Shown: one piece after another, positions 1 through 64,000 of the stretch
How positions within the stretch are numbered: the stretch's first letter is position 1
Layout of the letters: each line of letters starts with the position of its first letter
Assembly: GCF_055900595.2 (NCBI RefSeq)
Contig: NZ_CM148325.1
Direction: 5' to 3' (one strand)
Length of the DNA stretch: 64,000 nucleotides
Position numbers and translations under genes: made by a program
Notes under the pieces: generated by a model
Seen by the model: the letters and a program-made list of their open reading frames with translations, nothing else
Database searches by the model: none
Told to the model about the DNA's origin: nothing

Positions 1-293
1 AATGCCCTGGTCAACAGGGCGGTGTGGCTGGCGTCAATAACAATCTCACCAAAGGTCATCACCCCCAGCATCTTACGTCGGGCTTGCTCCTCTTCGACCT
101 GTGCAAGCCAATCTTCGTATTCCGTCTGTGGGCAGCGGAAGGCGACATTCAGACAATCAATCACGCCAACGTGATGACCGATAGCCAACGAGTAATACAT
201 TACCTGGGAGCTGTGTTCCGGCATCTCGTCGCTACTGGCGATAAATTTTTTTCGCAGCGTCCAGAAAACAATTTCCCCGCACTCCTCAGCCAT
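1..293 (-). CDS. hyfJ: Hydrogenase-4 maturation/accessory protein HyfJ (HycH-like), 5' portion only; gene runs off the window start
   Basis: Minus-strand ATG at 293..291 overlapping the hyfI stop; translation begins [27 protein letters not shown] and continues past position 1. Position immediately downstream of hyfI fits the hyf operon order. The plus-strand ORF 24..338 is its antisense shadow. Confidence 0.8.
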
Positions 294-1044
294 GTAACCC
301 CCGGAGAACGCGAAAGAGTTGCTGAACGATACTATTGAGACGCGGATCGTCGGCTTCGCGCAACCAGGTGTTAACCCGATTTCCTGTAGGATCGTCGCTT
401 AAATGGCGCAGGAGCCGATCGCAAATTTCTCGCCCCTGACGATAGCCCGCCAGCCGCCTCGCTTCTCGCTCAATGGCGATACGCTGTGATGGCGGGATCT
501 GCGGCCACAGCGGTTGCATGGTCACCCCGGTGGGATCGCGATAATCCACCGCGTGAATCTTCTGTTGTAGCAAACCGAGCGCCACGGCGAAACCGTGAAT
601 GGTGGCGGCCGGTGTTGGCGGACAGCCGGGGATCCAAACATCAATGGGGACAATGGTGTCGCTGCCGCCCCAGACGCTGTAGAGATCGTGGAAAATACCG
701 CCGCCGACACCGCACGCGCCGTAGGAAACACAGATTTTATGATCGGGGGCAGACTCATATGCCCGAAGTGCAGGCATACGCATCGCCCGGGTGACTGCGC
801 CAGTAAATAACAAAATATCGGCGTGACGCGGTGATGAAACAACCTTAATGCCAAAACGTTCTGCGTCGAATACTGGTGTGATGGCGGCAAAAATTTCGAT
901 TTCGCAGGCGTTGCAGCCGCCGCAATCGACGCGATAAACGTAGGCCGAGCGACGGATATCCTGTAACAAATGCTGCTTCATCTTTTGCGTTTGTTCGTCC
1001 AGCGTGATGGGCTGGCTGACATGTTGCGTAAGCACTGGACTCAT
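286..1044 (-). CDS. hyfI: Hydrogenase-4 small subunit-like protein (NuoB/HycG family)
   Basis: 252-aa ORF with the NuoB-type Cys cluster ([14 protein letters not shown]); sits in hyf operon order. Confidence 0.93.
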
Positions 1045-1586
1045 AGCTGCTCCTTAGCCACCCGGGGTTCATCTGTGTCGTCGTTGATCAGCGTCGCGCG
1101 TTGTTTGCATTCCGGGCAGACGCTCGCTTGCGCCCACAACATTTCGCGGTTTTGTGGTGCATTTTGTTGCTGTGCCAACAGTTCTGCAGCCAGTGCGACG
1201 GTTTTTTGCGGGGCAAACGGGCGTTCGCAACGGCTGCAACGTTGTAGATGGAACGTCGCGCGGGTATAGAGATCGGCTTTATTGGTGACGGTCAGTTCAA
1301 AGTTATTGGTAAGCTGAATGGCTCTGGTCGGGCACACTTCTTCACAACGTCCGCAGTAAATACAACGCCCCAGATAGAGCTGCCAGGTGCGCGTATTTTG
1401 CTGGTCGTCGGTCTGGATAGTCAGCGCATTTGCCGGACAAGCACAGGCGCAGGCACCGCAGGCAATACATTGGCTGGGCATCAGGTCCGGTTTCCCGCGA
1501 AAGCCTGGGCTGACCTCCAGTGGCGCGAAGGGATATTTCACCGTCGCGGTTCCGGCGCGCATAATAGTTTTCAGTAACTTCAGCAT
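1041..1586 (-). CDS. hyfH: Hydrogenase-4 ferredoxin-type 2x[4Fe-4S] subunit (NuoI/HycF-like)
   Basis: 181-aa ORF with two CxxCxxCxxxCP motifs ([24 protein letters not shown]); 4-nt overlap with the hyfI start. Confidence 0.93.
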
Positions 1587-1595
1587 TTTCTGTCC

Positions 1596-3311
1596 TTACT
1601 TCAGCGGCGAACGGTTACGATCAATGCCGTAGCGTTCGATCTCTTTATACGGCACGGTTTTTGACTGGCGCTTGCGCACATCAACCAGCGTCACACGGTC
1701 GGTACAGGAGTAGCAGGGATCAAGGCTACCGATAATCAGCGGTGCGTCAGAAACGGTATTGCCGCGCAGCATGTAACGCAGCACTGGCCAGTTGGCGTAG
1801 GTGGCGGCACGACAGCGCCAGCGGAACAATTTTTGGTTATTACCGAGCATGCTCCAGTGCACGTCTTCACCGCGTGGCGCTTCAACAAAGCCCAGCGCGA
1901 ATGCGTGAGGTTTATAGCTAAAGCCTTCGGTCAGCAGTGGGGTATCCGGCATGTTGTCGAGGGCAAATTCCAGCATTGCCAGCGAATCAAACGTCTCTTT
2001 GACACGGACCATCACGCGGGAGAAGACATCGCCGCCGGTAAAGGTAAACAGCGTTTTTGGAATATTGCCGTAGTCGGCGTAGGGGTGATCAAAGCGCAAA
2101 TCACGGGCAAAACCACTGCCACGGATCAGCGGCCCTACGGGGCTATAATCACGGGCGATTTGTCGGTCGAGAATGCCAATGCCCTGAGTGCGTTGTTCCA
2201 TATTCGGCGTGGCAAGCAGCATCTCTACCAGCTCCGACACGTCGGCGCGCATCTCGCGCACCAGTTTCATCGTTTGCAGACGTTGCTCTTTGAGAATATC
2301 GCGGCGAACACCACCAATCAGATTCAGACCGTAGGTTTTACGCGACCCGGTCAGCAATTCCGCCATCGTCATCGACTTTTCCCGCACGCGGAAAAATTGC
2401 ATAAAACCGGTATCAAAACCAACAAAATGGCAGGAGAGGCCAAGATTGAGCAAATGACTGTGCAGCCGTTCGACTTCCAGCAGAATCGAACGAATGGTAT
2501 GCGCTCGTTGTGGCACCTCAATCCCCAGTGCATTTTCAACCGAGTTGGTATAGGCCACACTGTGGGCAAAACCGCAAATCCCGCACACGCGGTCCGACAA
2601 GAAGGTCACTTCGTTGTAGCCCATCCGCGTTTCTGCCAGTTTCTCCATGCCGCGATGGACATAAAACAGGCGGTAATCAGCATCGACAATTTGCTCGCCA
2701 TCCACAAACAAGCGGAAGTGACCTGGTTCATCGGAGGTGATATGCAGCGGGCCAACAGGGATCACCCGCGCATCGCTGTTGCCCTCGTTGATAAACGGAT
2801 ACGTTTCGGTATCAGTCGTCGGTTCAGGGCGCAGTCGATAATCCATCGCGTCTTTGCGCAGCGGATGCATATCTTCCGGCCAGTCATCGGGCAACACCAG
2901 GCGACGCTGATCCGGCAGGCCAACCGGAATCAGCCCGTACATATCGCGAATTTCTCGCTCGCCCCAGACCGCGGCAGGGACGCGCGGTGTGACTGACGGA
3001 AACTCCCGACTGTCGGCATCGACCAGTGCCTTCACCACGATCCAGCATTTTTCGGCCCCTTCCATTGAAAGGGCATAATAAACCGCGTAATGACCGTTAA
3101 GTGTCCGCTCGTCGTTGCCAAACAGGACCGGAAGCCAGCCATCATGTTGATAATAAAGATAATGTACAACGTCAGGCAGCAGATTTATTTTCACCGTAAT
3201 GGTGACCTGTTCAGGCGTTTGTCGCTCTTCATCCAGCACCGCGCCGGGGAACTGCGTTTTCAGGGCGGCGAGAATCGCTTCGCCACGATTTGACGATGAA
3301 TTAACGTTCAC
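1596..3311 (-). CDS. hyfG: Hydrogenase-4 large [NiFe] catalytic subunit (HycE/NuoD-like)
   Basis: Long ORF with an N-terminal NuoC-like region and the C-terminal Ni-binding motif DPCYSCTDR. Start placed at GTG 3311..3309, which has a GGAGA Shine-Dalgarno 6 nt upstream; the six-frame ORF extends to an ATG at 3356 that lacks an obvious SD. Exact start is uncertain. Confidence 0.88.
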
Positions 3312-4881
3312 TGTGTTTCTCCGAAACAGATGCGGTGCCTGAAGGCAAAAAATCATGCCAGGTGCTACGTTGTGCAGGCAGGTCGTGCGTCCCTGAGAGG
3401 ACTATAGTGGAAGCGCCCGCCAGGATCCTGATGACAGGTTGTGGAATATGCGTTCCCATCGCCAGCATCATGACCAGCAGAATCACCATTGGCGAGGTGG
3501 TCAACCAGCCAAGTTCACCCCGGTTAACGGCCTGCGGCGGTTTCGCCATTAATACCCGCGCAGCCATCCGTACCAGGCCCGCCAGCACCAGCGTTAACAG
3601 CAATAACAGCAGGACGATAATCAACAGGTGATTACGAGCCAGTCCGGCGGTAACGGTCATAAATTCGCTAAGAAAAATGTTGAAGGGCGGCATCCCGGCC
3701 AGCGCCAGCGCACCGCCGCCAAACAGCACGGCGGTAAATGGCATGATTTTGAGCATTCCGCAGACGACGTTGAGATCGCGCGTGCCGTACTTGAGCAGTA
3801 CATTGCCGGAACCGCAGAACAGCAGCGTTTTTGCCAGACTGTGGTTTAAGGTGTGCAGCAGCGCAGCAAAAATTCCCAGCGGCCCGCCAATGCCTAGCGC
3901 CACCGCGACCAGTCCCATGTTCTCCACGCTGGAGTACGCCAGCAGACGCTTAATGTCCCGCTGTACCAGAATGAAAAATGCCGCCACGGCAACCGACAAC
4001 ATGCCGAAGATGAGCAACAACCGGTTGGGGAAATCGCTGCCGATGGCCTGGCAAATAATGATGTAATAGCGAATCAGCACCAACAGCGCGCAGTTCAGCA
4101 ATACGGCGGAGAGCAGGGCGCTGACCGGACTCGGCGCTTCACTGTGAGCATCCGGCAGCCAGGCGTGCATGGGAAATAGCCCGGTTTTGGTGCCAAAGCC
4201 AATTAGCACAAACACAAAGGCCAACAGCATTAATGTTGGGTCAAGCAAGGACGATTGCTTAAGAACCTCGCTCCAGAATATCGCCATTTCTGCCTGCGGC
4301 ATAACGCTGGCGGCGTTGGCGTATACCAGCACGGTACCGAACAGACCAAAAGCGACACCAACAGTACAAATAATGATGTACTTCCATGCAGCTTCCAGAG
4401 ATGAACGCTGACCGTAAATGCCTACCAGAAACGCCGAGCTTAAGGTGGTGGCTTCGATTGCCGCCCACATCACAATCAGGTTATTGCTGGTAACAACCAG
4501 CAGCATGGTGAACAAAAACAGATGGAAGAAACCGTAGTAATCGCACAGCGTAACGGGTGAAAGCTCGCCGTGAGCCACTTCATGACGCATGTAGCCAATC
4601 GAGTAAACACCGGTGAGAAAGCCAATCACACCAAGAATGGCGAGGAACAAACCGCCCAGACCATCAATATGAAGCCACAGTCCCGCAGCGAATATTTCTC
4701 CCGCATCAGCGGCAGTTTGGACCACCCACAGTGCCAGAATCAGCAGCAGTGTGATCCCTAAGCTATGTAGTACTGTCACCGTGCGAGTCGCAGAGTATCC
4801 CCGTTTCCGGCAGGCAAAACAGAGCAGCGAAAAAAGCAGCGGCGTGAGCAGGAGTAAAGCGAACATCACAGAATAACTCAT
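3301..4881 (-). CDS. hyfF: Hydrogenase-4 membrane subunit, NuoL/M/N antiporter-like
   Basis: 526-aa polytopic membrane ORF in hyf order; stop overlaps the proposed hyfG start. Confidence 0.93.
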
Positions 4882-4885
4882 CTCA

Positions 4886-5536
4886 TTATCCCTTCAGCGC
4901 GGTCAAGTTGTTCACGTCCAGCGTGCCGTGGGTACGCCATATTTTTCTTGCCAGTAACACCATCACAATGACGGCGAAGATGGCGTCGGTAGCGATACCA
5001 ATTTCCACCAGTTCCGGTGCACGCCAGGCAAGAAGCGCCAGCACCAGATGGGAGCCGTTTTCCATCAGGCAGTAACCAAAAATTTGCCGCAGGATATTGC
5101 GCTGGCTGACAATGCACAGCAGGCCAAGCAGAAAATGACCTAACGCCACCGCCAGCGCCGGTTTCAGCCCGGTAGCCATCGGTAGCTTCACGGGCTGAAC
5201 GACAAATGTGCAAAGCAGGACAATTAATGCCGCGAGCAATGCCATCATTGCCGGACCGAATAACGCTTTTTCCGGGAGGTTCTGGGGAATATTTCGTGCA
5301 GCGTAAATCATGATTAACGGTACCATCAGTACTTTGGTGATAAAGGCGCTGGCGGACCAGATCAGCAGTTGCTCTGCGGCGAACAGGCACGAGAGGGTGG
5401 CGAAAATAGACACCAGCACCAGCGACTGGCAGGCGTAAAATCCGCATGACAGGCGATAGCTTTTGACACTAATCACAAACAGCGATGTCAGCATCATCAG
5501 TCCCGCCAGATTATTTACGATCATAGAACCGGTCAT
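4886..5536 (-). CDS. hyfE: Hydrogenase-4 membrane subunit
   Basis: 216-aa hydrophobic ORF in hyf order. Confidence 0.9.
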
Positions 5537-5547
5537 TCATCATCTCC

Positions 5548-6987
5548 TTACTGCAACCAGGTCGCGGCGAATACGCTGGAAATCAGCGACATCACAATTA
5601 GTACAATCAACACCAGGCGCATTGATCCTGGCAGCGGTGCGGCAGCGGCGACGGCTTCGCTCGGTTTGCCAGGCACGACGCGACCAAACCAGCGAATAAA
5701 CCAGGCGAAACTGGCGACCGATTCAATCATCAGCAGAATCATGGCGGGCAGCAGGATCCAGTACTCCACTGACAACGAAAAACCGGCAGCAAACAGTGGG
5801 AATTTACTGAAGAAGCCGTTGAACGGCGGCACGCCAGTAATCGCCAGCGCGGCCACGCAGAAACCCACGCCTGGCAACGGCAGGGTGTGCAATACGCCAC
5901 GCAGGCGCGGCAACAAGCGCGTGCCGCAGCTGTAACTCAGCGCACCTGCTACAAGGAAAAACAGGCTTTTAGCGAACGCGTGGTTGACGATGTAGGCGAT
6001 GCTGCCCTCCAGTGCCAGCCGCGAGCCGAAGATGGAGAGCGACAAGCCGAAGAACATCCAGCCAAGTTGAGTGATGGTCGACCAGGCCAGCAACCGCTTC
6101 ATATCCTGCTGCGGCAAATACATCAGGAAGCCGTAAAGAATGGTGACCAGTGCCATGACCATGCCAATGCCGCCAATCACATGCGGGATATTGCCGCCGT
6201 CGATAATGGCGCGGGCAAAAATGTAAACGCCCACTTTCACCATCGATGCGGCGTGGAGATAGGCGCTGATCGGTGTTGGCGCTTCCATTGCATCCGGTAG
6301 CCACGCTTGCATCGGTAGCTGGGCCGATTTTCCCCACGCGGCAAACAGGATGCCGCCATAAACCAGATAACGTGCGTCGCCGTGTAACTCGCTCATCGCG
6401 CTAAGCGCAAACGTTCCGGTCTGCAAAAACAGCGTGGCGGCGGCAAGATACAACCCCAGCGAACCGATATGAGTGATAAGTAACGCTTTTAGTGCTGAAC
6501 GTTGCGCTTTATCGCTCTGGTAATAACTGATCAACGCCCAGGAGCAGCCGCCCGTAATTTCAAAAAACAACAACTGACCGAGCAGCGTCGAGGAGAGTAC
6601 CAGTCCCGCCATCGCGCCGATAAAAACCAGCAAAAATGCGTAATAACGATTCGTGCCGTTATGCGGGTGTTCGCGATTTTTATCCGTCAGATAACCCGTG
6701 GAGTAGATCGTGACCAGCAAACCGAGGAACACCACCACAAACAGAATCAGCGTACTCACGCGATCAATGACCAGGCCAAACAACGCCACATCCCCCACGT
6801 TGACCAACGTCAACGTGACGGCAACTTTATCGGCCTGATAAAACGCGGAGATCAGCGACAACATGCACAGCGTGGTCAGCGCGGCGAACAAAATCCCCCA
6901 TTCGGCGGCCCGACGTTGTGGCGAAAACGAAACGACCAGTGCGCCGATAAAAGGCAGCAATAACGTCGTCAGAGCAAGATTTTCCAT
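5548..6987 (-). CDS. hyfD: Hydrogenase-4 membrane subunit, NuoM/N antiporter-like
   Basis: 479-aa polytopic membrane ORF; conserved position. Confidence 0.93.
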   Translation of the reverse strand: MENLALTTLLLPFIGALVVSFSPQRRAAEWGILFAALTTLCMLSLISAFYQADKVAVTLTLVNVGDVALFGLVIDRVSTLILFVVVFLGLLVTIYSTGYLTDKNREHPHNGTNRYYAFLLVFIGAMAGLVLSSTLLGQLLFFEITGGCSWALISYYQSDKAQRSALKALLITHIGSLGLYLAAATLFLQTGTFALSAMSELHGDARYLVYGGILFAAWGKSAQLPMQAWLPDAMEAPTPISAYLHAASMVKVGVYIFARAIIDGGNIPHVIGGIGMVMALVTILYGFLMYLPQQDMKRLLAWSTITQLGWMFFGLSLSIFGSRLALEGSIAYIVNHAFAKSLFFLVAGALSYSCGTRLLPRLRGVLHTLPLPGVGFCVAALAITGVPPFNGFFSKFPLFAAGFSLSVEYWILLPAMILLMIESVASFAWFIRWFGRVVPGKPSEAVAAAAPLPGSMRLVLIVLIVMSLISSVFAATWLQ

Positions 6988-7003
6988 ATTCCGTCAGTGC
7001 TCC

Positions 7004-7951
7004 TTACAGACCGGTTAACCAGAAGACCCAGGCAAGCGCAGCAAGGCTGAAGCCAAGCCAGGTCACATGGTGAATGAGTAAAAAACGCCCGCGTGCCAGC
7101 GTGTTTTCTGCGATAGAGGCCAGAACAAAAATCAGCAAAACCTTGAGCAGCGTAACGACAAGTGAAGTCAGCAGGCAGGTGAGAGAAAGCTCTTGCGCGC
7201 GCCCAAAGGGCAGAAACAGGGCCACAAACAGTGCTGCCATCACGACCTGTTTCAGCCCCAGCCCCCATTTCGCCAACGCCAGCCCGGCACCGGAATATTC
7301 GGTCAGCGGGCCTTCCTGTAATTCCTGTTCTGCTTCAGCAACATCAAAGGGAATTTTTCCCATCTCAATGAAGCAGGCAAAACCACAGGCCAGTAACGCC
7401 AGTACGGTGGTTAGCGGCGAGTTCCAGCCCGTCGCCAGCGTCTTGCTGATCATCTCGATATGCGTGGAATCCGCTATCAGCGCCAATACCAGCAGTGAGA
7501 GAATGAGCATGGGTTCGACCAGAATGCCGAGCGTCAACTCGCGACTGGCACCGACACCCGCAAACGGACTTCCGGTATCCAGCCCGGAAAGAGCAAAGAA
7601 AAAACGAAACAGGGCAAGAAGATAGATAAGGGTGATCAGATCGCCGCCGCCCGTAAAAGGGGAAACAGTAATAAATAGTGGTAGGGCCATCGCCAGCACC
7701 AGCATGCTGCTGATTAATACCCACGGCATCAGGCGGAACATCAGACCTGAAGATGTCGGCGCAACTTCCTGGCGTTTAAACAGTTTGTGGATATCGCGAT
7801 AATCCTGCCAGATCCCCGGTCCGCGACGGGAGTGCATACGCGCGCGTATCTGCCGGGAAATCCCCGTAAAAAGCGGGGTTAGCGCCAGCAGAATCACGGC
7901 CTGTGCTAACGCAAAAATGATCAGATATCCGTCGCAAAGAGTTTGTCTCAT
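7004..7951 (-). CDS. hyfC: Hydrogenase-4 membrane subunit (NuoH/HycD-like)
   Basis: ORF 7004..7972 trimmed to the internal Met (MRQTLCDGYLIIF...) to give the expected 315 aa; polytopic membrane protein. Confidence 0.9.
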   Translation of the reverse strand: MRQTLCDGYLIIFALAQAVILLALTPLFTGISRQIRARMHSRRGPGIWQDYRDIHKLFKRQEVAPTSSGLMFRLMPWVLISSMLVLAMALPLFITVSPFTGGGDLITLIYLLALFRFFFALSGLDTGSPFAGVGASRELTLGILVEPMLILSLLVLALIADSTHIEMISKTLATGWNSPLTTVLALLACGFACFIEMGKIPFDVAEAEQELQEGPLTEYSGAGLALAKWGLGLKQVVMAALFVALFLPFGRAQELSLTCLLTSLVVTLLKVLLIFVLASIAENTLARGRFLLIHHVTWLGFSLAALAWVFWLTGL

Positions 7952-7961
7952 GGTGATTTCC

Positions 7962-9980
7962 TTAGACGGCAATAGCGATTAGCAGCACAACCAGTGCGGC
8001 GACCACATACAGGCAATAGAGACGAAAGTCGCCGCTTTGCAGATGCTGTATTTCTTTGGCCAGCCGTTGGGTGGCGCTCACGATGGGGCGGATCACCCGC
8101 TCATCCCAAAAGGGTTCTGTGCTCTGAGCCCTGGCGGTGATGTGCGCGAGACCTTTGTTCAGCCTCAGCGTAGGGTCGAGCTGTTGTCGTAGACGAAATA
8201 GCGCAGAAAAGACCACACGCAGCGGCTGCATCACGCCATTGCCTGACGGGGCCATCGCATTTTCCCAGCCGTAGCCGCATGCCCAGGCATCTCCTGTGCG
8301 ACGAAACGCTGCGCGGCGCGAACGACACCACAGCCAGTAAAGGCCAGGCAGCAAAGGCATCGCCAGTAGTAACAGCAACAGTAATGAGGGAGTGACCCGT
8401 GTATGAAACGTGCCGGGTACAAGTGCCATTCCGCTGGCGACAGTGACGGAAGGGGTATTGGTAAACGCATGGGCAATGTGCATTATCTTCGGTGCCAGCC
8501 AACTGGCACTAAGCGCAATGAATACGCAGAGTGCCGCGAGCAGTAGCATGGCGACGATCATCGTATTTGGCACTTCCTGTGCCTCTTCAGCGTGTGTACT
8601 GCGCGGCGCACCACAGAAAGTAATGCCGTACATTTTGACGAAGCACATTACTGCCAGCCCACCAGTGACTGCCAGCATCACCATAGCAATAGGACCCGCA
8701 AGTTGTAGCGCTACGGCTTCCACACGACTTAGTGAGAACAGCGACTGCCAGGTGTACCATTCGCTGATAAAACCATTCAGCGGAGGAATGGCTGATATCG
8801 CGAGGCAACCAATCAGGCATGCTGCGGCTGTCCACGGCATCCGTTTTGCCAGTGCCCCCATTTTTTCCATGTCGTGGGTATGCAAACGCGAAATAATCGC
8901 ACCCGCGCCGAGAAATAGCAGCCCTTTGAACAGCGCATGGTTGAGCAGATGAAACAGTGCGCCGAGCAGTCCAACCACGGTGAGCAGCGGGTCGTGCAGT
9001 GACAGACCGACCATGGACACACCGACCGCCAGCAAAATAATGCCGACGTTTTCGACGGTACTCCAGGCCAGCAGCCGTTTGATATCCTGTTCCGCCAGCG
9101 CATACAGCACGCCCAGGAGCGCGGAGATTGCGCCGATCGCCATCACCAGAATGCCCCACCACAGCGGCAAACCCGTTTGCGCCAGCAGATCCATCGCCAC
9201 TTTCAGGATGCCGAAAATACCGATTTTGACCATTACGCCAGACATCAACGCCGAAGCGTGCGATGGTGCGGCAGGATGAGCGCGCGGCAACCAGCTGTGC
9301 AACGGCATCATCCCGGCTTTCGCGCCAAAACCGAAGAAGGCCAGCAGGAACACCGCCGACGCCAGCCCCGGAGAAAGTGAAAGCGTGCGGAAACTGGCAA
9401 AATCGAGGTTGCCGCTTTCGCGCCACATCAGCAAGAAGGCAATCATAATCAGCACCGATCCGGCGTGGGCGATAAAAAAGTAGAGCATGCCAGCGTTGAT
9501 TGACGTTTTATCCTGCCTGGCAATGACCAGAAACCAGGAAGACAGCGACATCATTTCAAACAACACGATGAACCAAAAAGCGTTGTCCATCACCAGCAGG
9601 GCAACCATCGATGCGATGAAAAGATTCATAAAGAAGCCCATCGCCGCCGCGCCTTTGCCCTCGTATTCGCGCATATAAGTCAATGAATAGAGCGAACAAA
9701 CCACCACCAGCAAGGAGATAACCAGCACCATAAATGCCGAGAGGCTATCCATTCGCAGGGTTAAATCGGCAAAGTCAAAAGGCGTGGCAAAACGGGCGAC
9801 TAAAGTTACGCCTGCATGTAATTGCGTAATTCCGCTGATGATGCCAATCGCGCCGCCCACCAGCGATGTGATGCCGGAAAGCTTAATAGCCAGTCTGTCC
9901 AGACCGAGTAAAAACAGCGAAGCCAGACTGGCAAACAGATAGAGGATCAGCGACCAGGTTAATAATTGCAGGGCATCCAT
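7962..9980 (-). CDS. hyfB: Hydrogenase-4 membrane subunit, NuoL-like
   Basis: 672-aa polytopic membrane ORF (MDALQLLTWSLILYLF...); conserved position. Confidence 0.93.
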   Translation of the reverse strand: MDALQLLTWSLILYLFASLASLFLLGLDRLAIKLSGITSLVGGAIGIISGITQLHAGVTLVARFATPFDFADLTLRMDSLSAFMVLVISLLVVVCSLYSLTYMREYEGKGAAAMGFFMNLFIASMVALLVMDNAFWFIVLFEMMSLSSWFLVIARQDKTSINAGMLYFFIAHAGSVLIMIAFLLMWRESGNLDFASFRTLSLSPGLASAVFLLAFFGFGAKAGMMPLHSWLPRAHPAAPSHASALMSGVMVKIGIFGILKVAMDLLAQTGLPLWWGILVMAIGAISALLGVLYALAEQDIKRLLAWSTVENVGIILLAVGVSMVGLSLHDPLLTVVGLLGALFHLLNHALFKGLLFLGAGAIISRLHTHDMEKMGALAKRMPWTAAACLIGCLAISAIPPLNGFISEWYTWQSLFSLSRVEAVALQLAGPIAMVMLAVTGGLAVMCFVKMYGITFCGAPRSTHAEEAQEVPNTMIVAMLLLAALCVFIALSASWLAPKIMHIAHAFTNTPSVTVASGMALVPGTFHTRVTPSLLLLLLLAMPLLPGLYWLWCRSRRAAFRRTGDAWACGYGWENAMAPSGNGVMQPLRVVFSALFRLRQQLDPTLRLNKGLAHITARAQSTEPFWDERVIRPIVSATQRLAKEIQHLQSGDFRLYCLYVVAALVVLLIAIAV

Positions 9981-10597
9981 TAGCGTTGCTCCTGAGTGAG
10001 GGAAAGGGGATCCTCCCCGCCATTGGCAAACCAGCTTGCGGCAAGGCGCTGTTTTTCTTTCATCTGACGTTGCAGGCTATCGTCGGTGATCAGCCGTAAC
10101 GCATGATTCGGGCAAGCGCGAACGCAGGCCGGACCTTCTGGCAAGAAATCACACAGGTCGCATTTCACCGCGACGCTCTGGACACCCGGTTCCCAGCGCA
10201 GCAAAGCATGTTGGGTCGGCGCGTTTTCTTCGCCGTCTTTGAGTGAGCCGTCAGCCTGAAAAACATATTGCGCAGGGGCATTCACCGGACGGCTTCCTGA
10301 AGCGCTGATTGCGCCAAATGGGCAGACCACGGCGCAAAGCTTGCAGCCAATACAGAGGCTTTCGTTGAGTTGGATCGCATCATCTCTCTGGGAGATGGCA
10401 TTGACCGGGCAGACCTGCAGGCAAGGGGCTTCCTCACAGTGATGACACACGACAGGGGCAGTGAGTGTTGACGTCTTCGCCAGGGCCAGGCGCGGGTGTT
10501 GCTGTAAACCTTGCGTTTTATGCACGTCCGAACAGGCAGCGAGACAGGTATTACATCCTGTACACCACAGTGGTTCGGCCACCACAAAGCGGTTCAT
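9980..10597 (-). CDS. hyfA: Hydrogenase-4 4Fe-4S ferredoxin-type electron-transfer subunit
   Basis: ORF 9980..10636 trimmed to the Met at 10597 (MNRFVVAEPLWCTGCNTC...), giving 205 aa; multiple CxxCxxC Fe-S motifs; AGGAG SD upstream. Confidence 0.9.
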   Translation of the reverse strand: MNRFVVAEPLWCTGCNTCLAACSDVHKTQGLQQHPRLALAKTSTLTAPVVCHHCEEAPCLQVCPVNAISQRDDAIQLNESLCIGCKLCAVVCPFGAISASGSRPVNAPAQYVFQADGSLKDGEENAPTQHALLRWEPGVQSVAVKCDLCDFLPEGPACVRACPNHALRLITDDSLQRQMKEKQRLAASWFANGGEDPLSLTQEQR

Positions 10598-10638
10598 GTC
10601 GGCTCCTTGAAAATGATATGAAACATTGCATTTCATTT

Positions 10639-10654
10639 TGCATAAAGGATGCCA
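10639..10654 (-). promoter_or_regulatory. Candidate sigma-54 (-24/-12) promoter of the hyf operon
   Basis: Minus strand reads TGGCAT-CCTTTA-TGCA (GG-N10-GC spacing, close to TGGCAC-N5-TTGCA) about 45 nt upstream of the hyfA ATG. The hyf operon is reported to be sigma-54/FhlA/HyfR dependent. Confidence 0.5.
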
Positions 10655-10849
10655 GTCTGATTAATTTAATATATTCAATAAGTTATGTGTTAACTGGGTT
10701 CTGAACGGTACAAAAATGATGGTCATTAACGTTCAGCAATAAATGGATTCGACACCCGTGTCGCAGGGGAAAGCGAGAATGTGATCTTGATCACGAGAAG
10801 TGAGGTGTGCTGGCCGCAAGCGCAGCCAGCACTGAATGGAGCAAAGTAA

Positions 10850-11320
10850 TCAGGCGTGTTCTTTCAGCCAGTTCAGCACAACGTCGTGGTGATTGCTGGT
10901 TTTGAAATCGTCAAAGACATGTTCGATTTTGCCATCAGCGTCAATCAGGAAGCTGATGCGATGAATACCATCGTAGGTTTTGCCCATGAAGGACTTTTCA
11001 CCCCAGACGCCGAATTGTTCGCACACCTGGTGGTCCTCATCAGACAGGAGCGTAAAGTTAAGCAGCTCTTTTTCCGCAAAACGGGAGAGTTTTTCGGGTT
11101 TATCGGTGCTGATACCCAGCACATCAACGCCCGCTTTTTTCAATTCATCCATGTTATCGCGTAAGCCGCAGGCCTGTACGGTACAGCCGGGAGTCATGGC
11201 TTTTGGGTAAAAATAAACCAGAACACGCTGTCCCTGGAAGTCGGTCAAATTAACTTGTTCTCCGTCTTGATCCGGCAAGCTAAATTTCGGTGCGATATCA
11301 CCGGCTTTCAGTGGATTCAT
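10850..11320 (-). CDS. bcp: Thiol peroxidase / bacterioferritin comigratory protein (peroxiredoxin)
   Basis: 156-aa ORF MNPLKAGDIAPKFSLPDQDGE... with the peroxiredoxin PGCT motif. Confidence 0.95.
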   Translation of the reverse strand: MNPLKAGDIAPKFSLPDQDGEQVNLTDFQGQRVLVYFYPKAMTPGCTVQACGLRDNMDELKKAGVDVLGISTDKPEKLSRFAEKELLNFTLLSDEDHQVCEQFGVWGEKSFMGKTYDGIHRISFLIDADGKIEHVFDDFKTSNHHDVVLNWLKEHA

Positions 11321-11892
11321 TACTTAACTCCATCCTGTTCATCATGTGGGGAATAATTGACGACGTTTATACTGCCTTGTGCATTGAGTTCTGTACATAG
11401 GGCTTTAAACGCTTGCTCAATATTTGCTGCATCCGCAGAGGCGGGGCTGTGGGCGGTGATCTGAATATGCAACTGTGCAGCCCGTTCATTTTCAGCAGGT
11501 TGCGTGCGCGATACCAGCTCCGCAATGTTCATGTGGTGCGCGTCGAAAAGTGCCGTGAAGCGTTCAATTAAATGCGGGGAGTCTGCCACATCGACCTGAA
11601 CCCAGACAGATGCTGGCATTGGCGGACGCGGACGAGCCGTCGTGCGCTTCATCACGATTAAAAGATCCAGTTCGGCACCTTTCAACGGTAACGTTGATTC
11701 AATCAGAGTAATGGCATTCCATGAACCGGAAAGCAGCATGATAAACGTGAACTCTTCTCCCAGCATCGCCAGGCGACTGTCTTCAATATTACAGCCGCAA
11801 CTACTGACATGACGGGTGATGGTGTTCACAATTCCAGGGCGATCGGCACCCAACGCAGTGATCACCAGATAATGTTGCGATGACAGTGTCAA
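11320..11892 (-). CDS. gcvR: Glycine cleavage system transcriptional repressor
   Basis: ORF trimmed to a TTG start at 11892..11890 (M/L-TLSSQHYLVITALGADRPG...), giving 190 aa; ACT-domain-like protein. The bcp ATG overlaps its stop by 1 nt. Confidence 0.88.
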   Translation of the reverse strand: MTLSSQHYLVITALGADRPGIVNTITRHVSSCGCNIEDSRLAMLGEEFTFIMLLSGSWNAITLIESTLPLKGAELDLLIVMKRTTARPRPPMPASVWVQVDVADSPHLIERFTALFDAHHMNIAELVSRTQPAENERAAQLHIQITAHSPASADAANIEQAFKALCTELNAQGSINVVNYSPHDEQDGVK

Positions 11893-12037
11893 ACTGGTTA
11901 TTCCTTTAAGGGGTGAGTTGTTCTTAAGGAAAGCATAAAAAAAACATGCATACAACAATCAGAACGGTTCTGTCTGCTTGCTTTTAATGCCATACCAAAC
12001 GTACCATTGAGACACTTGTTTGCACAGAGGATGGCCC

Positions 12038-12916
12038 ATGTTCACGGGAAGTATTGTCGCGATTGTTACTCCGATGGATGAAAAAGGTAATGTCTGTCGG
12101 GCTAGCTTGAAAAAACTGATTGATTATCATGTCGCCAGCGGTACTTCGGCGATCGTTTCTGTTGGCACCACTGGCGAGTCCGCTACCTTAAATCATGACG
12201 AACATGCTGATGTGGTGATGATGACGCTGGAGCTGGCTGACGGGCGCATTCCGGTAATTGCAGGGACCGGCGCTAACGCTACTGCGGAAGCCATTAGCCT
12301 GACGCAGCGTTTCAATGACAGTGGTATCGTCGGCTGCCTGACGGTAACCCCTTACTACAATCGTCCGTCGCAAGAAGGTTTGTATCAGCATTTCAAAGCC
12401 ATCGCTGAGCATACTGACCTGCCGCAAATTCTGTATAATGTGCCGTCCCGTACTGGTTGCGATCTGCTCCCGGAAACGGTGGGCCGTCTGGCGAAAGTAA
12501 AAAATATTATCGGAATCAAAGAGGCTACAGGGAACTTAACGCGTGTAAACCAGATCAAAGAGCTGGTTTCAGATGATTTTGTTCTGCTGAGCGGCGATGA
12601 TGCGAGCGCGCTGGACTTCATGCAATTAGGCGGTCATGGGGTTATTTCCGTTACGGCTAACGTCGCAGCGCGTGATATGGCCCAGATGTGCAAACTGGCG
12701 GCAGAAGGGCATTTTGCCGAGGCACGCGTTATTAATCAGCGTCTGATGCCATTACACAACAAACTATTTGTCGAACCCAATCCAATCCCGGTGAAATGGG
12801 CATGTAAGGAATTGGGTCTTGTGGCGACCGATACGCTGCGCCTGCCAATGACTCCAATCACCGACAGTGGTCGTGAGACGGTCAGAGCGGCGCTTAAGCA
12901 TGCCGGTTTGCTGTAA
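12038..12916 (+). CDS. dapA: 4-hydroxy-tetrahydrodipicolinate synthase
   Basis: 292 aa from [18 protein letters not shown]...; ORF 12020..12916 trimmed to the second Met. Confidence 0.95.
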
Positions 12917-12932
12917 AGTTTAGGGAGATTTG

Positions 12933-13967
12933 ATGGCTTACTCTGTTCAAAAGTCGCGCCTGGCAATGGTTGCGGGTGTTTCGCTTGTTTTATTACTCGC
13001 AGCCTGTAGTTCTGACTCACGCTATAAGCGTCAGGTCAGTGGTGATGAAGCCTACCTGGAAGCGGCACCGCTTGCGGAGCTTCATGCCCCGGCTGGAATG
13101 ATTTTGCCGGTGACCTCCGGTGATTATGCAATCCCGGTGACCAACGGTAGTGGTGCTGTCGGTAAGGCGCTGGACATTCGTCCACCAGCCCAGCCGCTGG
13201 CACTGGTTTCTGGCGCGCGTACCCAGTTCACGGGCGATACCGCTTCATTGCTGGTGGAAAATGGTCGTGGCAATACTCTGTGGCCGCAGGTGGTTAGCGT
13301 GCTGCAGGCGAAAAACTACACCATCACCCAACGTGATGATGCGGGTCAGACGCTGACCACCGATTGGGTACAATGGAACCGTCTGGACGAAGACGAGCAG
13401 TATCGTGGTCGTTATCAAATCTCTGTTAAACCGCAAGGTTATCAGCAGGCGGTTACGGTTAAACTGCTGAACCTGGAACAGGCGGGCAAACCGGTTGCAG
13501 ACGCGGCTTCCATGCAGCGTTACAGCACGGAGATGATGAACGTTATTTCCGCCGGTCTGGATAAATCTGCCACTGACGCCGCGAACGCTGCGCAAAATCG
13601 TGCCTCCACCACTATGGACGTACAAAGTGCAGCTGATGACACCGGTTTACCGATGCTGGTCGTACGCGGGCCGTTCAATGTGGTTTGGCAACGTCTGCCA
13701 GCGGCGCTGGAAAAAGTGGGCATGAAAGTGACCGACAGCACCCGTTCGCAGGGCAACATGGCCGTAACTTACAAGCCGCTGTCTGACAGCGACTGGCAGG
13801 AACTGGGCGCGAGCGATCCAGGCCTGGCATCCGGTGACTATAAACTGCAGGTTGGCGATTTAGATAACCGCAGCAGCCTACAGTTCATCGATCCGAAAGG
13901 TCATACTCTGACTCAGAGTCAGAACGACGCGCTGGTAGCTGTCTTCCAGGCTGCGTTTAGCAAGTAA
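12933..13967 (+). CDS. bamC: Outer membrane protein assembly factor BamC (lipoprotein NlpB)
   Basis: 344 aa with a lipobox (LLLAACSS); immediately downstream of dapA. Confidence 0.93.
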
Positions 13968-13973
13968 AAATAC

Positions 13974-14000
13974 AGGGCTGGAGTCATCCGGCCCTTTTTT
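13974..14000 (+). terminator. Rho-independent terminator after bamC
   Basis: GC-rich imperfect hairpin (GGGCTGGA..TCCGGCCC) followed by a TTTTTT tract. Confidence 0.5.
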
Positions 14001-14010
14001 CTGATATGAT

Positions 14011-14026
14011 ACGCAAACGTGTGCGT
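14011..14026. promoter_or_regulatory. PurR operator (PUR box) in the purC control region
   Basis: Palindrome ACGCAAACGTGTGCGT closely matches the 16-bp PurR box consensus (ACGCAAACGTTTGCGT), about 150 bp upstream of purC. Confidence 0.55.
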
Positions 14027-14069
14027 CGGCAGAAAAATGCGATTTTAGCGGTAATTCGCACGAAATTTG

Positions 14070-14125
14070 TTTGTCGGACGTAGGTCGGATAAGGCGTTCT
14101 TGCCGCATCCGACAAAACATCCGGC
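14070..14125. repeat. REP (repetitive extragenic palindromic) element
   Basis: GTAGGTCGGATAAGGCGTT...GCCGCATCCGACA matches the REP/BIME consensus family. Confidence 0.6.
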
Positions 14126-14179
14126 ACACCAGACAGCAAAAGATTTTAAAACGTTAATTCACACCCAGGAGTGATAAAG

Positions 14180-14893
14180 ATGCAAAAGCAAGCTGAGTTG
14201 TATCGTGGTAAAGCGAAAACCGTATACAGCACGGAAAACCCGGACCTGTTGGTGCTCGAATTCCGCAATGATACGTCAGCAGGGGATGGCGCGCGCATTG
14301 AGCAGTTTGATCGCAAAGGTATGGTGAACAACAAGTTCAACTACTTCATTATGAGCAAACTGGCTGAAGCGGGTATCCCGACTCAAATGGAGCGTCTGCT
14401 CTCCGATACCGAATGTCTGGTGAAAAAGCTGGATATGGTGCCGGTTGAGTGTGTCGTGCGTAACCGTGCTGCTGGCTCTCTGGTGAAACGTCTTGGAATC
14501 GAAGAAGGTATTGAGCTGAACCCGCCGCTGTTCGATCTGTTCCTGAAAAACGACGCCATGCACGATCCGATGGTCAACGAATCTTACTGCGAAACCTTTG
14601 GCTGGGTAAGTAAAGAGAACCTGGCGCGTATGAAAGAGCTGACCTACAAAGCGAACGACGTGCTGAAAAAACTGTTCGATGATGCTGGTCTCATTCTGGT
14701 CGACTTCAAGCTGGAGTTTGGTCTGTACAAAGGCGAAGTGGTTCTGGGCGATGAGTTCTCCCCGGACGGCAGCCGCCTGTGGGACAAAGAAACGCTGGAG
14801 AAAATGGATAAAGACCGTTTCCGCCAGAGCCTCGGTGGCCTGATCGAAGCATATGAAGCCGTTGCCCGCCGCCTGGGTGTACAGCTGGACTGA
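14180..14893 (+). CDS. purC: Phosphoribosylaminoimidazole-succinocarboxamide (SAICAR) synthase
   Basis: 237 aa from [31 protein letters not shown]... Confidence 0.95.
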
Positions 14894-15060
14894 TTTTTCT
14901 ATTCATCATCTTGCCGTGCTGCTGGCACGGCAAGACAACCGCTCTCATAAGATGTGCATTGAACGCTCATTCCTCCGCCATTTCATCCCGCTTTCCTGTG
15001 GTAATCTTCCTCTGAACCACCTACGATCATTTCTATAATGAATATATTGCTGAGGTATCT

Positions 15061-15924
15061 ATGCGTTGGCAAGGGCGACGTGAAAGTGACAATGTTGAAG
15101 ACAGGCGCAATAGCTCCGGTGGTCCGTCAATGGGCGGTCCCGGTTTCCGTCTGCCAAGCGGTAAAGGCGGGCTGATTTTACTGATAGTCGTGCTGGTTGC
15201 AGGCTACTATGGCGTTGATTTAACCGGATTGATGACCGGACAGCCGGTTTCCCAACAGCAATCAACGCGGTCAATTAGCCCTAATGAAGACGAAGCCGCA
15301 AAATTCACCTCGGTGATTCTGGCAACCACGGAAGACACCTGGGGACAGCAATTCGAGAAGATGGGTAAAACCTATCAGCAACCGAAGCTGGTCATGTACC
15401 GTGGAATGACGCGCACCGGCTGCGGGGCGGGCCAGTCCATTATGGGACCGTTCTATTGCCCGGCGGATGGCACGGTTTATATCGATCTCTCCTTCTATGA
15501 TGACATGAAAGACAAACTTGGCGCGGATGGCGATTTTGCCCAGGGGTACGTTATCGCCCATGAAGTCGGTCATCATGTGCAGAAACTGTTAGGCATCGAG
15601 CCGAAAGTCCGTCAACTGCAACAAAACGCGACGCAGGCGGAAGTAAACCGCTTATCTGTGCGTATGGAACTCCAGGCCGACTGTTTTGCCGGTGTCTGGG
15701 GGCATAGCATGCAGCAGCAAGGCGTTCTGGAAACCGGCGATCTGGAAGAAGCGCTGAACGCGGCGCAGGCCATCGGCGATGACCGTTTACAGCAGCAAAG
15801 TCAGGGGCGAGTCGTACCAGACAGTTTCACTCATGGCACTTCTCAGCAACGCTACAGCTGGTTTAAACGTGGTTTCGACAGCGGCGATCCGGCACAATGC
15901 AATACTTTTGGTAAAAGCATTTAA
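15061..15924 (+). CDS. ypfJ: Putative neutral zinc metallopeptidase (YpfJ family)
   Basis: 287 aa with an N-terminal membrane anchor and an HExxH motif (AHEVGHHVQ). Confidence 0.9.
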
Positions 15925-15938
15925 CTTTCGGGGCAGGG

Positions 15939-17954
15939 ATGGCTGAACTGACTGCGCTTCACCCATTAACAGCGCAAATGAAACGTGAAGGGATCCGCCG
16001 CTTGCTGGTGTTGAGCGGGGAAGAACGTTGGTGCTTTAACTGTGCGCTTAAGTTGCGTGATGCTTTACCTGGCGACTGGTTGTGGGTTTCACCGCAGCCA
16101 GTCGCTGAAAACCACTGTACTCCCTCGGCGCTACAAACTTTACTTGGACGCGAGTTCCGGCATGCGATATTCGACGCCCGCCAGGGCTTTGATGCCGCTG
16201 CCTTTGCGGCACTTAGCGGAACGTTGAAAGCGGGAAGCTGGCTGGTGTTGTTACTCCCTGTATGGGAAGAGTGGGAAAACCAACCTGATGCCGATTCGCT
16301 GCGCTGGAGTGATTGCCCTGACCCTATTGCGACGCCGCATTTTGTCCGGCACCTCAAACGCGTACTTACGGCGGATCACGACGCTATCCTCTGGCGGCAA
16401 AACCAGCCGTTCACGTTGACGCATTTTATTCCCCGTACTGACTGGCAACCCGCGACTGGCGCACCACAACCGGAACAACAGCAACTCTTACAGCAGCTAC
16501 TCACCATGCCGCCGGGTGTGTCAGCGGTAACTGCTGCGCGTGGGCGCGGTAAGTCGGCGCTGGCAGGGCAACTCATTTCTCGTATTGCGGGCAGTGCGAT
16601 TGTCACCGCGCCTGCAAAAGCGGCAACGGATGTACTGGCACAATTTGCGGGCGAAAAGTTTCGCTTTATTGCGCCGGATGCCTTGTTAGCCAGCGATGAG
16701 CAAGCCGACTGGCTGGTGGTCGATGAAGCCGCAGCCATACCTGCGCCGTTGTTGCATCAACTGGTATCGCGTTTTCCTCGAACGTTGTTAACCACTACGG
16801 TGCAGGGCTACGAAGGTACCGGACGTGGTTTTTTGCTGAAATTTTGTGCGCGTTTCCCGCATTTACACCGTTTCGAATTGCAACAGCCGATCCGCTGGGC
16901 GCAGGGATGCCCGCTGGAAAAAATGGTCAGCGAGGCACTGGTTTTTGACGATGAAAACTTCACTCACGAACCACAAGGTGACATCGTCATTTCCGCTTTT
17001 GAACAGACCTTATGGCGAAGCGATCCGGATACACCGTTAAAGGTATATCAGCTATTGTCTGGCGCGCACTACCGGACCTCGCCGCTGGATTTACGCCGCA
17101 TGATGGATGCACCTGGGCAACATTTTTTCCAGGCGGCTTGTGAAAACGAGATCGCCGGGGCGCTGTGGCTGGTGGATGAGGGCGGATTATCTCAAGAACT
17201 CAGCCAGGCGGTATGGGCAGGTTTTCGTCGCCCGCGCGGTAATCTGGTAGCCCAGTCGCTGGCGGCGCACGGCAGCAATCCACTGGCAGCGACATTGCGC
17301 GGACGGCGGGTCAGCAGGATAGCAGTTCATCCAGCTCGTCAGCGTGAAGGCGTTGGGCAACAGCTTATTGCCCGTGCTTTAAACTATACGCATGACCTCG
17401 ACTATCTTTCGGTGAGTTTTGGCTACACCGCGGAGTTATGGCGTTTCTGGCAACGCTGCGGTTTTGTGCTGGTGCGAATGGGTAATCATCGTGAAGCCAG
17501 CAGCGGTTGCTATACGGCGATGGCACTGTTACCGATGAGTGATGCGGGTAAACAGCTGGCTGAACGTGAGCATTACCGTTTACGTCGCGATGCGCATGCT
17601 CTCACGCAGTGGAATGGCGAAACGCTCCCCGTCGATCCACGAAATGATGCCGTCCTTTCTGAGGACGACTGGCTTGAACTGGCCGGTTTTGCTTTCGCTC
17701 ATCGTCCGCTATTAACGTCGTTAGGTTGCTTAACGCGTCTGCTACAAACCAGTGAACTGGCATTACCGGCGCTGCGTGGTCGTTTACAGAAAAACGCCAG
17801 TGACGCGCAGTTATGTACCACACTTAAACTTTCAGGCCGCAAGATGTTACTGGCCCGTCAGCGAGAAGAGGCCGCGCAGGCGCTGTTCGCACTTGATAAT
17901 GTTCGCACTGAGCGTCTGCGCGATCGCATAACGCAATGGCAATTTTTTCACTGA
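15939..17954 (+). CDS. tmcA: tRNA(Met) cytidine acetyltransferase
   Basis: 671 aa with a Walker A-like TAARGRGKSA helicase-type domain plus a C-terminal GNAT region. Confidence 0.92.
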   Translation: MAELTALHPLTAQMKREGIRRLLVLSGEERWCFNCALKLRDALPGDWLWVSPQPVAENHCTPSALQTLLGREFRHAIFDARQGFDAAAFAALSGTLKAGSWLVLLLPVWEEWENQPDADSLRWSDCPDPIATPHFVRHLKRVLTADHDAILWRQNQPFTLTHFIPRTDWQPATGAPQPEQQQLLQQLLTMPPGVSAVTAARGRGKSALAGQLISRIAGSAIVTAPAKAATDVLAQFAGEKFRFIAPDALLASDEQADWLVVDEAAAIPAPLLHQLVSRFPRTLLTTTVQGYEGTGRGFLLKFCARFPHLHRFELQQPIRWAQGCPLEKMVSEALVFDDENFTHEPQGDIVISAFEQTLWRSDPDTPLKVYQLLSGAHYRTSPLDLRRMMDAPGQHFFQAACENEIAGALWLVDEGGLSQELSQAVWAGFRRPRGNLVAQSLAAHGSNPLAATLRGRRVSRIAVHPARQREGVGQQLIARALNYTHDLDYLSVSFGYTAELWRFWQRCGFVLVRMGNHREASSGCYTAMALLPMSDAGKQLAEREHYRLRRDAHALTQWNGETLPVDPRNDAVLSEDDWLELAGFAFAHRPLLTSLGCLTRLLQTSELALPALRGRLQKNASDAQLCTTLKLSGRKMLLARQREEAAQALFALDNVRTERLRDRITQWQFFH

Positions 17955-18027
17955 CTCCTTCAATTTTCTCCCATGGTCATTGTGAGTCAGCGGCGTAAAA
18001 TTAATGACATCAGTTAAGGAGTTCGCC

Positions 18028-18729
18028 ATGAAACATGACCATTTTGTTGTTCAAAGCCCGGATAAACCTGCACAACAGTTGTTACTGCTTTTCCACGGTG
18101 TCGGGGATAACCCGGTAGCGATGGGTGAGATCGGCAGTTGGTTTGCGCCGCTGTTTCCTGATGCACTGGTGGTGAGCGTCGGTGGCGCGGAGCCGAGCGG
18201 TAATCCGGCGGGGCGTCAGTGGTTTTCGGTGCAGGGTATTACGGAAGATAATCGCCAGGCGCGTGTGGATGCCATCATGCCGACGTTTATTGAGACGGTG
18301 CGCTACTGGCAGAAACAGAGCGGAGTAGGGGCAAACGCCACGGCGCTAATCGGTTTCTCACAAGGCGCGATTATGGCGCTGGAGAGCATTAAAGCCGAAC
18401 CGGGTCTTGCTTCGCGCGTCATTGCCTTTAACGGACGTTACGCCAGCTTGCCGGAAAACGCGTCTACAGCCACGACAATTCACTTGATTCATGGCGGTGA
18501 AGATCCGGTTATCGATCTGGCGCATGCGGTTGCGGCGCAGGAAGCGTTAATCAGTGCCGGTGGTGACGTGACGCTGGATATTGTGGAGGATTTAGGCCAT
18601 GCAATCGACAATCGCAGTATGCAATTTGCCCTGGATCACTTGCGTTATACCATACCGAAACATTATTTCGACGAAGCGCTAAGTGGTGGCAAACCTGGCG
18701 ATGATGATGTAATTGAAATGATGCAATAA
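18028..18729 (+). CDS. ypfH: Esterase / phospholipase-carboxylesterase family protein
   Basis: Starts MKHDHFVVQSPDKPAQQ...; alpha/beta hydrolase with GxSxG (GFSQGA). Confidence 0.88.
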   Translation: MKHDHFVVQSPDKPAQQLLLLFHGVGDNPVAMGEIGSWFAPLFPDALVVSVGGAEPSGNPAGRQWFSVQGITEDNRQARVDAIMPTFIETVRYWQKQSGVGANATALIGFSQGAIMALESIKAEPGLASRVIAFNGRYASLPENASTATTIHLIHGGEDPVIDLAHAVAAQEALISAGGDVTLDIVEDLGHAIDNRSMQFALDHLRYTIPKHYFDEALSGGKPGDDDVIEMMQ

Positions 18730-18734
18730 TAGCC

Positions 18735-18820
18735 TGGTAGGCCTGATAAGACGCGTGAGCGTCGCATCAGGCATCGTTCACCATTGCCGGATGCGGCATT
18801 AACGCCTTATCCGGCCACTT
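18735..18820. repeat. REP/BIME elements (two copies, inverted)
   Basis: GCCTGATAAGACGCG...GCGTCGCATCAGGC and GCCGGATGCGGC...GCCTTATCCGGCC between ypfH and ypfN. Confidence 0.6.
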
Positions 18821-18823
18821 AGC

Positions 18824-19024
18824 TTACTTCTTCGGTTGATCCTTTTTCGGCCAATCGTCGTCATCGTCCCACTTATCGTTGAAATCACGATGCGGGGGAA
18901 GCTCCGGCTTGTTGGCGAGAAATTTCTTATGGTCGACGCGCTTGAGATCTTTAATCACGTTCAGCAGGACGCCAACCAAAAAGACAATCACCAGAATCCA
19001 CCAATATTTAGCCAGCCAGTCCAT
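18824..19024 (-). CDS. ypfN: Small UPF0370-family membrane-anchored protein
   Basis: 66 aa [25 protein letters not shown]... with an acidic, Lys-rich tail; ORF trimmed to the internal Met. Confidence 0.8.
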
Positions 19025-19051
19025 GCTTATTTCCTCTTGCAGAACCACTCA

Positions 19052-20179
19052 TCAGGCGACGAGCTGTTCCATGATACGTTGATACATACGGGCAAGTAGC
19101 TGCAGGTCGGCAGCGTTCACACATTCATTAATTTTATGAATAGTGGCATTGACCGGCCCGAGTTCCACCACCTGCGCCCCCATGCGGGCAATAAAGCGCC
19201 CGTCGGACGTTCCGCCTGTGGTCAGTAGCTGCGGTTTAATTTCATTATAGTGCTCAACCGCGTTAACGACCGCATCCACCAGTTTACCGCGCGCGGTCAA
19301 AAATGGCTGCCCGGAAAGCCACCAATCCACCGTATAACGCAGTTGATGTTTTTCAAGCAGGGCAAGCACCTGCGCTTTGATCATCTCATCCGTCAGTTCG
19401 GTGCTAAAGCGGAAGTTAAACTGCACAAACAGTTCACCCGGAATAACGTTGTTACTGCCCGTTCCCGCCTGAATATTGGCAATCTGCATACTGGTCGCCG
19501 GGAAGAATTCATTACCCTGATCCCACTCAATAGCCACTAATTCATTAAGGAAAGGTGCTGCGCGATGTACCGGATTGTCAGCCAGATGCGGGTAGGCTAC
19601 ATGCCCCTGCACGCCATGAATGGTAAGGTTGCAGGTTAACGATCCGCGACGACCATTTTTCACCACGTCACCAACCACTTCGATGCTCGATGGTTCGCCG
19701 ACCAGGCAGTAATCGAGACGCTCATTACGCGCCATTAACGCTTCGACGACTTTTACCGTACCGTTGTGGGCACTGGCTTCTTCATCAGAAGTGATCAGGA
19801 ATGCCAGTCGACCTGTATGGTTGGGATGTTGCGCGACAAAACGTTCTGCTGCTACCACCATCGCCGCCAGTGAGCCTTTCATATCTGCCGCACCACGCCC
19901 GAACAACATGCCGTCACGAATGGTTGGTTCAAACGGCGGATTAATCCAACGGTCGGCGTCGCCAGGCGGTACCACGTCGGTATGTCCGGCAAAGGCTAAC
20001 GTTTCGCCCTGCCCACGCCACGCCCAAAAGTTTTGCGTATCGGCAAAGTCCATGCGTTCAACGGTAAAACCGATCGCCTGCAAACGTTCAATCAACAAAG
20101 CCTGGCATCCTGCGTCATCAGGACTCAGGGAAGGGCGGCGAATAAGCTGCTGGGTCAGCTCAATAACCGGGCACGACAT
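19052..20179 (-). CDS. dapE: Succinyl-diaminopimelate desuccinylase
   Basis: 375 aa M20 peptidase family ([26 protein letters not shown]...). Confidence 0.95.
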
Positions 20180-20182
20180 AGA

Positions 20183-20557
<375 letters not shown>

Positions 20558-20919
20558 TTATGAGAATAAATACTCATTTAAGAGTGAAAACATTTTGCCT
20601 GCAAATGATTATCAGGAAATATAACATTATCGAAGTATTCAAATTAACAACTATTAAATAATATTAAACATTTTTAACGTAAACATTAAGAATATTCATC
20701 TTGTTATCTGTCTGTATTTTAACCAGAATTAAATAAGTATTAGATGCCGTATGAATATCTCGAAATGTTGCTGTGTATCACATACAAATCATCACCGCAG
20801 GACCATAGTATTTACATAAGGTTTGTCCCCCGGAGGTAGTCATCGCAGCAATCGAGTAAATTAGCTTCACCACGGTATATTGTTTCCGTAGAATACCCAT
20901 AATTATAAGAGAGGTTGTT

Positions 20920-20979
20920 ATGATTGAACGTGAACTGGGGAACTGGAAAGACTTTATCGAAGTTATGCTTCGTAAGTAA
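20920..20979 (+). CDS. ypfM: Micro-protein YpfM (19 aa)
   Basis: ATG with AGAGAGG SD upstream; encodes MIERELGNWKDFIEVMLRK, matching the described E. coli small protein YpfM; too short for the six-frame track. Coordinates by manual counting, +/-1. Confidence 0.6.
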   Translation: MIERELGNWKDFIEVMLRK

Positions 20980-21039
20980 TTCCTGAGACAAAGTACAAAC
21001 AGAAAGTACCTGCTGAACAGGTTCTTTATCGGAAAGTTG

Positions 21040-21072
21040 AAAAAGGCGACACATTAGTATGTCGCCTTTTTA
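21040..21072. terminator. Bidirectional rho-independent terminator (ypfM / acrD)
   Basis: AAAAAGGCGAC-loop-GTCGCCTTTTT: perfect stem flanked by A-run and T-run, between the ypfM stop and the acrD stop. Confidence 0.6.
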
Positions 21073-21077
21073 ATTGC

Positions 21078-24000
21078 TTATTCCGGGCGTGGCTTCAGCG
21101 GGAAGCGGCGGCGCACCAGCACAAAGAACAGCGGCACGAAGTAAATAGCCAGAATCGTGGCCGAAATCATCCCGCCCATTACGCCAGTACCCACCGCATG
21201 CTGGCCACCGGAACCGGCCCCCGTGCTGGTTGCCATTGGCAATACGCCGAAGATAAAGGCCAGAGAGGTCATCAGAATCGGACGTAAACGCTGACGGCAG
21301 GCGTGGAGCGTCGCTTCAAACAGGTCGTGGCCTTTTTGGTTCATCTCGTTAGCAAACTCGACGATCAGGATGGCGTTTTTCGCCGATAAACCAATGACCG
21401 TTAACAGGCCTACCTGGAAGTAAACGTCGTTTTCCAGCCCGCGCAGCCAGGTTGCCAGCAGCGCGCCGATAACGCCCAGCGGCACGACCAGCATTACCGA
21501 GAACGGCACTGACCAGCTTTCATACAGCGCCGCCAGACACAGGAATACCACCAGCAATGAAATGGCATACAGCGCCGGAGCCTGCGCGCCGGAAAGCCGC
21601 TCCTGATACGACATCGCCGTCCACTCCAGACCAAAGCCGTTTGGCAGCTGCTTCACTAACGATTCCATAATATCCATCGCCGTACCGGTGCTGACCCCCG
21701 GCGCGGCTTCCCCGACAATCTCTACCGCTGAATAACCGGTATAGCGTTCCAGACGCGGCGAGCCTGTTTCCCAGCGTGAGGTCGCGAAAGCAGAGAAGGG
21801 GACCATGCCACCATCTTTATTTCGTACATACCAGAGATTGATGTCATCTGGCAGCATGCGATATGGCGCAGCGGCCTGCACATAGACTTTCTTCACGCGA
21901 CCGCGATCCATAAAGTCATTCACATAGCTCGAACCCCACGCGGTTTGCAGCGTGTCGTTAATATCGTCGATAGCAACGCCCAGCGCCTGAGCTTTACGCT
22001 GATCGATATCAATCTGCAACTGCGGACTGTCGTCGAGGCCGTTATGGCGTACACGGGTTAACTCCGGATTTTCCGCCGCCAGAGCCAGCAACTGGTTACG
22101 TGCTGCCATCAGCGCATCGTGACCCGCACCAGCGTGGTCCTGCAACTCCATATCAAAACCCGCAGAACTGCCAAGGCCGCTAATTGCTGGCGGGCTGCTG
22201 GCGATAACGCGAGCTTCTTTAATCTTATTAAATTCCTTCGTTGCTCGTTCGATAATGGCAAACGAGGTGCCGGTCTTACTGTCGCGTTCGCTCCAGTCTT
22301 TCAGGCGGATAAACATTCGTGCCACGTTTTGCCCGTTCCCCCCGGGGCCAGAACCAACGGTGGCAAACACCGACATGATATTGTCTTTTTCATGGGTGAA
22401 GTAATACTTCTCGATTTGCTCAACGACTTTCAGGGTCTGTTGCTGAGTTGAACCGCTGGGTAATTGCACCGAGGTAGTGAACATGCCACGGTCTTCCAGT
22501 GGCAAGAACGACGTCGGCAAACGCAGGAACAGGAACACCATGCCGCCAAGCAGCAGGACATAAATCACAATCCAGCGCAGGCTACGGTGGAGAATTTTCG
22601 CTACCCCTTTTTCGTAGCGTTCGGCGTTACGATTAAACATCTGGTTAAACCAGGCAAAAAAGCCTTTTTGCCCGTGATGCTCACCTTTTTTCAGCGGCTT
22701 AAGTAGCGTGGCGCACAGAGCCGGAGTGAGGATCATCGCTACCAGTACTGACAGCACCATCGCCGCAACAATGGTAATAGAGAACTGGCGATAGATAGCT
22801 CCGGTGGTGCCACCGAAGAAGGCCATTGGCACAAATACCGCCGACAGCACCATCGCAATCCCGACCAGTGCCCCCTGGATCTGCCCCATCGATTTACGTG
22901 TGGCTTCGCGAGGAGTGAGTCCTTCCTCACTCATAATACGTTCGACGTTTTCCACCACCACGATGGCGTCATCCACCAGCAGACCGATCGCCAGCACCAT
23001 CGCGAACATGGTTAAGGTGTTGACGCTGTAACCGAAGGCGTAAAGTACGGAGAAGGTTCCCATCAACACCACCGGCACGGCGATAGTTGGTATCAGCGTG
23101 GCACGGAAGTTTTGCAAGAACAGATACATAACGAGGAAAACCAGGGCGATAGCTTCCAGCAGCGTTTTCACCACGTCTTCAATGGAGGCTTTAACAAATG
23201 AGGTGGTTTCATATGCCACCTTGTATTCCAGTCCATGTGGGAAGTACTGCGTCAGTTCGTCGAGACGATTGAGTACCAGCTCCGCTGTTGCCATTTCGTT
23301 CGCGCCGGAGGCCAGTTTTACCCCCAGCCCGGAGGCTGGCTTACCGTTGAAGCGGCTGAGATAATCGTATTTCTCTGCCCCCATTTCGACGGTGGCGACA
23401 TCGCCCAGCCTTACTTCTGAGCCGTCCTGATTCACCCGTAAGGTGATATCGCGGAACTGTTCTGGTGTTTGCAGCAGTGACTGGGCGTTAATGGTGGCGT
23501 TGAGCGCCTGCTTATCGACGGAAGGCGTACCACCAAGTTGCCCAACCGCAATCTGCGCGTTCTGTGACTCAATGGCATCAGTGACATCTTTAGCCGTCAT
23601 CTGAAAACTGTTGAGTTTCGCCGGGTCCAGCCAGATACGCATTGAATATTGCGAACCATAGGCATCGATATCCCCGACGCCATTCACGCGGCTTAATGGG
23701 TCCTGAATATTACTGGCAACGTAATCGGCAATATCTTGCTTATCCATCGAACCATCGGTAGAGACGAAGGCAATGGTAAGAATGTTGGTATCGCCGGTTT
23801 TACGCACCGTCACGCCCTGATTTTGCACCGCCTGCGGCAACTTTCGCATGGCTGATTGCAGCTGGTTTTGTACTTGCTGCACTGCTTCGTCCGGATCGGT
23901 GCCCGCTTTAAAACTTAAGGTGACAGATGCCTGACCGGTGCCACTGCTTTGAGACGACATATACATGAGATTATCGAGGCCGGTCATATTTTGCTCGATA

Positions 24001-24191
24001 ACCTGGGTCACGGTGTTTTCCAGCGTCTGAGCCGATGCGCCGGGATAGTTAGCGGTTACTCGCACATTAGGCGGTGCAAGATCGGGGTATTGTTCAACGG
24101 GCAATGAGAAAATCGCCAGGGTTCCTGTCAGACACAACAGGATTGCCAGCACCCAGGCAAAAATGGGGCGATCAATAAAGAAATTCGCCAT
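21078..24191 (-). CDS. acrD: RND-family aminoglycoside/multidrug efflux pump
   Basis: 1037-aa 12-TM RND transporter ([23 protein letters not shown]...). Confidence 0.95.
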
Positions 24192-24354
24192 TAAAAGAGG
24201 ACCTCGTGTTTCTGCGTATTGTTGTTGGCATGCCTTGCTTCACTGTAGCGGCAAGGTACGGACCAATCGTGGAGAAAAAAAGGAGTTAATGTAAATTATC
24301 ATGCCCTTTTATACTGAACCTTAAGTGCAAGTATTCTTTGGTCAGTAGGTGGCA

Positions 24355-26055
24355 TTACATTAGCTGGCTTTCCTCACCCTCCGCAGAGCGAAAGCTAATA
24401 CTCACTAACGTGCCGCCACCGGAAGGTTGTGAAAAAGTCAGCGTTCCACCCAGTCGTTCCGCGCGTTCGCGCATAATATTCAGACCATAGTGACCTTCGG
24501 GTTCTTTCGGTTCTCCGATGCCAATCCCGTTATCACGGATATAGACTGTGTGATTGCCGTCCGGCGCGGTGACGCAGCTGACGGCTATTTCGCTGGCGTT
24601 GGCGTGCTTCATCGCATTGAGTACCGCTTCGCGAATAATTTGCAACAAATGCACCTGCATTTGCGCATCCAGCGCCAGTGTTGGCAGACGGCAGTCGAGA
24701 GTCAGTTTTGCGCTGGTTTGATTTTGTAACGTATCCAGCATTTCCCGCAACGCGGAGGGAAGATCCGCTTGCTGCAGCGTCAGGCGGAACGTGGTCAACA
24801 GCTCGCGTAACTGTCGATAAGCATCATTCAATGCCTGGGAGAAATCGGCCATGATATTTTGTGCGGTGGCGTTATCTTCCGGTATCGAACGTTTAAGTAA
24901 CGTCAACTGGATACGTAAGTAAGAAAGCACCTGGGCCAGCGAATCATGTAATTCCCGTGCGATGGTGGCACGTTCTTCCATCAACAGTAACTGCTGAAAA
25001 TGCTTCTGCGCCTGATTAAAGTACAAACCGCGTCCCAGCATCGACGAAACGCTGTTAAGCAGCGGTTCTGATGATGACACGTGGCTATTTTGCCAGTGCA
25101 GTTCGCCGTAAACCGTCTCTTGCATCGTTACCGGTAAAATCTGCATCGGCAATTCGGGGTTTGGTTTCCCTTCACTAATCCGCCAGTTTTCACCGACATT
25201 CAACTCCAGATATTCAGCCGCTTCATTGTCGCGAACAATCTGCAAAATATGGCGGAAACAATGCACATCTATCTGGCTGGTGTTCAGCGCCTGCGAACAC
25301 TGATACAACACTTCCAGGCGACGCTTGGCCTCGTGGAGATCACGGGTTTTTTCTTCTACTGACGCTTCCAGCGAACGATACAATTTATGCAGCTCGCTCG
25401 ACATCTGGTTAAAGGTTTTGGCCAACAGTCCCAGCTCATTGGGCAGACTGGTATCCAGCGGCGGCGAATCGAACTGGCCGTGTTCAATACGCTGACTGGC
25501 GGTAACCAGCTGATTCAGCGGGGCAACCACCTGATGGCGTATGCGGCGCAAAGTAAAAAAGACCAGCGTGAAAATACCGATGCCGCCAGCCAGGGAAATC
25601 GCCACCACCAGCAGCATTTTGCGTTCAGCGTAGTGCTGTAAAGCCAGCACGAACAGGTCTATCTGATTAACATAATTATTAATATTGGCCTGATACCACG
25701 GCAAGTCGCCCTTGCTGAGCCGATTATTCATCTCCAGCCAGTTGGCATTCAGATGCGCATAGCGAGTTTTTACTGCCTCTGGCACATACCAGACGTTGAG
25801 ATTGGTTAATACCGGTGAATGCAGTGCCTGCTGAAATAACTGGCGATGTGCATTGAGTTGTGGACTGCCACTTTGCAAGTCGTAGCCCAGGCGGTAACTC
25901 TGCATACGCAGCGATCCGGCAATATTGATAGCCTCAGCGTCGCGCAAACTGCTCGCCAGAGTTAGCAGTGCGGTACCCGTGGAAAGAATCGACAGCAGCA
26001 CAATGTAAAAAAAGGCCCGGGCCAAACTGGCCGAGACGGGGCGTTTAACAATCAC
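24355..26055 (-). CDS. narQ: Nitrate/nitrite sensor histidine kinase
   Basis: Two TM segments, HAMP, H-box (ELHDSLAQ), ATPase domain; start placed at the internal GTG (…VIVKRPVSASLA) to give 566 aa; the ORF extends 5 codons further to an upstream GTG. Confidence 0.92.
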   Translation of the reverse strand: MIVKRPVSASLARAFFYIVLLSILSTGTALLTLASSLRDAEAINIAGSLRMQSYRLGYDLQSGSPQLNAHRQLFQQALHSPVLTNLNVWYVPEAVKTRYAHLNANWLEMNNRLSKGDLPWYQANINNYVNQIDLFVLALQHYAERKMLLVVAISLAGGIGIFTLVFFTLRRIRHQVVAPLNQLVTASQRIEHGQFDSPPLDTSLPNELGLLAKTFNQMSSELHKLYRSLEASVEEKTRDLHEAKRRLEVLYQCSQALNTSQIDVHCFRHILQIVRDNEAAEYLELNVGENWRISEGKPNPELPMQILPVTMQETVYGELHWQNSHVSSSEPLLNSVSSMLGRGLYFNQAQKHFQQLLLMEERATIARELHDSLAQVLSYLRIQLTLLKRSIPEDNATAQNIMADFSQALNDAYRQLRELLTTFRLTLQQADLPSALREMLDTLQNQTSAKLTLDCRLPTLALDAQMQVHLLQIIREAVLNAMKHANASEIAVSCVTAPDGNHTVYIRDNGIGIGEPKEPEGHYGLNIMRERAERLGGTLTFSQPSGGGTLVSISFRSAEGEESQLM

Positions 26056-26260
26056 ACGCGTCTTCTCCACATAAAATCATTAATGTTCCAGTTTGCTGAA
26101 ATGCAATTTAGTCAGTGATGGGATTATTTGATCTGCCACAGTTTATAGCGAAATAGTGACTTATTCTGGGCACATGAACATTGCCGATTCCCCTGTAAGT
26201 CGGGTAATAACAACACTCATATAAAGAATAAGGTTTTTACAACCAAAAAAGAAGGTCGTT

Positions 26261-28240
26261 ATGAATCGTTTTATTATGGCCAACAGTCAGCAATGTCTGG
26301 GTTGTCATGCTTGTGAAATCGCCTGCGTCATGGCTCACAATGATGAGCAACATGTCCTGAGCCAACACCATTTTCATCCCCGAATTACGGTTATCAAACA
26401 TCAGCAGCAACGTAGTGCGGTGACCTGTCACCATTGCGAAGATGCGCCCTGTGCCCGTAGTTGCCCTAATGGCGCGATCAGCCATGTTGATGACAGCATT
26501 CAGGTCAATCAGCAAAAGTGTATTGGCTGTAAATCCTGCGTGGTAGCTTGTCCATTTGGTACGATGCAAATCGTCCTGACACCCGTCGCGGCAGGCAAAG
26601 TTAAAGCCACGGCGCATAAATGCGACCTTTGTGCAGGTCGCGAAAGCGGTCCTGCCTGTGTCGAGAATTGTCCGGCGGACGCTCTGCAACTGGTCACTGA
26701 CGCCGCACTCTCCGGCATAGCGAAATCTCGCCGCCTGCGCACCGCACGTCAGGAGCATCAACCGTGGCATGCCAGTACTGGGGCACCAGAAATGCCGGCG
26801 ATGAGTAAAGTCGAGCAAATGCAGGCAACCCCCGCACGAGGCGAGCCGGATAAACTGGCGATTGAAGCGCGCAAAACTGGTTTTGATGAAATTTATCTGC
26901 CATTTCGCGCCGACCAGGCACAACGGGAAGCCTCGCGTTGCCTGAAGTGCGGCGAGCACAGCGTTTGTGAATGGACCTGCCCTCTGCATAACCACATTCC
27001 ACAGTGGATAGAGCTGGTGAAAGCCGGAAATATCGACGCCGCCGTCGAGCTTTCTCACCAGACCAACACCCTGCCAGAAATTACCGGACGCGTTTGTCCG
27101 CAAGACCGTCTGTGCGAAGGAGCCTGCACCATTCGCGATGAGCACGGAGCGGTAACTATCGGCAACATCGAACGCTACATTTCGGATCAGGCGTTGGCGA
27201 AAGGTTGGCGTCCTGACTTAAGCCATGTCACCAAAGTGGATAAGCGGGTGGCGATTATCGGTGCAGGTCCGGCAGGGCTAGCCTGTGCGGATGTTCTGAT
27301 CCGCAATGGCGTGGAGGTGACGGTGTACGATCGCCATCCAGAAATCGGTGGCCTGCTCACCTTCGGCATTCCTTCTTTCAAACTGGATAAGTCCCTGCTG
27401 GCGCGTCGCCGGGAAATCTTCAGCGCGATGGGGATTCACTTCGAACTCAATTGTGAAGTGGGTAAAGATGTCTCTTTGGATTCGCTTTTGGAACAATACG
27501 ACGCGGTCTTCGTTGGCGTAGGCACTTACCGTTCCATGAAAGCGGGTTTACCTAATGAAGATGCGCCGGGCGTTTATGACGCGCTGCCATTCCTCATCGC
27601 CAATACTAAACAGGTGATGGGACTTGAAGAGTTACCTGAAGAGCCGTTTATCAATACCGCCGGACTCAATGTCGTGGTACTGGGCGGTGGCGACACCGCG
27701 ATGGACTGTGTGCGTACCGCGCTGCGCCATGGCGCGAGTAACGTCACCTGTGCCTATCGTCGTGATGAAGCTAACATGCCTGGCTCGAAGAAGGAGGTGA
27801 AGAACGCCCGCGAAGAGGGGGCAAACTTCGAATTTAACGTCCAGCCGGTGGCGCTTGAGCTGAATGAGCAAGGTCATGTTTGCGGAATTCGTTTCCTGCG
27901 TACGCGTCTTGGCGAGCCGGATGCCCAGGGGCGTCGGCGTCCGGTGCCGGTGGAAGGCAGTGAGTTTGTGATGCCAGCAGACGCGGTGATTATGGCGTTT
28001 GGCTTCAATCCGCACGGGATGCCGTGGCTGGAGTCGCACGGTGTAACGGTAGACAAATGGGGCCGCATCATCGCGGATGTGGAAAGCCAGTACCGTTATC
28101 AGACCACGAATCCGAAAATCTTCGCAGGTGGCGATGCCGTGCGTGGTGCGGATCTGGTGGTTACCGCAATGGCAGAAGGACGTCATGCGGCACAGGGGAT
28201 TATTGACTGGCTGGGGGTAAAATCAGTCAAATCTCACTGA
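26261..28240 (+). CDS. aegA: Fused Fe-S ferredoxin-type / GltD-like NAD(P)H oxidoreductase, anaerobically expressed
   Basis: 659 aa; N-terminal 4Fe-4S CxxCxxCxxxCP clusters, C-terminal FAD/NAD-binding GltD-like domain (IIGAGPAGLACA). Confidence 0.92.
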   Translation: MNRFIMANSQQCLGCHACEIACVMAHNDEQHVLSQHHFHPRITVIKHQQQRSAVTCHHCEDAPCARSCPNGAISHVDDSIQVNQQKCIGCKSCVVACPFGTMQIVLTPVAAGKVKATAHKCDLCAGRESGPACVENCPADALQLVTDAALSGIAKSRRLRTARQEHQPWHASTGAPEMPAMSKVEQMQATPARGEPDKLAIEARKTGFDEIYLPFRADQAQREASRCLKCGEHSVCEWTCPLHNHIPQWIELVKAGNIDAAVELSHQTNTLPEITGRVCPQDRLCEGACTIRDEHGAVTIGNIERYISDQALAKGWRPDLSHVTKVDKRVAIIGAGPAGLACADVLIRNGVEVTVYDRHPEIGGLLTFGIPSFKLDKSLLARRREIFSAMGIHFELNCEVGKDVSLDSLLEQYDAVFVGVGTYRSMKAGLPNEDAPGVYDALPFLIANTKQVMGLEELPEEPFINTAGLNVVVLGGGDTAMDCVRTALRHGASNVTCAYRRDEANMPGSKKEVKNAREEGANFEFNVQPVALELNEQGHVCGIRFLRTRLGEPDAQGRRRPVPVEGSEFVMPADAVIMAFGFNPHGMPWLESHGVTVDKWGRIIADVESQYRYQTTNPKIFAGGDAVRGADLVVTAMAEGRHAAQGIIDWLGVKSVKSH

Positions 28241-28307
28241 TAGCCTGCGCAGACAAAACTGACTTCACAGCGTAAGATAATTGTTCATTTCGCGCTGTGG
28301 AGTCGGT

Positions 28308-28883
28308 ATGACGCAACAAATCACCCTCATTAAAGACAAAATTCTCTCCGATAACTATTTCACCCTGCACAACATTACTTACGATCTCACGCGAAAAGAT
28401 GGCGAAGTTATCCGCCATAAACGTGAAGTTTATGATCGCGGTAATGGTGCGACGATCCTCCTGTACAACGCGAAGAAAAAGACCGTCGTTCTGATTCGTC
28501 AGTTCCGCGTCGCTACCTGGGTTAATGGCAATGACAGCGGGCAGTTGATTGAAACCTGCGCCGGGCTGCTGGATAACGACGAACCGGAAGTGTGTATTCG
28601 CAAAGAAGCGATTGAAGAGACGGGGTATGAAGTTGGCGAAGTCCGCAAATTATTTGAACTGTATATGTCGCCAGGCGGTGTGACTGAGCTAATCCACTTT
28701 TTTATCGCCGAATACAGTGACAGCCAGCGCGCTAATGCGGGCGGTGGTGTCGAAGATGAAGATATTGAAGTACTCGAGCTGCCGTTCAGCCAGGCGCTGG
28801 AGATGATCAAAACCGGCGAGATACGTGACGGTAAGACGGTGTTATTGCTTAACTATTTGCAAATGTCACATTTAATGGACTGA
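28308..28883 (+). CDS. nudK: GDP-mannose pyrophosphatase (Nudix hydrolase)
   Basis: 191 aa from [18 protein letters not shown]...; Nudix box [21 protein letters not shown]. Confidence 0.92.
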
Positions 28884-29008
28884 AAAATAACAATAATATT
28901 TCGTTGTTTATTATTGGCTCAATCCGATAAATCCGATTGAGCCGCGCTACCTGCGCAACGAAGATACGACTTGTGCTGTTTGTTTGAACTTCTGGGGTCG
29001 TACCGTCC

Positions 29009-30052
29009 ATGCGCTATCGCATTTTTCTTCTCTTTTTTTTCGCTTTATTGCCGACGTCTTTGGTGTGGGCGGCACCAGCGCAACGGGCATTTTCCGACTG
29101 GCAGGTCACCTGTAATAATCAAAATTTCTGTGTGGCGCGCAATACGGGCAATCATAACGGACTGGTGATGACCCTGAGCCGCAGCGCCGGGGCGCGTACC
29201 GATGCCGTTTTACGTATTGAGCGCGGCGGGTTGAAGTCGCCGGATGCGTCAGAAGGGGAGATAGCGCCACGGCTGCTGTTAGATGGCGAGCCGTTGGCGT
29301 TAAGTGGTGACAAGTGGCGGATTTCACCATGGTTATTAGTAACCGATGATACGACAACCATCACCGCGTTTTTGCAGATGATTCAGGAAGGGAAAGCGAT
29401 CACCTTACGCGACGGCGATCAGACCATTTCACTGAGTGGCTTAAAAGCAGCGTTGTTGTTTATTGATGCCCAGCAAAAGCGCCTCGGCAGTGAAACTGCG
29501 TGGATCAAGAAAGGGGACGAACCGCCGCTCAGCGTACCGCCAGCGCCTGCGCTAAAAGAGGTCGCGGTAGTGAACCCGACGCCGACCCCACTTTCTCGTG
29601 AAGAACGTAACGATTTGCTGGATTACGGTAACTGGCGGATGAATGGTCTGCGCTGTTCGCTTGATCCGTTGCGTCGTGAAGTGAATGTGACTGCGCTGAC
29701 CGACGATAAAGCATTAATGATGATTAGCTGTGAAGCAGGCGCGTATAACACCATTGATCTTGCGTGGATTGTGTCGCGTAAAAAGCCACTGGCCTCGCGC
29801 CCGGTACGGTTGCGTTTACCGTTCAACAACGGTCAGGAGACCAATGAACTGGAACTGATGAACGCAACATTCGATGAAAAATCGCGTGAACTGGTGACCT
29901 TAGCGAAAGGGCGCGGATTAAGCGATTGTGGCATTCAGGCGCGCTGGCGCTTTGACGGTCAGCGTTTTCGCCTGGTGCGTTACGCTGCAGAACCCACCTG
30001 CGATAACTGGCATGGACCAGACGCCTGGCCCACGTTGTGGATCACCCGTTAA
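29009..30052 (+). CDS. ypfG: Secreted DUF1176-family protein
   Basis: 347 aa with a signal peptide (MRYRIFLLFFFALLPTSLVWAAPA). Confidence 0.88.
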   Translation: MRYRIFLLFFFALLPTSLVWAAPAQRAFSDWQVTCNNQNFCVARNTGNHNGLVMTLSRSAGARTDAVLRIERGGLKSPDASEGEIAPRLLLDGEPLALSGDKWRISPWLLVTDDTTTITAFLQMIQEGKAITLRDGDQTISLSGLKAALLFIDAQQKRLGSETAWIKKGDEPPLSVPPAPALKEVAVVNPTPTPLSREERNDLLDYGNWRMNGLRCSLDPLRREVNVTALTDDKALMMISCEAGAYNTIDLAWIVSRKKPLASRPVRLRLPFNNGQETNELELMNATFDEKSRELVTLAKGRGLSDCGIQARWRFDGQRFRLVRYAAEPTCDNWHGPDAWPTLWITR

Positions 30053-30059
30053 ATATAAT

Positions 30060-30180
30060 AGCGGGAACATGTCAGCCTGATAAGACGCGTCAGGCCGGAT
30101 AAGACGCGGTAGGCCGGATAAGACGCGTCAGCGTCGCATCCGGCAATCAGCATCCGGCAATCAGCATCCGGCGATCACCA
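30060..30180. repeat. REP/BIME cluster with embedded 14-nt tandem repeats
   Basis: Three REP-like units (CTGATAAGACGCGTCAGGCCGGATAAGACGCG...), then three tandem copies of GCATCCGGC(A/G)ATCA at about 30136..30177. Confidence 0.65.
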
Positions 30181-32184
30181 TCAGGCACCTTTCACTCCCA
30201 GTACCTTATGCGCTTTTGCCACAATATTCTCGGCGGTAAAGCCAAAGAACGGGAACAGCTTATCCGCAGGAGCAGATTCCCCATAACCCGTCATCCCGAC
30301 AATTGCCCCTTTCAGACCAACATATTTGTACCAGTAATCGGCGATGCCTGCTTCCACCGCCACGCGAGCCGCAACGTTAGAAGACAACACAGACTCCCGA
30401 TATTCCTCATCCTGGGCGTCGAAAATATCGGTCGAGGGCAGGGAAACTACGCGTACATTGCGACCTTCTCCCGCTAATTTCTCCGCTGCTTGCAAGGTGA
30501 TTTCCATCTCTGAACCAGTGGCAATCAAAATAATATCCGGCTTGCCGCCGCTGTCTTTCAACACATAACCACCGCGGGCAATCTCTTTTACCTGATCTGG
30601 CGTACGTTCCACCTGGGCCAGATTCTGTCTTGAGAGGATCAGCGCCGTCGGCCCGTTGTGACGCTCGACCGCCAGCTTCCAGCCCACCGCAGCTTCCACC
30701 TGATCACACGGTCGCCAGGTGCTGAAATTCGGCGTTAAGCGCAGACTTGCAAGTTGTTCAACCGCCTGGTGCGTCGGACCATCCTCCCCCAGACCAATTG
30801 AGTCGTGGGTATAAACCATAATTTGCCGCGCTTTCATCAGTGCCGCCATCCGCGCGGCGTTACGGGCGTATTCAACAAACATCAGGAACGTCGCGGTATA
30901 CGGCACAAAGCCGCCGTGGTGCGCGATGCCGTTGGCGATGGCGGTCATGCCAAATTCACGTACCCCGTAGTGAATATAATTCCCCGCTGGATCTTCCTTC
31001 AGCGACACAGAACCTTTCCAGATGGTGAGGTTGCTGGGAGCCAGATCCGCCGAACCGCCAAGCAGTTCAGGCAGCATGGGCCCGTAAGCGTTAAGCGTAT
31101 TTTGCGAAGCCTTACGAGTAGCGATTTTCGCCGGATTCGCCTGCAACTCATTGATATATTTCTGCGTCGTTTTTTCCCAGTCTTTTGGTAAACCACCGCT
31201 CATCCGGCGAGTAAACTCTTCTGCCAGTTGCGGATGAGCCTTTTTATACGCGGCAAACTTCTCATTCCAGCTCTGCTGTGCTTTTTCGCCTTTTTCGCGA
31301 GCGTCCCAGGCGTGATAAATCTCTTTGGGGATCTCAAATGGCGGATGATGCCAGCCCAGTTTTTGCCGTGCCAATGCCACTTCTTCTTCCCCCAGTGGTG
31401 CGCCATGCGCCTCTTCCTTACCTGCTTTATTCGGCGAACCAAAGCCAATCACCGTACGGCAGATAATCAACGACGGCTTATCTTTTACGCTTTGCGCTTC
31501 AAGAATCGCTTCCTTCACCGCCTGCGGATCGTGACCGTCGATTTCATGGATCACATGCCAGTGATAGGCTTCAAAACGTTTTGCCGTATCGTCGGTAAAC
31601 CAGCCTTCGGTTTCACCGTCGATGGAAATACCATTGTGATCGTAAAAACCAATCAGCTTGCCCAGCCCCAGCGTGCCCGCCAGCGAACAGACTTCGTGAG
31701 AAATACCTTCCATCAGGCAGCCGTCGCCCATAAACACATAGGTGAAGTGATCGATAATTTCATGATCCGGCTGGTTAAACTGCGCCGCTAGTGTACGTTC
31801 TGCTATCGCCAGTCCGACCGCGTTCGCCAAACCTTGTCCAAGTGGACCGGTGGTGGTTTCAACACCAGGCGTATAGCCAATCTCCGGGTGACCAGGGGTT
31901 TTCGAATGCAACTGACGGAAGTTCTTCAGCTCTTCCAGCGGCAGGTCGTAACCGGTCAGATGAAGCAAACTGTAGAGCAGCATCGACGCGTGACCGTTGG
32001 AGAGAATAAAGCGGTCGCGATCATACCAGGTTGGATCGGTGGGGTTATGTTTAAGAAAATCGTTCCACAGCACTTCGGCAATATCAGCCATGCCCATCGG
32101 CGCGCCGGGATGACCAGAATTGGCTTTTTGTACCGCATCCATACTGAGCGCGCGAATCGCATTGGCAAGGTCTTTTCGGGACAT
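30181..32184 (-). CDS. tktB: Transketolase 2
   Basis: 667 aa from [31 protein letters not shown]...; ORF trimmed from the upstream in-frame ATG at 32247. Confidence 0.95.
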
Positions 32185-32203
32185 ATAACACTCCGTGGCT
32201 GGT

Positions 32204-33154
32204 TTATAGTTTGACGGCAAGAAGATCTTCCAGTTTGCGTTGATCAACGGCGAACAGGCGGATGCCTTCAGAGAGTTTTTCTACCGCCATTGCATCCTGA
32301 TTGTGCTCCCAACGGAACTCCGCTTCGCTCATCGGGGCTGGGCGTGGGAACGTCTGAGAAGGCGGGATTAATTTACGCACTACTGGAGAAACTTTTTCCT
32401 GCAGCTCCTTCAGCAAATTCGGCGCAATAGTCAGTCGATCGCAGCCGGTTAAGGCGAGGATTTGTTCGGTGCGACGGAAGCTCGCGCCCATTACAATGGT
32501 TTCGTAGTGGTGTTGCTTATAGTAGTCGTAGATATTGCGCACTGACTTAACGCCCGGATCTTCTTCCACCACATACGGGTCCATCGGCTTACGCGCCTGA
32601 TACCAGTCATAAATACGCCCGACAAACGGCGAAATCAGAAAAACGCCTGCTTCTGCACAGGCCCGCGCCTGAGCAAAAGAAAACAGTAGCGTCAGGTTGC
32701 AGTTAATACCTTCTTTTTCCAGTTCTTCTGCCGCGCGAATTCCTTCCCAGGTTGAAGCCAGCTTGATCAGAATACGTGATTTCTCAACGCCTTGTTGCTG
32801 ATACAAGTCCACCAAATGGCGCGCCTTCTCAATACTTTTTTCTTTATCAAAAGAGAGGCGTGCATCAACTTCTGTTGACACGCGACCGGGTACGATTTTG
32901 AGAATTTCAGTACCGAAATTGACCGCCAGTTTGTCACATGCAGCGACCACCTGTTGTTCCTGGGTCTTGCCATTTTTTTTACCCCAGGCGATAGCATCGT
33001 CTATTAAATGCTCATATTGTGATAATCCGGCAGCCTTGAGTAACAGCGAAGGATTGGTGGTGGCATCCTGGGGATGATAATGGCGAATGGACTCAATATC
33101 GCCGCTGTCTGCCACGACAGTGGTGAACTGTTTGATGCCGTCTAACTCGTTCAT
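32204..33154 (-). CDS. talA: Transaldolase A
   Basis: 316 aa [23 protein letters not shown]...; forms the talA-tktB operon. Confidence 0.95.
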
Positions 33155-33442
33155 AGGAAATACTCCTTGAAAAGTAAAGTGTTAGATGAGTGCGTTAATT
33201 CACACTTCTGAGAAATTTCGCTAAACGCATCAAAAAAGCATAGCAGACAGGCATGGTATTGCTGGATTAAGCAGGTAACATCAGTGTTATAGGATTATTA
33301 CCAAAACATTATATTAATGGTGAGAGTTTGGACTTGCTCAAAGTCTGTAGACTCCGGCAAGGTAATAATGTGCGCCACGTTGTGGGCAGGGGCTGTTGCC
33401 CACACACTTTATTTGTGAACGTTACGTGAAAGGAACAACCAA

Positions 33443-35722
33443 ATGGATGACCAGTTAAAACAAAGTGCACTTGATTTCCATGAATTTCCAGTTCCAGGGA
33501 AAATCCAGGTTTCTCCAACCAAGCCTCTGGCAACGCAGCGCGATCTGGCGCTGGCCTACTCACCAGGCGTTGCCGCACCTTGTCTAGAAATCGAAAAAGA
33601 CCCGTTAAAAGCCTACAAATATACCGCTCGTGGTAACCTGGTGGCGGTGATCTCTAACGGTACGGCGGTGCTGGGGTTAGGCAACATTGGCGCGCTGGCA
33701 GGCAAACCGGTGATGGAAGGCAAGGGCGTTCTGTTTAAGAAATTCGCCGGGATTGATGTATTTGACATTGAAGTTGATGAACTTGACCCGGACAAATTTA
33801 TTGAAGTTGTCGCTGCGCTCGAACCGACCTTCGGCGGCATCAACCTCGAAGACATTAAAGCGCCAGAATGTTTCTATATTGAACAGAAACTGCGCGAGCG
33901 GATGAATATTCCAGTATTCCACGACGATCAGCACGGCACGGCAATTATCAGCACTGCAGCCATCCTCAACGGATTGCGCGTGGTGGAGAAAAACATCTCC
34001 GACGTGCGGATGGTGGTTTCCGGCGCGGGTGCAGCAGCAATTGCCTGTATGAACCTGCTGGTGGCGCTGGGGCTGCAAAAACATAACATCGTGGTTTGTG
34101 ATTCAAAAGGCGTTATCTATCAGGGCCGTGAGCCAAATATGGCGGAAACCAAAGCCGCATATGCGGTGGTAGATGACGGCAAACGTACCCTCGATGATGT
34201 AATTGAAGGCGCGGATATTTTCCTGGGCTGTTCCGGCCCGAAAGTGCTGACCCAGGAAATGGTTAAGAAAATGGCTCGTGCGCCGATGATCCTGGCGCTT
34301 GCGAACCCGGAACCAGAAATTCTGCCGCCGCTGGCGAAAGAAGTGCGTCCGGATGCCATCATCTGTACCGGCCGTTCCGACTACCCGAACCAGGTTAATA
34401 ACGTGCTTTGCTTCCCATTCATCTTCCGTGGCGCGTTGGACGTTGGTGCAACAGCCATCAACGAGGAAATGAAACTGGCGGCGGTACGCGCGATTGCAGA
34501 ACTGGCCCATGCGGAACAGAGCGAAGTCGTTGCTTCGGCGTATGGCGATCAAGATCTGAGCTTCGGCCCGGAATACATCATTCCAAAACCGTTTGATCCG
34601 CGTTTGATCGTTAAGATCGCTCCTGCGGTCGCTAAAGCGGCGATGGAGTCGGGCGTGGCGACGCGTCCGATTGCTGATTTCGACGTCTACATCGACAAGC
34701 TGACTGAGTTCGTTTACAAAACCAACCTGTTTATGAAGCCGATTTTCTCCCAGGCCCGCAAAGCGCCGAAGCGCGTTGTTTTACCGGAAGGGGAAGAGGC
34801 ACGCGTTCTGCATGCTACTCAGGAACTGGTGACGCTGGGACTGGCGAAACCGATCCTTATCGGTCGTCCGAACGTGATCGAAATGCGCATTCAAAAACTG
34901 GGCTTGCAGATCAAAGCGGGCGTTGATTTTGAGATCGTCAATAACGAATCCGATCCGCGTTTTAAAGAATACTGGACCGAATACTTCCAGATCATGAAGC
35001 GCCGTGGTGTAACTCAGGAGCAGGCACAGCGGGCACTGATCAGTAACCCGACAGTGATCGGCGCGATCATGGTTCAGCGTGGCGAAGCCGATGCAATGAT
35101 TTGCGGTACGGTGGGCGATTATCATGAACACTTCAGCGTGGTGAAAAATGTCTTTGGTTATCGCGATGGCGTTCACACCGCAGGCGCAATGAACGCGCTG
35201 CTATTGCCGAGTGGTAACACTTTTATTGCCGATACCTACGTCAATGACGAGCCAGACGCAGAAGAGTTGGCGGAGATCACCTTGATGGCGGCAGAAACTG
35301 TTCGTCGTTTTGGTATTGAGCCGCGTGTGGCTCTGTTGTCACACTCCAACTTTGGTTCTTCTGACTGCCCGTCGTCGAGCAAAATGCGTCAAGCGCTGGA
35401 ACTGGTCAGGGAGCGTGCGCCAGAACTGATGATTGATGGTGAAATGCACGGCGATGCAGCGCTGGTGGAAGCGATTCGCAGCGATCGTATGCCGGACAGC
35501 CCTTTGAAAGGTTCCGCCAATATTCTGGTGATGCCGAACATGGAAGCTGCCCGTATTAGTTACAACTTACTGCGCGTTTCCAGCTCGGAAGGTGTGACTG
35601 TCGGTCCGGTGCTGATGGGTGTGGCGAAACCGGTTCACGTGTTAACACCAATCGCATCCGTACGTCGTATCGTCAACATGGTGGCGCTGGCCGTGGTTGA
35701 AGCGCAAACCCAACCGCTGTAA
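33443..35722 (+). CDS. maeB: NADP-dependent malic enzyme with C-terminal phosphotransacetylase-like domain
   Basis: 759 aa [23 protein letters not shown]... Confidence 0.95.
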
Positions 35723-35739
35723 TTCATTCTTAACTCTCA

Positions 35740-35772
35740 CGCTTACCCTGAATATTCAGGGTAAGCGGTTTT
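35740..35772 (+). terminator. Rho-independent terminator after maeB
   Basis: Perfect hairpin CGCTTACCCTGAATATTCAGGGTAAGCG followed by GTTTT. Confidence 0.5.
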
Positions 35773-36013
35773 ACTGCAATATATTAGTAAAGCTTATTAC
35801 TAAGTTTTCGAGTAATAAAAAAGCAGCATATAAACTATCTCGATATTATTTTATTTATATTCATGCGTTGCATATGAAAGTTTATGCATCACAGTAAATA
35901 TCTCTCCATTCTTAGTGATCTACCTCACCTTTTAAACGCGCTTGCCGAATTTTGTTATTTACTCTGACGAAAAATTGTCACGATACACGCAAGTTTTTCA
36001 CAGGCGGCGACTC
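35773..36013 (+). promoter_or_regulatory. AT-rich control region upstream of eutS (main eut promoter region)
   Basis: About 240 bp of non-coding AT-rich DNA between the maeB terminator and eutS; expected site of the EutR-dependent promoter. No specific operator identified. Confidence 0.4.
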
Positions 36014-36349
36014 ATGGATAAAGAACGCATCATTCAGGAATTTGTGCCCGGCAAACAGGTCACACTGGCGCATCTCATCGCGCATCCCGGCGAGGAACTG
36101 GCGAAGAAAATCGGCGTTCCGGATGCGGGCGCAATCGGCATTATGACGCTAACACCCGGCGAAACGGCGATGATCGCCGGTGATTTAGCGCTGAAAGCCG
36201 CCGATGTGCATATCGGTTTTCTCGACCGTTTTAGCGGCGCGCTGGTGATTTATGGCTCGGTGGGTGCAGTAGAAGAAGCGTTATCACAAACCGTCAGTGG
36301 TTTAGGTCGCTTATTAAATTATACGCTGTGTGAAATGACCAAAAGTTAA
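36014..36349 (+). CDS. eutS: Ethanolamine microcompartment shell protein (BMC domain)
   Basis: 111 aa from [32 protein letters not shown]... Confidence 0.92.
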
Positions 36350-36361
36350 TACGAGGCATTC

Positions 36362-36841
36362 ATGAAACGAATTGCGTTTGTGGGTACCGTCGGGGCAGGA
36401 AAAACAACGTTATTTAATGCGTTGCAGGGGAATTATACCCTCGCCAGAAAAACACAGGCCGTGGAATTTAATGATAAGGGCGATATTGATACGCCGGGTG
36501 AATATTTTAGCCATCCCCGCTGGTATCACGCCTTAATTACCACGCTACAGGATGTGGACATGCTGATTTATGTCCACGGCGCGAATGACCCGGAAAGCCG
36601 ATTGCCTGCCGGGTTGCTGGATATTGGTGCCAGCAAACGGCAAATCGCCGTCATCAGTAAAACGGACATGCCGGATGCTGACGTCGCAGCAACGCGAAAG
36701 TTATTGCTTGAAACTGGTTTTGAAGAGCCGATTTTCGAGCTAAACAGCCACGACCCGCAAAGCGTGCAGCAACTGGTGAATTATCTGGCATCTCTCACCG
36801 AACAGGAGGAAGCAGGTGAAAAAACTCATCACAGCGAATGA
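36362..36841 (+). CDS. eutP: Ethanolamine utilization GTPase/acetate kinase-like protein (EutP/PduV family)
   Basis: 159 aa with Walker A GTVGAGKTT. Confidence 0.92.
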   Translation: MKRIAFVGTVGAGKTTLFNALQGNYTLARKTQAVEFNDKGDIDTPGEYFSHPRWYHALITTLQDVDMLIYVHGANDPESRLPAGLLDIGASKRQIAVISKTDMPDADVAATRKLLLETGFEEPIFELNSHDPQSVQQLVNYLASLTEQEEAGEKTHHSE

Positions 36842-37517
36842 TATTCGTGAAGCACATGCGCGCGGCGAACAGGCAATGTCTGTGGTTCTGCGCGCCAGCA
36901 TTATTACCCCGGAAGCCCGCGAAGTGGCGGACTTGTTGGGGTTTACCATCACCGAATGCACTGAATCGACGCCAGTAGCGGCATCTGTTCCCGTCAGCGT
37001 GCCTGCCGATAAAACTGAAAGCCAGCGTATCCGCGAAACCATCATCGCCCAGCTGCCGGAAGGCCAGTTTACCGAAAGCCTGGTCGCGCAGCTGATGGAA
37101 AAAGTGATGAAGGAAAAACAGTCGCTGGAGCAGGGGGCAATGCAGCCGAGTTTTAAATCGGTGACCGGCAAAGGCGGCATCAAAGTTATTGATGGCAGCA
37201 GCGTGAAGTTTGGTCGTTTCGATGGCGCGGAACCGCACTGCGTAGGCTTGACTGATCTCGTGACCGGAGACGACGGCAGCAGCATGGCCGCCGGTTTTAT
37301 GCAGTGGGAGAACGCCTTCTTCCCGTGGACCCTGAACTACGACGAAATCGACATGGTACTGGAAGGGGAGCTTCATGTTCGCCATGAAGGCGAAACCATG
37401 ATCGCTAAAGCAGGCGACGTGATGTTTATCCCGAAAGGTTCCAGCATCGAATTTGGTACGACATCCAGTGTGAAATTCCTGTATGTCGCCTGGCCGGCTA
37501 ACTGGCAATCCCTATGA
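36816..37517 (+). CDS. eutQ: Ethanolamine utilization cupin-domain protein
   Basis: 233 aa; start overlaps the eutP 3' end by 26 nt. Confidence 0.92.
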   Translation: MKKLITANDIREAHARGEQAMSVVLRASIITPEAREVADLLGFTITECTESTPVAASVPVSVPADKTESQRIRETIIAQLPEGQFTESLVAQLMEKVMKEKQSLEQGAMQPSFKSVTGKGGIKVIDGSSVKFGRFDGAEPHCVGLTDLVTGDDGSSMAAGFMQWENAFFPWTLNYDEIDMVLEGELHVRHEGETMIAKAGDVMFIPKGSSIEFGTTSSVKFLYVAWPANWQSL

Positions 37518-38317
37518 AAGATTTCATCACCGAAGCATGGCTAAGAGCGAACCATACGCTCAGCGAAGGCGCAGAGATCCATCTCCCTGCGGACAGTCGC
37601 CTGACGCCCTCTGCCCGGGAGTTACTGGAAAGCCGCCATCTGCGCATCAAGTTTATTGACGAGCAGGGCCGCCTGTTTGTTGACGATGAACAGCAGCAGC
37701 TACAGCCCGTTCACGTGCTGACCAGTAGTGATGAACATCCGCAGGCGTGCTGCGAACTGTGTCACCAGCCAGTGGCGAAAAAGCCGGACACGCTGACTCA
37801 CCTGTCGGCGGAAAAAATGGTCGCCAAAAGCGATCCGCGCCTGGGTTTTCGCGCTGTTCTCGACAGCACCATTGCGCTGGTAGTGTGGCTGCAAATTGAG
37901 CTGACAGAACCGTGGCAGCCGTGGCTGGCGGATATCCGTTCGCGTCTTGGCAACATTATGCGTGCCGATGTGTTGGGCGAACCGATGGGCTGCCAGGCGA
38001 TTGTCGGGTTTTCTGACGAAGATCTGCATCGACTTTCTCACCAGCCACTGCGTTATCTCGACCACGATCATCTGGTGCCGGAAGCCAGCCACGGACGCGA
38101 TGCGGCGTTGCTGAATCTGCTACGCACCAAAGTGCGGGAAACCGAAACCGTCGCGGCGCAGGTGTTTATTACCCGTAGTTTTGAAGTATTACGCCCGGAC
38201 ATCTTGCAGGCGCTGAACCGCCTTTCCAGCACGGTTTACGTGATGATGATTTTGAGCGTAACGAAGCAGCCGCTAACGGTGAAGCAGATCCAACAACGAC
38301 TGGGGGAAACGCAATGA
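37514..38317 (+). CDS. eutT: Ethanolamine utilization corrinoid adenosyltransferase
   Basis: 267 aa; 4-nt overlap with eutQ. Confidence 0.92.
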
Positions 38318-39330
38318 TTATTGAACGTTGTCGTGAACTGGCGTTGCGAGCGCCCGCCAGAGTGGTTTTTCCTGATGCGTTAGACCAACGCGTGCTGAAA
38401 GCTGCGCAATATTTACATCAACAAGGTCTGGCAACGCCCATTCTGGTCGCCAATCCGTTTGAACTTCGTCAGTTTGCGCTCAGTCACGGCGTGGCGATGG
38501 ACGGGCTACAGGTGATAGATCCGCATGGCAACCTCGCAATGCGGGAAGAATTTGCTCTCCGCTGGCTGGCCCGTGCGGGCGAAAAAACGCCGCCGGATGC
38601 GCTGGAAAAACTCACCGATCCGCTGATGTTCGCTGCCGCAATGGTCAGCGCCGGGACAGCGGATGTCTGTATCGCGGGCAATCTCTCTTCCACGGCAAAT
38701 GTGCTGCGTGCCGGATTACGCATTATTGGCTTACAGCCAGGCTGTAAAACGCTCTCCTCCATTTTCCTGATGCTGCCACAGTACAGTGGCCCCGCGTTGG
38801 GCTTTGCCGATTGCAGCGTAGTGCCACAGCCGACGGCGGCACAACTGGCGGATATCGCGCTTGCCAGCGCCGAAACCTGGCGAGCCATCACCGGAGAAGA
38901 GCCGCGCGTGGCGATGTTGTCGTTCTCCAGTAACGGCAGCGCCCGTCACCCCTGCGTTGCCAACGTGCAGCAAGCGACAGAAATCGTCCGTGAGCGCGCA
39001 CCGCAGCTGGTCGTCGATGGCGAGTTGCAGTTTGACGCCGCCTTTGTGCCAGAAGTGGCGGCGCAAAAAGCGCCAGCCAGCCCGCTACAGGGCAAAGCCA
39101 ATGTGATGGTTTTTCCGTCGCTGGAGGCGGGAAATATTGGCTACAAAATCGCACAACGACTTGGCGGATATCGTGCCGTCGGGCCATTGATACAAGGACT
39201 TGCCGCGCCGATGCACGATCTCTCTCGTGGTTGTAGCGTGCAGGAAATTATCGAGCTGGCGCTGGTGGCAGCTGTGCCGCGTCAGACAGAAGTGAACCGC
39301 GAAAGCAGTTTACAAACACTGGTTGAATGA
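38314..39330 (+). CDS. eutD: Phosphotransacetylase of the eut operon
   Basis: 338-aa Pta-family protein; 4-nt overlap with eutT. Confidence 0.93.
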
Positions 39331-39368
39331 ACGGTCCCGTTCTGGACCCTGATAAAGAGGAAAGCACA

Positions 39369-39662
39369 ATGGAAGCATTAGGAATGATCGAAACCCGGGG
39401 CCTGGTTGCACTGATTGAGGCTTCTGATGCGATGGTGAAAGCTGCGCGCGTCAAACTGGTTGGTGTTAAGCAGATTGGTGGCGGCCTGTGTACTGCCATG
39501 GTTCGCGGTGATGTTGCAGCCTGTAAAGCCGCGACCGATGCCGGTGCCGCAGCGGCACAGCGTATCGGTGAACTGGTATCCGTACATGTTATTCCGCGTC
39601 CGCACGGCGATCTGGAAGAGGTCTTCCCGATCGGCCTGAAAGGCGATAGCAGCAACCTGTAA
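39369..39662 (+). CDS. eutM: Ethanolamine microcompartment major shell protein (BMC-H)
   Basis: 97 aa from [32 protein letters not shown]...; ORF 39327.. trimmed. Confidence 0.93.
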
Positions 39663-39767
39663 TCACCCTGTGTGACGTCGATCCGGGCGTCACGCTCTCT
39701 CCGTTTTCTTTTACCTTCCGCGGAGGGTAAGGAGAGCTTTTACCTGAAATACGCCACGGAGGCGGGT

Positions 39768-40055
39768 ATGAAACTGGCAGTCGTCACAGGACAAATTGTT
39801 TGTACCGTACGCCATCACGGACTGGCGCATGACAAATTGCTGATGGTGGAAATGATTGATCCACAAGGTAATCCTGATGGGCAATGTGCTGTCGCCATCG
39901 ACAATATTGGCGCGGGAACCGGGGAGTGGGTGTTGCTGGTGAGTGGCAGTTCCGCCCGCCAGGCGCATAAAAGCGAAACGTCACCGGTCGATCTGTGCGT
40001 AATTGGCATTGTCGATGAGGTGGTCTCTGGCGGTCAGGTAATTTTCCACAAATAA
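39768..40055 (+). CDS. eutN: Ethanolamine microcompartment vertex protein (BMC-P, EutN/CcmL family)
   Basis: 95 aa from MKLAVVTGQIVCTVRHHGL...; ORF trimmed to the internal Met. Confidence 0.9.
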   Translation: MKLAVVTGQIVCTVRHHGLAHDKLLMVEMIDPQGNPDGQCAVAIDNIGAGTGEWVLLVSGSSARQAHKSETSPVDLCVIGIVDEVVSGGQVIFHK

Positions 40056-40066
40056 GGCAGAACATC

Positions 40067-41470
40067 ATGAATCAACAGGATATTGAACAGGTGGTGAAAG
40101 CGGTACTGCTGAAAATGCAAAGCAGTGACACGTCGCCCGCCGCCGTTCATGAGATGGGCGTTTTTGCTTCCCTGGATGACGCCGTTGCGGCGGCCAAAAT
40201 TGCCCAGCAAGGGTTAAAAAGCGTGGCAATGCGCCAGTTAGCCATTGCTGCTATTCGTGAAGCAGGCGAAAAACACGCCAGAGATTTAGCGGAACTTGCC
40301 GTCAGTGAAACGGGTATGGGCCGCGTAGAAGATAAATTTGCCAAAAACGTCGCTCAGGCACGCGGTACGCCAGGCGTTGAGTGCCTCTCTCCACAGGTGC
40401 TGACCGGTGACAACGGCCTGACTTTAATTGAAAACGCGCCCTGGGGCGTGGTGGCTTCGGTGACGCCTTCCACTAACCCGGCGGCAACCGTAATTAATAA
40501 CGCCATCAGCCTGATTGCCGCGGGCAACAGCGTCATTTTTGCCCCGCATCCGGCGGCGAAAAAAGTCTCTCAACGGGCTATTACGTTGCTCAACCAGGCG
40601 ATTGTTGCCGCAGGCGGGCCGGAAAACTTACTGGTTACTGTGGCAAATCCAGATATCGAAACCGCGCAACGCTTATTCAAGTTTCCGGGCATCGGTCTGT
40701 TGGTGGTGACCGGCGGCGAAGCGGTGGTGGAAGCGGCGCGCAAACACACCAATAAACGTCTGATTGCCGCAGGTGCTGGCAACCCGCCGGTGGTGGTGGA
40801 TGAAACCGCCGACCTCGCCCGTGCCGCTCAGTCTATCGTCAAAGGCGCTTCTTTCGATAACAACATCATTTGTGCCGATGAAAAGGTACTGATTGTTGTT
40901 GATAGCGTAGCCGATGAACTGATGCGTCTGATGGAAGGCCAGCACGCGGTGAAACTGACCGCAGAACAGGCGCAGCGACTGCAACCGGTGTTGCTGAAAA
41001 ATATCGACGAGCGCGGAAAAGGCACCGTCAGCCGTGACTGGGTGGGGCGCGATGCGGCGAAAATCGCGGCGGCAATCGGCCTGAACGTGCCGCAAGAAAC
41101 GCGCTTGCTGTTTGTAGAAACCACCGAAGAACATCCGTTTGCCGTAACCGAATTGATGATGCCGGTGCTGCCGGTCGTGCGCGTCGCCAACGTGGAGGAT
41201 GCCATTGCGCTGGCGGTGAAACTGGAAGGCGGTTGCCACCACACGGCGGCAATGCACTCGCGCAATATCGAGAACATGAACCAAATGGCGAACGCCATTG
41301 ATACCAGTATTTTCGTTAAGAACGGACCGTGCATTGCCGGGCTGGGGCTGGGCGGGGAAGGCTGGACCACGATGACCATCACTACGCCAACCGGTGAAGG
41401 GGTAACCAGCGCGCGTACGTTTGTCCGTCTGCGTCGCTGTGTATTAGTCGATGCGTTTCGCATTGTTTAA
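40067..41470 (+). CDS. eutE: CoA-acylating acetaldehyde dehydrogenase
   Basis: 467-aa aldehyde dehydrogenase family protein. Confidence 0.94.
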   Translation: MNQQDIEQVVKAVLLKMQSSDTSPAAVHEMGVFASLDDAVAAAKIAQQGLKSVAMRQLAIAAIREAGEKHARDLAELAVSETGMGRVEDKFAKNVAQARGTPGVECLSPQVLTGDNGLTLIENAPWGVVASVTPSTNPAATVINNAISLIAAGNSVIFAPHPAAKKVSQRAITLLNQAIVAAGGPENLLVTVANPDIETAQRLFKFPGIGLLVVTGGEAVVEAARKHTNKRLIAAGAGNPPVVVDETADLARAAQSIVKGASFDNNIICADEKVLIVVDSVADELMRLMEGQHAVKLTAEQAQRLQPVLLKNIDERGKGTVSRDWVGRDAAKIAAAIGLNVPQETRLLFVETTEEHPFAVTELMMPVLPVVRVANVEDAIALAVKLEGGCHHTAAMHSRNIENMNQMANAIDTSIFVKNGPCIAGLGLGGEGWTTMTITTPTGEGVTSARTFVRLRRCVLVDAFRIV

Positions 41471-41480
41471 GGAGTAACCG

Positions 41481-42317
41481 ATGGCGCACGACGAACAATG
41501 GCTTACCCCGCGGCTGCAAACGGCGGCAACGCTGTGTAACCAGACGCCCGCCGCGTCGGAATCTCCGCTGTGGCTGGGGGTGGATCTGGGCACCTGCGAT
41601 GTGGTGTCGATGGTTGTCGACGGCGACGGTCAGCCGGTGGCGGTATGCCTCGACTGGGCCGATGTGGTCCGCGACGGCATCGTCTGGGATTTCTTCGGTG
41701 CTGTCACCATTGTTCGTCGCCATCTCGATACCCTTGAGCAGCAATTTGGTCGCCGTTTTAGCCATGCGGCGACCTCATTTCCTCCTGGTACGGACCCGCG
41801 TATTTCCATCAACGTGCTGGAGTCTGCCGGGCTGGAAGTGAGCCATGTGCTGGATGAGCCAACCGCAGTCGCGGATCTACTGCAACTGGATAACGCAGGC
41901 GTAGTGGATATTGGCGGCGGCACTACCGGAATTGCCATCGTGAAAAAGGGCAAGGTGACTTATTCAGCGGATGAAGCGACCGGCGGACATCACATTTCTC
42001 TGACTCTCGCCGGAAATCGCCGTATTTCGCTGGGAGAGGCAGAGCAGTACAAGCGCGGTCACGGTGACGAGATTTGGCCTGCGGTGAAGCCGGTGTACGA
42101 AAAAATGGCGGACATTGTTGCCCGACATATTGAAGGGCAGGGCATTACTGATTTATGGCTGGCGGGCGGCTCCTGTATGCAACCGGGCGTGGCGGAACTG
42201 TTTTGCAAACAATTCCCGGCGTTACAGGTGCATCTACCGCAGCACAGTTTGTTTATGACCCCGCTGGCGATCGCCAGTAGCGGGCGAGAGAAAGCGGAGG
42301 GGATCTATGCAAAATGA
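41481..42317 (+). CDS. eutJ: Ethanolamine utilization chaperone-like protein (actin/Hsp70 fold)
   Basis: 278 aa with DxG and GGGT ATPase motifs. Confidence 0.92.
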   Translation: MAHDEQWLTPRLQTAATLCNQTPAASESPLWLGVDLGTCDVVSMVVDGDGQPVAVCLDWADVVRDGIVWDFFGAVTIVRRHLDTLEQQFGRRFSHAATSFPPGTDPRISINVLESAGLEVSHVLDEPTAVADLLQLDNAGVVDIGGGTTGIAIVKKGKVTYSADEATGGHHISLTLAGNRRISLGEAEQYKRGHGDEIWPAVKPVYEKMADIVARHIEGQGITDLWLAGGSCMQPGVAELFCKQFPALQVHLPQHSLFMTPLAIASSGREKAEGIYAK

Positions 42318-43494
42318 ATTGCAGACCGCGCTCTTTCAGGCGTTCGATACCCTGAATCTGCAACGGGTAAAAACATTTAGCGTTCCACCGGTGACGCTTT
42401 GCGGCCCGGGCGCGGTGAGCAGTTGCGGACAGCAAGCACAAACGCGTGGGCTGAAACATCTGTTCGTGATGGCAGACAGCTTTTTGCATCAGGCGGGGAT
42501 GACCGCCGGGCTGACGCGCAGTCTGGCCGTTAAAGGCATCGCCATGACGCTCTGGCCATGTCCGGTGGGCGAACCGTGCATCACTGACGTGTGTGCCGCC
42601 GTGGCGCAACTGCGCGAATCAGGCTGTGACGGGGTGATCGCGTTTGGCGGTGGCTCGGTGCTGGATGCGGCAAAAGCCGTTGCGTTGCTGGTGACGAACC
42701 CCGACAGCACGCTGGCAGAAATGTCAGAAACCAGCGTTCTGCAACCGCGTCTGCCGCTGATTGCCATTCCAACTACCGCCGGAACCGGCTCTGAAACCAC
42801 CAATGTAACGGTGATTATCGACGCGGTGAGCGGGCGCAAGCAGGTGTTAGCACATGCCTCGTTGATGCCGGATGTGGCGATTCTCGATGCCGCGCTGACC
42901 GAAGGTGTGCCGTCGCATGTCACGGCAATGACCGGTATCGACGCGTTAACTCATGCCATTGAAGCGTACAGCGCGCTGAACGCTACACCGTTTACCGACA
43001 GTCTGGCGATTGGTGCCATTGCGATGATTGGCAAATCACTGCCGAAAGCAGTGGGCTACGGTCACGACCTTGCCGCGCGCGAGAGTATGTTGCTGGCTTC
43101 ATGCATGGCGGGAATGGCATTTTCCAGTGCCGGACTTGGGTTATGTCACGCGATGGCGCATCAGCCGGGGGCGGCGCTGCATATTCCGCACGGACTGGCG
43201 AACGCCATGCTGCTGCCCACGGTGATGGAGTTTAACCGGATGGTCTGTCGCGAACGCTTTAGTCAGATTGGTCGGGCGCTGCGAACTAAAAAATCCGACG
43301 ATCGTGATGCTATTAACGCGGTAAGTGAGCTGATTGCGGAAGTCGGGATTGGTAAACGACTGGGCGATGTTGGTGCGGCATCTGCGCATTACGGCGCATG
43401 GGCGCAGGCCGCGCTGGAAGATATTTGTCTGCGCAGCAACCCGCGTACCGCCAGCCTGGAGCAGATTGTCGGCTTGTACGCAGCGGCGCAATAA
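42307..43494 (+). CDS. eutG: Iron-containing alcohol dehydrogenase of the eut operon
   Basis: 395-aa Fe-ADH family protein; overlaps the eutJ end by 11 nt. Confidence 0.93.
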   Translation: MQNELQTALFQAFDTLNLQRVKTFSVPPVTLCGPGAVSSCGQQAQTRGLKHLFVMADSFLHQAGMTAGLTRSLAVKGIAMTLWPCPVGEPCITDVCAAVAQLRESGCDGVIAFGGGSVLDAAKAVALLVTNPDSTLAEMSETSVLQPRLPLIAIPTTAGTGSETTNVTVIIDAVSGRKQVLAHASLMPDVAILDAALTEGVPSHVTAMTGIDALTHAIEAYSALNATPFTDSLAIGAIAMIGKSLPKAVGYGHDLAARESMLLASCMAGMAFSSAGLGLCHAMAHQPGAALHIPHGLANAMLLPTVMEFNRMVCRERFSQIGRALRTKKSDDRDAINAVSELIAEVGIGKRLGDVGAASAHYGAWAQAALEDICLRSNPRTASLEQIVGLYAAAQ

Positions 43495-43496
43495 AT

Positions 43497-43580
<84 letters not shown>

Positions 43581-43610
43581 ATAAATAACAACTAACAGGG
43601 AGTAAAGGCG

Positions 43611-44837
43611 ATGGGAATTAACGAAATCATCATGTACATCATGATGTTCTTTATGCTGATAGCTGCCGTGGACAGGATCCTGTCGCAGTTCGGCGGTTCT
43701 GCTCGTTTCCTCGGTAAGTTCGGTAAAAGTATCGAAGGATCCGGCGGCCAGTTCGAAGAAGGCTTTATGGCAATGGGCGCACTGGGCCTGGCGATGGTCG
43801 GTATGACCGCACTGGCACCAGTTCTGGCCCACGTACTTGGGCCGGTGATTATCCCGGTTTACGAAATGCTCGGTGCTAACCCATCGATGTTCGCCGGAAC
43901 ACTGCTGGCGTGCGACATGGGCGGCTTCTTCCTCGCGAAAGAGCTGGCGGGCGGCGATGTGGCAGCGTGGCTATACTCTGGGTTAATTCTCGGATCGATG
44001 ATGGGGCCAACGATTGTGTTTTCCATTCCGGTGGCGCTCGGCATTATCGAACCTTCTGACCGTCGTTATCTGGCGCTCGGCGTGCTGGCGGGCATTGTGA
44101 CCATTCCAATTGGCTGTATCGCTGGAGGTCTGGTAGCTATGTATTCCGGTGTGCAGATCAACGGGCAGCCGGTGGAATTCACCTTTGCGCTTATCCTGAT
44201 GAATATGATCCCGGTACTTATCGTCGCGGTACTGGTGGCGCTGGGGCTGAAATTCATCCCGGAAAAAATGATCAACGGCTTCCAGATCTTCGCCAAGTTC
44301 CTCGTTGCATTGATCACCCTCGGTCTTGCTGCCGCGGTAGTGAAATTCCTCCTTGGCTGGGAACTGATCCCCGGTCTTGATCCGATCTTTATGGCCCCTG
44401 GCGATAAACCCGGTGAAGTGATGCGCGCCATTGAAGTTATCGGTTCTATCTCCTGCGTGCTGTTAGGGGCGTATCCGATGGTGCTGCTGCTGACCCGCTG
44501 GTTTGAAAAACCGCTGATGAGCGTCGGTAAAGTGCTGAATATGAACAACATCGCGGCAGCCGGCATGGTGGCAACGCTTGCCAACAACATCCCGATGTTT
44601 GGCATGATGAAGCAGATGGATACCCGCGGCAAAGTCATCAACTGTGCCTTCGCCGTTTCCGCTGCTTTCGCCCTGGGTGACCACTTAGGCTTCGCCGCTG
44701 CCAACATGAACGCCATGATCTTCCCGATGATTGTCGGCAAGTTGATCGGCGGCGTAACGGCGATTGGCGTGGCGATGATGCTGGTGCCAAAAGAAGACGC
44801 GACCGCGGCTAAAACCGAAGCGGAGGCACAATCGTGA
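43611..44837 (+). CDS. eutH: Ethanolamine permease / transporter
   Basis: 408-aa polytopic membrane protein. Confidence 0.93.
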   Translation: MGINEIIMYIMMFFMLIAAVDRILSQFGGSARFLGKFGKSIEGSGGQFEEGFMAMGALGLAMVGMTALAPVLAHVLGPVIIPVYEMLGANPSMFAGTLLACDMGGFFLAKELAGGDVAAWLYSGLILGSMMGPTIVFSIPVALGIIEPSDRRYLALGVLAGIVTIPIGCIAGGLVAMYSGVQINGQPVEFTFALILMNMIPVLIVAVLVALGLKFIPEKMINGFQIFAKFLVALITLGLAAAVVKFLLGWELIPGLDPIFMAPGDKPGEVMRAIEVIGSISCVLLGAYPMVLLLTRWFEKPLMSVGKVLNMNNIAAAGMVATLANNIPMFGMMKQMDTRGKVINCAFAVSAAFALGDHLGFAAANMNAMIFPMIVGKLIGGVTAIGVAMMLVPKEDATAAKTEAEAQS

Positions 44838-46237
44838 ACACTCGCCAGCTACTGAGCGTCGGTATCGATATCGGCACTACCACCACCCAGGTGATCTTCT
44901 CCCACCTGGAGCTGGTTAACCGTGCGGCGGTGTCGCAGGTGCCGCGCTACGAATTCATCAAACGCGAAATTAGCTGGCAAAGCCCGGTGTTCTTTACCCC
45001 TGTCGATAAACTGGGCGGTTTAAAAGAAGCGGAACTGAAAACCTTAATCCTCGAGCAATATCAGGCTGCGGGCATTGCGCCGGAAAGCGTTGATTCTGGT
45101 GCCATCATCATCACCGGTGAAAGCGCGAAAACCCGCAATGCTCGCCCGGCGGTGATGACGCTCTCCCAGTCGCTTGGCGATTTTGTCGTCGCCAGCGCCG
45201 GGCCGCATCTCGAATCCGTGATCGCCGGTCACGGTGCCGGGGCGCAAACCCTTTCTGAACAACGGCTGTGTCGGGTACTGAATATCGATATTGGCGGTGG
45301 CACCGCGAACTACGCTTTGTTCGATGCCGGAAAAATCAGCGGCACCGCTTGCCTCAACGTCGGCGGTCGCCTGCTGGAAACCGACAGCCAGGGGCGCGTG
45401 GTTTACGCTCATAAACCGGGGCAGATGATAGTGGATGAGTGCTTCGGTGCAGGCACTGACGCCCGTTCGCTGACTGGCGCGCAGCTGGTGCAGGTTACCC
45501 GGCGGATGGCGGAACTGATTGTCGAAGTGATTGACGGAACGCTCTCGCCGCTCGCGCAGGCATTGATGCAAACCGGTTTGCTGCCCGCAGGTGTTACGCC
45601 AGAAATCATTACGCTTTCTGGCGGCGTGGGCGAATGTTATCGCCACCAGCCCGCTGACCCGTTCTGTTTTGCCGATATTGGCCCGCTTCTGGCAACGGCG
45701 CTGCATGACCATCCGCGCCTGCGTGAGATGAACGTGCAGTTTCCGGCGCAAACCGTACGCGCCACGGTGATTGGCGCGGGCGCACATACCCTTTCGCTCT
45801 CTGGCAGCACAATCTGGCTGGAGGGGGTACAACTGCCGCTGCGCAATTTGCCGGTGGCGATCCCAATTGATGAAACGGATCTGGTGAGTGCCTGGCAACA
45901 AGCGCTAATTCAGCTGGATCTTTGCCCCAAAACTGACGCGTACGTGCTGGCGCTTCCCGCCTCGCTGCCTGTGCGTTACGCCGCGGTACTGACGGTCATC
46001 AACGCGCTGGTCGATTTCGTCGCGCGTTTTCCGAATCCGCATCCCCTGCTGGTGGTGGCCGGGCAGGATTTTGGTAAAGCTCTGGGCATGTTGTTGCGCC
46101 CACAGCTACAACAACTCCCGTTGGCAGTCATTGACGAAGTGATTGTCCGCGCGGGGGACTATATCGACATTGGTACGCCTCTTTTTGGCGGATCGGTTGT
46201 GCCGGTGACGGTGAAATCACTCGCATTTCCTTCCTGA
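44834..46237 (+). CDS. eutA: Ethanolamine ammonia-lyase reactivating factor
   Basis: 467 aa; 4-nt overlap with eutH. Confidence 0.93.
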   Translation: MNTRQLLSVGIDIGTTTTQVIFSHLELVNRAAVSQVPRYEFIKREISWQSPVFFTPVDKLGGLKEAELKTLILEQYQAAGIAPESVDSGAIIITGESAKTRNARPAVMTLSQSLGDFVVASAGPHLESVIAGHGAGAQTLSEQRLCRVLNIDIGGGTANYALFDAGKISGTACLNVGGRLLETDSQGRVVYAHKPGQMIVDECFGAGTDARSLTGAQLVQVTRRMAELIVEVIDGTLSPLAQALMQTGLLPAGVTPEIITLSGGVGECYRHQPADPFCFADIGPLLATALHDHPRLREMNVQFPAQTVRATVIGAGAHTLSLSGSTIWLEGVQLPLRNLPVAIPIDETDLVSAWQQALIQLDLCPKTDAYVLALPASLPVRYAAVLTVINALVDFVARFPNPHPLLVVAGQDFGKALGMLLRPQLQQLPLAVIDEVIVRAGDYIDIGTPLFGGSVVPVTVKSLAFPS

Positions 46238-46248
46238 GGGAACGACTT

Positions 46249-47610
46249 ATGAAACTAAAGACCACATTGTTCGGCAATGTATATCAGTTTAAGGATGTAA
46301 AAGAGGTGCTGGCTAAAGCCAACGAACTGCGTTCGGGGGATGTGCTGGCGGGCGTTGCAGCGGCAAGTTCACAGGAGCGCGTGGCGGCAAAGCAGGTGTT
46401 GTCGGAAATGACCGTAGCGGACATCCGCAATAATCCGGTGATTGCCTATGAAGATGACTGCGTGACGCGGCTGATTCAGGACGACGTTAACGAAACGGCC
46501 TACAACCAGATTAAAAACTGGAGCATCAGCGAACTGCGTGAGTATGTGCTGAGTGATGAAACCAGCGTGGACGACATTGCCTTTACCCGCAAAGGGCTGA
46601 CCTCGGAAGTGGTCGCGGCGGTAGCGAAGATTTGCTCCAACGCGGACCTGATCTACGGCGCGAAGAAAATGCCGATTATCAAAAAGGCCAATACTACCAT
46701 CGGTATTCCGGGCACCTTTAGCGCCCGTTTGCAGCCGAACGATACCCGTGACGACGTGCAGAGTATCGCCGCGCAAATCTACGAAGGGCTTTCCTTCGGG
46801 GTAGGCGATGCGGTGATCGGCGTTAACCCGGTGACTGACGACGTGGAAAACTTAAGCCGCGTGCTGGATACCATCTATGGCGTGATCGACAAATTCAACA
46901 TTCCGACCCAGGGCTGCGTGCTGGCGCACGTTACTACCCAGATTGAAGCGATCCGTCGCGGCGCGCCGGGCGGGCTGATTTTCCAGAGCATCTGCGGCAG
47001 CGAAAAAGGGCTGAAAGAATTTGGCGTGGAGCTGGCGATGCTCGATGAAGCACGCGCAGTGGGCGCAGAGTTTAACCGTATCGCCGGGGAAAACTGCCTC
47101 TACTTCGAAACCGGGCAAGGTTCTGCGCTATCGGCGGGCGCTAACTTCGGCGCAGATCAGGTAACGATGGAAGCGCGTAACTACGGGCTGGCACGTCATT
47201 ACGATCCGTTTATCGTCAACACCGTAGTGGGCTTTATTGGGCCAGAGTATCTCTACAACGACCGGCAGATTATCCGTGCGGGCTTAGAAGATCACTTTAT
47301 GGGCAAACTGAGCGGCATTTCTATGGGCTGTGACTGCTGCTACACCAACCACGCTGACGCTGACCAGAACCTCAACGAAAACCTGATGATCCTGCTCGCC
47401 ACCGCAGGCTGCAACTACATCATGGGGATGCCGCTGGGTGATGACATCATGCTCAACTACCAGACCACCGCATTCCACGATACCGCCACTGTGCGTCAGT
47501 TACTCAACCTGCGCCCGTCACCGGAGTTTGAACGCTGGCTGGAAAGCATGGGCATTATGGCAAACGGTCGCCTGACCAAACGGGCGGGCGATCCGTCACT
47601 GTTCTTCTGA
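46249..47610 (+). CDS. eutB: Ethanolamine ammonia-lyase large (heavy) subunit
   Basis: 453 aa MKLKTTLFGNVYQFKDVKEVLAKANELRSGD...; directly follows eutA after an 11-nt spacer. Confidence 0.95.
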   Translation: MKLKTTLFGNVYQFKDVKEVLAKANELRSGDVLAGVAAASSQERVAAKQVLSEMTVADIRNNPVIAYEDDCVTRLIQDDVNETAYNQIKNWSISELREYVLSDETSVDDIAFTRKGLTSEVVAAVAKICSNADLIYGAKKMPIIKKANTTIGIPGTFSARLQPNDTRDDVQSIAAQIYEGLSFGVGDAVIGVNPVTDDVENLSRVLDTIYGVIDKFNIPTQGCVLAHVTTQIEAIRRGAPGGLIFQSICGSEKGLKEFGVELAMLDEARAVGAEFNRIAGENCLYFETGQGSALSAGANFGADQVTMEARNYGLARHYDPFIVNTVVGFIGPEYLYNDRQIIRAGLEDHFMGKLSGISMGCDCCYTNHADADQNLNENLMILLATAGCNYIMGMPLGDDIMLNYQTTAFHDTATVRQLLNLRPSPEFERWLESMGIMANGRLTKRAGDPSLFF

Positions 47611-47630
47611 TGACGCGGAGATAACACATC

Positions 47631-48518
47631 ATGGATCAAAAACAGATTGAAGAAATTGTACGCAGCGTGATGGCGTCAATGGGACAAGCGGCCCCCGCGC
47701 CGTCAGAAGCAAAATGCGCCACTACCACCTGTGCAGCACCGATGACCTCGGAAAGCTGCGCGCTGGATTTAGGTTCCGCAGAAGCAAAAGCGTGGATTGG
47801 CGTTGAAAACCCACATCGCGCAGACGTATTAACTGAACTGCGCCGCAGCACCGTGGCTCGCGTCTGTACCGGTCGTGCCGGTCCGCGTCCGCGTACCCAG
47901 GCGTTGCTGCGTTTCCTGGCCGATCACTCTCGTTCGAAAGACACCGTACTGAAAGAAGTGCCGGAAGAGTGGGTGAAAGCGCAGGGCTTGCTGGAGGTCC
48001 GCTCTGAAATTAGCGACAAAAATCTCTATCTGACTCGCCCGGATATGGGCCGCCGCTTGTGTGCAGAGGCTGTTGAAGCGCTGAAAGCGCAGTGTGTTGC
48101 CAATCCGGACGTACAGGTCGTTATTTCTGATGGCCTGTCAACTGATGCGATCACCGTGAACTACGAAGAGATCCTGCCACCGCTGATGGCGGGCCTGAAA
48201 CAGGCCGGGTTGAAAGTCGGCACACCGTTCTTTGTGCGTTACGGTCGCGTGAAGATTGAAGATCAGATTGGCGAACTTCTTGGCGCGAAAGTGGTGATCC
48301 TGCTGGTGGGGGAACGCCCAGGATTAGGGCAGTCAGAAAGCCTCTCCTGCTACGCCGTTTACTCGCCGCGTATGGCAACCACCGTTGAGGCCGATCGCAC
48401 CTGTATCTCTAACATTCACCAGGGCGGCACGCCGCCGGTTGAAGCCGCAGCCGTCATTGTGGATTTGGCGAAACGTATGCTGGAGCAGAAAGCATCCGGC
48501 ATCAACATGACCCGATAA
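47631..48518 (+). CDS. eutC: Ethanolamine ammonia-lyase small (light) subunit
   Basis: 295 aa. Confidence 0.94.
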
Positions 48519-48527
48519 GGAGGCATC

Positions 48528-49187
48528 ATGCCAGCTTTAGATTTGATTCGACCGTCGGTAACCGCCATGCGGGTGATTGCCTCTGTCAACGCCGAATTTG
48601 CGCGTGAACTGAAATTGCCGCCGCATATTCGTAGCCTCGGGCTGATTTCTGCTGATTCCGATGACGTCACCTACATTGCGGCTGACGAAGCGACCAAGCA
48701 GGCGATGGTTGAAGTCGTGTATGGTCGCTCGCTGTATGCGGGAGCTGCACACGGGCCGTCACCGACTGCCGGTGAGGTGCTGATTATGCTTGGTGGGCCA
48801 AACCCGGCGGAAGTGCGTGCTGGTCTGGATGCGATGGTTGCGCATATTGAAAATGGCGCTGCTTTCCAGTGGGCTAATGATGCAGAAAACACAGCCTTCC
48901 TGGCGCATGTCGTTTCGCGTACCGGCTCTTATCTCTCATCAACCGCCGGGATCACGCTTGGCGATCCGCTGGCGTATCTGGTGGCACCGCCGCTGGAAGC
49001 GACCTACGGCATTGATGCAGCGTTGAAATCTGCCGACGTGCAGCTGGTGACCTATGTCCCGCCACCGTCTGAAACCAACTACTCGGCAGCATTTTTAACC
49101 GGTAGCCAGGCCGCGTGTAAAGCAGCCTGTAACGCCTTTACCGATGCAGTGCTGGAAATCGCGCGTAATCCAATCCAGCGTGCGTAA
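48528..49187 (+). CDS. eutL: Ethanolamine microcompartment shell protein (tandem BMC domains)
   Basis: 219 aa. Confidence 0.93.
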
Positions 49188-49199
49188 CGGAGGTTGCCG

Positions 49200-49700
49200 A
49201 TGATCAATGCACTGGGATTGCTGGAAGTGGACGGCATGGTCGCCGCGATAGATGCAGCTGATGCCATGCTCAAAGCAGCTAACGTTCGTCTGCTCAGTCA
49301 CGAAGTGCTTGACCCTGGTCGCCTAACGCTGGTGGTGGAAGGCGATCTGGCGGCGTGTCGTGCGGCGCTGGACGCAGGTTGTGCTGCCGCGATGCGTACC
49401 GGGCGTGTCATCAGCCGTAAGGAGATCGGTCGGCCAGACGATGACACCCAGTGGCTGGTTACTGGCTTTAACCGCCAGCCGAAGCAACCCGTAAAGGAAC
49501 CCGACGCGCCAGTTATCGTCGCGGAATCTGCTGACGAGTTGTTGGCGCTGTTAACATCAGTACGTCAGGGAATGACGGCAGGAGAAGTGGCTGCCCACTT
49601 TGGCTGGCCGCTGGAAAAAGCCAGAAATGCGCTCGAACAGCTCTTTTCTGCCGGGACGTTACGTAAACGCAGTAGTCGTTATCGTCTCAAGCCCCATTAA
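49200..49700 (+). CDS. eutK: Ethanolamine microcompartment shell protein with C-terminal nucleic-acid-binding-like domain
   Basis: 166 aa from MINALGLLEVDGMVAAIDAADAMLKAANV... Confidence 0.9.
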   Translation: MINALGLLEVDGMVAAIDAADAMLKAANVRLLSHEVLDPGRLTLVVEGDLAACRAALDAGCAAAMRTGRVISRKEIGRPDDDTQWLVTGFNRQPKQPVKEPDAPVIVAESADELLALLTSVRQGMTAGEVAAHFGWPLEKARNALEQLFSAGTLRKRSSRYRLKPH

Positions 49701-49745
49701 CCTGTCGGAGGTGCCGGGTGTCCTACAACACCCGGCATTAACATC

Positions 49746-50798
49746 ATGAAAAAGACCCGTACAGCTAATTTGCACCATCTTTATCATGAACCCTTACCCG
49801 AAAACCTGAAGCTAACGCCGAAGGTCGAAGTGGATAATGTTCATCAACGGCAAACAACGGATGTCTATGAACATGCTTTGACGATTACCGCCTGGCAGCA
49901 GATTTACGATCAGCTGCATCCGGGCAAATTTCATGGTGAATTTACGGAAATTCTGCTCGATGATATTCAGGTTTTCCGTGAATACACGGGGCTGGCGCTG
50001 CGTCAGTCGTGCCTGGTCTGGCCGAATTCGTTCTGGTTTGGCATTCCGGCGACGCGCGGTGAGCAGGGATTTATCGGTTCGCAATGTCTGGGAAGCGCAG
50101 AAATAGCGACGCGCCCTGGTGGAACCGAGTTTGAATTAAGTACGCCGGACGATTACACGATCCTTGGCGTGGTGCTTTCTGAAGATGTCATCACCCGGCA
50201 GGCTAACTTTTTGCATAACCCGGAAAGGGTGCTGCATATGTTACGTAACCAGTCGGCGCTGGAAGTGAAAGAGCAGCATAAAGCCGCGCTGTGGGGCTTT
50301 GTCCAACAGGCTCTGGCGACATTTTGCGAGAACCCGGAAAATCTCCATCAGCCTGCAGTGCGAAAAGTGCTGGGGGATAATTTGCTAATGGCGATGGGGG
50401 CGATGCTGGAAGAAGCGCAGCCAATGGTGACGGTGGAAAGCATCAGTCATCAGAGTTACCGTCGGTTGCTTTCCCGCGCCCGTGAATATGTGCTGGAAAA
50501 CATGTCCGAACCGGTGACGGTGCTGGACTTGTGTAATCAACTGCACGTCAGTCGCCGCACCTTGCAAAACGCATTTCACGCTATTTTGGGCATTGGCCCG
50601 AATGCGTGGCTGAAACGCATTCGCCTGAACGCCGTGCGCCGTGAACTGATTAGCCCGTGGTCGCAAAGTATGACGGTAAAAGACGCCGCCATGCAGTGGG
50701 GATTCTGGCATCTTGGGCAGTTTGCCACGGATTATCAGCAATTGTTTGCAGAAAAGCCTTCACTGACGCTGCATCAGCGGATGCAGGAACTGGAGTGA
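49746..50798 (+). CDS. eutR: AraC-family transcriptional activator of the eut operon
   Basis: 350 aa with a C-terminal AraC-type HTH. Confidence 0.93.
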
Positions 50799-50874
50799 GG
50801 GTGAGGGCCGGATGAGGATGGTGTTTGATCCGGTCCATAGTGAAGTTACAAATTACGTTGAATTGCTATGTATT

Positions 50875-51192
50875 TTATTGCCCAACGGGATAGGCGATAA
50901 ACAAACCGACAATTGTCAAAATACACGCCAGCAGGAATACCAACATACAATTTACGCGCTTTCGCGAAATTTTAAATAAATAGCAAAATAGTGTTGTTAC
51001 CACGATCACTACCGGGATAGTCATAAAATTAATAACGATGAGTGCTATCAATCCAAAACTTGCTCCTCCACCGTGGGGAATAAAAATGTGTTCTTCAAAA
51101 TAAACTTCTATAGCAAATGCCAGCACACATCCCAGAAAACTCATATCCAGATGAGGGTGCCATTTACTTTCTTTATGTGATGTGTCTGACAT
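50875..51192 (-). CDS. Hypothetical small membrane protein (105 aa, about 3 predicted TM helices)
   Basis: ATG preceded by a GGGAG SD; hydrophobic segments FLGCVLAFAIEVYF, FGLIALIVINFMTIPVVIVVTTLFCYLF, CMLVFLLACILTIVGLFIAYPV; 40 nt downstream of and co-oriented with the 420-aa gene. Confidence 0.6.
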   Translation of the reverse strand: MSDTSHKESKWHPHLDMSFLGCVLAFAIEVYFEEHIFIPHGGGASFGLIALIVINFMTIPVVIVVTTLFCYLFKISRKRVNCMLVFLLACILTIVGLFIAYPVGQ

Positions 51193-51232
51193 TCTTAAAT
51201 GCTCCCGTGAGCAAACTGGCGCAAAATAATTT

Positions 51233-52495
51233 CTAAGATTGCTGATAAGACGTCGCTGTTGTCCGGCACTCCGGGCAGATAAACGCGTAAATTATCCCTT
51301 CGCCGTATTGTTCAATATCGGCATAATCCAGTTGCGCAAGAAACATCATTGTGTGGGAACATTGCGGACAGAGAGGATATTCCGCGTCCTGAATCCAGGT
51401 TGGATGCCCGCCAAGTTGCGAGAAAGAGACAGGTAAAAATGGGTCTGCGGCAAATAACGGTGACCTAAGGTTTCCCTGTCTCATGCTGTTTACAGGGAGT
51501 CGACGCCATTCCGATACATCATCCGGCAGCCAGGCAGGCGGGATATTTTTTGCAGACAAATGAGCGTTACCCTTTGAGTCCATGTAGCCGAAAATGGTGC
51601 TGTAGGCGGTGCAACATTCGCAAGTCACGACGCGAAAACTGCCGTTATCGCTAAGACCCGTTGCCTTCAGGTCAACGTCGAAAAGATTTGTTAGTGGCAA
51701 TGCGCAATTTGGACAGGTATCGTTGCGTTCATCAACAACACGCAAAGCTTCGCAAGACCCGGTGCTTTTCATCTCCAGATGAAAACATTGAGGAAAATAG
51801 AGATTACGCCTTTGATCTTCAGCGGTTAACTCCCAACCGGCCTCATGCGCATATTCTTCAGGCTCGATGTAAAGGGAGCTGCGCCACGGCGGTGGGCTAT
51901 TGCGCCAGTGGGCAAAACGTTCAACGACAACGTCATCCCCAATCCATGCCAGACATTGCAGAATACAATTTCTGTTTTCTGCATCATCCTCAACCCGTTC
52001 TAACAGCCTGTCGCGTACATCTGTGGGGGCGCGGTGGAAAGGCATATAAGAATCATTGTCCAAATCATCGTAAGAGATCCATTCTCTGAAATAGGCATTC
52101 AGATTCGCCTGGGTAAATGCCGCCAGACAAAGGCAAATCTCCTGAGCGAGCTTATATTCACCAGATGCAAAGCGTTCTGTGGCGTAATCAGCCATCAGCT
52201 GCGCTTGATCGGTGGTCAGTTGTTGATACAGGGCATCTGTGGGAACGGGGCAGGGAGTCCAGTCGATTAACGCATCGAATTTCCGCGGTTGGTGAATTAA
52301 TTTCAGCATGACAACCGGATCGCTTAACCCTGCAAACGCATTCACGATCTTTTTGTTTTTCTTGATATATTCGTCGTGCTCACGTTGCTGTTGGGCCTGC
52401 TCGCAGGGCATGCAGTATCCGTTAGTACGCGCTGCGGTTTCCGGAAGAATGGTTGATATACAAGCGGGGCTTTTACAGGGAATACGGTGAGTCAT
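51233..52495 (-). CDS. Hypothetical cysteine-rich protein (420 aa) with zinc-ribbon motifs and a DUF1963/YwqG-like C-terminal region
   Basis: ATG with an AAGGAG SD 8 nt upstream; N-terminal C-x4-C...C-x2-C (CKSPAC...CMPC), internal CPNC...CECC, and C-terminal GGHPTWIQDAEYPLCPQCSHTMMFLAQLDYADIEQYGEGIIYAFICPEC. Family assignment is from memory, not a search. Confidence 0.7.
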   Translation of the reverse strand: MTHRIPCKSPACISTILPETAARTNGYCMPCEQAQQQREHDEYIKKNKKIVNAFAGLSDPVVMLKLIHQPRKFDALIDWTPCPVPTDALYQQLTTDQAQLMADYATERFASGEYKLAQEICLCLAAFTQANLNAYFREWISYDDLDNDSYMPFHRAPTDVRDRLLERVEDDAENRNCILQCLAWIGDDVVVERFAHWRNSPPPWRSSLYIEPEEYAHEAGWELTAEDQRRNLYFPQCFHLEMKSTGSCEALRVVDERNDTCPNCALPLTNLFDVDLKATGLSDNGSFRVVTCECCTAYSTIFGYMDSKGNAHLSAKNIPPAWLPDDVSEWRRLPVNSMRQGNLRSPLFAADPFLPVSFSQLGGHPTWIQDAEYPLCPQCSHTMMFLAQLDYADIEQYGEGIIYAFICPECRTTATSYQQS

Positions 52496-52633
52496 AGAGG
52501 CGCTCCTTGCCTGAGGATATTAAGTCGAAAGAGATTATTATTAGATATTAGGGTGTCACTATGGCACACAAATTAAAACAGCATTAATTTTATGCCACCA
52601 ACCGAGGGTTATTTTTCTTTTATTTTCATGATA

Positions 52634-53536
<903 letters not shown>

Positions 53537-54406
53537 TTACCGCTTTCTCGAGTGTGCTTTCTGGTTGTCAAACCAGTGGAAATAACTGATCACGCCTTCG
53601 GCAATGGCTGTGGCGATTTTCTGGCGAAATGCCGCCGTGCCTAACAGCCGCTCTTCTTCCGGGTTGGTGATAAAAGAAGTTTCCACCAGCACCGAAGGAA
53701 CAGATGGCGATTTCAACACTACAAACGCGGCTTGTTCGGTATTGCGGCTGTGCAGCTTATGCACCGGCTTAATCTTCTTCAGAATATGTGAGCCGAGCGT
53801 CAGGCTGTTTTTAATAGTATCGGTTTGTACCAGATCAAACAGCACTTGTTGCAATAGGTGATCCTTGTCAGTCGCTTTTTTACCGGCAACTTCATCAGCG
53901 CGGTTTTCGCGTTCAGACAGGTATTTCGCCATTGCGCTACTTGCCCCACGGTTAGAGAGAGCAAATACCGAAGCACCGGCAGCTTTCGGGTTGGTAAAGC
54001 CATCGGCATGAATTGACATAAACAGATCTGCGCCATGTTTATGGGCGATTTCAACGCGATCGTAAAGTGGGATAAACGTATCGCCAGAACGCGTTAAACG
54101 CGCATCAATGCCATGATTACGCAAAATGGAACGGACGTTTTTGGCAATTGCCAGCACCACATGTTTTTCTTTCGAACCGTTGCGACCAATCGCCCCGGTA
54201 TCAATCCCGCCGTGGCCTGGATCGAGAACAACGACACGTTTGCCGCCGTTTTTTTTTGCTTTCGGCTTGCTGTGTCCGTTGCTGGTTTTTAAAGGTTCTT
54301 CTTTGGCGATGGCTTGCGACATTCCTGACAACGTCAGGGCAGCCAATCCGGCTTTCAGCACCTGGCGGCGCGAAGTGAGTGTTTTTAGTGGTTTAAAAGT
54401 GCTCAT
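53537..54406 (-). CDS. amiA: N-acetylmuramoyl-L-alanine amidase A
   Basis: 289 aa with a Tat signal (TSRRQVLKAGLAAL) and Amidase_3 domain. Confidence 0.94.
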   Translation of the reverse strand: MSTFKPLKTLTSRRQVLKAGLAALTLSGMSQAIAKEEPLKTSNGHSKPKAKKNGGKRVVVLDPGHGGIDTGAIGRNGSKEKHVVLAIAKNVRSILRNHGIDARLTRSGDTFIPLYDRVEIAHKHGADLFMSIHADGFTNPKAAGASVFALSNRGASSAMAKYLSERENRADEVAGKKATDKDHLLQQVLFDLVQTDTIKNSLTLGSHILKKIKPVHKLHSRNTEQAAFVVLKSPSVPSVLVETSFITNPEEERLLGTAAFRQKIATAIAEGVISYFHWFDNQKAHSRKR

Positions 54407-54619
54407 ACGGCCTGAGTTGTAATAATAAAGTTCCAGATGTTATATCGTATCGCGTAATCCGTTACGACCGTTTGCTGTTGAGAATTGTTTTACTTTTCAT
54501 TTCAATAGTTGACAACTCCCCATTATGCCACTTTTTCAACCGATTTTCGTCAGATATTGGCTAATTCGACCGTTCACGCCATAATCAGCCTTTTAACCCG
54601 CAAAAAGGTAACGAATACC

Positions 54620-55045
54620 ATGGAGATACGCGTATTTCGCCAGGAAGATTTCGAAGAGGTCATCACCCTTTGGGAGCGTTGCGACTTGCTGCGTCCGTGG
54701 AACGATCCGGAAATGGACATCGAGCGTAAGATGAACCATGACGTCAGTTTGTTTCTGGTCGCTGAGGTAAACGGTGAAGTGGTCGGAACGGTGATGGGCG
54801 GTTATGACGGGCATCGCGGGTCTGCTTATTATCTTGGCGTGCATCCAGAGTTTCGTGGGCGTGGGATTGCTAATGCGTTGCTTAATCGGTTGGAGAAAAA
54901 GCTGATTGCTCGCGGCTGCCCGAAAATTCAGATCAACGTGCCGGAAGATAACGACATGGTGCTCGGAATGTATGAACGCCTGGGATATGAACACGCCGAC
55001 GTGCTGAGTCTGGGTAAGCGTTTGATTGAAGATGAAGAGTACTGA
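54620..55045 (+). CDS. ypeA: GNAT-family N-acetyltransferase
   Basis: 141 aa from [21 protein letters not shown]...; ORF 54509.. trimmed. Confidence 0.9.
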
Positions 55046-55481
55046 GTTTCATCCTGTCCATTATGATGCGCACGGTCGCCTGCGTTTACCCTTGCTCTTC
55101 TGGCTTGTGCTATTGCTTCAGGCGCGAACCTGGGTGCTGTTTGTCATTGCCGGTGCGTCGCGCGAGCAGGGTACTGCGCTGCTAAATCTGTTTTATCCCG
55201 ATCACGATAATTTCTGGCTGGGGTTGATTCCCGGTATTCCGGCGGTGCTGGCGTTTTTGTTGAGTGGTCGGCGGGCTTCATTTCCCCGTATCTGGCATGT
55301 GCTCTATTTTCTGTTGCTGTTGGCGCAGGTGGTTTTACTTTGCTGGCAACCGTGGCTGTGGCTGAACGGTGAATCCGTTAGCGGTATCGGTCTGGCGCTG
55401 GTGGTGGCGGATATTGTGGTGTTAATCTGGCTGCTGACCAATCGACGTTTACGCGCTTGTTTTAATGAAGAAAAAGAATAA
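55032..55481 (+). CDS. yfeZ: Inner membrane protein YfeZ
   Basis: 149-aa hydrophobic protein ([29 protein letters not shown]...); overlaps the ypeA 3' end. Confidence 0.85.
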
Positions 55482-55541
55482 CGGCACTTTTTGGTGAATT
55501 TGCACTCCAAGCAACGTTATTGAATAACCAAAGGAAGTGAC

Positions 55542-56117
55542 ATGAAATCGCTGCGTTTAATGTTATGCGCTATGCCGTTGATGCTGACCGGCTGTTCCAC
55601 GATGTCGTCAGTTAACTGGTCTGCCGCTAACCCGTGGAACTGGTTTGGGTCGTCCACCAAAGTGAGCGAGCAGGGCGTTGGTGAATTAACGGCGTCCACA
55701 CCACTGCAAGAACAAGCCATTGCCGATGCGCTTGATGGCGATTATCGCCTGCGCAGCGGAATGAAAACCGCGAACGGCAACGTGGTGCGCTTTTTTGAAG
55801 TGATGAAAGGCGACAACGTGGCGATGGTAATTAACGGCGATCAGGGCACGATCAGCCGCATTGATGTGCTGGATAGCGATATTCCTGCTGACACCGGTGT
55901 TAAAATCGGTACACCGTTTAGCGACCTTTACAGCAAAGCATTTGGCAATTGCCAAAAAGCTGATGGTGATGATAATCGTGCCGTCGAATGTAAAGCCGAA
56001 GGCAGTCAACATATTAGCTACCAGTTCAGCGGGGAATGGAGTGGTCCTGAAGGGTTAATGCCTTCGGACGATACCCTGAAAAACTGGAAAGTCAGTAAAA
56101 TTATCTGGCGGCGTTAA
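55542..56117 (+). CDS. yfeY: Lipoprotein YfeY
   Basis: 191 aa with signal peptide and lipobox (PLMLTGCS). Confidence 0.88.
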   Translation: MKSLRLMLCAMPLMLTGCSTMSSVNWSAANPWNWFGSSTKVSEQGVGELTASTPLQEQAIADALDGDYRLRSGMKTANGNVVRFFEVMKGDNVAMVINGDQGTISRIDVLDSDIPADTGVKIGTPFSDLYSKAFGNCQKADGDDNRAVECKAEGSQHISYQFSGEWSGPEGLMPSDDTLKNWKVSKIIWRR

Positions 56118-56128
56118 TTTGCGTCTGA

Positions 56129-57112
<984 letters not shown>

Positions 57113-57130
57113 GCGCTTCTGATTCGATGA

Positions 57131-57167
57131 TTAAAGGCCAGCCAGTATCACAACTGACTGGCCTTTT
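57131..57167. terminator. Bidirectional rho-independent terminator between convergent yfeX and yfeW
   Basis: AAAGGCCAGCCAGT-loop-ACTGACTGGCCTTTTT hairpin with flanking A/T runs. Confidence 0.55.
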
Positions 57168-57169
57168 TA

Positions 57170-58471
57170 TTACTGCTTTAACGCCGCATACACCTGATCC
57201 ACCACCCAACCATAAGTTGCAATCGGTAACTGACCGCTTTCGAACATATTGGGATTTTTTTGTGGATCGGCAACTGGCGAATGTGGCTTGTTGCTTAACA
57301 TCACAATCGCCATATGATTGATAGGATCGATAACGGTCACCGTCCCGGTCCAGCCCGTGTGACCGTAGGTTTGCGGGCTTGCCAGCGTACCAAACGTCGG
57401 CGTCATGGTGGCATTACCATTCACGCGCCAGCCGAGGCCAAAAGTGGCGTCTTCCTTTGAGCTGGTGGTGAACATCTTAACCGTTTCCGCACTGAACAGC
57501 GTCACATCACCATAGCCGCCGCCGTTCAGCATCGTTTGCATTAACACCGCAATATCACCGGTATTGGAAAACAAACCTGCGTGCCCGGAAACGCCGCCCA
57601 TCGAATAGAATGCTTTTTCATCGTGCACCTGACCCCAGAGAGTGGAGGTGCGGATATTCGGGAAGTGAATCACGCCATCGCGGGTATTGCCGTTCAGTTC
57701 CGTGGCGGCAATTTGCTGTGGTTTAAAGCCTTTCAGCAGCGGATTAAACACCGTATGCGTCAGGCCGAGCGGGCGATAAATCGACTCTTCAACATAGCGG
57801 TCAAGCGGCTGACCAGTAACTGACTCGACGATAAATCCAAGCAGCATATAATCGACATCGCTGTAGATATGTTTGCTGCCGGGCTGATATTCCAGCGGCG
57901 TGCGCTTGATCATTTCCAGCGTCTGGCCTTTATCCTGGGAATATAACGCGCCCGCGACGGCTTTATTTGGGTATTGCGGGTCCGCCGGGAAACCGCCGCT
58001 GTGATGCAGCAGATCAGAAATCCGCAGCGTGTTTTTGCCTTTGATGGTGTCATTTGGACTGTCGGCAAATCCCGGAATATATTTCGCAATCAGATCGTCA
58101 GGATGTAGTTTGCCTTCGCTCATTAGCTTTTGTAGGGCGAAGTTAGTGGCGTACATTTTTGTGTTTGAGGCCAGGTCATACAGCGTCTCGGTGGTTGCTT
58201 TTACTGGCTGCTTCATTAACACGCTGCCATCGTACTTTTTCGCCGCGCCCCAGGCTTTGCGATACACAATCTGATTATCTTTTATAATCAGCAGGTTTAC
58301 GCCGGGATAACCATCATCAACTTGCTGGCTTATCCAGCGATCCATCTGGTTAAGCCGTTCCACATTGAACCCTGCTTTCTCTGGCGAACTTTCTGTCAGA
58401 ACAGGGTATTTTGCGGCGCTGACGCTACAGCTGACAGCCAGCAGAGAAAAATAGAGCATTGTCCGTTTCAT
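57170..58471 (-). CDS. yfeW: Penicillin-binding protein 4B (class C beta-lactamase fold)
   Basis: 433 aa with signal peptide and SxxK motif (ASNTKMYA). Confidence 0.9.
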   Translation of the reverse strand: MKRTMLYFSLLAVSCSVSAAKYPVLTESSPEKAGFNVERLNQMDRWISQQVDDGYPGVNLLIIKDNQIVYRKAWGAAKKYDGSVLMKQPVKATTETLYDLASNTKMYATNFALQKLMSEGKLHPDDLIAKYIPGFADSPNDTIKGKNTLRISDLLHHSGGFPADPQYPNKAVAGALYSQDKGQTLEMIKRTPLEYQPGSKHIYSDVDYMLLGFIVESVTGQPLDRYVEESIYRPLGLTHTVFNPLLKGFKPQQIAATELNGNTRDGVIHFPNIRTSTLWGQVHDEKAFYSMGGVSGHAGLFSNTGDIAVLMQTMLNGGGYGDVTLFSAETVKMFTTSSKEDATFGLGWRVNGNATMTPTFGTLASPQTYGHTGWTGTVTVIDPINHMAIVMLSNKPHSPVADPQKNPNMFESGQLPIATYGWVVDQVYAALKQ

Positions 58472-58473
58472 AA

Positions 58474-59898
<1,425 letters not shown>

Positions 59899-59901
59899 GG
59901 G

Positions 59902-60798
59902 TTATTCCTTGTCTAAAACCTGACGAATAAAGCCGCCGTGTTGATCCAGGCGTTTTTTAGCTTCTGCGGCATCGAGATTTTTCAGCACCATCACAATGGC
60001 CGTTTTGCAGTTGCGCTCGCAAGCAATTAACGCCGCTTCCGCTTGTTCGGCGTTACATCCGGTGGCGTTTTTAACGATATTGACCTGGCGCACATGCAAT
60101 TTTTCGTTGGTGGCGACCACATCGACCATCAGGTTGCCAAACACTTTGCCGGATTTAATCATCAGCCCGGTAGAAAGCATATTGAGCACCAGTTTCTGCG
60201 CTGTGCCTGCTTTCATTCGCGAAGAACCGGTAACCACTTCGGCACCAACCACCGGAGTAATAGCAAACTCAGCGGTGGTTGAAACGGCGCTCCCCGGATT
60301 ACAGGAAATGCCCACTGTGCGGCAACCGAGTTGGCGTGCGTATTCCAGCCCGGCAATCACATACGGTGTGCGACCGCTGGCAGCAATACCAACCACCACA
60401 TCCTGTGCGGTTAAGCCGATATTTTTTAGATCGTTAACACCACCTTCCTGGCTATCTTCTGCGCCTTCCACCGCGTGCTGAATGGCATATTCACCGCCAG
60501 CAATCAAACCAACCACCAGGCCCGGTTTGACGCCGTAGGTCGGCGGACATTCGCTGGCATCAAGAATACCCAGACGACCGGAAGTCCCCGCACCGATGTA
60601 AATCAGTCGACCGCCGCCGCTTACCTGGGCGTGGATAACATCGATCGCTGCGGCGATATCCGGCAGTACACGCTCAACGGCAAGTGGTACGGTTTTATCT
60701 TCATCGTTGATAATCCGGCACATTTCCAGCGTTGATACGCGGTCAATTTCAGCCGAAGCGGCATTCGAGCCTTCGGTAATCATCTTTTCAAGTTGCAT
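59902..60798 (-). CDS. murQ: N-acetylmuramic acid 6-phosphate etherase
   Basis: 298-aa SIS-domain protein [26 protein letters not shown]... Confidence 0.95.
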
Positions 60799-60961
60799 CG
60801 GTGGTGACCTTACTATTTACGATCAAATAATTGCAGATGGATGGAATCATATATCCCGAATTGACAGACTTAAAGGAATCATTGAGTCTACACTCGCAGA
60901 GTGTGAAGAGCGTCATAAGAACTTAAGCGGAATTTTTGCTGCCAGCCCAGGAGAGTGGAAG

Positions 60962-61819
60962 ATGTTGTACCTGACGAAAATACGCAATGCAGAAAGTGAA
61001 TTTACCGAGAACGAGCAAAAAATAGCTGACTTTCTGCAGGCTAAAGTGAGTGAGCTGAAATCCGTCTCTTCGCGCAAGATGGCGAAACAGCTCGGCATCA
61101 GCCAGTCGAGTATTGTGAAGTTTGCCCAGAAGCTCGGCGCGCAAGGATTTACTGAATTGCGTATGGCGTTAATTGGCGAATACAGTGCCAGCCGGGAGAA
61201 AACGAATGCCACGGCGCTGCACTTGCACAGTTCGATTACCAGTGATGATTCGCTGGAAGTGATTGCCCGCAAACTGAATCGCGAAAAAGAGCTGGCACTG
61301 GAGCAAACCTGCGCCTTACTCGATTACGCGCGGCTGCAAAAAATCATTGAGGTCATCAGTAAAGCGCCGTTTATCCAGATAACAGGCCTGGGCGGGTCGG
61401 CGCTGGTGGGGCGCGATCTTTCATTCAAACTGATGAAAATTGGTTATCGCGTGGCCTGTGAAGCCGACACGCACGTACAAGCTACCGTTTCCCAGGCGTT
61501 GAAAAAAGGTGATGTACAAATCGCTATCTCTTACAGCGGCAGTAAAAAAGAGATTTTGCTATGCGCCGAGGCAGCGCGAAAGCAGGGGGCAACGGTGATT
61601 GCCATTACTTCACTGACTGACTCTCCGCTGCGGCGGTTGGCACATTTCACCCTCGATACCGTTTCTGGTGAAACCGAATGGCGTAGCTCGTCGATGTCCA
61701 CCCGCACGGCGCAAAATTCGGTTACCGATTTACTGTTTGTTGGGCTGGTACAACTTAATGATGTCGAGTCATTGAAAATGATTGAGCGCAGCAGTGAGCT
61801 AACACAACGCCTGAAATGA
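60962..61819 (+). CDS. murR: RpiR-family transcriptional repressor of murQP
   Basis: 285 aa from [25 protein letters not shown]... (HTH plus SIS domain); ORF 60707.. trimmed because the extension overlaps murQ antisense. Confidence 0.9.
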
Positions 61820-61947
61820 TGCATAAAGCAGCGACTGGATTGAGATTTTCCTGAATTAGTGAGCTGATCCGCAGCAATATTTTGTTTATCCTGTATTTTC
61901 AGAGGGAATGGAGTGTAACGCTCTGTATTAACAAGGAGAGCATTAAA

Positions 61948-62739
61948 ATGGGTAAACTCACGGGCAAGACAGCACTGATTACGGGCGCATTGCAGGGAAT
62001 TGGCGAAGGAATTGCCAGAACTTTTGCGCGTCATGGCGCAAACCTAATCTTGCTGGATATCTCCCCTGAGATCGAAAAGCTGGCGGACGAACTGTGTGGT
62101 CGTGGTCATCGCTGTATGGCGGTTGTCGCCGATGTGCGTGACCCGGCGTCGGTAGCCGCAGCTATCAAGCGCGCAAAGGAAAAAGAAGGGCGCATTGATA
62201 TCCTGGTGAATAACGCAGGCGTTTGTCGTCTGGGCAGTTTCCTCGATATGAGCGATGAAGATCGCGATTTCCATATTGATATCAATATAAAAGGCGTATG
62301 GAACGTCACGAAGGCGGTGCTGCCGGAGATGATTGCCCGCAAAGATGGTCGCATTGTGATGATGTCTTCGGTCACTGGCGATATGGTGGCCGATCCGGGC
62401 GAAACGGCGTATGCCTTAACGAAAGCGGCGATTGTTGGCCTGACTAAATCGCTGGCGGTGGAGTACGCGCAGTCTGGTATTCGCGTTAACGCCATCTGCC
62501 CTGGATACGTTCGCACGCCAATGGCGGAAAGCATCGCGCGTCAGTCAAACCCGGAGGATCCGGAATCGGTGCTGACTGAAATGGCGAAAGCAATCCCGCT
62601 GCGTCGCCTCGCCGATCCGCTGGAAGTTGGCGAACTGGCGGCCTTCCTCGCATCCGATGAATCCAGCTATTTAACCGGTACACAGAATGTGATTGATGGC
62701 GGCAGCACACTGCCGGAGACGGTTAGCGTCGGCATCTGA
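61948..62739 (+). CDS. ucpA: Short-chain dehydrogenase/reductase
   Basis: 263 aa from MGKLTGKTALITGALQGIG... with Rossmann TGxxxGxG and catalytic YxxxK. Confidence 0.9.
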   Translation: MGKLTGKTALITGALQGIGEGIARTFARHGANLILLDISPEIEKLADELCGRGHRCMAVVADVRDPASVAAAIKRAKEKEGRIDILVNNAGVCRLGSFLDMSDEDRDFHIDINIKGVWNVTKAVLPEMIARKDGRIVMMSSVTGDMVADPGETAYALTKAAIVGLTKSLAVEYAQSGIRVNAICPGYVRTPMAESIARQSNPEDPESVLTEMAKAIPLRRLADPLEVGELAAFLASDESSYLTGTQNVIDGGSTLPETVSVGI

Positions 62740-63042
62740 TTCACCTCTGTTTCCTCCCTGTATTTGTGGGGAGGATTTCGTCTTGAACTAAGTTCACCAG
62801 GCTATTTTATTTGTCATTTTGGCCCCGGGCAGTGCTCGAAATCCTCACGTACTATGTGTACGCTCCGGTTTCTCCGCGCTGTTCGTGTCCAAACTGACTG
62901 CAACAATTACGCCTGTTGAACCAAGTTCTTATTCCCTTTTCAACTTCCAAATCACCAAACGGTATATAAAACCGTTACTCCTTTCACGTCCGTTATAAAT
63001 ATGATGACTAATAGAAAGTCATTTAATTAATAAGGGTGCGCA
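62740..63042 (+). promoter_or_regulatory. cysP upstream control region (expected CysB-dependent promoter)
   Basis: About 300 bp of non-coding DNA upstream of cysP; assignment by position only. Confidence 0.35.
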
Positions 63043-64000
63043 ATGGCCGTTAACTTACTGAAAAAGAACTCACTCGCGCTGGTCGCTTCTCTGCTGCTGG
63101 CGGGCCATGTACAGGCAACGGAACTGCTGAACAGTTCTTATGACGTCTCCCGCGAGCTCTTTGCCGCCCTGAATACCCCGTTTGAGCAACAATGGGCGAA
63201 AGATAACGGTGGCGACAAGCTAACGATTAAACAATCTCATGCCGGGTCATCAAAACAGGCGCTGGCGATTTTGCAGGGCTTAAAAGCAGACGTTGTCACT
63301 TATAACCAGGTGACCGACGTGCAGATCCTGCATGATAAAGGCAAGCTGATCCCGGCTGACTGGCAGTCGCGTCTGCCGAATAACAGCTCGCCATTTTACT
63401 CCACCATGGGCTTCCTGGTGCGTAAGGGCAACCCGAAGAATATCCATGACTGGAACGACCTGGTGCGCTCCGACGTGAAGCTGATCTTCCCGAACCCAAA
63501 AACCTCCGGTAACGCGCGTTATACCTATCTGGCGGCATGGGGTGCAGCGGATAAAGCTGACGGTGGCGATAAAGCCAAAACCGAACAGTTTATGACTCAG
63601 TTCCTGAAAAACGTGGAAGTGTTCGATACCGGCGGTCGTGGCGCAACTACCACCTTTGCCGAGCGCGGGCTGGGCGATGTGCTGATTAGCTTCGAATCGG
63701 AAGTGAACAACATCCGCAAGCAGTATGAAGCGCAGGGCTTTGAAGTGGTGATTCCGAAAACCAACATTCTGGCGGAATTCCCGGTAGCGTGGGTCGATAA
63801 AAACGTGCAGGCCAACGGCACGGAAAAAGCGGCAAAAGCTTACCTGAACTGGCTCTACAGCCCACAGGCGCAAACGATCATTACCGACTATTACTACCGC
63901 GTAAACAACCCGGAAGTCATGGACAAACTGAAAGACAAATTCCCGCAGACCGAGCTGTTTCGCGTGGAAGATAAATTTGGCTCCTGGCCGGAAGTGATGA
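63043..64000 (+). CDS. cysP: Thiosulfate/sulfate ABC transporter periplasmic binding protein, 3'-truncated by the window end
   Basis: ATG at 63043; translation [44 protein letters not shown]... continues to the window end without a stop, so it is absent from the ORF track. Confidence 0.9.

Follow-up and report, generated by a model that had tools for sequence, protein, structure and literature searches.

The hyfG gene of formate hydrogenlyase-2 is most probably translated from a GTG codon within the 3′ end of hyfF

In the 64,000-nt stretch of DNA analyzed here (the window), hyfG is most probably translated from the GUG at position 3311 by means of a Shine-Dalgarno (SD) sequence in the end of hyfF, and its translation is probably coupled to that of hyfF. 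The in-frame ATG at position 3356, which opens the longest open reading frame (ORF), would be accidental. We put the probability of this reading, which is drawn from sequence comparisons, at about 0.92. The anatomy of the GTG start, its conservation in related loci, and its annotation are direct observations. An earlier note on this DNA had called the hyfG start ambiguous and had preferred GTG 3311. The preference is borne out by the conservation of the SD and GTG in a set of 73 loci, by RefSeq, by alignment with HycE, by the content of the protein collections, and by a published statement that hyfG starts with GUG. The word "ambiguous" is too strong, because the ambiguity arises from the longest-ORF rule. 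The GTG start is already known, because our call matches the current annotation and published statements (the databases and a 2019 paper). It matters nonetheless for expression constructs, tagging, and mass spectrometry searches, since it fixes the N terminus of the catalytic subunit of formate hydrogenlyase-2 (FHL-2). A by-product of the analysis, an internal deletion in the hyfG allele of Escherichia coli K-12, is more consequential than confirmation of the start.

Two in-frame start codons at the hyfF-hyfG junction

The features of the junction are listed in Table 1. The longest hyfG ORF extends from 3356 to 1596 on the minus strand, opens with the ATG at 3356 to 3354, and encodes 586 amino acids. 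The GTG at 3311 to 3309 is in the same frame, 15 codons downstream, so that the choice of start changes the N terminus by 15 residues (586 versus 571 amino acids), as the earlier note had stated. The sequence upstream of the hyfG GTG is tCGGAGAaacacaGTG, and it carries GGAGA 6 nt before the GTG, also as claimed. HyfF ends in ...SEKHSER, followed by a TAA stop at 3303 to 3301, which is 8 nt past the start of the hyfG GUG. The two genes thus share the 11 nt that had been reported. ATG 3356 falls within the translated part of hyfF, 53 nt ahead of the hyfF stop.

Table 1. Coordinates of features at and around the hyfF-hyfG junction in the window
Feature	Position	Strand	Remarks
hyfG coding sequence from GTG	1596..3311	minus	571 aa plus stop; hydrogenase-4/FHL-2 [NiFe] large subunit; from ORF, RefSeq annotation, Pfam, and HycE match
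GTG, most likely hyfG initiation codon	3309..3311	minus	RefSeq start; GTG at the homologous position in 70/73 hyf loci
Shine-Dalgarno GGAGA (CGGAGA from 3323)	3318..3322	minus	Within hyfF coding sequence; GGAGA invariant in six-species alignment
Spacer AACACA, 6 nt, between SD and GTG	3312..3317	minus	6-nt spacing in 56/73 loci (automatic start choice)
hyfF/hyfG overlap, 11 nt	3301..3311	minus	From hyfG GTG to hyfF TAA stop (3303-3301)
Upstream in-frame ATG, opens longest ORF (586 aa)	3354..3356	minus	Judged not to be a start; made from hyfF His-Asp codons CAT GAT
hyfF coding sequence	3301..4881	minus	526 aa plus stop; gene immediately upstream of hyfG in the operon
hyfG 48-nt segment (16 residues), deleted in K-12-type allele	2109..2156	minus	Side observation

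The overlap had been described as the typical coupling arrangement in this operon. The annotated hyf operon is compact throughout. It has 11 junctions, and the description fits the four that overlap (by 1, 11, 4, and 8 nt) but not the other seven, which have gaps of 4 to 29 nt.

The best duplex between the 3′ end of 16S rRNA (anti-SD) and the region before GTG 3311 has an energy of −6.6 kcal/mol at a spacing of 6 nt. ATG 3356 has no anti-SD duplex at a usable spacing, and only −1.5 kcal/mol at zero spacing, in agreement with the claim that the longest ORF begins without a recognizable SD. However, an SD of ≤−6.4 kcal/mol is present 4 to 10 nt before 193 of all 6,199 ATG, GTG, and TTG triplets in the window (3.1%), and because of this chance rate, a lone SD plus GTG site is weak, suggestive evidence; most of the support comes from the comparison with other genomes described below. 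As a start codon, ATG is inherently stronger than GTG. Folding of the mRNA was also considered as a means of choosing between the two sites, and it did not separate them: the predicted local accessibility (unpaired probability) is equal for both hyfG starts (0.44 versus 0.45).

Orthologous loci and existing annotation of the hyfG start

For the orthologue comparison, we used one genome per species, which yielded 80 loci, 73 of them with a HyfF-like gene upstream (hyf type). An SD of ≤−6.4 kcal/mol precedes the start in 73/73 hyf-type loci, all from distinct species, at a spacing of ~6 nt, and such conservation of a predicted SD at orthologous positions is far beyond chance. The consensus is cAGGAGA, ~6 nt, and then GTGA. 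The start codon is GTG in 70 of the 73 loci; the remaining three, two from Pasteurellaceae and one from Formivibrio, have ATG in its place. In 65/71 loci, the position of the hyfF stop with respect to the hyfG start ranges from a 2-nt gap to a 23-nt overlap, and the 11-nt overlap of E. coli recurs in three (in Serratia, Brenneria, and Symbiopectobacterium). Two of the loci (L023 and L071) are Enterobacterales-like hyf loci in assemblies labeled Chryseobacterium sp. 18061 and Desulfovibrio desulfuricans MAG; the labels probably reflect contamination or misbinning rather than the true hosts.

The upstream ATG is not conserved. An in-frame upstream ATG is present in just 10/73 hyf loci, and the positions are unrelated. 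No in-frame start lies upstream of the GTG in Klebsiella indica (L004) or Citrobacter NCU1 (L005), in which HyfG is 91 to 92% identical. A six-species DNA alignment of the closest relatives shows no variation in GGAGA or GTGA, while the column of the E. coli ATG 3356 has AAG in K. indica and GTG in Citrobacter. The part of the HyfF tail whose codons CAT GAT (His-Asp) give rise to this ATG is poorly conserved, and the translated stretch equivalent to the 15-residue extension differs among genera. Within this set of sequences, the upstream ATG is specific to E. coli.

The earlier note had proposed alignment with HycE and HyfG orthologues as a check, and the outcome favors GTG. HyfG matches HycE (PDB chain 7z0s_E) over its full length (E = 7e-292), and HycE residue 4 aligns with the HyfG residue that is number 22 from the ATG and number 7 from the GTG. 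N-terminal length alone does not exclude ATG, because among the orthologues the conserved FP motif lies anywhere from 21 to 36 residues after the start; with ATG 3356 as the start, it would lie 36 residues in, which is within the Yersinia range.

Near the start, K. indica, Citrobacter, Kosakonia, and Phytobacter have 12 nt (TATTTGGACAGC-like, encoding YLDS) after hyfG codon 2 (window ~3304 to 3306). E. coli is without these 12 nt relative to its nearest relatives: VN-YLDS-VN is reduced to VN-VN, the HyfG N terminus is four residues shorter, and the hyfF/hyfG overlap is therefore shortened from 23 to 11 nt.

The RefSeq (PGAP) annotation begins hyfG at the same GTG and shows the 11-nt overlap in three E. 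coli strains. Two of them are K-12 MG1655 and 98206; in the third, the 501-nt hyfF-hyfG junction is identical to that of the window. We found the junction in 4,294 of 5,426 complete E. coli genomes. The remaining 1,132 genomes (~21%) are without that part of the hyf operon. Variation within the species was tried as a criterion for the start and did not discriminate: 85 nt of the junction are ≥99% identical in 4,196 of the 4,294 genomes, and because the E. coli junction is invariant in this sense, intraspecies variation is uninformative on start choice.

The exact 571-residue protein that starts at the GTG was found in five sources (NCBI, Logan, ENA, UniRef, and nr), on 78 contigs, and GTG-start forms of 571 or 555 residues predominate in the public protein collections. 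The exact 586-residue protein that starts at the ATG is a single nr accession, the RefSeq nonredundant entry WP_274619614.1, an outlier annotation compared with thousands of GTG-start entries. When the first 200 residues of the ATG-started protein were used as a query, the matches were mostly fragments, and the top homologues begin at the GTG, because they cover just 93% of the query. NCBIfam has no HyfG-specific model, and no match reached its cutoff, so a model-based start could not be derived from that source. Finney et al. (2019; PMC7384014) state that GUG is the initiation codon of E. coli hyfG. As far as the annotation is concerned, our confirmation of the GTG only validates what exists, and it draws attention to a single outlier RefSeq protein with the ATG start.

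Alternative starts and coupling to hyfF

We searched for N-terminal proteomics or initiation profiling that covers hyfG and found no hyfG entry in the INRI-seq, TRAINSPOTTER, and Ribo-RET material covered here; HyfG is absent from the TRAINSPOTTER N-terminomics supplements. The alternative-start table of the INRI-seq study (Table S3 in PMC9825163) lists hyfD, hyfH, hyfI, and hyfR but not hyfG. The templates of that assay exclude ATG 3356: they carry just 30 nt upstream of the annotated starts, and the assay is therefore blind to an ATG at −45.

These data bear on the possibility that both starts are used, with the 571-residue form as the major product and the 586-residue form as a minor one. 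ATG 3356 and GTG 3311 are in frame with no intervening stop, and initiation-profiling data sets from E. coli often contain alternative in-frame starts (PMC9825163). The absence of hyfG from the alternative sites in Table S3 points the other way, within the limits of an assay that is blind to this ATG, and here again the ATG has neither an SD nor conservation in its favor. We consider dual use very improbable.

It is very improbable that ATG 3356 is the true or main start, which would give a 586-residue HyfG with a 15-residue N-terminal extension. This ATG does open the longest ORF, it is an ATG codon, and WP_274619614.1 is exactly the sequence that it would produce. However, it has no SD, it is not conserved even among the closest genera, and several hyf loci are without any start upstream of the GTG. 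The 15-residue extension has no counterpart in HycE, and the ATG lies within the translated body of hyfF. Initiation further downstream at a noncanonical codon can be dismissed as scarcely credible: near-cognate codons such as ATT 3275 and CTG 3263 do occur in frame, but no SD precedes them, there is no canonical start before codon 24, and the conserved upstream SD and GTG would be left unexplained.

We return, then, to initiation at GUG 3311. A 571-residue HyfG precursor would be made from this codon, with the 30S subunit positioned by the SD that is embedded in the last codons of hyfF, 6 nt upstream. Because the hyfF stop is 8 nt past the start of the GUG, ribosomes that finish hyfF would be released on top of the hyfG initiation region, and translation of hyfG would probably be coupled to that of hyfF by local unfolding and/or reinitiation. 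ATG 3356 would be an accidental in-frame triplet within the hyfF codons CAT GAT, with no significant use. The junction has the two features of a coupled start, namely, an SD 4 to 10 nt before the start codon and a start codon within a few nucleotides of the stop of the upstream gene on the same strand. From these features we infer that GUG is used in vivo and that its use is translationally coupled.

GTG, GGAGA ~6 nt upstream, and A at +4 are kept in ~70/73 hyf loci (L003 to L081), with or without overlap with the hyfF stop. The G of the GTG is not dictated by the overlap with hyfF, because ATGA would be equally serviceable and many loci have the stop upstream (TAAnGTG). Retention of GUG in FHL-2, as opposed to AUG in hycE of FHL-1, would fit with selection for a weak start that depends on coupling. 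We tentatively suggest, although we regard it as rather doubtful, that the weak GUG, the strong GGAGA, and the nearby hyfF stop together form a conserved FHL-2 device that could tie production of the catalytic subunit strictly to hyfF translation and match the amounts of the two proteins. Finney et al. (2019; PMC7384014) went no further than to speculate that enzyme level might be controlled by the GUG of two species. The retention of GUG with a strong SD in ~70/73 FHL-2 loci is only a modest extension of what is already known.

HyfG, its 48-nt segment, and known systems

Judged by its predicted product, the gene is unambiguously hyfG, which encodes the group 4a [NiFe]-hydrogenase large subunit of formate hydrogenlyase-2. 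The translation contains the Pfam domains PF00329 (85 bits), PF00346 (170.5 bits), and PF00374 (54 bits), all above the gathering cutoffs, in an architecture in which an N-terminal NuoC-like domain is fused to a NuoD/large-subunit-like domain. It has both Ni-Fe ligand motifs, RxCGxC near the beginning of the catalytic domain and DPCxxC close to the C terminus (DPCYSCTDR). The cleavage context R*VTLV is of the FHL-2 type and is a HyfG signature (PMC7384014). In the RefSeq annotation of the strain with the identical junction, the gene lies in a hyfABCDEFGHIJ-hyfR-focB operon with the FHL-2-specific membrane genes hyfD, hyfE, and hyfF, and the ORFs in the window fit this layout.

The hyfG of the window is intact and encodes 571 residues, while that of K-12 encodes 555 residues and is without residues 386 to 401. 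In K-12, the 48-nt deletion is flanked by two copies of a 10-nt direct repeat, GCCCGTGATT. The missing 16-residue segment is nearly invariant and is among the most conserved stretches of HyfG in 71 orthologous loci; it is also present in HycE. Without the segment, the PF00346 score falls from 170.5 to 129.6 bits, a decrease of 41 bits. The segment is kept in 2,179 of the 4,292 hyfG-positive complete E. coli genomes, and the remainder look K-12-like. Natural pseudogenization occurs within the hyf operon: hyfJ is annotated as frameshifted (L084:12808-13220) in strain Z0117EC0005, whose hyfF-hyfG junction equals that of the window, and strain 98206 has an annotated frameshift in hyfF, from which 31 nt are missing (L083:220-1769).

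In the parts of the literature covered here, activity of E. coli K-12 hydrogenase 4 is nowhere shown. The enzyme is inactive even after promoter engineering (PMC7654741). Its inactivity has been ascribed, in the portions of the published accounts that we cover, to poor expression, to a missing protease gene, or to "additional, unknown, biosynthetic problems," and the 48-nt hyfG deletion is unmentioned in those portions. Targeted literature searches returned no report of a natural in-frame deletion in hyfG and, on the GTG, nothing relevant beyond PMC7384014; the 1997 hyf paper (PMID 9387241) lay outside the reach of these searches. The deletion could be an unrecognized reason for the inactivity of K-12 hydrogenase 4. 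Every K-12 study of the "silent" hydrogenase 4 was done with an allele whose catalytic domain is missing 16 nearly invariant residues; if the deletion is inactivating, it would help to explain this long-standing puzzle.

The closest known systems are E. coli K-12 hyfG, E. coli HycE, and the FHL-2 hyfG of Pectobacterium atrosepticum. E. coli K-12 hyfG (WP_001102321.1, 555 residues) is annotated identically with respect to the GTG, the GGAGA, and the 11-nt overlap, but the K-12 protein lacks the 16 internal residues that the 571-residue window allele retains. E. coli HycE, the large subunit of FHL-1 (PDB 7z0s, chain E), has the same domain order, and its N terminus is within 3 residues of that of GTG-start HyfG. 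Unlike the hyf loci, hyc-type loci (L078 to L080 and L082) have an ATG start, a weaker SD (−3.7 to −5.9 kcal/mol), and a different upstream gene. The FHL-2 enzyme of P. atrosepticum has been shown to be active (PMC7384014). P. atrosepticum hyfG also starts with GUG, as its authors pointed out (PMC7384014). The two Pectobacterium loci in our comparison (L038 and L041) have CAGGAGA, a 5-nt spacer, and GTG, with a 14-nt overlap with the hyfF stop. Pectobacterium HyfG begins with MTYDNH... and has 7 more residues ahead of the conserved FP motif than the HyfG of the window.

Follow-up and report, generated by a model that had tools for sequence, protein, structure and literature searches.

The intergenic region in front of hyfA raises the question of which promoter drives the hydrogenase-4 operon and how that promoter is controlled. 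We analysed it within a stretch of 64,000 nucleotides (the window) from contig NZ_CM148325.1. The initial annotation, made from the letters of this stretch, had proposed a sigma-54-type promoter immediately upstream of hyfA. This reading is supported by ChIP-seq and RpoN genomic SELEX data from K-12, by an identical core sequence, by conservation and by the sites found upstream. The site is almost certainly hyfAp, the sigma-54 (RpoN) dependent promoter of the hydrogenase-4 operon hyfABCDEFGHIJ(-hyfR-focB).

EcoCyc and two genome-wide sigma-54 data sets already contain this promoter, which is textbook knowledge rather than new. Its recovery serves as a positive control for the scan, since a reader working from raw sequence correctly found a real sigma-54 promoter. 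The analysis also shows in brief how the control region of hyf is laid out in this strain, with a module of palindrome, IHF-like site and -24/-12 elements that is conserved well beyond E. coli.

The bcp-hyfA locus

The window comes from an E. coli chromosome, and NZ_CP098223.1 (E. coli strain Z0117EC0005) matches it at 99.96-99.98% across its full length. According to the annotation of that record, hyfA is the first gene of the hyf operon and hyfB-hyfJ then run to the left edge of the window; upstream of hyfA lie bcp (10850-11320) and then gcvR. The gene hyfR is placed beyond hyfJ, past the left edge, and fhlA lies elsewhere in the genome. The spacer between bcp and hyfA is 252 nt long (10598-10849), and its features are listed in Table 1. 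The annotated ATG of hyfA in NZ_CP098223.1 corresponds to 10597; a mechanical list of open reading frames starts the gene in frame at ATG 10636 instead. The latter codon falls between the -12 element and the transcription start of hyfAp, that is, within the promoter, and ATG 10597 was therefore taken as the true start.

Table 1. Features mapped in and around the bcp-hyfA spacer (window coordinates; upstream distances relative to the predicted transcription start).
Feature	Position	Strand	Remarks
hyfA CDS	9980-10597	-	205 aa, begins MNRFVVAEP; 4Fe-4S subunit of hydrogenase 4
5' untranslated leader	10598-10627	-	short, 30 nt; Shine-Dalgarno AAGGAG at 10608-10603
Transcription start (predicted)	10627-10628	-	10628: 12 nt downstream of GC, counted from its C, and 31 nt before the ATG
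Sigma-54 (-24/-12) core, CTGGCATCCTTTATGCA	10655-10639	-	17-mer; GG 10653-10652, GC 10641-10640, GG-N10-GC spacing
IHF-like site, TAACTTATTGAAT	10673-10685	-	centre ~-51; one mismatch to the IHF consensus YAANNNNTTGATW
-90 block, TGACCATCAYTTTTGT	10710-10725	-	16 nt, centred ~-90; identical in 8/8 aligned sequences
Palindrome, CGACACGGGTGTCG	10750-10763		CGACAC-GG-GTGTCG, centred ~-129
CRP site, CGTGATCAAGATCACA	10780-10795		centred ~-160
GC-rich hairpin after the bcp stop codon	10807-10832	-	inverted repeat I3, without a T-run

The hairpin behind bcp probably marks the end of the bcp transcript. A strict terminator scan of the bcp-hyfA spacer called no terminator, this hairpin included, and an Rfam search of 9900-11400 returned nothing but sub-threshold chance matches.

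A search of the complete-genome collection of E. coli with the spacer found the hyf promoter region in 4297 of 5426 genomes. Nearly all of the remaining genomes (~21%) matched at the bcp end alone, the hyf promoter being absent. In one promoter-less genome that was examined, yfgO and bepA come directly after bcp, and this genome thus lacks the hyf locus altogether.

Some further observations were made outside the spacer. At 239 the window has one C more than NZ_CP098223.1. The annotation of that record gives hyfJ as frameshifted; the hyfJ reading frame of the window is open for all 97 codons to the window edge. A 3-nt (AAA) deletion relative to NZ_CP098223.1 at 54607, between ypeA and amiA, is a trivial strain difference. 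Between hemF and eutR, at 50875-52495 on the minus strand, there are open reading frames for a DUF1963 protein (420 aa) and a hypothetical protein (105 aa), as named in the near-identical record.

The sigma-54 core promoter

Between 10680 and 10590 the minus strand reads ...tcagaCTGGCATCCTTTATGCAaaatgaaatgcaatgtttcatatcattttcAAGGAGccgacATGaaccgc..., and it contains the motif cTGGCATcctttaTGCAaaat with GG-N10-GC spacing exactly as the initial annotation had described it. The distance to the hyfA start, given there as about 45 nt, was measured as 43 nt from the C of GC to the A of the ATG. The Shine-Dalgarno sequence said to follow the motif is AAGGAG, located 5 nt before the ATG. Compared with the consensus TGGCAC-N5-TTGCW, the site (TGGCAT-N5-ATGCA) has two departures, T for C and A for T. 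A start at 10628 would put GG at -25/-24 and GC at -13/-12, and from this spacing transcription in this strain is predicted to begin at 10627/10628.

The motif alone is compatible with chance. The degenerate consensus TGGCAYNNNNNWTGCW had one match in the window versus 0.67 expected, and at least one match occurred in 47 of 100 shuffles. The weight-matrix scan that had been suggested as a check was run with the RpoN matrix of Barrios, built from 186 promoters and taken from Table 2 of PMC7658346. The hyfA site scored 12.4 of 21.2 bits and ranked fifth among ~128,000 window positions. The four better matches are all intragenic, in hyfD (6151-6166, minus strand), eutA (45679-45694, plus strand), hyfA in antisense (10488-10503, plus strand) and maeB (34797-34812, plus strand). 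The matrix alone thus fails to single out the true site, as four intragenic positions outscore the real promoter. The genes holding these four positions were not found in the published sigma-54 ChIP-seq tables. The hyfA site was the sole intergenic top match oriented toward a gene start, and about 0.01 matches this strong and in the right orientation are expected in a 252-nt spacer. The significance of the site therefore rests on its position, its conservation and published experiments.

Bonocora et al. (2015) reported a sigma-54 ChIP-seq site in K-12 (OS23) with the 16-nt core and predicted a start 31 nt upstream of hyfA, in agreement with 10628. In their table the hyfA site scores 10.5, inside the range of confirmed promoters, and carries the flag 'C' (experimentally confirmed in EcoCyc). 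By genomic SELEX, Shimada et al. (2021, PMC8743547) found the bcp-hyfA spacer as a 92% peak for the RpoN holoenzyme, and with NtrC added the spacer gave a 100% peak, the highest. Both kinds of occupancy data were obtained in K-12, and the K-12 16-nt core equals that of the window.

Earlier work on hyf bears on the same points, and the link to FhlA/HyfR drawn in the initial annotation rests on the study of Skibinski and co-workers. Skibinski and co-workers reportedly placed the start 30 bases upstream of hyfA by primer extension, and are said to have found that hyf expression depends on sigma-54, FhlA, formate and low pH. Overproduction of HyfR reportedly induced expression ~1000-fold, and purified HyfR is said by the same group to bind the promoter region. 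Self and co-workers reportedly found cAMP-CRP to be required as well.

In wild-type E. coli, hyf is described as poorly expressed or 'silent' (PMC7384014, citing Skibinski 2002 and Self 2004), which implies that the promoter rarely fires in laboratory conditions. In Proteus mirabilis the activity of the hyf promoter was lost in fhlA and rpoN mutants (PMC7658346), and in Pectobacterium deletion of hyfR nearly abolished FHL-2 activity (PMC7384014).

Conservation of the promoter

No base of the 16-nt core differs between the window, K-12 and O157:H7. For comparison across genera, a HyfA scan with one genome per species gave 45 loci with 43-71% identity, none of them from Escherichia; the within-species comparison was for this reason drawn from the complete E. 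coli genome collection. The HyfA start was present with upstream sequence in 43 of the 45 loci. In 30 of these 43, the best sense-strand match to the RpoN matrix within 300 nt upstream reached at least 12 bits (range 12.2-18.6). Both the GG and the GC dinucleotide were present in all 30, and the GC preceded the start codon by 40-138 nt, in most cases by 40-85 nt. On the antisense strand of the upstream stretches of the 43 loci no match reached 12 bits, the best being 9.4.

The motif was found in Citrobacter, Kosakonia, Atlantibacter, Sodalis, Dickeya, Morganella, Providencia, Pectobacterium, Photobacterium and Uliginosibacterium and, among Betaproteobacteria, also in Burkholderiaceae genomes assembled from metagenomes. 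The closest relatives, those in Citrobacter, retained the spacer itself (TGGCATCCTTTGTGCA) as well as the distance, at 40-43 nt. In 7 more loci (Serratia, Pseudescherichia, Siccibacter and one Enterobacteriaceae genome) one gene precedes the HyfA homologue, and there a strong sigma-54 motif lies ahead of that upstream open reading frame.

In Pseudescherichia vulneris and a related metagenome-assembled genome (loci L029 and L032) the HyfA-like gene follows a 155-aa open reading frame preceded by a sigma-54 motif (~902-917), and a stronger, divergent sigma-54 motif of 17.2 bits lies on the opposite strand. This arrangement resembles the back-to-back layout of hycA and hypA.

The alignment covered eight spacer sequences: one each from the window and K-12, two from Kosakonia and four from Citrobacter. 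Four islands of conservation stood out in it, in addition to the ribosome-binding site and the -24/-12 core. CAAGGAGCC and its spacing to the ATG were kept in Citrobacter and Kosakonia.

Sites upstream of the core

The initial annotation had suggested a search 100-200 bp further upstream for sites of enhancer-binding proteins, and this search yielded the conserved palindrome and, nearer the core, the IHF-like site (Table 1). In 24 of 33 loci an IHF-like motif, with one mismatch allowed, was found at a nearly constant distance of 24-37 nt upstream of TGGCA; its density in control sequence was 0.017 per 60 nt. This recurrence suggests that IHF may act at 10673-10685.

Within the 200 nt that precede the sigma-54 motif, 29 of the 33 loci contained the pattern CGWCA-N4-TGHCG, with 33 occurrences in all, versus 3 in 107 kb of flanking control; the enrichment is generous, as the pattern was defined after viewing the very loci that were later counted. 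In K-12, the FhlA-dependent promoters of fdhF (CGTCAAAACTGACG) and hydN (CGTCACTAGTGTCG) have the same palindrome upstream, and these two matches are independent and so free of that bias. The closest genera have the palindrome at the same distance, ~100-102 nt upstream of TGGCA. The rest of the 64-kb window contains one other match to the pattern, on one strand only. The palindrome at 10750-10763 is likely the upstream activating sequence, with FhlA or HyfR as the presumed binding protein. A published 14-nt FhlA matrix (TGWC-RAWRAT-GWCA), which is based on 13 sites and has little information, gave its best spacer match on the CRP site (9.9 bits) and only 5.0 bits on the palindrome. Because its best match is the CRP site, this matrix was not used to assign the activating sequence.

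The same 16-mer as the CRP site is given for a CRP ChIP-seq peak at hyfA in ETEC H10407 (PMC4287617), and hyfA is among the known CRP targets recovered via genomic SELEX (PMC3105977). The site is conserved in the alignment, with a perfect TGTGA-N6-TCACA in Citrobacter.

Comparison with K-12 and with other formate-dependent promoters

The K-12 hyfAp is the same locus, and its 16-nt core TGGCATCCTTTATGCA, distance to hyfA, leader, ribosome-binding site, CRP site, palindrome and IHF-like site are all identical to those of the window. A few single-base polymorphisms separate the two spacers. Just 5' of TGGCA there is a C in the window and in O157:H7 and an A in K-12; just after the -12 element the window has GCAAAATG and K-12 has GCAATATG; and the window has CAGAAC where K-12 has CAGAAT. 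No functional difference is expected from these polymorphisms.

The promoters of the FhlA-dependent formate regulon (fdhF, hydN-hypF, hycA and hypA) have a sigma-54 -24/-12 core as in hyf. Those of fdhF and hydN also share with hyf an upstream palindrome of the type CGWCA-N4-TGWCG, whereas the hyc-hyp upstream region is full of CGACA/TGTCG pentamers without an exact copy of the palindrome. The hyf palindrome has a GC-rich spacer between its arms, and its distance to the -24 element is ~102 nt, compared with ~69-79 nt in fdhF and hydN. Further features of hyf, beyond those of the other formate-regulon promoters, are a CRP site and a paralogous activator of its own, HyfR.

Bacteria with FHL-2 (Proteus mirabilis, Pectobacterium atrosepticum, Providencia, Morganella and Dickeya) share with E. 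coli hyf the sigma-54 core, the palindrome and an IHF-like site 24-37 nt upstream. In these bacteria the palindrome is nearer the promoter (57-94 nt), and their promoters lack both the CRP site and the -90 block. Their hyf operons are well expressed, whereas that of E. coli is not.

Model of hyfA transcription and alternative explanations

The arrangement of sites is the one typical of promoters under the control of an enhancer-binding protein. In the model that we favour, sigma-54 RNA polymerase would bind the -24 GG and -12 GC (10653-10640) in a closed complex that is unable to open the DNA unaided. The AAA+ enhancer-binding protein FhlA, or its paralogue HyfR, would bind the palindrome, ~100 nt further upstream, and IHF, by bending the DNA near -51, would bring this protein to the polymerase. 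The promoter would then be opened through ATP hydrolysis by the activator, and the transcript would start at 10628/10627, its 30-nt leader including a strong ribosome-binding site. Catabolite control would be added by CRP-cAMP at ~-160. Of the elements of this model, the sequence, its conservation and the architecture were observed here, and the occupancy by sigma-54 and CRP is published.

It is very unlikely that hyfA is driven by a sigma-70 promoter in the spacer, with the RpoD holoenzyme at ATGACC-17-CAGAAT (~10726-10698) and the sigma-54 site secondary. Shimada et al. (2014, PMC3946193) did obtain a genomic SELEX peak for the RpoD holoenzyme in this spacer and assigned it to that hexamer pair, and CRP, which is bound upstream, usually acts at sigma-70 promoters. 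However, both hexamers are poor, and the -10 hexamer in the window has lost the key final T. It is also not conserved in Citrobacter and Kosakonia, whereas the sigma-54 core is, and a simple consensus scan of the spacer found no sigma-70-like promoter. Expression of a hyfA-lacZ fusion reportedly needed rpoN in the work of Skibinski and co-workers, which also counts against sigma-70.

Marginally less probable still is a sigma-54 site that is bound yet transcriptionally inert, like many intragenic sites in E. coli, in an operon that is effectively dead. In any one condition the majority of sigma-54 ChIP sites show no activity (Bonocora et al.), native hyf expression is poor, and the fifth or so of complete E. 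coli genomes without the hyf promoter region fit such a view. Against it, many genera keep the -24/-12 elements, the IHF site, the palindrome and the ribosome-binding site in the same register, a sign of selection on function that makes an inert site unlikely. Moreover, the homologous promoter of Proteus is active and depends on rpoN and fhlA (PMC7658346), and the E. coli promoter is marked as experimentally confirmed in EcoCyc. We give the least weight, close to none, to the view that hyfA is mainly transcribed by read-through from bcp and that the -24/-12 match is a coincidence. The bcp hairpin has no T-run and was not called as a terminator, so a minor contribution of read-through is possible. 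As the main source of hyfA transcripts, however, read-through would leave four or five conserved protein-binding motifs in a 252-nt spacer unexplained. The site is occupied by sigma-54 in vivo and in vitro, and in other genera a different gene lies upstream and the sigma-54 motif is still there.

The -90 block and the start-site inverted repeat

Across Escherichia, Citrobacter and Kosakonia the -90 block is as conserved as the -24/-12 core. It overlaps the '-35' guess ATGACC of Shimada et al. (2014) for sigma-70, and also the FNR-like sequence TTAATgaccATCAT. When the block and the inverted repeat at the start site (see below) were compared by eye with sites of Fur, FNR, NsrR, ModE and NarL, no regulator could be assigned. 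Fur-like and FNR-like readings fit the E. coli sequence, but Citrobacter and Kosakonia do not keep the positions that distinguish such sites, and for this reason neither protein was assigned. Literature searches on hyf with CRP and HyfR, with NsrR and with Fur ChIP-exo found nothing relevant. As a speculation to which we give a low probability, the block might be the site of an unrecognised regulator or a second, HyfR-specific site, which would separate hyf from the FhlA regulon and contribute to its 'silence' in E. coli. It offers a small, testable lead on why hydrogenase 4 is so poorly expressed in this species.

A 14-nt inverted repeat, AAAATGAAATGCAA / TTTCATATCATTTT, with 86% complementarity, lies at 10610-10639 on the minus strand and spans hyfAp from the -12 element to ~+18. 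It is present in E. coli and is not conserved in Citrobacter. The repeat could be an operator, or could have arisen by chance in AT-rich DNA.

Follow-up and report, generated by a model that had tools for sequence, protein, structure and literature searches.

A lineage-wide TTG start in gcvR and a one-base overlap with bcp that need not signify strict translational coupling in Escherichia coli

In Escherichia coli, the regulator gene gcvR appears to begin at TTG, and its stop codon runs directly into the ATG of the peroxiredoxin gene bcp. A sequence-only reading of the locus took the TTG as a sign of low-efficiency initiation for the regulator and the overlap as an indication that translation of the two genes is coupled. 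The locus thereby raises the question of whether TTG is the true start of gcvR, whether it may keep GcvR scarce, and whether Bcp is made by ribosomes handed over from gcvR or by ribosomes that bind on their own. The window, which is the whole stretch of 64,000 nucleotides that was analysed, is from an E. coli chromosome. Genes hyfB, hyfA, bcp and gcvR are located on the minus strand, dapA and bamC are on the opposite strand, and the gcvR-bcp pair points away from dapA. The genes and codons under discussion are the following.

11320-11892, minus strand: gcvR coding sequence, a 573-nt frame of 190 codons plus TAA, for the glycine cleavage system transcriptional repressor with two ACT domains
11890-11892, minus strand: TTG initiation codon of gcvR, assigned from the sequence and from its invariance across Enterobacterales
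11320-11322, minus strand: TAA stop codon of gcvR, whose last base, 11320, doubles as the first base of the bcp ATG
10850-11320, minus strand: bcp coding sequence, 156 aa, for a thioredoxin-dependent thiol peroxidase, with the ATG at 11320-11318
24355-26055, minus strand: narQ coding sequence, 566 aa beginning MIVKRP, with the GTG start at 26055-26053

On the minus strand, the gcvR/bcp junction is GGAGTTAAGTAATGAATCC and is read as GAT GGA GTT AAG TAA TG AAT CCA, where base 11320 is common to both genes. The one-nucleotide overlap (TAATG) is thus present as the sequence-only reading had described it. The region from 10700 to 12100 (1.4 kb compared) shares 100% identity with several RefSeq strains including NZ_CP098223; among 5,426 complete genomes of E. 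coli, 5,425 gave matches, and most of the others are 95-99% identical. The PGAP annotation of a 100%-identical strain gives identical gcvR and bcp boundaries, and the boundaries are the same in K-12 MG1655 (gcvR b2479, 2599906-2600478; bcp b2480, 2600478-2600948). When the window was compared with E. coli K-12 in RefSeq/EcoCyc, boundaries, start codons and the one-base overlap were all the same. The K-12 sequence at the gcvR start and at the junction equals that of the window, and nothing substantive differs, as expected of another E. coli strain. These features are already part of standard E. coli annotation, and gcvR-bcp is an ordinary gene pair. The GTG start of narQ at 26055, which had been proposed together with that of gcvR, is likewise borne out by the sequence, PGAP and K-12, as a 1701-nt gene from this GTG is annotated both by PGAP and in K-12 (b2469). 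A GGAG lies 9 nt 5' of the narQ GTG, and the Shine-Dalgarno (SD) score there is -6.4 kcal/mol versus -3.3 kcal/mol for an alternative GTG at 26070.

Both products belong to the families that their names imply. GcvR scores 395.3 bits against the NCBIfam equivalog NF008612 (PRK11589; cut-off 267), with residues 1-189 aligned to positions 1-189 of the 189-position profile. It carries two ACT domains, PF13740 (ACT_6) at residues 7-82 and PF01842 (ACT) at residues 97-166, and it aligns to the structure of the putative V. cholerae GcvR (1u8s) with E = 1e-38. According to literature cited in PMC1557403, E. coli GcvR binds GcvA and glycine, leading to repression of gcvTHP. Bcp/PrxQ scores 309.9 bits against NCBIfam NF006960 (cut-off 140) over residues 1-155 of 156, matches the AhpC-TSA fold (PF00578, E = 1e-41), and contains the peroxidatic Cys motif TPGCTVQAC in its translation.

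We then considered where gcvR starts. The longest gcvR open reading frame begins at an in-frame TTG at 11958 and would encode 212 aa, and the first in-frame ATG corresponds to Met43. Among candidate gcvR starts, only TTG 11892 has an SD sequence.

11901-11907, minus strand: SD sequence of gcvR, AAAGGAA with the core AAGGA, 9 nt before the TTG

The duplex between this SD sequence and the 16S 3' end was calculated at -5.6 kcal/mol, which ranks 44 of the 59 genes in the region. To compare the start among relatives, one genome per species was used for 80 Enterobacteriaceae species, and a set of 85 sequences was obtained by combining these with Dickeya, Yersiniaceae, Erwinia and Edwardsiella. In this orthologue alignment, which had been suggested as a check on the original claim, the homologous start codon was TTG in 80/80 Enterobacteriaceae species and in 85/85 Enterobacterales sequences. 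At conserved internal leucine positions of GcvR, 17 of 17 vary synonymously among the 85 sequences, with three to six codons each and a major codon at 33-91%. An ordinary internal leucine codon should drift in this manner, so the invariance argues that the TTG is not one. The AGGAA and its spacing to the TTG were invariant in 31 taxa, and TTG with ACAGGAAG at a fixed spacing is also found in Dickeya, a Yersiniaceae genome, Erwinia and Edwardsiella, in two of which automated annotation picked upstream ATGs for gcvR. Within E. coli, 5,423 of 5,426 complete genomes share one and the same 32-mer, which takes in the SD sequence, the TTG and the 14 bases after it; in the two variant genomes that were inspected, the difference sits upstream of the SD sequence.

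A start elsewhere, either at the upstream TTG 11958 or at the internal Met43, has some annotation on its side, because the 212-aa frame is the longest in the window and some pipelines annotate that form (in Salmonella and others), GcvR homologues in databases are annotated at 177 to 223 aa, and an in-frame upstream ATG occurs in some species. However, the upstream TTGs at 11958 and 11955 have SD scores of 0.0 and +0.2 kcal/mol, and an in-frame stop codon precedes any other upstream start in 30 of the 80 species. Column conservation by codon position was 0.92/0.97/0.69 after the TTG versus 0.90/0.83/0.83 in the 45 nt upstream; third-position wobble begins past the TTG, and none such is seen upstream. 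Depending on the species, 43, 44, 45, 48 or 56 nt separate the TTG from a conserved upstream ATG, which thus falls in all three frames. Considering both the lack of codon periodicity and the frame-shifting distances of this ATG, the stretch upstream of the TTG is not coding. In the other direction, a start at Met43 would remove half of the first ACT domain. The equivalog profile and distant homologues begin at the TTG position, and homologues at 32-67% identity start 2-8 residues ahead of the conserved HYLVITA motif. We therefore regard a start at 11958 or Met43 as extremely improbable. The rows for gcvR and narQ are absent from the TRAINSPOTTER N-terminomics, INRI-seq and TetRP supplements, and neither gene is present in PMC9624429. 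Text searches, which lay outside the primary gcvR papers, returned nothing relevant on a UUG/TTG start of gcvR. Ghrist and Stauffer are said to have established the UUG start of gcvR experimentally in 1998, and changing UUG to AUG reportedly raises expression. TTG 11892 is well supported as the genuine start of gcvR, with the sequence, PGAP, K-12, the SD sequence and the orthologue comparison in agreement.

The depth of this feature is limited to a lineage. The gcvR TTG is fixed in Enterobacteriaceae and in four other sampled Enterobacterales lineages. Farther out, one lineage at 67% protein identity starts both gcvR and bcp with GTG, giving a TAGTG overlap, and GcvR homologues at 35-44% identity start with ATG, often with a poor SD sequence. 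Since orthologues outside Enterobacterales use ATG, or GTG in the one lineage, TTG is not needed for GcvR function. The gcvR TTG is therefore a lineage trait held by constraint at the nucleotide level. Near-cognate start codons are known on other regulators, such as lacI (GUG) and the autoregulated infC (AUU). Like regulators whose level is limited by a non-AUG start, gcvR combines a near-cognate start and a normal SD sequence with a low-copy regulatory product. In reporters, UUG initiates at 10-100% of the AUG rate, and it is the start codon in about 3% of cases in E. coli (Hecht et al., bioRxiv 10.1101/063800).

The leader of gcvR was also analyzed. It contains the following putative promoter element.

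11932-11937, minus strand: TATGCT, putative -10 element of gcvR, within the nearly invariant block GTTGTATGCnnGTTTTTTTTATGCTTTCCT

The putative -10 hexamer is TATGCT, TATGTT or TATGAT depending on the family, and the block around it is conserved across genera, which is consistent with a promoter role. Genomic SELEX placed an RpoD site in the dapA/gcvR spacer with other hexamers predicted (PMC3946193). The gcvR promoter predicted there (TTAAAA-18-TCTGAT) was dropped because its hexamers are not conserved in other genera. The same nearly invariant leader block, T8-ATG-CTTTCC at 43-56 nt upstream of the TTG, creates a tiny upstream ORF and allows a possible anti-SD pairing. A hairpin sequestering the gcvR SD sequence was present in the minimum-energy fold of the leader and was rejected as not significant (-7 kcal/mol, z = -1.1). 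The 5' arm of this hairpin is altered beyond Enterobacteriaceae. Further upstream, a short inverted repeat that appeared to covary by eye was rejected as well, as 65% of cells were paired, 49 of 500 shuffles were equal to it, and the RNAalifold consensus energy was -0.25. No Rfam family matched in the region from 10700 to 12100. As for the codon itself, neither AUG nor GUG takes the place of UUG in any of the 85 sequences from Enterobacterales or the 5,423 genomes from E. coli.

Whether the UUG is part of a dedicated translational control device and not merely a weak start is a related matter. In such a device, the UUG and the leader block could set the GcvR:GcvA ratio according to IF3 activity or growth state. 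Whereas infC has an IF3-dependent feedback, no such regulatory role is known for the gcvR UUG, and we consider a device of this kind rather unlikely.

For bcp, the start codon was supported by direct evidence. The ATG (K-12 position 2600478) is backed by the N-terminal peptide MNPLKAGDIAPK and by INRI-seq/REPARATION (PMC13245402 Table S1, 2026 N-terminomics). Its SD sequence lies within gcvR.

11328-11331, minus strand: SD sequence of bcp, GGAG, inside gcvR codons 187-188 and 7 nt before the ATG

The bcp SD score of -6.5 kcal/mol is close to the regional median of -6.6 kcal/mol, and 79 of 80 species retain the GGAG despite the variable last residues of GcvR. No structure was predicted in the RNA around the bcp start (folding z = +0.4 and +0.6). 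At the junction, the two genes overlap by 1 nt in 70 of the 80 species and by 4 nt in four, and six species have a spacer of 2-3 nt. In E. coli, the 50-mer at the junction is identical in 5,416 of 5,423 records, and in strain 22919 the last gcvR codon is changed from AAG to TAG, which results in a 2-nt spacer. Farther out, the gap between gcvR and bcp is 2, 19 or 10-80 nt, and the order dapA/gcvR-bcp is kept in all distant gammaproteobacterial loci that were fetched with identifiable neighbours.

To judge how unusual these features are, base rates were counted in the matching 64-kb record. Among its 59 complete coding sequences, 54 start with ATG, four with GTG and one with TTG, and 10 of 47 same-strand neighbour pairs overlap, by 1 nt in two cases (gcvR/bcp and hyfA/hyfB) and by 4 nt in four. 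In most groups of prokaryotes, about 15% of gene pairs in the same orientation overlap (PMC6728339). Based on these rates, it is the TTG that is rare; overlaps are common.

Protein output was compared using the ribosome-profiling values of Li et al. 2014, which were taken from Dataset EV6 of Mori et al. 2021, where they are given as molecular weight times copies. The synthesis of Bcp was 104366500/20.404 kDa, or about 5,115 per generation, and that of GcvR was 13970690/24.129 kDa, or about 579 per generation, giving a Bcp/GcvR ratio of 8.8; GcvA was made at about 117 per generation. The MS-only xTop mass fractions of 2.96e-4 for bcp and 5.04e-5 for gcvR correspond to a molar ratio of about 7, and the calibrated EV9 values give a ratio of about 8. 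The translation efficiency of bcp is 2.23 in Burkhardt et al. 2017, whose table has a row for bcp and none for gcvR. The number of about 579 GcvR copies, the invariant TTG and the range of UUG reporter rates all fit the claim of low-efficiency initiation, which is plausible as a limit on this low-copy regulator. Most likely, the UUG and the below-median SD sequence together hold GcvR to a few hundred copies per generation, and we infer the UUG itself to be a cause of the low output.

The claim of coupling found no support in the form in which it was stated. The overlap permits termination-reinitiation, and the architecture of gcvR-bcp is that of a coupled pair, with a co-directional 1-nt overlap and an SD sequence within the upstream gene. 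Strict coupling, in which virtually all Bcp would come from ribosomes that finished gcvR immediately beforehand, could further appeal to the tight juxtaposition of the two genes (-4 to +3 nt in 80/80 Enterobacteriaceae species) and to a test of five overlapping pairs in E. coli, four of which were tightly coupled, including hyfHI of the same window (PMC6728339). However, the output of the downstream gene exceeds that of the upstream gene, which does not agree with the expectation for strict termination-reinitiation. Considering that reinitiation events are no more numerous than upstream terminations, the 8.8-fold excess of Bcp means that hand-overs make up at most about 11% of Bcp initiations. 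The other initiations must be de novo at the bcp site or come from extra bcp mRNA. The SD sequence of bcp itself, its translation efficiency and a start free of predicted masking structure also speak against strict coupling, as do the natural 2-3 nt spacers (6 of 80 species and E. coli strain 22919) and the 10-80 nt gaps in more distant orthologues. Pairs coupled by termination-reinitiation, such as hyfHI, astDB and menDH of Huber et al. 2019 (PMC6728339), share with gcvR-bcp the stop/start overlap and the SD sequence inside the upstream gene. In contrast with what strict reinitiation would give, the downstream output of gcvR-bcp is about 9-fold above the upstream output, and the pair resembles bioBF, where initiation is de novo, or a type of coupling in which upstream translation merely aids the binding of new ribosomes. 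Taken together, strict coupling of gcvR and bcp is very unlikely, and partial coupling is likely. The overlap is an instance of the compact operon packing that is common in E. coli and is not the chief determinant of Bcp output.

The excess of Bcp may also be sought in the mRNA. Part of the 8.8-fold difference could be due to an internal promoter or to unequal decay along the mRNA. In its full form, this explanation holds that the excess arises from transcription or mRNA stability: either a promoter within gcvR supplies extra bcp mRNA, or processing makes the bcp part of the transcript more stable. The TTG would then not be the chief reason for scarce GcvR. The genomic SELEX table gives gcvR and bcp as separate units (PMC3946193), which would suit this explanation, and so would a strong hairpin after bcp, which could protect the distal transcript.

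10807-10832, minus strand: GC-rich hairpin, 17 nt past the bcp stop, with an 11-bp stem, a GCUU loop and no U-tract

The predicted energy of this hairpin is -25.6 kcal/mol (z = -4.3), and none of 200 shuffles was as stable. It probably marks where the gcvR-bcp transcript ends or serves to stabilise that transcript. On the other hand, a consensus scan of the minus strand yielded no sigma-70-like site within gcvR, and SELEX reports RpoD sites in the dapA/gcvR and bcp/hyfA spacers and marks internal promoters elsewhere (hyfA), with none in gcvR. That TTG is never ATG or GTG in 85 sequences also suggests that the codon itself matters. We therefore hold it unlikely that transcription or stability is the main source of the difference. 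No convincing terminator-like site was found between gcvR and bcp on the minus strand. A terminator-like match inside bcp was at chance level (z = +0.5), with the number of matches within the expectation from shuffles, and was discarded. The lack of a promoter-like or RpoD SELEX site inside gcvR and of a convincing terminator between gcvR and bcp, together with a strong hairpin that occurs after bcp alone, is weak evidence in favour of the two genes being carried on one mRNA.

Taken all together, a weak UUG start in gcvR with mostly independent initiation of bcp at its own GGAG, the overlap being a matter of packing, is the explanation that we consider probable. In this explanation, the gcvR-bcp mRNA would begin in the dapA-gcvR spacer, and 30S subunits would bind the modest AAGGA and initiate at the UUG at a lowered rate, so that a few hundred copies of GcvR are made per generation. 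Separate 30S subunits would bind the GGAG in the 3' end of gcvR and start bcp independently and efficiently, and a minority of bcp initiations may come from ribosomes restarting after the gcvR UAA. Because Bcp is made about 9 times faster than GcvR, most Bcp is expected to come from ribosomes that bind the bcp site on their own, and the extra Bcp would then be of translational origin and not from an internal promoter.

The finding on gcvR-bcp has little import beyond good annotation. The comparative case for the gcvR TTG is useful since automated pipelines give lengths of 177 to 223 aa in relatives. The general corrective point of this gene pair is that a stop/start overlap is not in itself evidence of stoichiometric coupling.

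In the dapA-gcvR spacer, the cross-species comparison revealed a conserved block, and we considered it together with the candidate RNA structures upstream of the gcvR TTG start (positions in the window):

11921-11952, minus strand: conserved block GTTGTATGCnnGTTTTTTTTATGCTTTCCT
11899-11931, minus strand: potential pairing UUCCUUAAG…CUUAAAGGAA, from the minimum-energy fold
11953-11968, minus strand: short inverted repeat CAGAAC/GTTCTG

The GTTGTATGCnnGTTTTTTTTATGCTTTCCT block was near-invariant in the 80 Enterobacteriaceae species compared, was mostly retained in Dickeya, Yersiniaceae and Edwardsiella, and was better conserved than the wobble positions of gcvR itself. Based on its sequence, a possible -10 element (TATGCT/TATGTT/TATGAT) lies within the block, and most species have upstream ORFs, 3-15 codons long, that begin at an ATG inside it. 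The UUCCUUAAG…CUUAAAGGAA pairing, as folded computationally, can be drawn so that it would mask the ribosome-binding site of gcvR. While this pairing was present in the minimum-energy fold, it was not significant (z = -1.1), and its 5' arm differs outside Enterobacteriaceae. For the inverted repeat CAGAAC/GTTCTG, the symmetry seemed to be retained among genera despite changes in the sequence. When it was evaluated as a covarying element, 65% of the cells were paired and 49 of 500 shuffles were equally good, so the repeat is not supported.

At the other end of the gene pair, a hairpin was found downstream of bcp:

10807-10832, 17 nt past the bcp stop: GC-rich hairpin with an 11-bp stem and a GCUU loop, without a U-tract

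The computed fold of this hairpin was very stable (-25.6 kcal/mol, z = -4.3), and the hairpin may serve as the 3' end of the transcript or as a stabiliser.

The gcvR/bcp junction was compared with other overlaps and with a natural variant. hyfA and hyfB overlap by one base at window position 9980 in the same manner as gcvR and bcp, and hyfH and hyfI overlap by 4 nt, a pair whose coupling has been demonstrated experimentally (PMC6728339). In E. coli strain 22919, the last codon of gcvR is naturally changed from AAG to TAG (corresponding to window 11323-11325), which leaves a GcvR of 189 aa and a 2-nt spacer instead of the gcvR/bcp overlap.

The narQ start region is unusual in the window strain, as its exact 36-mer (26039-26074) was present in just 52 of 5,357 E. 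coli records. The differences between the window and K-12 at this start flank GGAG and GTG, both of which are intact. When the whole window was compared position by position with 3356435-3420434 of the E. coli record NZ_CP098223.1, there were 6,998 mismatches; the two are therefore neither collinear nor identical over the full length. They agree at gcvR-bcp and narQ. In the NZ_CP098223.1 record, hyfJ is annotated as frameshifted.

Among GcvR relatives of 77-98% identity, the annotated lengths ranged from 177 to 223 aa, counted apart from a 331-aa fungal entry. The latter, a 'hypothetical protein' of Astraeus odoratus, shares 88% identity with GcvR and has peroxiredoxin domains as well. This entry has the appearance of a read-through gene call spanning GcvR and Bcp, made on bacterial contamination in the fungal assembly. 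In both of the two loci examined, an upstream ATG was annotated despite the conserved Shine-Dalgarno sequence and TTG there. Taken together, the spread of lengths and the upstream ATG calls point to a gcvR start site that is systematically mis-annotated outside E. coli.

Follow-up and report, generated by a model that had tools for sequence, protein, structure and literature searches.

A PurR operator on the purC start site and a probable REP-carrying insertion in the Escherichia purC leader

The bamC-purC locus and the purC promoter

The window (the whole 64-kb stretch of DNA that was analyzed) contains open reading frames (ORFs) around the palindrome whose products are GcvR, DapA, BamC, PurC, YpfJ, and TmcA, and the gene order is that of E. 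coli (dapA-bamC-purC-ypfJ). K-12 MG1655 shares this order in the opposite orientation, and the bamC-purC intergenic region measures 212 bp in both. Of 5426 complete E. coli genomes, 5405 contain the 361 bases around the palindrome at 98 to 100% identity, flanked by annotated bamC and purC genes. One of the 5446 places matched by the bamC-purC region sits on a plasmid-typed record. Over positions 13940 to 14200, the window and K-12 differ at 7 positions (13983, 14028, 14033, 14038, 14084, 14100, and 14101), all of which fall outside the PurR box and the -10 element described below.

The bamC gene stops at 13967. A terminator scan placed its intrinsic terminator at 13974 to 14001 (+ strand), where a hairpin (AGGGCTGGAGTCATCCGGCCCT) with a 9-bp, G+C-rich stem (13974 to 13995) precedes a T run; both are kept in 16/16 aligned enterobacterial sequences. 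The purC coding sequence (14180 to 14893, + strand) specifies a product of 237 aa that is 100% identical to the PurC of E. coli and E. albertii. We took the ATG at 14180 as the purC start because it is annotated there and because a Shine-Dalgarno sequence (AGGAG, 14167 to 14171, + strand), conserved across genera, lies 8 nt ahead of it. The program-made ORF list instead opens purC at a GTG at 14171, which would give 240 aa.

For K-12, Table S1 of Kim 2012 (PMC3415461) gives a single purC transcription start site (TSS) at 2595803 on the - strand (24 reads), with a 5' untranslated region (UTR) of 163 nt; the purC upstream sequence reported there ends in ...GATATGATACGCAAA / ...CTGATATGATACGCAAA. 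Because the UTR is counted back from the ATG at 14180, the TSS falls on an A at 14017 (+ strand), and the 5' UTR of the window occupies 14017 to 14179 (+ strand). The transfer relies on K-12 being identical at the start and equal in intergenic length, and the TSS itself is supported by 24 reads of a single genome-wide data set, obtained in K-12 rather than in the present strain. Position 14017 is the seventh base of the PurR operator (PUR box); therefore, the operator spans -6 to +10 of purC.

Relative to the published TSS, the sequence TGATATGAT (14002 to 14010, + strand) presents TG at -15/-14 and TATGAT at -12 to -7, with the TSS 7 nt past TATGAT. This sequence, which abuts the PUR box, can be read as a TGn-extended -10 element. 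No recognizable -35 element was found for purC, and its place would be inside the terminator hairpin; likewise, a sigma-70 two-hexamer scan of 13850 to 14300 returned no promoter. Both negative results are accounted for if the promoter is of the extended -10 type. Among 9 Escherichia sequences, 0/27 positions vary in the extended -10 and box, and the extended -10 is identical in Citrobacter and Pseudocitrobacter. Two other candidate -10 elements were rejected: AAAAAT (14033 to 14038) is absent from K-12, which has GGAAAAC, and it clashes with the mapped TSS, as does GGTAAT (14050 to 14055).

In E. coli strain MEW, a copy of IS200C lies between the bamC terminator and the purC promoter (approximately position 13999/14000 of the window). 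The insertion sequence replaces all sequence upstream of TTCTGATATGAT and spares the extended -10 and the PurR box. This placement is consistent with a purC promoter that is independent of an upstream -35. About 20 of 5425 E. coli genomes cover <80% of the bamC-purC query, and similar insertions are possible in these.

Sequence, binding, and conservation of the PurR operator

The PUR box, ACGCAAACGTGTGCGT, occupies 14011 to 14026; as a palindrome, it is assigned to neither strand. It starts 10 bp past the bamC terminator, ends 153 nt before the purC ATG, and has its center 161 nt before the ATG. The earlier note had described a near-perfect palindrome just after the bamC terminator and about 150 bp upstream of purC, and each element of that description was confirmed. 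Symmetry holds in 7/8 base pairs, the exception being A6/G11, and one mismatch separates the box from the perfect palindrome ACGCAAACGTTTGCGT (15/16 positions). No other sequence in the 64-kb window comes within one mismatch of ACGCAAACGTTTGCGT, with 0.01 such matches expected (100 shuffles). The box thus has the properties of a PurR site, namely, a 16-bp palindrome of the type ACGCAAACGTTTGCGT / ACGNAAACGTTTGCNT with the central CG present.

A PurR matrix (PWM) was made from the 27 other ChIP-chip motifs of Cho 2011 (PMC3159470), leaving out the purC site. With this matrix, the purC box scored 18.9 bits and was the top match in the 64 kb (P=2.5e-7 per position; E=0.03 per window); the score falls inside the range of 11.2 to 25.4 bits spanned by the 28 ChIP sites. 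Together with the identity of the 16-mer to the mapped K-12 purC site, this score bears out the assignment to PurR made in the earlier note. The runner-up in the window was ACCGGAACGTTTGCGC (6405 to 6420, - strand), at 13.8 bits; because 0.75 matches with this score are expected per window, it is at chance level. By K-12 offset, the 6405 match should lie in the coding region of the hyf operon. Within the bamC-purC intergenic region, the PWM scan found no second PurR-like site that could serve in looping. We also note a perfect 8-nt inverted repeat, TTTTTCTG / CAGAAAAA (13996 to 14003 and 14030 to 14037), that brackets the -10 and the PurR box. Its center is 2 bp off that of the box, and K-12 carries one change in it (CAGGAAAA); the repeat is possibly due to chance.

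Direct evidence for binding is available from K-12, in which the 16-mer ACGCAAACGTGTGCGT is identical. The K-12 purC motif derived by ChIP-chip, ACGCACACGTTTGCGT, is the other strand of this same 16-mer, and PurR enrichment at purC (log2) was 2.08 with adenine and 1.52 without (Cho 2011, PMC3159470). The purC promoter also served as the showcase site of IPOD-HR (Freddolino and colleagues, PMC8282354), with occupancy at the annotated PurR site in rich medium that is gone both in a purR deletion and in minimal medium. In the purR deletion, the RNA polymerase signal increases where PurR occupancy had been (PMC8282354).

For comparison, 400 bp upstream of purC was scanned in 80 Enterobacterales species, a set in which Salmonella and Klebsiella pneumoniae are not represented. 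The exact 16-mer was present upstream of purC in 26/80 species, and a PWM match of at least 13 bits was present in 45/80. Identical PUR box sequences occur in more than 20 genera. PurR control of the E. coli purC promoter is long established, and this 16-bp palindrome is the operator in question; as such, it was already known. The site has counted among the textbook operators of the pur regulon since 1990. Its occupancy in vivo has been mapped twice already, and the feature is an ordinary one.

Origin of the long Escherichia leader and its REP element

Within the 80-species sample, the distance from box center to ATG is 56 to 68 nt in most genera, and a distance of 160 to 161 nt is confined to E. 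coli and E. albertii. Short spacing is found in Citrobacter, Enterobacter, Pseudocitrobacter, Phytobacter, Leclercia, Cedecea, and Pluralibacter, and in all in about 20 genera besides Citrobacter and Enterobacter. In alignments, collinearity runs from the terminator through the -10 region and the box and holds again at the ribosome-binding region; the ~103 extra nt of Escherichia lie in the middle of the leader. Thus, the ~150-bp gap between box and ATG reflects a gain of ~103 nt in the 5' UTR of Escherichia, and it consists of transcribed leader rather than spacer DNA.

The extra sequence has two parts. The first is a 72-nt, REP-containing insert (14062 to 14133, + strand) that is absent from 13 aligned non-Escherichia genera; its designation as Escherichia specific holds within the 80-species sample. 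The second is a copy of leader sequence. Local alignment revealed an imperfect direct repeat of ~32 nt on the + strand, with a left copy corresponding to ancestral leader (14030 to 14061) and a right copy that adjoins the ribosome-binding region (14134 to 14164). The two copies, spaced 103 nt apart, align with a score of 31, which was reached by 0/1000 shuffles. Both align to the single-copy leader of Citrobacter; therefore, the short leader is taken as ancestral and the long one as derived. By this reconstruction, ~60 nt of the 163-nt UTR would be ancestral, and the other ~103 nt would consist of the 72-nt REP segment and a second ~32-nt copy of the leader. Judged from these alignments, the long leader arose from the short one by an insertion that came with a duplicated target segment.

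Long leaders occur elsewhere in the sample. Kluyvera genomosp. 1 carries an unrelated ~63-nt segment at the same leader position, with 122 nt from box to ATG, and long box-to-ATG distances (117 to 250 nt) are also found in Serratia and Providencia. This stretch of the purC leader seems to accept insertions repeatedly.

The REP element within the insert, as the earlier note had correctly recognized, lies in the purC leader upstream of the ATG at 14180. Pattern matching identified it as a y-type REP, GTAGGTCGGATAAGGCGTTCTTGCCGCATCCGAC (14080 to 14113, + strand), composed of a 5' GTAG and an imperfect hairpin (GTCGGATAAGGCG/TGCCGCATCCGAC). It departs from the y-type consensus pattern by 2 mismatches, at which level 0 matches are expected by chance, and its 12-nt inverted repeat is 83% complementary. 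A REP pattern with a 5-nt loop spacer misses the purC element because its loop is shorter. A total of 28/32 positions, including the 5' GTAG and the AA bulge, are shared with the crystallized E. coli REP GTAGGACGGATAAGGCGTTTACGCCGCATCCG (PMC3479197). The Rfam match, to the REP-derived naRNA4, was below threshold (31.9 bits versus a cutoff of 59.5).

REPs account for as much as 1% of the E. coli chromosome (PMC3479197), and the window contains three REP matches, of which the purC REP is extragenic. Two opposed REPs, at 43497 to 43533 (- strand) and 43546 to 43579 (+ strand), have the appearance of a BIME-type pair. In the K-12 RefSeq record NC_000913.3, positions 2555000 to 2602000 (~47 kb) have no annotated REP or repeat features even though REPs are present in the sequence; hence, the missing annotation of the purC REP says nothing about its identity.

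In most respects, the purC element resembles the E. coli y-type REP or palindromic unit that is the substrate of the RAYT TnpA-REP, with GTAG, a GGATAAGGCG...GCCGCATCC hairpin, an AA bulge, and an extragenic location. In contrast to the members of a BIME pair, it is solitary, and its location is a 5' UTR, not a 3' end or an intercistronic gap. Its loop region reads TTCTTGCC here versus TTCACGCC in K-12. Unlike a standard y-type REP, it is also nested in an additional outer stem. RNA folding gives an extended hairpin (14069 to 14129, + strand) in which the REP stem is enclosed by the outer stem GTCGGAC ... ATCCGGC. This outer helix is formed by incomplete repeats of the REP stem arms that flank the element, with GTCGGAC preceding GTAG and CATCCGGC following AAAA. 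The sequence CATCCGGC is found again inside the bamC terminator, at 13985 to 13992.

The fold of the extended hairpin is very stable in the window (-29.8 kcal/mol; z score, -5.3). Elsewhere, its energy is -26.6 kcal/mol (K-12), -20.4 kcal/mol (a divergent E. coli), and -17.6 kcal/mol (E. albertii). Among the 9 Escherichia sequences, 24/79 sites vary in 14062 to 14140 versus 0/39 in 14141 to 14179. All 24 variable sites are confined to 14062 to 14129; no other part of the region varies as much as the insert, and 10/34 sites vary within the REP itself. The changes in the hairpin include stem-breaking ones, although 92% pairing is still retained; in the same 9 sequences, 0 compensatory pairs and 16 unpaired cells were counted.

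The evidence favors a tolerated, drifting selfish repeat, because the stem weakens across Escherichia, the insert varies most, and no compensatory change was seen; the neutrality of the REP is inferred from 9 closely related Escherichia sequences. Most simply, the REP inserted in a tolerant spot, with the initially transcribed region on one side and the ribosome-binding region on the other, each of them invariant, and it is probably now drifting.

Alternatively, the hairpin might be functional, whether as a stabilizer, as an attenuator, or as a 3' stabilizer of dapA-bamC read-through, and might add a layer of purC control after initiation. We regard this as unlikely. Classically, a REP shields the RNA located 5' of its hairpin from 3' exonucleases. 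The purC REP, at +64 to +97 of the 5' UTR, is itself 5' of purC; placed ahead of the gene, the hairpin cannot shield the purC coding region in this manner. Stem-loops that stabilize from the 5' side are 5'-terminal, and on this basis a hairpin that begins ~50 nt from the 5' end is discounted as a protective stem. Moreover, the REP is not followed by a terminator-like T run, and the terminator scan called no + strand terminator there.

In favor of a function are the stability of the hairpin in the window, the retention of the insert by both E. coli (5405/5426 genomes) and E. albertii, and reports that REPs raise mRNA stability and cause termination (PMC3479197). More generally, REPs are capable of attenuating transcription or of changing RNA decay. 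Against these stand the drop in energy to -17.6 kcal/mol in E. albertii and the concentration of variation, stem-breaking and uncompensated, in just this part of the region. The portion of the Adams 2021 3'-end mapping supplements that was available holds no entry for purC, which is weak evidence in the same direction. The proposal in the earlier note that the REP stabilizes purC mRNA was accordingly not upheld, given its location 5' of the gene in the least conserved part and the 0 compensatory pairs. Less probable still, the 103-nt addition has been co-opted as a post-initiation control point, or its duplication represents an undescribed mode of REP insertion. A co-opted addition could serve in attenuation, in RNase processing, or in the binding of a protein or small RNA (sRNA).

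PurR repression at purC

Taken together, the locus very probably combines a PurR operator that occludes the promoter at initiation with a long leader that arose by a REP-carrying insertion, now drifting. The purC promoter would sit squeezed between the bamC terminator and the operator. A PurR dimer with its corepressor (hypoxanthine or guanine) would occupy -6 to +10 and would keep RNA polymerase off the -10/start region, with repression at initiation as the result. Direct occlusion is proposed because the operator covers -6 to +10, and we infer steric exclusion as the mechanism from the geometry of operator and TSS and from the IPOD-HR increase in polymerase in the purR deletion.

This geometry is familiar from other regulators. 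At lacO1, a LacI/GalR-family dimer binds a palindrome over the start region and competes with polymerase. The purC site is alike in that a LacI/GalR-family palindrome lies on the start region. Unlike lacO1-type systems, purC has a single operator, without an auxiliary looping site, and the box is centered at +2.5 and touches the -10. The K-12 purC operator has the same 16-mer with the same flanking extended -10, and there are no operator differences from the window. The purB and purR operators share the repressor and the 16-bp motif family with the purC site (PMC3159470). However, at purB and purR the operator is located well within transcribed sequence and acts by blocking elongation (PMC3159470), whereas the purC site overlaps the start point.

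The earlier note had suggested repression from a distance or a roadblock, and this part of it does not stand: the published TSS at 14017 is inside the box. For PurR to loop from a distance or to block elongation, the purC promoter would have to be elsewhere, near the ATG or in bamC, which is highly improbable. Such an arrangement draws some appeal from the 153 nt that separate the end of the box from the ATG, from the two-hexamer promoter not being found around the box, and from the precedent of PurR as a roadblock at purB and purR (Cho 2011, PMC3159470). In addition, a box 10 nt past the bamC terminator could halt the occasional polymerase that passes the terminator from dapA-bamC. Yet the TSS mapped inside the box is the only purC TSS in Kim 2012 (PMC3415461), and an invariant extended -10 precedes it at exactly the right spacing. 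In most genera, the box is ~60 nt from the ATG, and there is thus no room for a separate downstream promoter. A partner site for looping is also missing: the intergenic region has no second PurR-like site, and the best other match in the window is the 13.8-bit sequence at 6405. Finally, in the purR deletion, polymerase occupies the very position that PurR otherwise holds (PMC8282354). Alongside promoter occlusion, PurR bound after the bamC terminator might possibly also stop dapA-bamC read-through, as a side effect and not as the main mechanism.

That the palindrome arose by chance and does not function in regulation is virtually inconceivable: a single 16-mer in 64 kb with a window E-value of only 0.03 would leave some room for coincidence, but this one is a single mismatch from the perfect consensus (0.01 expected), sits at the promoter of a purine gene, is identical across >20 genera, and is bound in vivo in K-12 as an identical sequence (PMC3159470, PMC8282354), which already refutes the idea.

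For purC regulation, the gain is a correction: promoter occlusion by PurR is exerted from an operator on the start site and not from one at a distance. What is mildly new is the lineage-specific origin of the long purC leader, together with the duplication that flanks it. The leader of Escherichia would thereby have received an insertion that was tolerated on either side, by the promoter/operator and by the ribosome-binding region.

Follow-up and report, generated by a model that had tools for sequence, protein, structure and literature searches.

The closest described systems are REPs and the larger elements built from them. A REP is an imperfect, GC-rich palindrome with a GTAG head and a mismatch inside the stem. 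In BIMEs a REP and an inverted REP (iREP) alternate in orientation and are separated by linkers (PMC8266576). REPs at the 3' end of a transcript stabilise the upstream mRNA, and talA-tktB is among the REP-bearing transcripts (PMC10100675, PMC12306157). The site downstream of tktB is listed as REP179a-c on the talA-tktB transcript (PMC10100675); no repeat feature is annotated at this site in NC_000913.3, and the REP179 label therefore rests on PMC10100675. Other systems of relevance are naRNA4 (REP325, Rfam RF02564), which is a REP-derived structured RNA, the VNTRs or minisatellites of MLVA, and the contingency (phase-variation) loci, where the repeats are placed in a reading frame or promoter and changes in unit number turn expression on or off.

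The window, by which is meant the whole 64 kb stretch of DNA that was analysed, carries a locus between ypfG and tktB with features of several of these systems. It shares with REPs the GTAG head, the imperfect GC-rich palindrome with an internal mismatch, the extragenic position at an operon 3' end between convergent genes and the membership of a dispersed high-copy family. It differs from them in that only one palindrome is present, the extra 'REPs' being half-arms in the same orientation, placed head to tail with a period of 14 nt on one side and 19 nt on the other, and in that the outermost right arm belongs to the tktB reading frame and holds its stop. Like BIMEs the locus consists of REP material that is clustered, intergenic and variable between strains, and in E. 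whittamii and in some Citrobacter a true BIME takes this position; the alternation of REP and inverted REP with linkers by which BIMEs are defined is, however, absent here. As in MLVA VNTRs the units are short, perfect and head to tail, vary stepwise from 1 to 7 copies, reach equal sizes on different backgrounds and change faster than flanking SNPs, but the diversity is low (~78% at two copies) and there are two complementary arrays that are able to pair. To our knowledge the ypfG-tktB array is absent from the standard E. coli MLVA sets, and a full-text literature search found no paper on ypfG together with a tandem repeat. The only Rfam match to the region was to naRNA4, covering the REP palindrome, and with 39.2 and 28.6 bits it fell below the gathering score of 59.5; with no match above threshold in Rfam, this is a resemblance through shared REP sequence and not membership.

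The locus is best explained, with good confidence, as a single GTAG-type REP hairpin in which both half-arms have been amplified in tandem, the 14-nt array being a VNTR or minisatellite built from half a REP. The right (R) array gains and loses whole units and the left (L) array does so independently, most likely through replication slippage between identical neighbouring units, with length polymorphism among lineages as the result. In RNA the repeats would give the talA-tktB message, and on the other strand the ypfG message, a stable hairpin at its end, which by analogy with other 3' REPs may block 3' exonucleases or attenuate transcription. Extra arms would mainly add alternative pairing registers or further hairpin tiers.

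Table 1. Features of the ypfG-tktB region, in positions of the window
Feature	Position	Strand	Description
ypfG (DUF1176 protein)	29009..30052	+	convergent with tktB; stop 18 nt before the L array
L array, three 18/19-nt units	30071..30126	.	GTCAG/GGTAG head + GCC(T/G)GATAAGACGC
L unit, outermost	30071-30088		GTCAG-CCTGATAAGACGC
L unit, middle	30089-30107		GTCAG-GCCGGATAAGACGC
L unit, innermost	30108-30126		GGTAG-GCCGGATAAGACGC
Sole complete REP palindrome	30109..30144	+	GTAG head, left arm GCCGGATAAGACGC, loop GTCA, right arm GCGTCGCATCCGGC
Centre between the arrays	30127-30135		9 nt, GTCAGCGTC
R array, three 14-nt units	30136..30177	.	GCATCCGGC(A/G)ATCA; read from the sequence and TRF
Degenerate fourth right arm	30178..30191	.	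CCATCAGGCACCTT; holds the tktB stop and last sense codons
tktB (transketolase 2) CDS	30181..32184	-	stop codon inside the degenerate fourth arm
talA (transaldolase A)	32204..33154	-	NF009001, 655 bits; upstream gene of the talA-tktB operon

TIGR00232 identifies the minus-strand open reading frame with its end at 30181 as a transketolase (1082 bits), its stop reads TCA on the plus strand (30181-30183), transaldolase A precedes it and the K-12 homologue adjoining ypfG is annotated as tktB (b2465), which upholds the gene assignment and the coordinates given in the preliminary description of this DNA. The arrays are thus located in the 3' UTR of the talA-tktB operon. The spacer between the convergent genes is 131 bp long and reads, on the plus strand, as 18 nt of unique sequence, three L units, the centre and three R units, followed by the degenerate fourth unit within tktB. 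Both tktB and ypfG (stop at 30050-30052) end before the array in their own direction, so that changes in unit number leave the two reading frames intact. In this respect the array does not have the position of a contingency locus.

The R array is found by TRF with a period of 14, 3.7 copies, 89% matches and a score of 83 (span 30136-30187), and the three tandem copies that had been reported at 30136-30177 were thus recovered. The units follow in the order GCATCCGGCAATCA, GCATCCGGCAATCA, GCATCCGGCGATCA; the first two are identical and the third differs by one base. Each unit is made up of the 3' half-arm of a REP, with the core ATCCGGC, and a 5-nt spacer, and reads TGAT(T/C)GCCGGATGC in the sense of tktB. 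The 0.7 copy that TRF adds beyond the third unit is the degenerate fourth arm, up to 30187. The near-identical units are placed head to tail, as in a VNTR. No other array in the 64 kb window has at least three copies at 90% identity or more with a period of 7-40. With the same requirements for copies and identity, 100 first-order Markov resamples gave, over 34 periods, one array in all, and a chance origin of the R array can be excluded. The neighbouring L array (30071-30131 in TRF, period 19, 3.3 copies, score 94) has units that each correspond to a 5' half-arm of a REP. These two arrays are the only ones in the whole window with a TRF score above 42.

The inverted repeat of the REP lies at 30113-30126 and 30131-30144; its two 14-nt arms show 86% complementarity and are separated by 4 nt. 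The GTAG head (30109-30112) is found directly 5' of GCCGGATAAGACGC in the innermost L unit, and the outer two left units have GTCAG in its place. The folds show GGAU/AUCC stems broken by unpaired bases, as expected of an imperfect palindrome of 20-50 nt with a mismatch in the stem. The innermost L unit, the centre and the first R unit together make up one canonical REP. The array had been described as contiguous with a REP cluster; the contact with REP sequence is real, but the array does not merely adjoin it, the first unit being itself the right arm of the palindrome. Because there is a single palindrome, with every left-arm core on the plus strand and every right-arm core on the minus strand, the R unit is the 3' half-arm of one REP. 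The inner-stem half GCGTC is absent from every R unit, and the R units can therefore not be REPs on their own. The layout of amplified left and right arms around one REP is what characterizes the 14-nt array as a half-REP minisatellite. Two other origins of the extra arms were considered, namely separate insertions of complete REPs and, as a general explanation, complete REPs nested within REPs; the former was ruled out and the latter rejected, both since no R unit contains GCGTC. An annotation of 'three REPs' at this site should be read with this in mind, as one REP with duplicated half-arms. REP hairpins can thus evolve by amplification of single arms and not only by insertion or loss of whole REPs or BIMEs.

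The REP itself belongs to a dispersed, high-copy and mostly intergenic family. The window contains 55 REP cores, against 19.1 +/- 4.6 in shuffled sequences, and the median number of places matched by a query containing the REP was 13 per E. coli genome. Further REPs in the window are a single one at 14084-14113 and BIME-like alternating pairs at 18741-18815 and 43497-43579; no tandem arrays of half-arms were found in these three. A weak sigma-70-like match (TTATCA, 17 nt, TATTAT; 9 of 12 positions) is present within the L array on the minus strand at 30055-30083 and is probably due to chance.

The copy number of the units was compared among complete E. coli genomes. A 431-bp query spanning the spacer matched in 5,425 of 5,426 genomes, in only 10 of them with an identity of at least 99%, and the spans across the records were 378, 379, 397, 398, 405, 412, 431 and 440 bp. 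Strains differ in steps of whole units, in agreement with a VNTR, with 1, 2, 3, 4, 5, 6 or 7 copies of the R unit and 0-3 copies of the L unit; all R numbers were read directly in fetched loci, apart from 6, which was read from alignment. According to BLAST coverage and identity bands, as opposed to extracted sequences, and with an uncertainty of ~10-20 genomes per class, ~78% of the 5,425 genomes have two R units and ~15% have one, beside a different repeat element. With the same uncertainty, three units are found in ~86 genomes, four in ~25-33, at least four in at most 103 and at least five in 70 (64 with five, 5 with six and 1 with seven). With exact units required, at least 189 of the 5,425 genomes have three R units or more; a looser criterion gives 205. 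Three left units are present in ~24 genomes and the combination of three L and three R units seen in the window in at most 10. The counts were obtained with short queries anchored in the array, and the query for five units or more carried 33 nt of unique left flank. Identity bands from BLAST searches with long flanks were not accepted for counting alleles; these alignments break into pieces of high identity wherever a gap reaches 28 nt, and the bands are also confounded by the high-identity partial matches of the genomes with a box C repeat described below.

When alleles are written as L by R units, the most common one is 2x2 (~3,087 genomes, including K-12, BL21 and O157:H7), and 1x2 is found in ~1,150 genomes, among them the B2 strain E2348/69. 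Less common are 2x3 (O121, O145:H28 and others), 2x4 (strain 744), 2x5 (ES3 and many others), 2x7 (8GC), 3x2 (O111 RM9322, BS-04 and LF3-1), 3x3 (the window and Z0117EC0005) and 3x4 (DAM and EC42405). In 831 genomes, represented by strain HS-02 (locus L009, 446-550), the REP and the left array are replaced by a GC-rich dispersed repeat (...CCCCTCGCCCCTCTGGGGAGAGGGTTAGGGTGAGGGGA...), which we take to be box C, and one R unit is retained. The median number of places matched by this repeat is 7 per genome. Escherichia sp. E1V33 (L017) has the same allele, from which it follows that the polymorphism is either old or transferred. The span is uniform within serotypes, with 397 bp in all O157:H7 and 412 bp in O121:H19 and O145:H28.

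The units that have multiplied are only the interior ones of A type, and the G-type unit stays in terminal position next to tktB. Arrays of three R units are found on at least four haplotype backgrounds, that is, the K-12-like A,A,A form (31 genomes), O121, the lineage with GTAGACC in the left unit and the lineage of the window. The GTAGACC lineage comprises alleles with 3, 4, 5, 6 and 7 R units; among those with 3, 4, 5 and 7 R units and 2 or 3 L units there are only 0-1 SNPs in ~900 bp of flank. Between the K-12-like 2x2, 2x3 and 3x2 alleles there are no SNPs in the flank, and the lineage of the window holds both 3x3 and 3x4 alleles. Changes in unit number have thus recurred on nearly identical haplotypes and are faster than point substitution in the flanks, which is the behaviour of a VNTR.

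The pattern of variation points to recurrent gain and loss in steps of one unit, most simply by replication slippage. It is the amplification of interior units, the independent origins, the near-zero number of flanking SNPs and the occurrence of 3x3 together with 3x4 in the window's lineage that argue for slippage as the mechanism of the copy-number change. The preliminary description had anticipated variation in copy number among strains of the kind caused by slippage and had named comparison across E. coli genomes as the way to see it. A range of 1-7 units with 0-1 SNPs in ~900 bp of flank agrees with this, the mechanism being read from the pattern, and the copy number is far from invariant, with three units or more in at least 189 of the 5,425 genomes. 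The array is not hypermutable in the sense of contingency loci, since two units are the state of ~78% of the genomes and most alleles follow lineages. The suggestion of a polymorphism for strain typing held in part: the site is polymorphic, but the typing power is modest to weak, with a Simpson diversity of ~0.32 for R-unit number. The half-REP array after tktB is an ordinary, previously undescribed length polymorphism of modest typing value, which can mark lineages in some clades of E. coli, for example the GTAGACC lineage.

A first alternative is that the copy number is under selection as a tuner of expression, where the number and balance of arms would set the distance from stem to stop and thereby how strongly termination is hindered and the amount of TktB lowered. 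The position of the array is in keeping with such an effect, as the first full R arm begins 9 nt past the tktB stop and the degenerate arm contains the stop itself, with the last codons and the stop (GGT GCC TGA) in REP-arm-like sequence. REPs less than 16 nt from a stop codon have been reported to lower translation (Liang et al. 2015, as summarised in PMC12306157). The stop-overlapping arm is moreover old, being found in C. youngae, E. whittamii and divergent E. coli. The folding of the region also bears on the question. Nested three-tier hairpins were predicted both in the tktB sense (MFE -62.1 kcal/mol, z = -3.0) and in the ypfG sense (MFE -60.2 kcal/mol, z = -4.1). These are thermodynamic predictions with modest z-scores (-3 to -4), and they take account of neither the ribosome nor the actual 3' end of the transcript. 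The REP palindrome forms the innermost tier of the MFE structures. The degenerate fourth arm has the core ATCAGGC, the complement of the core GCCTGAT in the outermost left unit, and pairs with 30075-30081 in the predicted fold; by this match the predicted hairpin of the 3x3 allele starts in the last tktB codons. The hairpin of the window allele is predicted to sequester the tktB stop codon, with a pairing probability of 1.00, and the predicted values for the other E. coli REP alleles range from 0.03 to 0.62. A simple terminator scan of the region found no intrinsic terminator with a T-run.

Selection of this kind is nevertheless unlikely. The numbers of left and right units are unbalanced (1x2, 2x2 to 2x7 and 3x2 to 3x4), the 2x2 allele dominates and the rare alleles resemble neutral lineage markers. 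The 831 genomes that have exchanged the REP for a different repeat and retain one unit argue against a tight requirement. The unbalanced arm numbers and the prevalence of a single allele speak for neutrality of most of the copy-number variation, and a functional effect, if there is one, would come from an altered geometry of the hairpin that the REP forms in the talA-tktB 3' UTR. A related and more far-reaching proposal, which we regard as improbable, is that the complementary arrays constitute a heritable hairpin of several tiers that can be adjusted stepwise, with a base that reaches the tktB stop, so that changes in arm number would shift the register of the stem and tune TktB or mRNA stability. 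If this were true the array would be a 3'-UTR counterpart of a contingency locus. Should arm number affect termination or mRNA decay, the natural alleles (1-7 by 0-3 units) would make up a test set for the reported rule that translation is depressed by REPs within 15 nt of a stop.

The second alternative, quite improbable, is that the half-arms were duplicated by the REP-associated tyrosine transposase (TnpA-REP/RAYT) and not by slippage, through cutting of single-stranded REP between C and T and rejoining. TnpA-Ec does cleave CT sites located 5' or 3' of the REP structure, between the C and the T on the strand that bears GTAG, and can rejoin strands, but it is inactive on substrates with only an iREP (PMC8266576). 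The junction between left units reads ...GACGCT-GTAG... in the common alleles, with a CT directly 5' of the GTAG guide, and because this junction carries such a site the transposase may have had a part in the duplication of left units. The junctions between the left units of the window (GACGC-GTCAG and GACGC-GGTAG) are without CT, and there is no CT in the 14-nt R unit on the strand that bears GTAG; the sole CT within 30071-30177 is inside the GCCTGAT core. The strict series of 2, 3, 4, 5, 6 and 7 identical interior units on one haplotype also speaks against the transposase, a stepwise series of this kind being the classic signature of slippage. A transposase origin of the 14-nt array is thus disfavoured relative to slippage between the R units.

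It is very unlikely that the array merely belongs to a canonical BIME and that the variation reflects gain or loss of whole BIME units, although the region is derived from REP sequence and three REPs, REP179a-c, are listed there in the literature (PMC10100675). True pairs of an iREP and a REP do exist at the site in E. whittamii (L016), E. coli SCPM-O-B-8794 (L018) and C. amalonaticus (L023), but the allele of the L018 type is absent from all 5,426 RefSeq complete genomes. The window and all fetched RefSeq E. coli alleles with a REP at the ypfG-tktB site have one complete palindrome with the arms sorted by strand, and no iREP was found in these alleles. The periods of 14 and 19 nt are those of half-arms, compared with ~35-40 nt for whole REPs, and the R units are without the inner-stem GCGTC. 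What is listed as 'three REPs' in K-12 corresponds to a single palindrome with two half-arms on its left side and two on its right. As the alternation of REP and iREP is absent, the site is not a canonical BIME, and the reservation in the preliminary description that the array might turn out to be one does not apply to these half-arms of one REP in the same orientation.

That the differences between genomes are artefacts of assembly or sequencing in a repetitive, hairpin-forming stretch is hardly credible, even if seven units were found in a single genome (8GC) and other rare alleles once or a few times, considering that the arrays span only 14-98 bp, well within single reads, that tens of independent complete genomes, produced in different laboratories, share the same alleles (64 with five units, ~86 with three and five with six) and that serotype lineages are internally consistent in span.

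A scan for YpfG across species representatives gave 80 loci, and the 14-nt array was not found outside E. coli among them. A REP with GCCTGAT and ATCAGGC cores, whose right arm lies over the tktB stop (GCC TGA TG...), is present in SCPM-O-B-8794 (L018), a divergent E. coli, and in C. youngae CCUG 30791 (L030), the latter observation being from one genome. In E. whittamii the stop-overlapping arm is duplicated once, with a period of 15 nt, and in Citrobacter genomes without a REP at the site the ends of ypfG and tktB overlap. The bases that correspond to the degenerate fourth unit are the right arm of a REP in L018 and L030, and the fourth unit is therefore homologous to an old stop-overlapping REP arm. 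Judged by the sequences compared, the array appears to have grown on the loop-proximal side of this old arm. The outermost left unit of the window retains the matching GCCTGAT core, and the outermost tier in the window, formed by GCCTGAT and the ATCAGGC at the stop, may possibly be the older stop-overlapping REP, with the rest of the structure grown inside its loop. A gene can thus take its last codons and its stop from a REP arm. The C-terminus of TktB in E. coli (...KVLGVKGA) is three residues longer than that in Citrobacter (...KVLNA).

Some minor observations were made on the ypfG side of the spacer. The plus strand folds into a small hairpin, CCCG...CGGG, around the ypfG stop (30045-30065); its complementary ends are kept in other E. 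coli REP alleles and the loop differs. In some genomes, such as that of strain 23CRST013 (L010, 1-1500), ypfG is not adjacent to tktB; instead a box C remnant is bordered by DUF4942 and DUF957 genes and by a frameshifted DUF5983 gene, which suggests that an island insertion or a rearrangement has taken place at the ypfG-tktB spacer. Queries with ypfG-tktB also matched a few plasmid records. The 50,946-bp record NZ_CP195334.1, from cattle strain 11, contains at 26169-26203 a fragment of a ypfG-like DUF1176 gene that matches the end of the chromosomal ypfG.

Follow-up and report, generated by a model that had tools for sequence, protein, structure and literature searches.

The start codon of eutQ lies inside the eutP reading frame, and the question raised by this junction is whether the overlap couples translation of the two genes or is incidental to the way in which eutQ is initiated. 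The window that we analyzed, a stretch of 64,000 nucleotides from contig NZ_CM148325.1 (assembly GCF_055900595.2), contains an intact operon of 17 eut genes (eutSPQTDMNEJGHABCLKR; + strand, 36014-50798), with maeB/talA/tktB upstream and hemF downstream. No prophage separates eutA from eutB in the window, whereas in K-12 the CPZ-55 prophage stands beside eutA in the supplementary gene-table entries of PMC10666635. A query spanning eutS-eutT (36300-37600) is 100% identical to E. coli Z0117EC0005 (NZ_CP098223.1), but its identity to the majority of the remaining complete E. coli genomes is only ~95%. A probe from the purC region gives the same identity pattern, and the DNA therefore comes from an uncommon E. 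coli lineage.

The first-pass annotation had listed five overlapping eut junctions (26, 11, 4, 4 and 4 nt), and these are exact: ORF coordinates, sequence and RefSeq annotation agree (Table 1), and identical boundaries are present in the RefSeq/PGAP annotation of NZ_CP098223.1 and of an O104:H4 strain. Because eutP ends at 36841 and the eutQ GTG is at 36816, the two genes have 26 nt in common. Among 5402 matching records (from 5401 of the 5426 complete E. coli genomes), only 2 lack a 55-nt segment across this junction at 95% identity or more, and the segment differs from most E. coli genomes by at most ~1 nt in 55.

Table 1. Features at the eutP/eutQ junction and at the other overlapping junctions of the eut operon, with positions in the window.
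Feature	Position	Strand	Evidence
eutP CDS, 159 aa, EutP/PduV GTPase-like acetate kinase	36362-36841	+	ORF, RefSeq, PF10662
eutQ Shine-Dalgarno (SD) sequence AGGAGG, inside eutP, spacer of ~5-6 nt to GTG	36804-36809	+	Sequence; 16S duplex
eutQ CDS, 233 aa, GTG start; N-terminal region without Pfam match, then EutQ cupin domain	36816-37517	+	ORF, RefSeq, PF06249, N-terminus kept in 52 loci
Two-frame stretch, 26 nt: eutQ codons 1-8 plus 2 nt (VKKLITAN); eutP codons 152-159 plus stop (GEKTHHSE*)	36816-36841	+	Sequence
eutQ Ala7 codon GCG; G36836 is the first base of eutP codon 159 (GAA)	36834-36836	+	Orthologue comparison
eutP stop TGA, 23 nt downstream of eutQ GTG	36839-36841	+	Sequence
eutQ in-frame ATG, Met21; only plausible non-overlapping start; rejected	36876-36878	+	Conservation, SD
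eutQ/eutT ATGA overlap, 4 nt	37514-37517	+	ORFs, RefSeq
eutT/eutD ATGA overlap, 4 nt	38314-38317	+	ORFs, RefSeq
eutJ/eutG overlap, 11 nt	42307-42317	+	ORFs, RefSeq
eutH/eutA GTGA overlap, 4 nt	44834-44837	+	ORFs, RefSeq

The overlap of eutP and eutQ is already known: E. coli and Salmonella are routinely annotated with it, a published survey of gene distances lists it, and a 2025 study of EutQ mentions it. In the K-12 entries of the survey supplement (PMC10666635), eutP (b2461) and eutQ (b2460) have the same geometry (-26), as do eutQ/eutT (-4), eutT/eutD (-4), eutJ/eutG (-11) and eutH/eutA (-4). In Salmonella enterica LT2 eutQ likewise starts at a GTG inside eutP and the EutQ N-terminus reads MKKLITANDIR as it does here; the Salmonella overlap is 23 nt rather than 26 nt in the loci of two S. 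enterica subspecies (L010 and L011), where Ala7 is encoded by GCT and this generates a TAA one codon earlier in the eutP frame. Yang et al. (2025) noted the overlap of eutQ codons 1-9 with eutP in Salmonella and planned their deletion accordingly (PMC12487888).

Both products have the features of their families. EutP matches PF10662 over residues 1-143 (E = 1.7e-29) as a P-loop GTPase-like protein, and EutQ matches PF06249 over residues 85-232 (E = 1.6e-69), with a cupin domain preceded by an N-terminal extension of ~100 residues. PDB entry 2PYT matches EutQ residues 102-232; because the solved structures span the cupin domain only, they are uninformative on the EutQ N-terminus, which aligns with that of Salmonella EutQ, the protein studied in PMC12487888.

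Overlapping junctions are not rare in this operon or its surroundings. Five of the 16 eut junctions overlap, and in the hyf operon in the same window the same is true of five of nine annotated junctions (1, 1, 11, 4 and 8 nt). Unidirectional gene pairs in E. coli are spaced at -8 to +6 nt in 24% of cases and at +9 to +12 nt in another 7% (PMC10666635), and six eut junctions belong to the latter class. The 26 nt shared by eutP and eutQ are the longest overlap in the window. Among long overlaps the phase -8/-11/-14 and so on is favored several-fold (PMC10666635), and overlaps of 26, 23 and 11 nt are all in this series; by our own arithmetic, the probability that a random frame stays open for 8 further codons after loss of a stop is ~(61/64)^8, i.e. 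~0.7. Thus, five overlapping junctions out of 16 are unremarkable and do not exceed chance.

A comparison among genera shows that the overlap is labile. In a scan with one genome per species covering Escherichia, Citrobacter, Salmonella, Klebsiella, Pseudocitrobacter, Buttiauxella, Yokenella, Entomohabitans, Pluralibacter, Morganella, Serratia, Pseudomonas and Xenophilus, 55 loci with EutQ relatives were found, of which 52 were usable. The scan was seeded with six peptide patterns, one of which was MKKLITAN, a caveat for the conservation of the N-terminus; the other five were internal, and tblastn reached query residue 1 in 52 of 52 loci. The locus of C. koseri NCTC10786 (L046), which has several frame disruptions, was excluded from junction statistics. 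eutP and eutQ overlap by 26 nt in Escherichia, C. sedlakii, Yokenella and Entomohabitans, by 23 nt in Citrobacter, Salmonella, Klebsiella and Pseudocitrobacter, and by 4 nt (NTGA) in Buttiauxella, Pseudomonas and Xenophilus, and they are separated by a gap of 4-15 nt in Serratia, Morganella, Pluralibacter and Intestinirhabdus. In Serratia sp. DD3 a TAG precedes the eutQ ATG by 4 nt, and past this TAG the same frame reads ANEKTDHRQ*; this locus is thus one substitution away from the 26-nt state.

The remaining overlaps were compared using gene calls in Klebsiella, Buttiauxella, Morganella and Pseudomonas together with tblastn projections, and all of them except one vary in the same manner. At eutQ/eutT there is a gap of 4-12 nt in many Citrobacter as well as in Buttiauxella, Morganella and Pseudomonas. 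The eutJ/eutG overlap is 11 nt in Klebsiella and Morganella and 8 nt in Buttiauxella, with a 1-nt gap in Pseudomonas, and eutH/eutA overlap by 4 nt in Klebsiella and Buttiauxella and stand 2 or 10 nt apart in Morganella and Pseudomonas. eutT/eutD is the only eut junction for which an overlap (of 4 or 11 nt) is seen in all usable orthologue loci that we examined; for each of the other overlapping eut junctions, one or more genera that preserve the gene order have a gap.

The variation within the 26-nt stretch indicates which of the two frames is constrained. In the clade with a GTG start, seven sites in the overlap vary, and six of these seven are third positions of eutQ codons and first positions of eutP codons; by our own arithmetic, the chance that at least six of seven sites fall on one specified codon position is ~0.007. 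All six changes are silent in EutQ, and in EutP they cause K>E, H>Y, H>N, H>Y, S>R and E>stop. VKKLITAN is invariant in this clade except for a single T>I. Because the variation follows the silent sites of eutQ, the EutP tail is whatever the eutQ codons spell in the other frame, with the variants GEKTHHSE, GEKTYHS, GEETNHS, GEETHYR and DENVSHRE. The PduV-EutP domain stops at residue 143 of 159, and the last 16 EutP residues, including the tail, lie beyond it. We also considered a dual-coding region constrained in both frames; the changes found are silent in eutQ and alter EutP or make or remove its stop, and this candidate was rejected. Even the length of the overlap depends on such a change: Ala7 is GCT in Citrobacter, Salmonella and Klebsiella, giving TAA in the eutP frame and an overlap of 23 nt, so that 26 nt and 23 nt differ by one change at 36836 (GCG versus GCT) that is silent in eutQ. 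This pattern of substitutions shows that the constraint is specific to the eutQ frame and that the EutP tail is unconstrained.

These characteristics resemble the model in which overlaps arise by stop loss and 3' extension: the tail of the upstream protein is made from the downstream ribosome-binding site (RBS) and first codons, is unconstrained and shifts in length by single substitutions, as in EutP. The eutP/eutQ case differs from the model in that the order of events is taken from the distribution among genera rather than from a reconstructed phylogeny; this distribution suggests that the overlap originated when the eutP stop was lost or displaced, and that its length has drifted from then on.

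How, then, is eutQ initiated? The duplex between the eutQ SD and the 3' end of 16S rRNA has a predicted free energy of -10.3 kcal/mol and is among the strongest in the operon, whereas the eutP SD is weak (-5.9 kcal/mol); the eutT SD is essentially absent (-1.7 kcal/mol), and at the eutJ/eutG junction the eutG start is preceded by a GGAGG SD (-10.0 kcal/mol). Irrespective of whether eutP and eutQ overlap, a GAGG/GGAGG core is retained at almost every orthologue locus, the exception being Xenophilus (L052). eutN has a strong SD and yet the lowest abundance, and because of this mismatch we use SD strength only for the contrast between eutQ and eutP and not to explain abundances across the operon.

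Combining the SD with the constraint on the eutQ frame and the lability of the overlap, we consider it likely that eutQ is translated from the GUG at 36816 by means of its own SD and mostly independently of eutP, and that the 26-nt overlap has no function of its own. In this model, (i) 30S subunits would bind AGGAGG within the last eutP codons and initiate at GUG 36816, so that eutQ initiation would be mainly de novo and largely independent of eutP translation, (ii) the eutP frame would run on through the eutQ RBS and the first eight eutQ codons to the next stop, and this read-on would add the short unconstrained GEKTHHSE tail to EutP past its GTPase-like domain, (iii) selection would act on the eutQ frame, the first residues of which would open the N-terminal H1-H2 region by which EutQ docks to the shell, and (iv) changes that are silent in eutQ would let the tail of EutP and the place of the eutP stop drift, and with them the length of the overlap. 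Ribosomes translating eutP would cross the eutQ start and stop 23 nt past it; at the ratio of the two proteins reported in the literature this would be minor traffic. Independent initiation by 30S subunits at a strong SD would also account for the published excess of EutQ far above EutP. A point against this model is that ribosomes that terminate 23 nt past the start might in principle move back and re-initiate, and some facilitation or re-initiation at eutP/eutQ is possible. A search of the available library for papers that combine eutQ with ribosome profiling came back empty, and neither a direct measurement of initiation at the junction nor a reporter assay with a premature eutP stop turned up.

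Alternatively, the coupling could be facilitated and non-stoichiometric: a hairpin would hide the eutQ SD and GUG, ribosomes translating eutP would open it, and initiation would be de novo and would nevertheless depend on eutP traffic. Unfolding of this kind lets the downstream product exceed the upstream one (PMC6728339, discussion), and in the minimum-free-energy fold of the E. coli junction both elements are indeed paired with upstream eutP, GGAGG with UCUCU (36791-36795) and CAGGUGA with UUAUCUG. The fold is, however, no more stable than shuffled sequences (z = -0.21; 79 of 200 shuffles fold as well or better), and among 21 loci RNAalifold returned 0 consensus pairs. Covariation gave no support to the E. 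coli hairpin (63.6% of cells paired, which is the shuffle mean), the helix that pairs with the SD is formed in 42.7% of cells, and no measure exceeded the shuffled or slid controls. A conserved hairpin that occludes the eutQ SD and start was rejected, being seen only in the E. coli minimum-free-energy fold, which shuffles equal and the 21 orthologues do not support; we consider facilitated coupling unlikely.

The reading of the first-pass annotation was that the overlap forces termination-reinitiation and thereby keeps EutP and EutQ, like the other overlapping pairs, in a fixed stoichiometry for microcompartment assembly. General trends speak for it: subunits of heteromeric complexes are enriched in short overlaps and E. 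coli pairs with 4-nt overlaps are usually coupled (PMC6728339, PMC10666635), four of five tested 4-nt pairs, including hyfHI, being coupled in Huber et al. (2019; PMC6728339). In addition, the K-12 eutP/eutQ pair carries the mark 'CMPLX yes' in its entry in the supplement to Huber et al. (2023; PMC10666635), and eutT sits behind an ATGA overlap without an SD. Several lines of evidence stand against it. The shell genes eutS/M/N/L/K have no overlapping junctions and are spaced by gaps of 9-105 nt. In E. coli, EutQ is the top Eut protein with an iBAQ value of 100 against 7 +/- 1 for EutP, i.e. ~14:1 (PMC11334477; iBAQ ratios are approximate and reflect protein stability as well), and in Salmonella EutP is evenly cytosolic and EutQ encapsulated (PMC12487888), so that the published abundances and localizations do not fit a fixed ratio or a single complex of EutP and EutQ. 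In the same organism a eutP deletion mutant grows like wild type, and EutQ bridges shell and cargo (PMC12487888). A distance of -26 nt lies beyond the window of -8 to +6 nt that has been tied experimentally to termination-reinitiation (PMC10666635); eutJ/eutG (-11) is just beyond it, whereas eutQ/eutT, eutT/eutD and eutH/eutA (-4) fall within it. Finally, Morganella, Serratia and Pluralibacter have kept the same genes with a gap instead of the overlap. Taken together, the shell junctions, abundances, lability, distance and the SD of eutQ itself leave the claim of tight coupling for stoichiometric assembly unsupported, and we regard this reading of eutP/eutQ as quite improbable; the overlap is better described as incidental and ordinary, and the functional interpretation initially attached to it is mostly without support.

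The short overlaps deserve separate consideration. The NTGA pairs hyfH/hyfI, menD/menH and astD/astB of Huber et al. (2019) are co-directional and have the downstream SD inside the upstream gene, a geometry that is shared by eutQ/eutT, eutT/eutD and eutH/eutA, and hyfH/hyfI is located in the same window as the eut operon. By analogy, coupling at the eut NTGA junctions is plausible. eutP/eutQ is unlike these coupled pairs in that the stop lies 23 nt downstream of the start and the two proteins are produced at ~1:14. Judging from sequence features, eutQ/eutT is the junction at which termination-reinitiation is most plausible, because it combines an ATGA overlap with a eutT start that is essentially without SD.

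An overlap could also be an artefact of annotation. Long overlaps reflect mis-called starts in some cases, and an in-frame ATG (Met21) located 60 nt downstream of the eutQ GTG could be the true start, in which case eutP and eutQ would not overlap. The comparison of starts among 52 loci speaks for the GTG. The eutQ frame opens past a stop at 36777-36779 with GTG 36816 as its first start codon, and all 52 orthologue loci encode MK(K/T/Q)L(I/V)(T/S)A... from the codon homologous to 36816, which is GTG in 30 loci and ATG in 22; the loci without a eutP/eutQ overlap still begin eutQ at this codon. The two genes share one frame in Morganella and Pluralibacter, where an in-frame TAA lies 12 nt upstream of the homologous eutQ ATG; because there is no start codon between this TAA and the ATG, the start is forced to be there. 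Across eutQ codons 2-20 the mean column entropy is 0.505, 0.460 and 1.415 at codon positions 1, 2 and 3 (48 distinct sequences); variation dominated by third positions is the signature of a translated region, and EutQ residues 1-20 are thus kept. Residue 21 is Met in just 18 of the 52 loci (L in 21, I in 11 and V in 2), and a search of the sequence upstream of ATG 36876 for an SD found none, whereas GTG 36816 has a strong one. Moreover, EutQ 1-99, counted from the annotated start, directs GFP into the compartment (PMC12487888). A mis-annotated eutQ start was accordingly rejected, given that codons 2-20 show coding conservation and that the orthologues begin at the homologous codon. The eutQ start within eutP is, on this comparative evidence, genuine; a downstream start outside eutP, which the first-pass annotation had named as the observation that would overturn it, did not materialize, and the artefact reading, already refuted at the comparative level, is in our view very improbable.

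Scarcely credible is recoding by a +1 slip on the A6 run at 36819-36824 to give an EutP-EutQ fusion protein: eutP is read here as GAA-AAA-ACT, on which tRNA-Lys could pass into the eutQ frame by slipping +1, and a 381-aa EutP-EutQ fusion ORF (P0097) is present in the protein library, but six A's are a weak slippery site, other genera do not preserve the A-run (Klebsiella has AAG AAA, and Yokenella and Entomohabitans have AAA ACG or AAA ACA), and P0097 is a Salmonella eutP frameshifted near residue 101, away from the A-run. A different fusion, P0089, joins eutQ to eutD through a deletion in E. coli.

From residue 1 onward, the N-terminus of EutQ appears to be related to that of EutT, which is encoded by the following gene. 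BLASTP aligned the two N-termini with 14 of 37 identities (E = 2e-4, for a single comparison), and hhalign matched columns 1-42 of one orthologue profile with columns 1-42 of the other at a probability of 74.7% (E = 2.6e-5), as against 0.1% (E = 0.47) for a reversed decoy. HMMs built from the single families gave no significant cross-match, the EutQ HMM scoring EutT at E = 1.7 among 853 window segments. A few small proteins in the library score with both HMMs, P0160 reaching 28.1 and 20.4 bits. A joint EutQ/EutT profile collected 146 cluster representatives in which the module is nearly always N-terminal and among which are EutQ cupins, EutT adenosyltransferases, a high-GC phosphotransacetylase with an EutQ-like N-terminal region (P0134), standalone proteins of ~100 aa (P0124) and tandem copies (P0183). 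A separate search for homologous proteins with the profile of the N-terminal module returned only short EutQ and EutT fragments. The TP.AR..A...G half of the module weakly resembles the E3_binding/peripheral-subunit-binding domain (P0187, 25.3 bits at a cut-off of 23.7), and no Pfam model matched EutQ 1-84 or EutT 1-94.

The pattern of the module, MK.LIT...R..H...(l.l)...(I/L)TP.AR..., spans ~42 residues, corresponds to helices H1-H2 and starts with the eight eutQ codons that lie inside eutP. In the study by Yang et al. (2025; PMC12487888), in which EutT is named only once, EutQ helices H1-H2 are assigned to binding of the EutL/EutM shell interface. The likeness between the EutQ and EutT N-termini is suggestive, and we put forward tentatively, as a possibility about which we remain somewhat doubtful, that the ~42-residue module present in EutQ, EutT, a phosphotransacetylase fusion, standalone proteins and tandem copies may be a portable shell-docking domain for which Pfam has no model. 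That the common module starts at Met1 in both EutQ and EutT lends modest support to the eutQ start.

For work on this operon, the GTG start of eutQ can be trusted, and eutP deletions or EutQ tags must leave 36800-36841 intact. An overlap by itself is poor evidence of stoichiometric coupling, as illustrated by EutP and EutQ, which differ ~14-fold and of which only one is inside the organelle. The eutP/eutQ junction neatly illustrates, on a small scale, how overlaps come about and drift with one frame constrained. The discovery value of the overlap itself is small, and the EutQ/EutT module is the only lead toward a new experiment; if the module is what we suggest, the Eut shell would be expected to recruit EutT just as it does EutQ.

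EutQ and EutT appear to have in common an N-terminal module that begins at Met1 in both proteins (pattern MK.[LF]IT...[IL]R..H...[IL]TP.AR..). The two N-termini match with E = 2e-4 in a single BLASTP comparison and, at the level of profiles, with a probability of 74.7% and E = 2.6e-5 in hhalign, the reversed decoy giving E = 0.47. HMMs built from EutQ only and from EutT only gave no significant reciprocal matches, and no Pfam model covers the module region in the N-terminus of either protein. In EutQ, the module corresponds to the region of helices H1-H2, which has been assigned to binding of the EutL/EutM shell interface (Yang et al. 2025, PMC12487888).

The EutQ/EutT-type module is also found, in different architectures, in five representatives of our protein library (P0134, P0124, P0183, P0187 and P0130): P0134 is a phosphotransacetylase fused to the module and to an EutQ-like H3/H4 region, P0124 consists of the module on its own in a protein of about 100 aa, and P0183 carries it in tandem copies. 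The TP.AR..A...G half of the module weakly resembles the peripheral-subunit-binding domain (Pfam E3_binding); P0187 scores 25.3 bits against this model, above the cut-off of 23.7 bits, and the other members score below that cut-off.

Coordinates of the features discussed
Feature	Position	Strand	Remark
Putative common N-terminal module, EutQ	36816-36941		codons 1-42
Putative common N-terminal module, EutT	37514-37639		codons 1-42
eutT start region	37489-37517		ATGA overlap with eutQ
Extra 5' part of maximal eutM ORF	39327-39368		
hyf operon	about 1-10597	-	mapped from RefSeq record, collinearity assumed
hyfH/hyfI overlap	about 1041-1044	-	mapped from record, collinearity assumed
hyfF/hyfG overlap	about 3301-3311	-	mapped from record, collinearity assumed
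Hypothetical protein	50875-51192	-	105 aa, membrane-embedded by appearance
DUF1963 protein	51233-52495	-	420 aa

Overlapping reading frames also occur in the hyf operon, in which five of the nine annotated junctions overlap, by 1, 1, 11, 4 and 8 nt. The hyfH/hyfI pair is among those for which coupling has been shown experimentally (PMC6728339), and hyfJ is frameshifted according to the annotation of the matching RefSeq genome.

By sequence comparison, the window comes from an uncommon E. coli lineage. When 5426 complete genomes were compared with a eut probe (36300-37600) and a purC probe (14000-16000), only 14-20 were at least 99% identical at either probe, and for nearly all the remaining genomes identity ranged from 90-99% with the eut probe and from 95-99% with the purC probe. 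The interval between eutR and hemF (50875-52495, - strand) contains two genes, and since eutR adjoins hemF in K-12, this block looks like a small strain-specific insertion.

Several public assemblies have frame disruptions at or near the 3' end of eutP. A 1-nt insertion in Citrobacter koseri NCTC10786 turns a 23-nt eutP/eutQ overlap into one of 4 nt in the assembly; the assembly of Intestinirhabdus alba has 15 nt between the end of eutP and eutQ; and in that of a Salmonella library member (P0097) a eutP frameshift near residue 101 leads into the eutQ frame, generating a 381-aa fusion ORF.

Further along the operon, the eutD/eutM overlap is apparent and not real. The longest eutM ORF (ATG 39327, 111 aa) would give a further ATGA overlap with eutD; RefSeq and orthologue projections place the EutM start at ATG 39369 (97 aa), which is preceded by AAAGAGGAA. 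At the eutQ/eutT junction, many Citrobacter, as well as Buttiauxella, Morganella and Pseudomonas, have a gap of 4-12 nt instead of an overlap. In the window, however, the Shine-Dalgarno sequence of eutT is essentially absent (-1.7 kcal/mol) and, because this is combined with an ATGA overlap, we suggest that eutT is the operon's best candidate for genuine termination-reinitiation.

Follow-up and report, generated by a model that had tools for sequence, protein, structure and literature searches.

The eutA-eutB junction of a non-K-12 Escherichia coli is very probably an unoccupied attachment site for IntZ-encoding integrative islands

The stretch of E. coli DNA analysed here (64 kb, henceforth referred to as the window) contains a complete eut operon in which 17 full-length genes lie on one strand in the order S-P-Q-T-D-M-N-E-J-G-H-A-B-C-L-K-R. 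The features of the locus are as follows:

36014..50798, + strand: complete eut operon, 17 genes, uninterrupted (full-length NCBIfam matches)
44834..46237, + strand: eutA, ethanolamine ammonia-lyase reactivating factor, 467 aa (NCBIfam NF007991 equivalog, 1070.9 bits, residues 1-467 of 467)
46230..46237, + strand: 8-bp attachment core CTTCCTGA, present as a single copy, very probably an unoccupied attB (comparison of island ends)
46238..46248, + strand: eutA-eutB spacer GGGAACGACTT, 11 nt (direct reading)
46249..47610, + strand: eutB, ethanolamine ammonia-lyase large subunit, 453 aa (NCBIfam NF011649, 664 bits, residues 4-452)
47631..50798, + strand: the distal genes eutC, eutL, eutK and eutR (NCBIfam equivalog matches)
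50875-51192, - strand: hypothetical ORF, 105 aa, in an insert between eutR and hemF
51233-52495, - strand: 420-aa protein with a weak C-terminal DUF1963 match (E = 2.7e-5), in the same insert

A first-pass annotation of this DNA had described the 17 eut genes as a single unbroken unit, and their contiguous order and full-length NCBIfam matches bear this out: the family models for eutS, P, Q, T, D, M, N, E, J, G, H, C, L, K and R are each covered over their full length. The intergenic gaps do not exceed 116 nt, the largest being the REP/BIME element between eutG and eutH, and the eut layout agrees with the RefSeq annotation of NZ_CP098223.1, a genome that is 99.97% identical. Salmonella enterica LT2 and E. 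coli Nissle 1917 (EUT1 locus) have the same set and order of 17 eut genes, likewise uninterrupted. Eut microcompartments and ethanolamine use have been demonstrated in other strains with this uninterrupted architecture (PMC7617246, PMC11334477). The Eut proteins of Salmonella have been described as sharing >73% identity with their counterparts in E. coli K-12 W3110, a comparison made with W3110 and not with the window (PMC11334477). As a side observation, the eutG-eutH spacer (window 43495-43610) holds a single BIME-like unit with two inverted REP-like palindromes and measures 116 nt, compared to 216 nt in K-12, where the ~100-nt unit sits twice in tandem.

Whether the eutA-eutB junction is intact is a question of gene order, to which a test against chance does not apply. 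Direct reading of window 46100-46400 places the TGA stop codon of eutA (preceded by TCC) at 46235-46237 and the ATG of eutB at 46249, so that the annotated end of eutA, the 11-nt spacer and the annotated start of eutB were correct, in agreement with the list of open reading frames. The GAGG at 46236-46239, which consists of the GA of the stop codon and the first bases of the spacer, is the likely Shine-Dalgarno sequence of eutB and lies 9 nt upstream of its ATG.

In a K-12 MG1655 derivative (comparison locus L001), the two genes are separated by the 6.8-kb cryptic prophage element CPZ-55, just as the first-pass annotation had stated. The order in the annotation of L001 is eutA, a 41-codon hypothetical ORF, yffS, yffR, yffQ, yffP, yffO, yffN, yffM, yffL, intZ and then eutB, with yffS to yffL and intZ on the strand opposite to the eut genes and intZ adjoining the eutB-side junction (attR). 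The domains of K-12 IntZ (Arm-DNA-bind_3, Phage_int_M and Phage_integrase) identify it as a P4-type tyrosine integrase with an arm-binding domain. The two ends of the element and the empty junction, which is the same in the window and in the K-12 derivative DH5alpha (L002), read as follows:

K-12 attL: ...CGCATTTC CTTCCTGA | ATGCGGTATTC...
K-12 attR: ...ATCATCGATT CTTCCTGA | GGGAACGACTT ATG...
window and DH5alpha: ...CGCATTTC CTTCCTGA GGGAACGACTT ATG...

The only exact sequence common to both ends of CPZ-55 is CTTCCTGA, and identity breaks on either side of it. Window 46190-46275 corresponds base for base to the left flank of the K-12 attL (48 nt with the core) followed by the right flank of the K-12 attR (38 nt), with one copy of the core, and also matches the empty site of DH5alpha exactly; the window therefore holds the unoccupied site, as had been proposed from the sequence. 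The locus in MG1655 and BW25113 thus resembles that in the window in these core flanks, in gene order and in the 11-nt spacer, and differs in its two copies of CTTCCTGA with 6.8 kb between them, where the window has a single copy and lacks an island. The alignment to the K-12 flanks that the first-pass annotation had suggested as a check also relocates the site: that annotation had placed it in the spacer (46238-46248), but the core is the 8-bp CTTCCTGA at 46230-46237, which forms the final 8 nt of eutA, stop codon included, and the spacer stays with eutB at attR. An 8-bp duplication TCAGGAAG, the reverse complement of CTTCCTGA, was published in 2019 as lying beside the eutA stop codon, together with the conserved intergenic sequence (PMC6379469).

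The identity of these 86 nt to K-12, in an operon that is only 96.2% identical overall, and the overlap of the likely eutB Shine-Dalgarno GAGG with the eutA stop codon would also fit a tight junction that is kept for a regulatory role of its own (translational coupling or an RNA element), independently of attachment. However, there is nothing unusual in an operon about an 11-nt spacer with a Shine-Dalgarno sequence, and no Rfam family reached the gathering threshold in 35000-53000. We give such a role virtually no chance of being what the junction is kept for, and it would in any case be compatible with an attB and add to it rather than replace it.

The core alone is found five times in the window when both strands are counted, and the specificity of the site must therefore depend on flanking sequence. 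A core longer than 8 bp was considered and rejected, since exact identity extends over only 8 bp in K-12 and in both diverged islands described below and the eutA frame runs into a stop codon in the P arm. The P arm of K-12 (L001 8980-9019) does resemble the 3' end of eutA (window 46207-46237) past the core, sharing the blocks GTGAAA and TCACTC, and in the diverged islands this likeness amounts to 15/21 ungapped positions; attP and attB may once have been identical over a greater length, of which this is what remains, or the likeness may be due to chance.

Neither CPZ-55 DNA (blastn) nor an IntZ homologue (tblastn) was found anywhere in the 64-kb window. Among deposited phages, the reconstructed CPZ-55 attP (270 nt, sensitive blastn) had no match and no close IntZ orthologue was found, the best being the integrase of Erwinia phage phiEt88 (43% identical), so that no known free phage can be named as a user of the site. 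Within CPZ-55 itself, YffO (L001 5183-5599) matches the small-terminase PHROG phrog_1482 (E = 5.5e-13); IntZ and YffO were the only proteins with a PHROGs match, the seven remaining non-integrase proteins having none. The presence of an integrase and a small terminase in an element of 6.8 kb hints at something that resembles a phage satellite more than a decayed prophage.

To place the junction in the context of the species, its empty and occupied forms were counted in complete E. coli genomes. The intact junction is present in 4964/5426 genomes (~91%), in which a 1011-nt query centred on the junction was covered in one piece, and an attL-type junction is present in 441 (8.1%), all of which were found by a junction-specific query (201 nt across the K-12 attL, coverage of at least 80%). 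The latter value is in line with the published occupancy of 8% among 638 genomes (PMC6379469). In E. coli the intact junction is the default, and its position, the 8-bp duplication, the prevalence and the phenotype have already been published. Among all records matching the attL query, 228 had a best match at only 80-95% identity; we infer that these records, equivalent to roughly half of the 441, represent diverged relatives of CPZ-55.

Diverged islands of this type occupy the eutA/eutB site in strains rl0044 (L003, 10.3 kb) and TUM10008 (L004, 10.6 kb). Their arms are ~90% identical to those of CPZ-55, and both have the same boundaries as CPZ-55 and the 8-bp core CTTCCTGA at either end. In each of the three islands (K-12, rl0044 and TUM10008) an intZ-family tyrosine integrase gene adjoins attR, and the spacer GGGAACGACTT is unchanged at attR of all three occupied genomes, as it is in DH5alpha. 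The two islands differ from CPZ-55 in size and cargo, none of which is present in the window. The island of rl0044 (L003 16101-26403) carries IS1, murI (glutamate racemase), a gadC-like antiporter and a truncated PLP-dependent decarboxylase, and that of TUM10008 a 726-aa protein matching tape-measure PHROGs and an HNH endonuclease. The 'novel prophage' of UPEC U71 is an island of this diverged kind at eutA/eutB (PMC6652756). We also observed that the cargo of the rl0044 island resembles an acid-resistance module.

The integration of CPZ-55 has been termed 'transposon-like', with an 8-bp duplication (PMC6379469), and the insertion could be regarded as a kind of transposition that duplicated an 8-bp target site, for which the junction is simply one possible target; the shortness of the core and its five copies in the window would be compatible with this. 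Yet the boundaries and the 8 bp are exactly alike in three islands whose arms have diverged and whose cargo differs, each island has an intZ-family tyrosine integrase gene beside attR, and the K-12 integrase has an arm-binding domain. Moreover, no transposase is listed in the annotation of CPZ-55, the element excises (PMC3105296), and the occupied genomes, all 441 of them, were found with a junction-specific query. We consider transposition extremely improbable, and the 'transposon-like' label was dropped in favour of site-specific recombination on the grounds of the boundaries, the integrase, the lack of an annotated transposase and excision.

If the islands insert by site-specific recombination, an empty site could in principle be one that an island has left. 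Excision by a tyrosine recombinase is scarless, so that a restored attB and one that was never occupied look alike in sequence; the K-12 lineage holds both empty and occupied states with identical flanks, and excision of CPZ-55 has been measured at a low frequency of <1 per 100,000 cells (PMC3105296). We nonetheless regard it as unlikely that an island was once present in the window lineage and was precisely excised, since the site is empty in ~91% of complete E. coli genomes, which makes a site that was never occupied the simpler explanation, and the window contains no leftover island DNA. Some of the same observations would also be compatible with IntZ islands acting as reversible switches of ethanolamine catabolism ('active lysogeny'), in which integration turns the operon off and precise excision turns it on: both states exist in the K-12 lineage with scarless junctions, the placement of the core leaves both flanking genes intact, and CPZ-55 excision is measurable (PMC3105296). 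Were this so, the empty site would represent a phase-variable locus in its ON state rather than just an attB that was never used, but we assign this possibility a very low probability.

The lack of CPZ-55 had also been taken as a sign that the strain is not K-12. The conclusion is correct, because the operon is 96.2% identical to that of K-12 (DH5alpha, over 6258 ungapped bases) and a 1.8-kb insert (window 50799-52633) lies between eutR and hemF, two genes that are 5 nt apart in K-12. The reasoning does not hold, as the K-12 derivatives DH5alpha, C600 and AG100 have no CPZ-55 at eutA/eutB, and the EutA and EutB protein accessions of DH5alpha and AG100 are those of MG1655. The Takara cloning strain HST04, which we take to be K-12-derived, likewise has an intact eutA-eutB junction. 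Published accounts add XL1-Blue, which is without CPZ-55 (PMC11148124), and an eut+ laboratory stock of W3110, in which the operon is uninterrupted and has no insertion (PMC11334477). CPZ-55 is also missing from K-12 derivatives and its presence therefore does not define K-12; with several common K-12 laboratory strains lacking the element, its absence is unsuitable as a marker of non-K-12 strains. DH5alpha, C600, AG100, XL1-Blue, the W3110 stock and the engineered BW25113 eut+ strain share the empty site with the window strain and carry K-12 alleles, whereas the window represents a diverged natural lineage.

Window 25740-64000 is 99.97% identical to the dog isolate E. coli Z0117EC0005 from South Korea (NZ_CP098223.1). 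Only 24/5424 matching records have at least 99% identity at the junction region, and the lineage of the window is comparatively rare among sequenced complete genomes. The eutR-hemF insert is found in only 28/5426 complete E. coli genomes, EPEC E2348/69 (~92% identity) among them, and is a far more distinctive marker of the lineage than the absence of CPZ-55. A separate observation concerns AG100 (L006, NZ_LN832404.1), in which 90 bp that take in the eutA 3' end together with the core and spacer are duplicated in tandem (~723-902). The annotation lists this as a 24-aa EutA fragment, and the arrangement also occurs in two further records of identical length; it could be a genuine rearrangement of the att site or an assembly artefact.

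Overall, we consider it very probable that window 46230-46248 is an unoccupied attB for small IntZ-encoding integrative islands, of which CPZ-55 is the best known, within an intact operon, and nothing in the sequence speaks against this. On integration, IntZ would recombine the 8-bp core CTTCCTGA at the end of eutA with the identical core in the attP of the element. This would duplicate the core and leave eutB with its ribosome-binding site; eutA would keep its stop codon because the core is duplicated. In an occupied site, 6.8-10.6 kb of oppositely oriented DNA would part eutBCLK(R) from the promoter upstream of eutS, which depends on EutR, ethanolamine and B12, and this separation would abolish ethanolamine use, a polar effect taken from the literature. 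With the site empty, all 17 genes would be transcribed together.

Experimental work in K-12 is consistent with such a polar effect, in that occupation of the site separates the distal eut genes from the main promoter (PMC11334477, PMC7617246). In BW25113, eutS and eutR respond to ethanolamine, eutB is not induced and no microcompartments are formed (PMC7617246). With ethanolamine as the nitrogen source, BW25113, in which the prophage is present, behaves like an eut deletion, and scarless removal of the prophage restores growth; the W3110 eut+ stock and the engineered BW25113 eut+ strain are Eut+ by experiment (PMC11334477).

Since the site is empty in the window, transcription of the operon as a single unit and B12-dependent use of ethanolamine are predicted. 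Unlike MG1655 and BW25113, the strain would express ethanolamine ammonia-lyase and the Eut microcompartment, and, like most E. coli, it should be able to use ethanolamine in the presence of B12, a prediction drawn from full-length gene matches, which do not reveal inactivating point mutations that cause no truncation. Ethanolamine use is relevant to fitness in the gut and the urinary tract, yet E. coli has this ability by default, and the importance of the intact junction beyond strain typing is small. The useful outcome is corrective, and concerns the coordinates of the core and the inference drawn about K-12.

Finally, both of the natural isolates examined that carry a diverged island have a second lesion in the eut operon: eutH is frameshifted in rl0044 (L003 13473-14700), and eutG is split by IS421 in TUM10008 (L004 10621-13157). 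The operon may decay once it has been split by an island, as these two genomes suggest.
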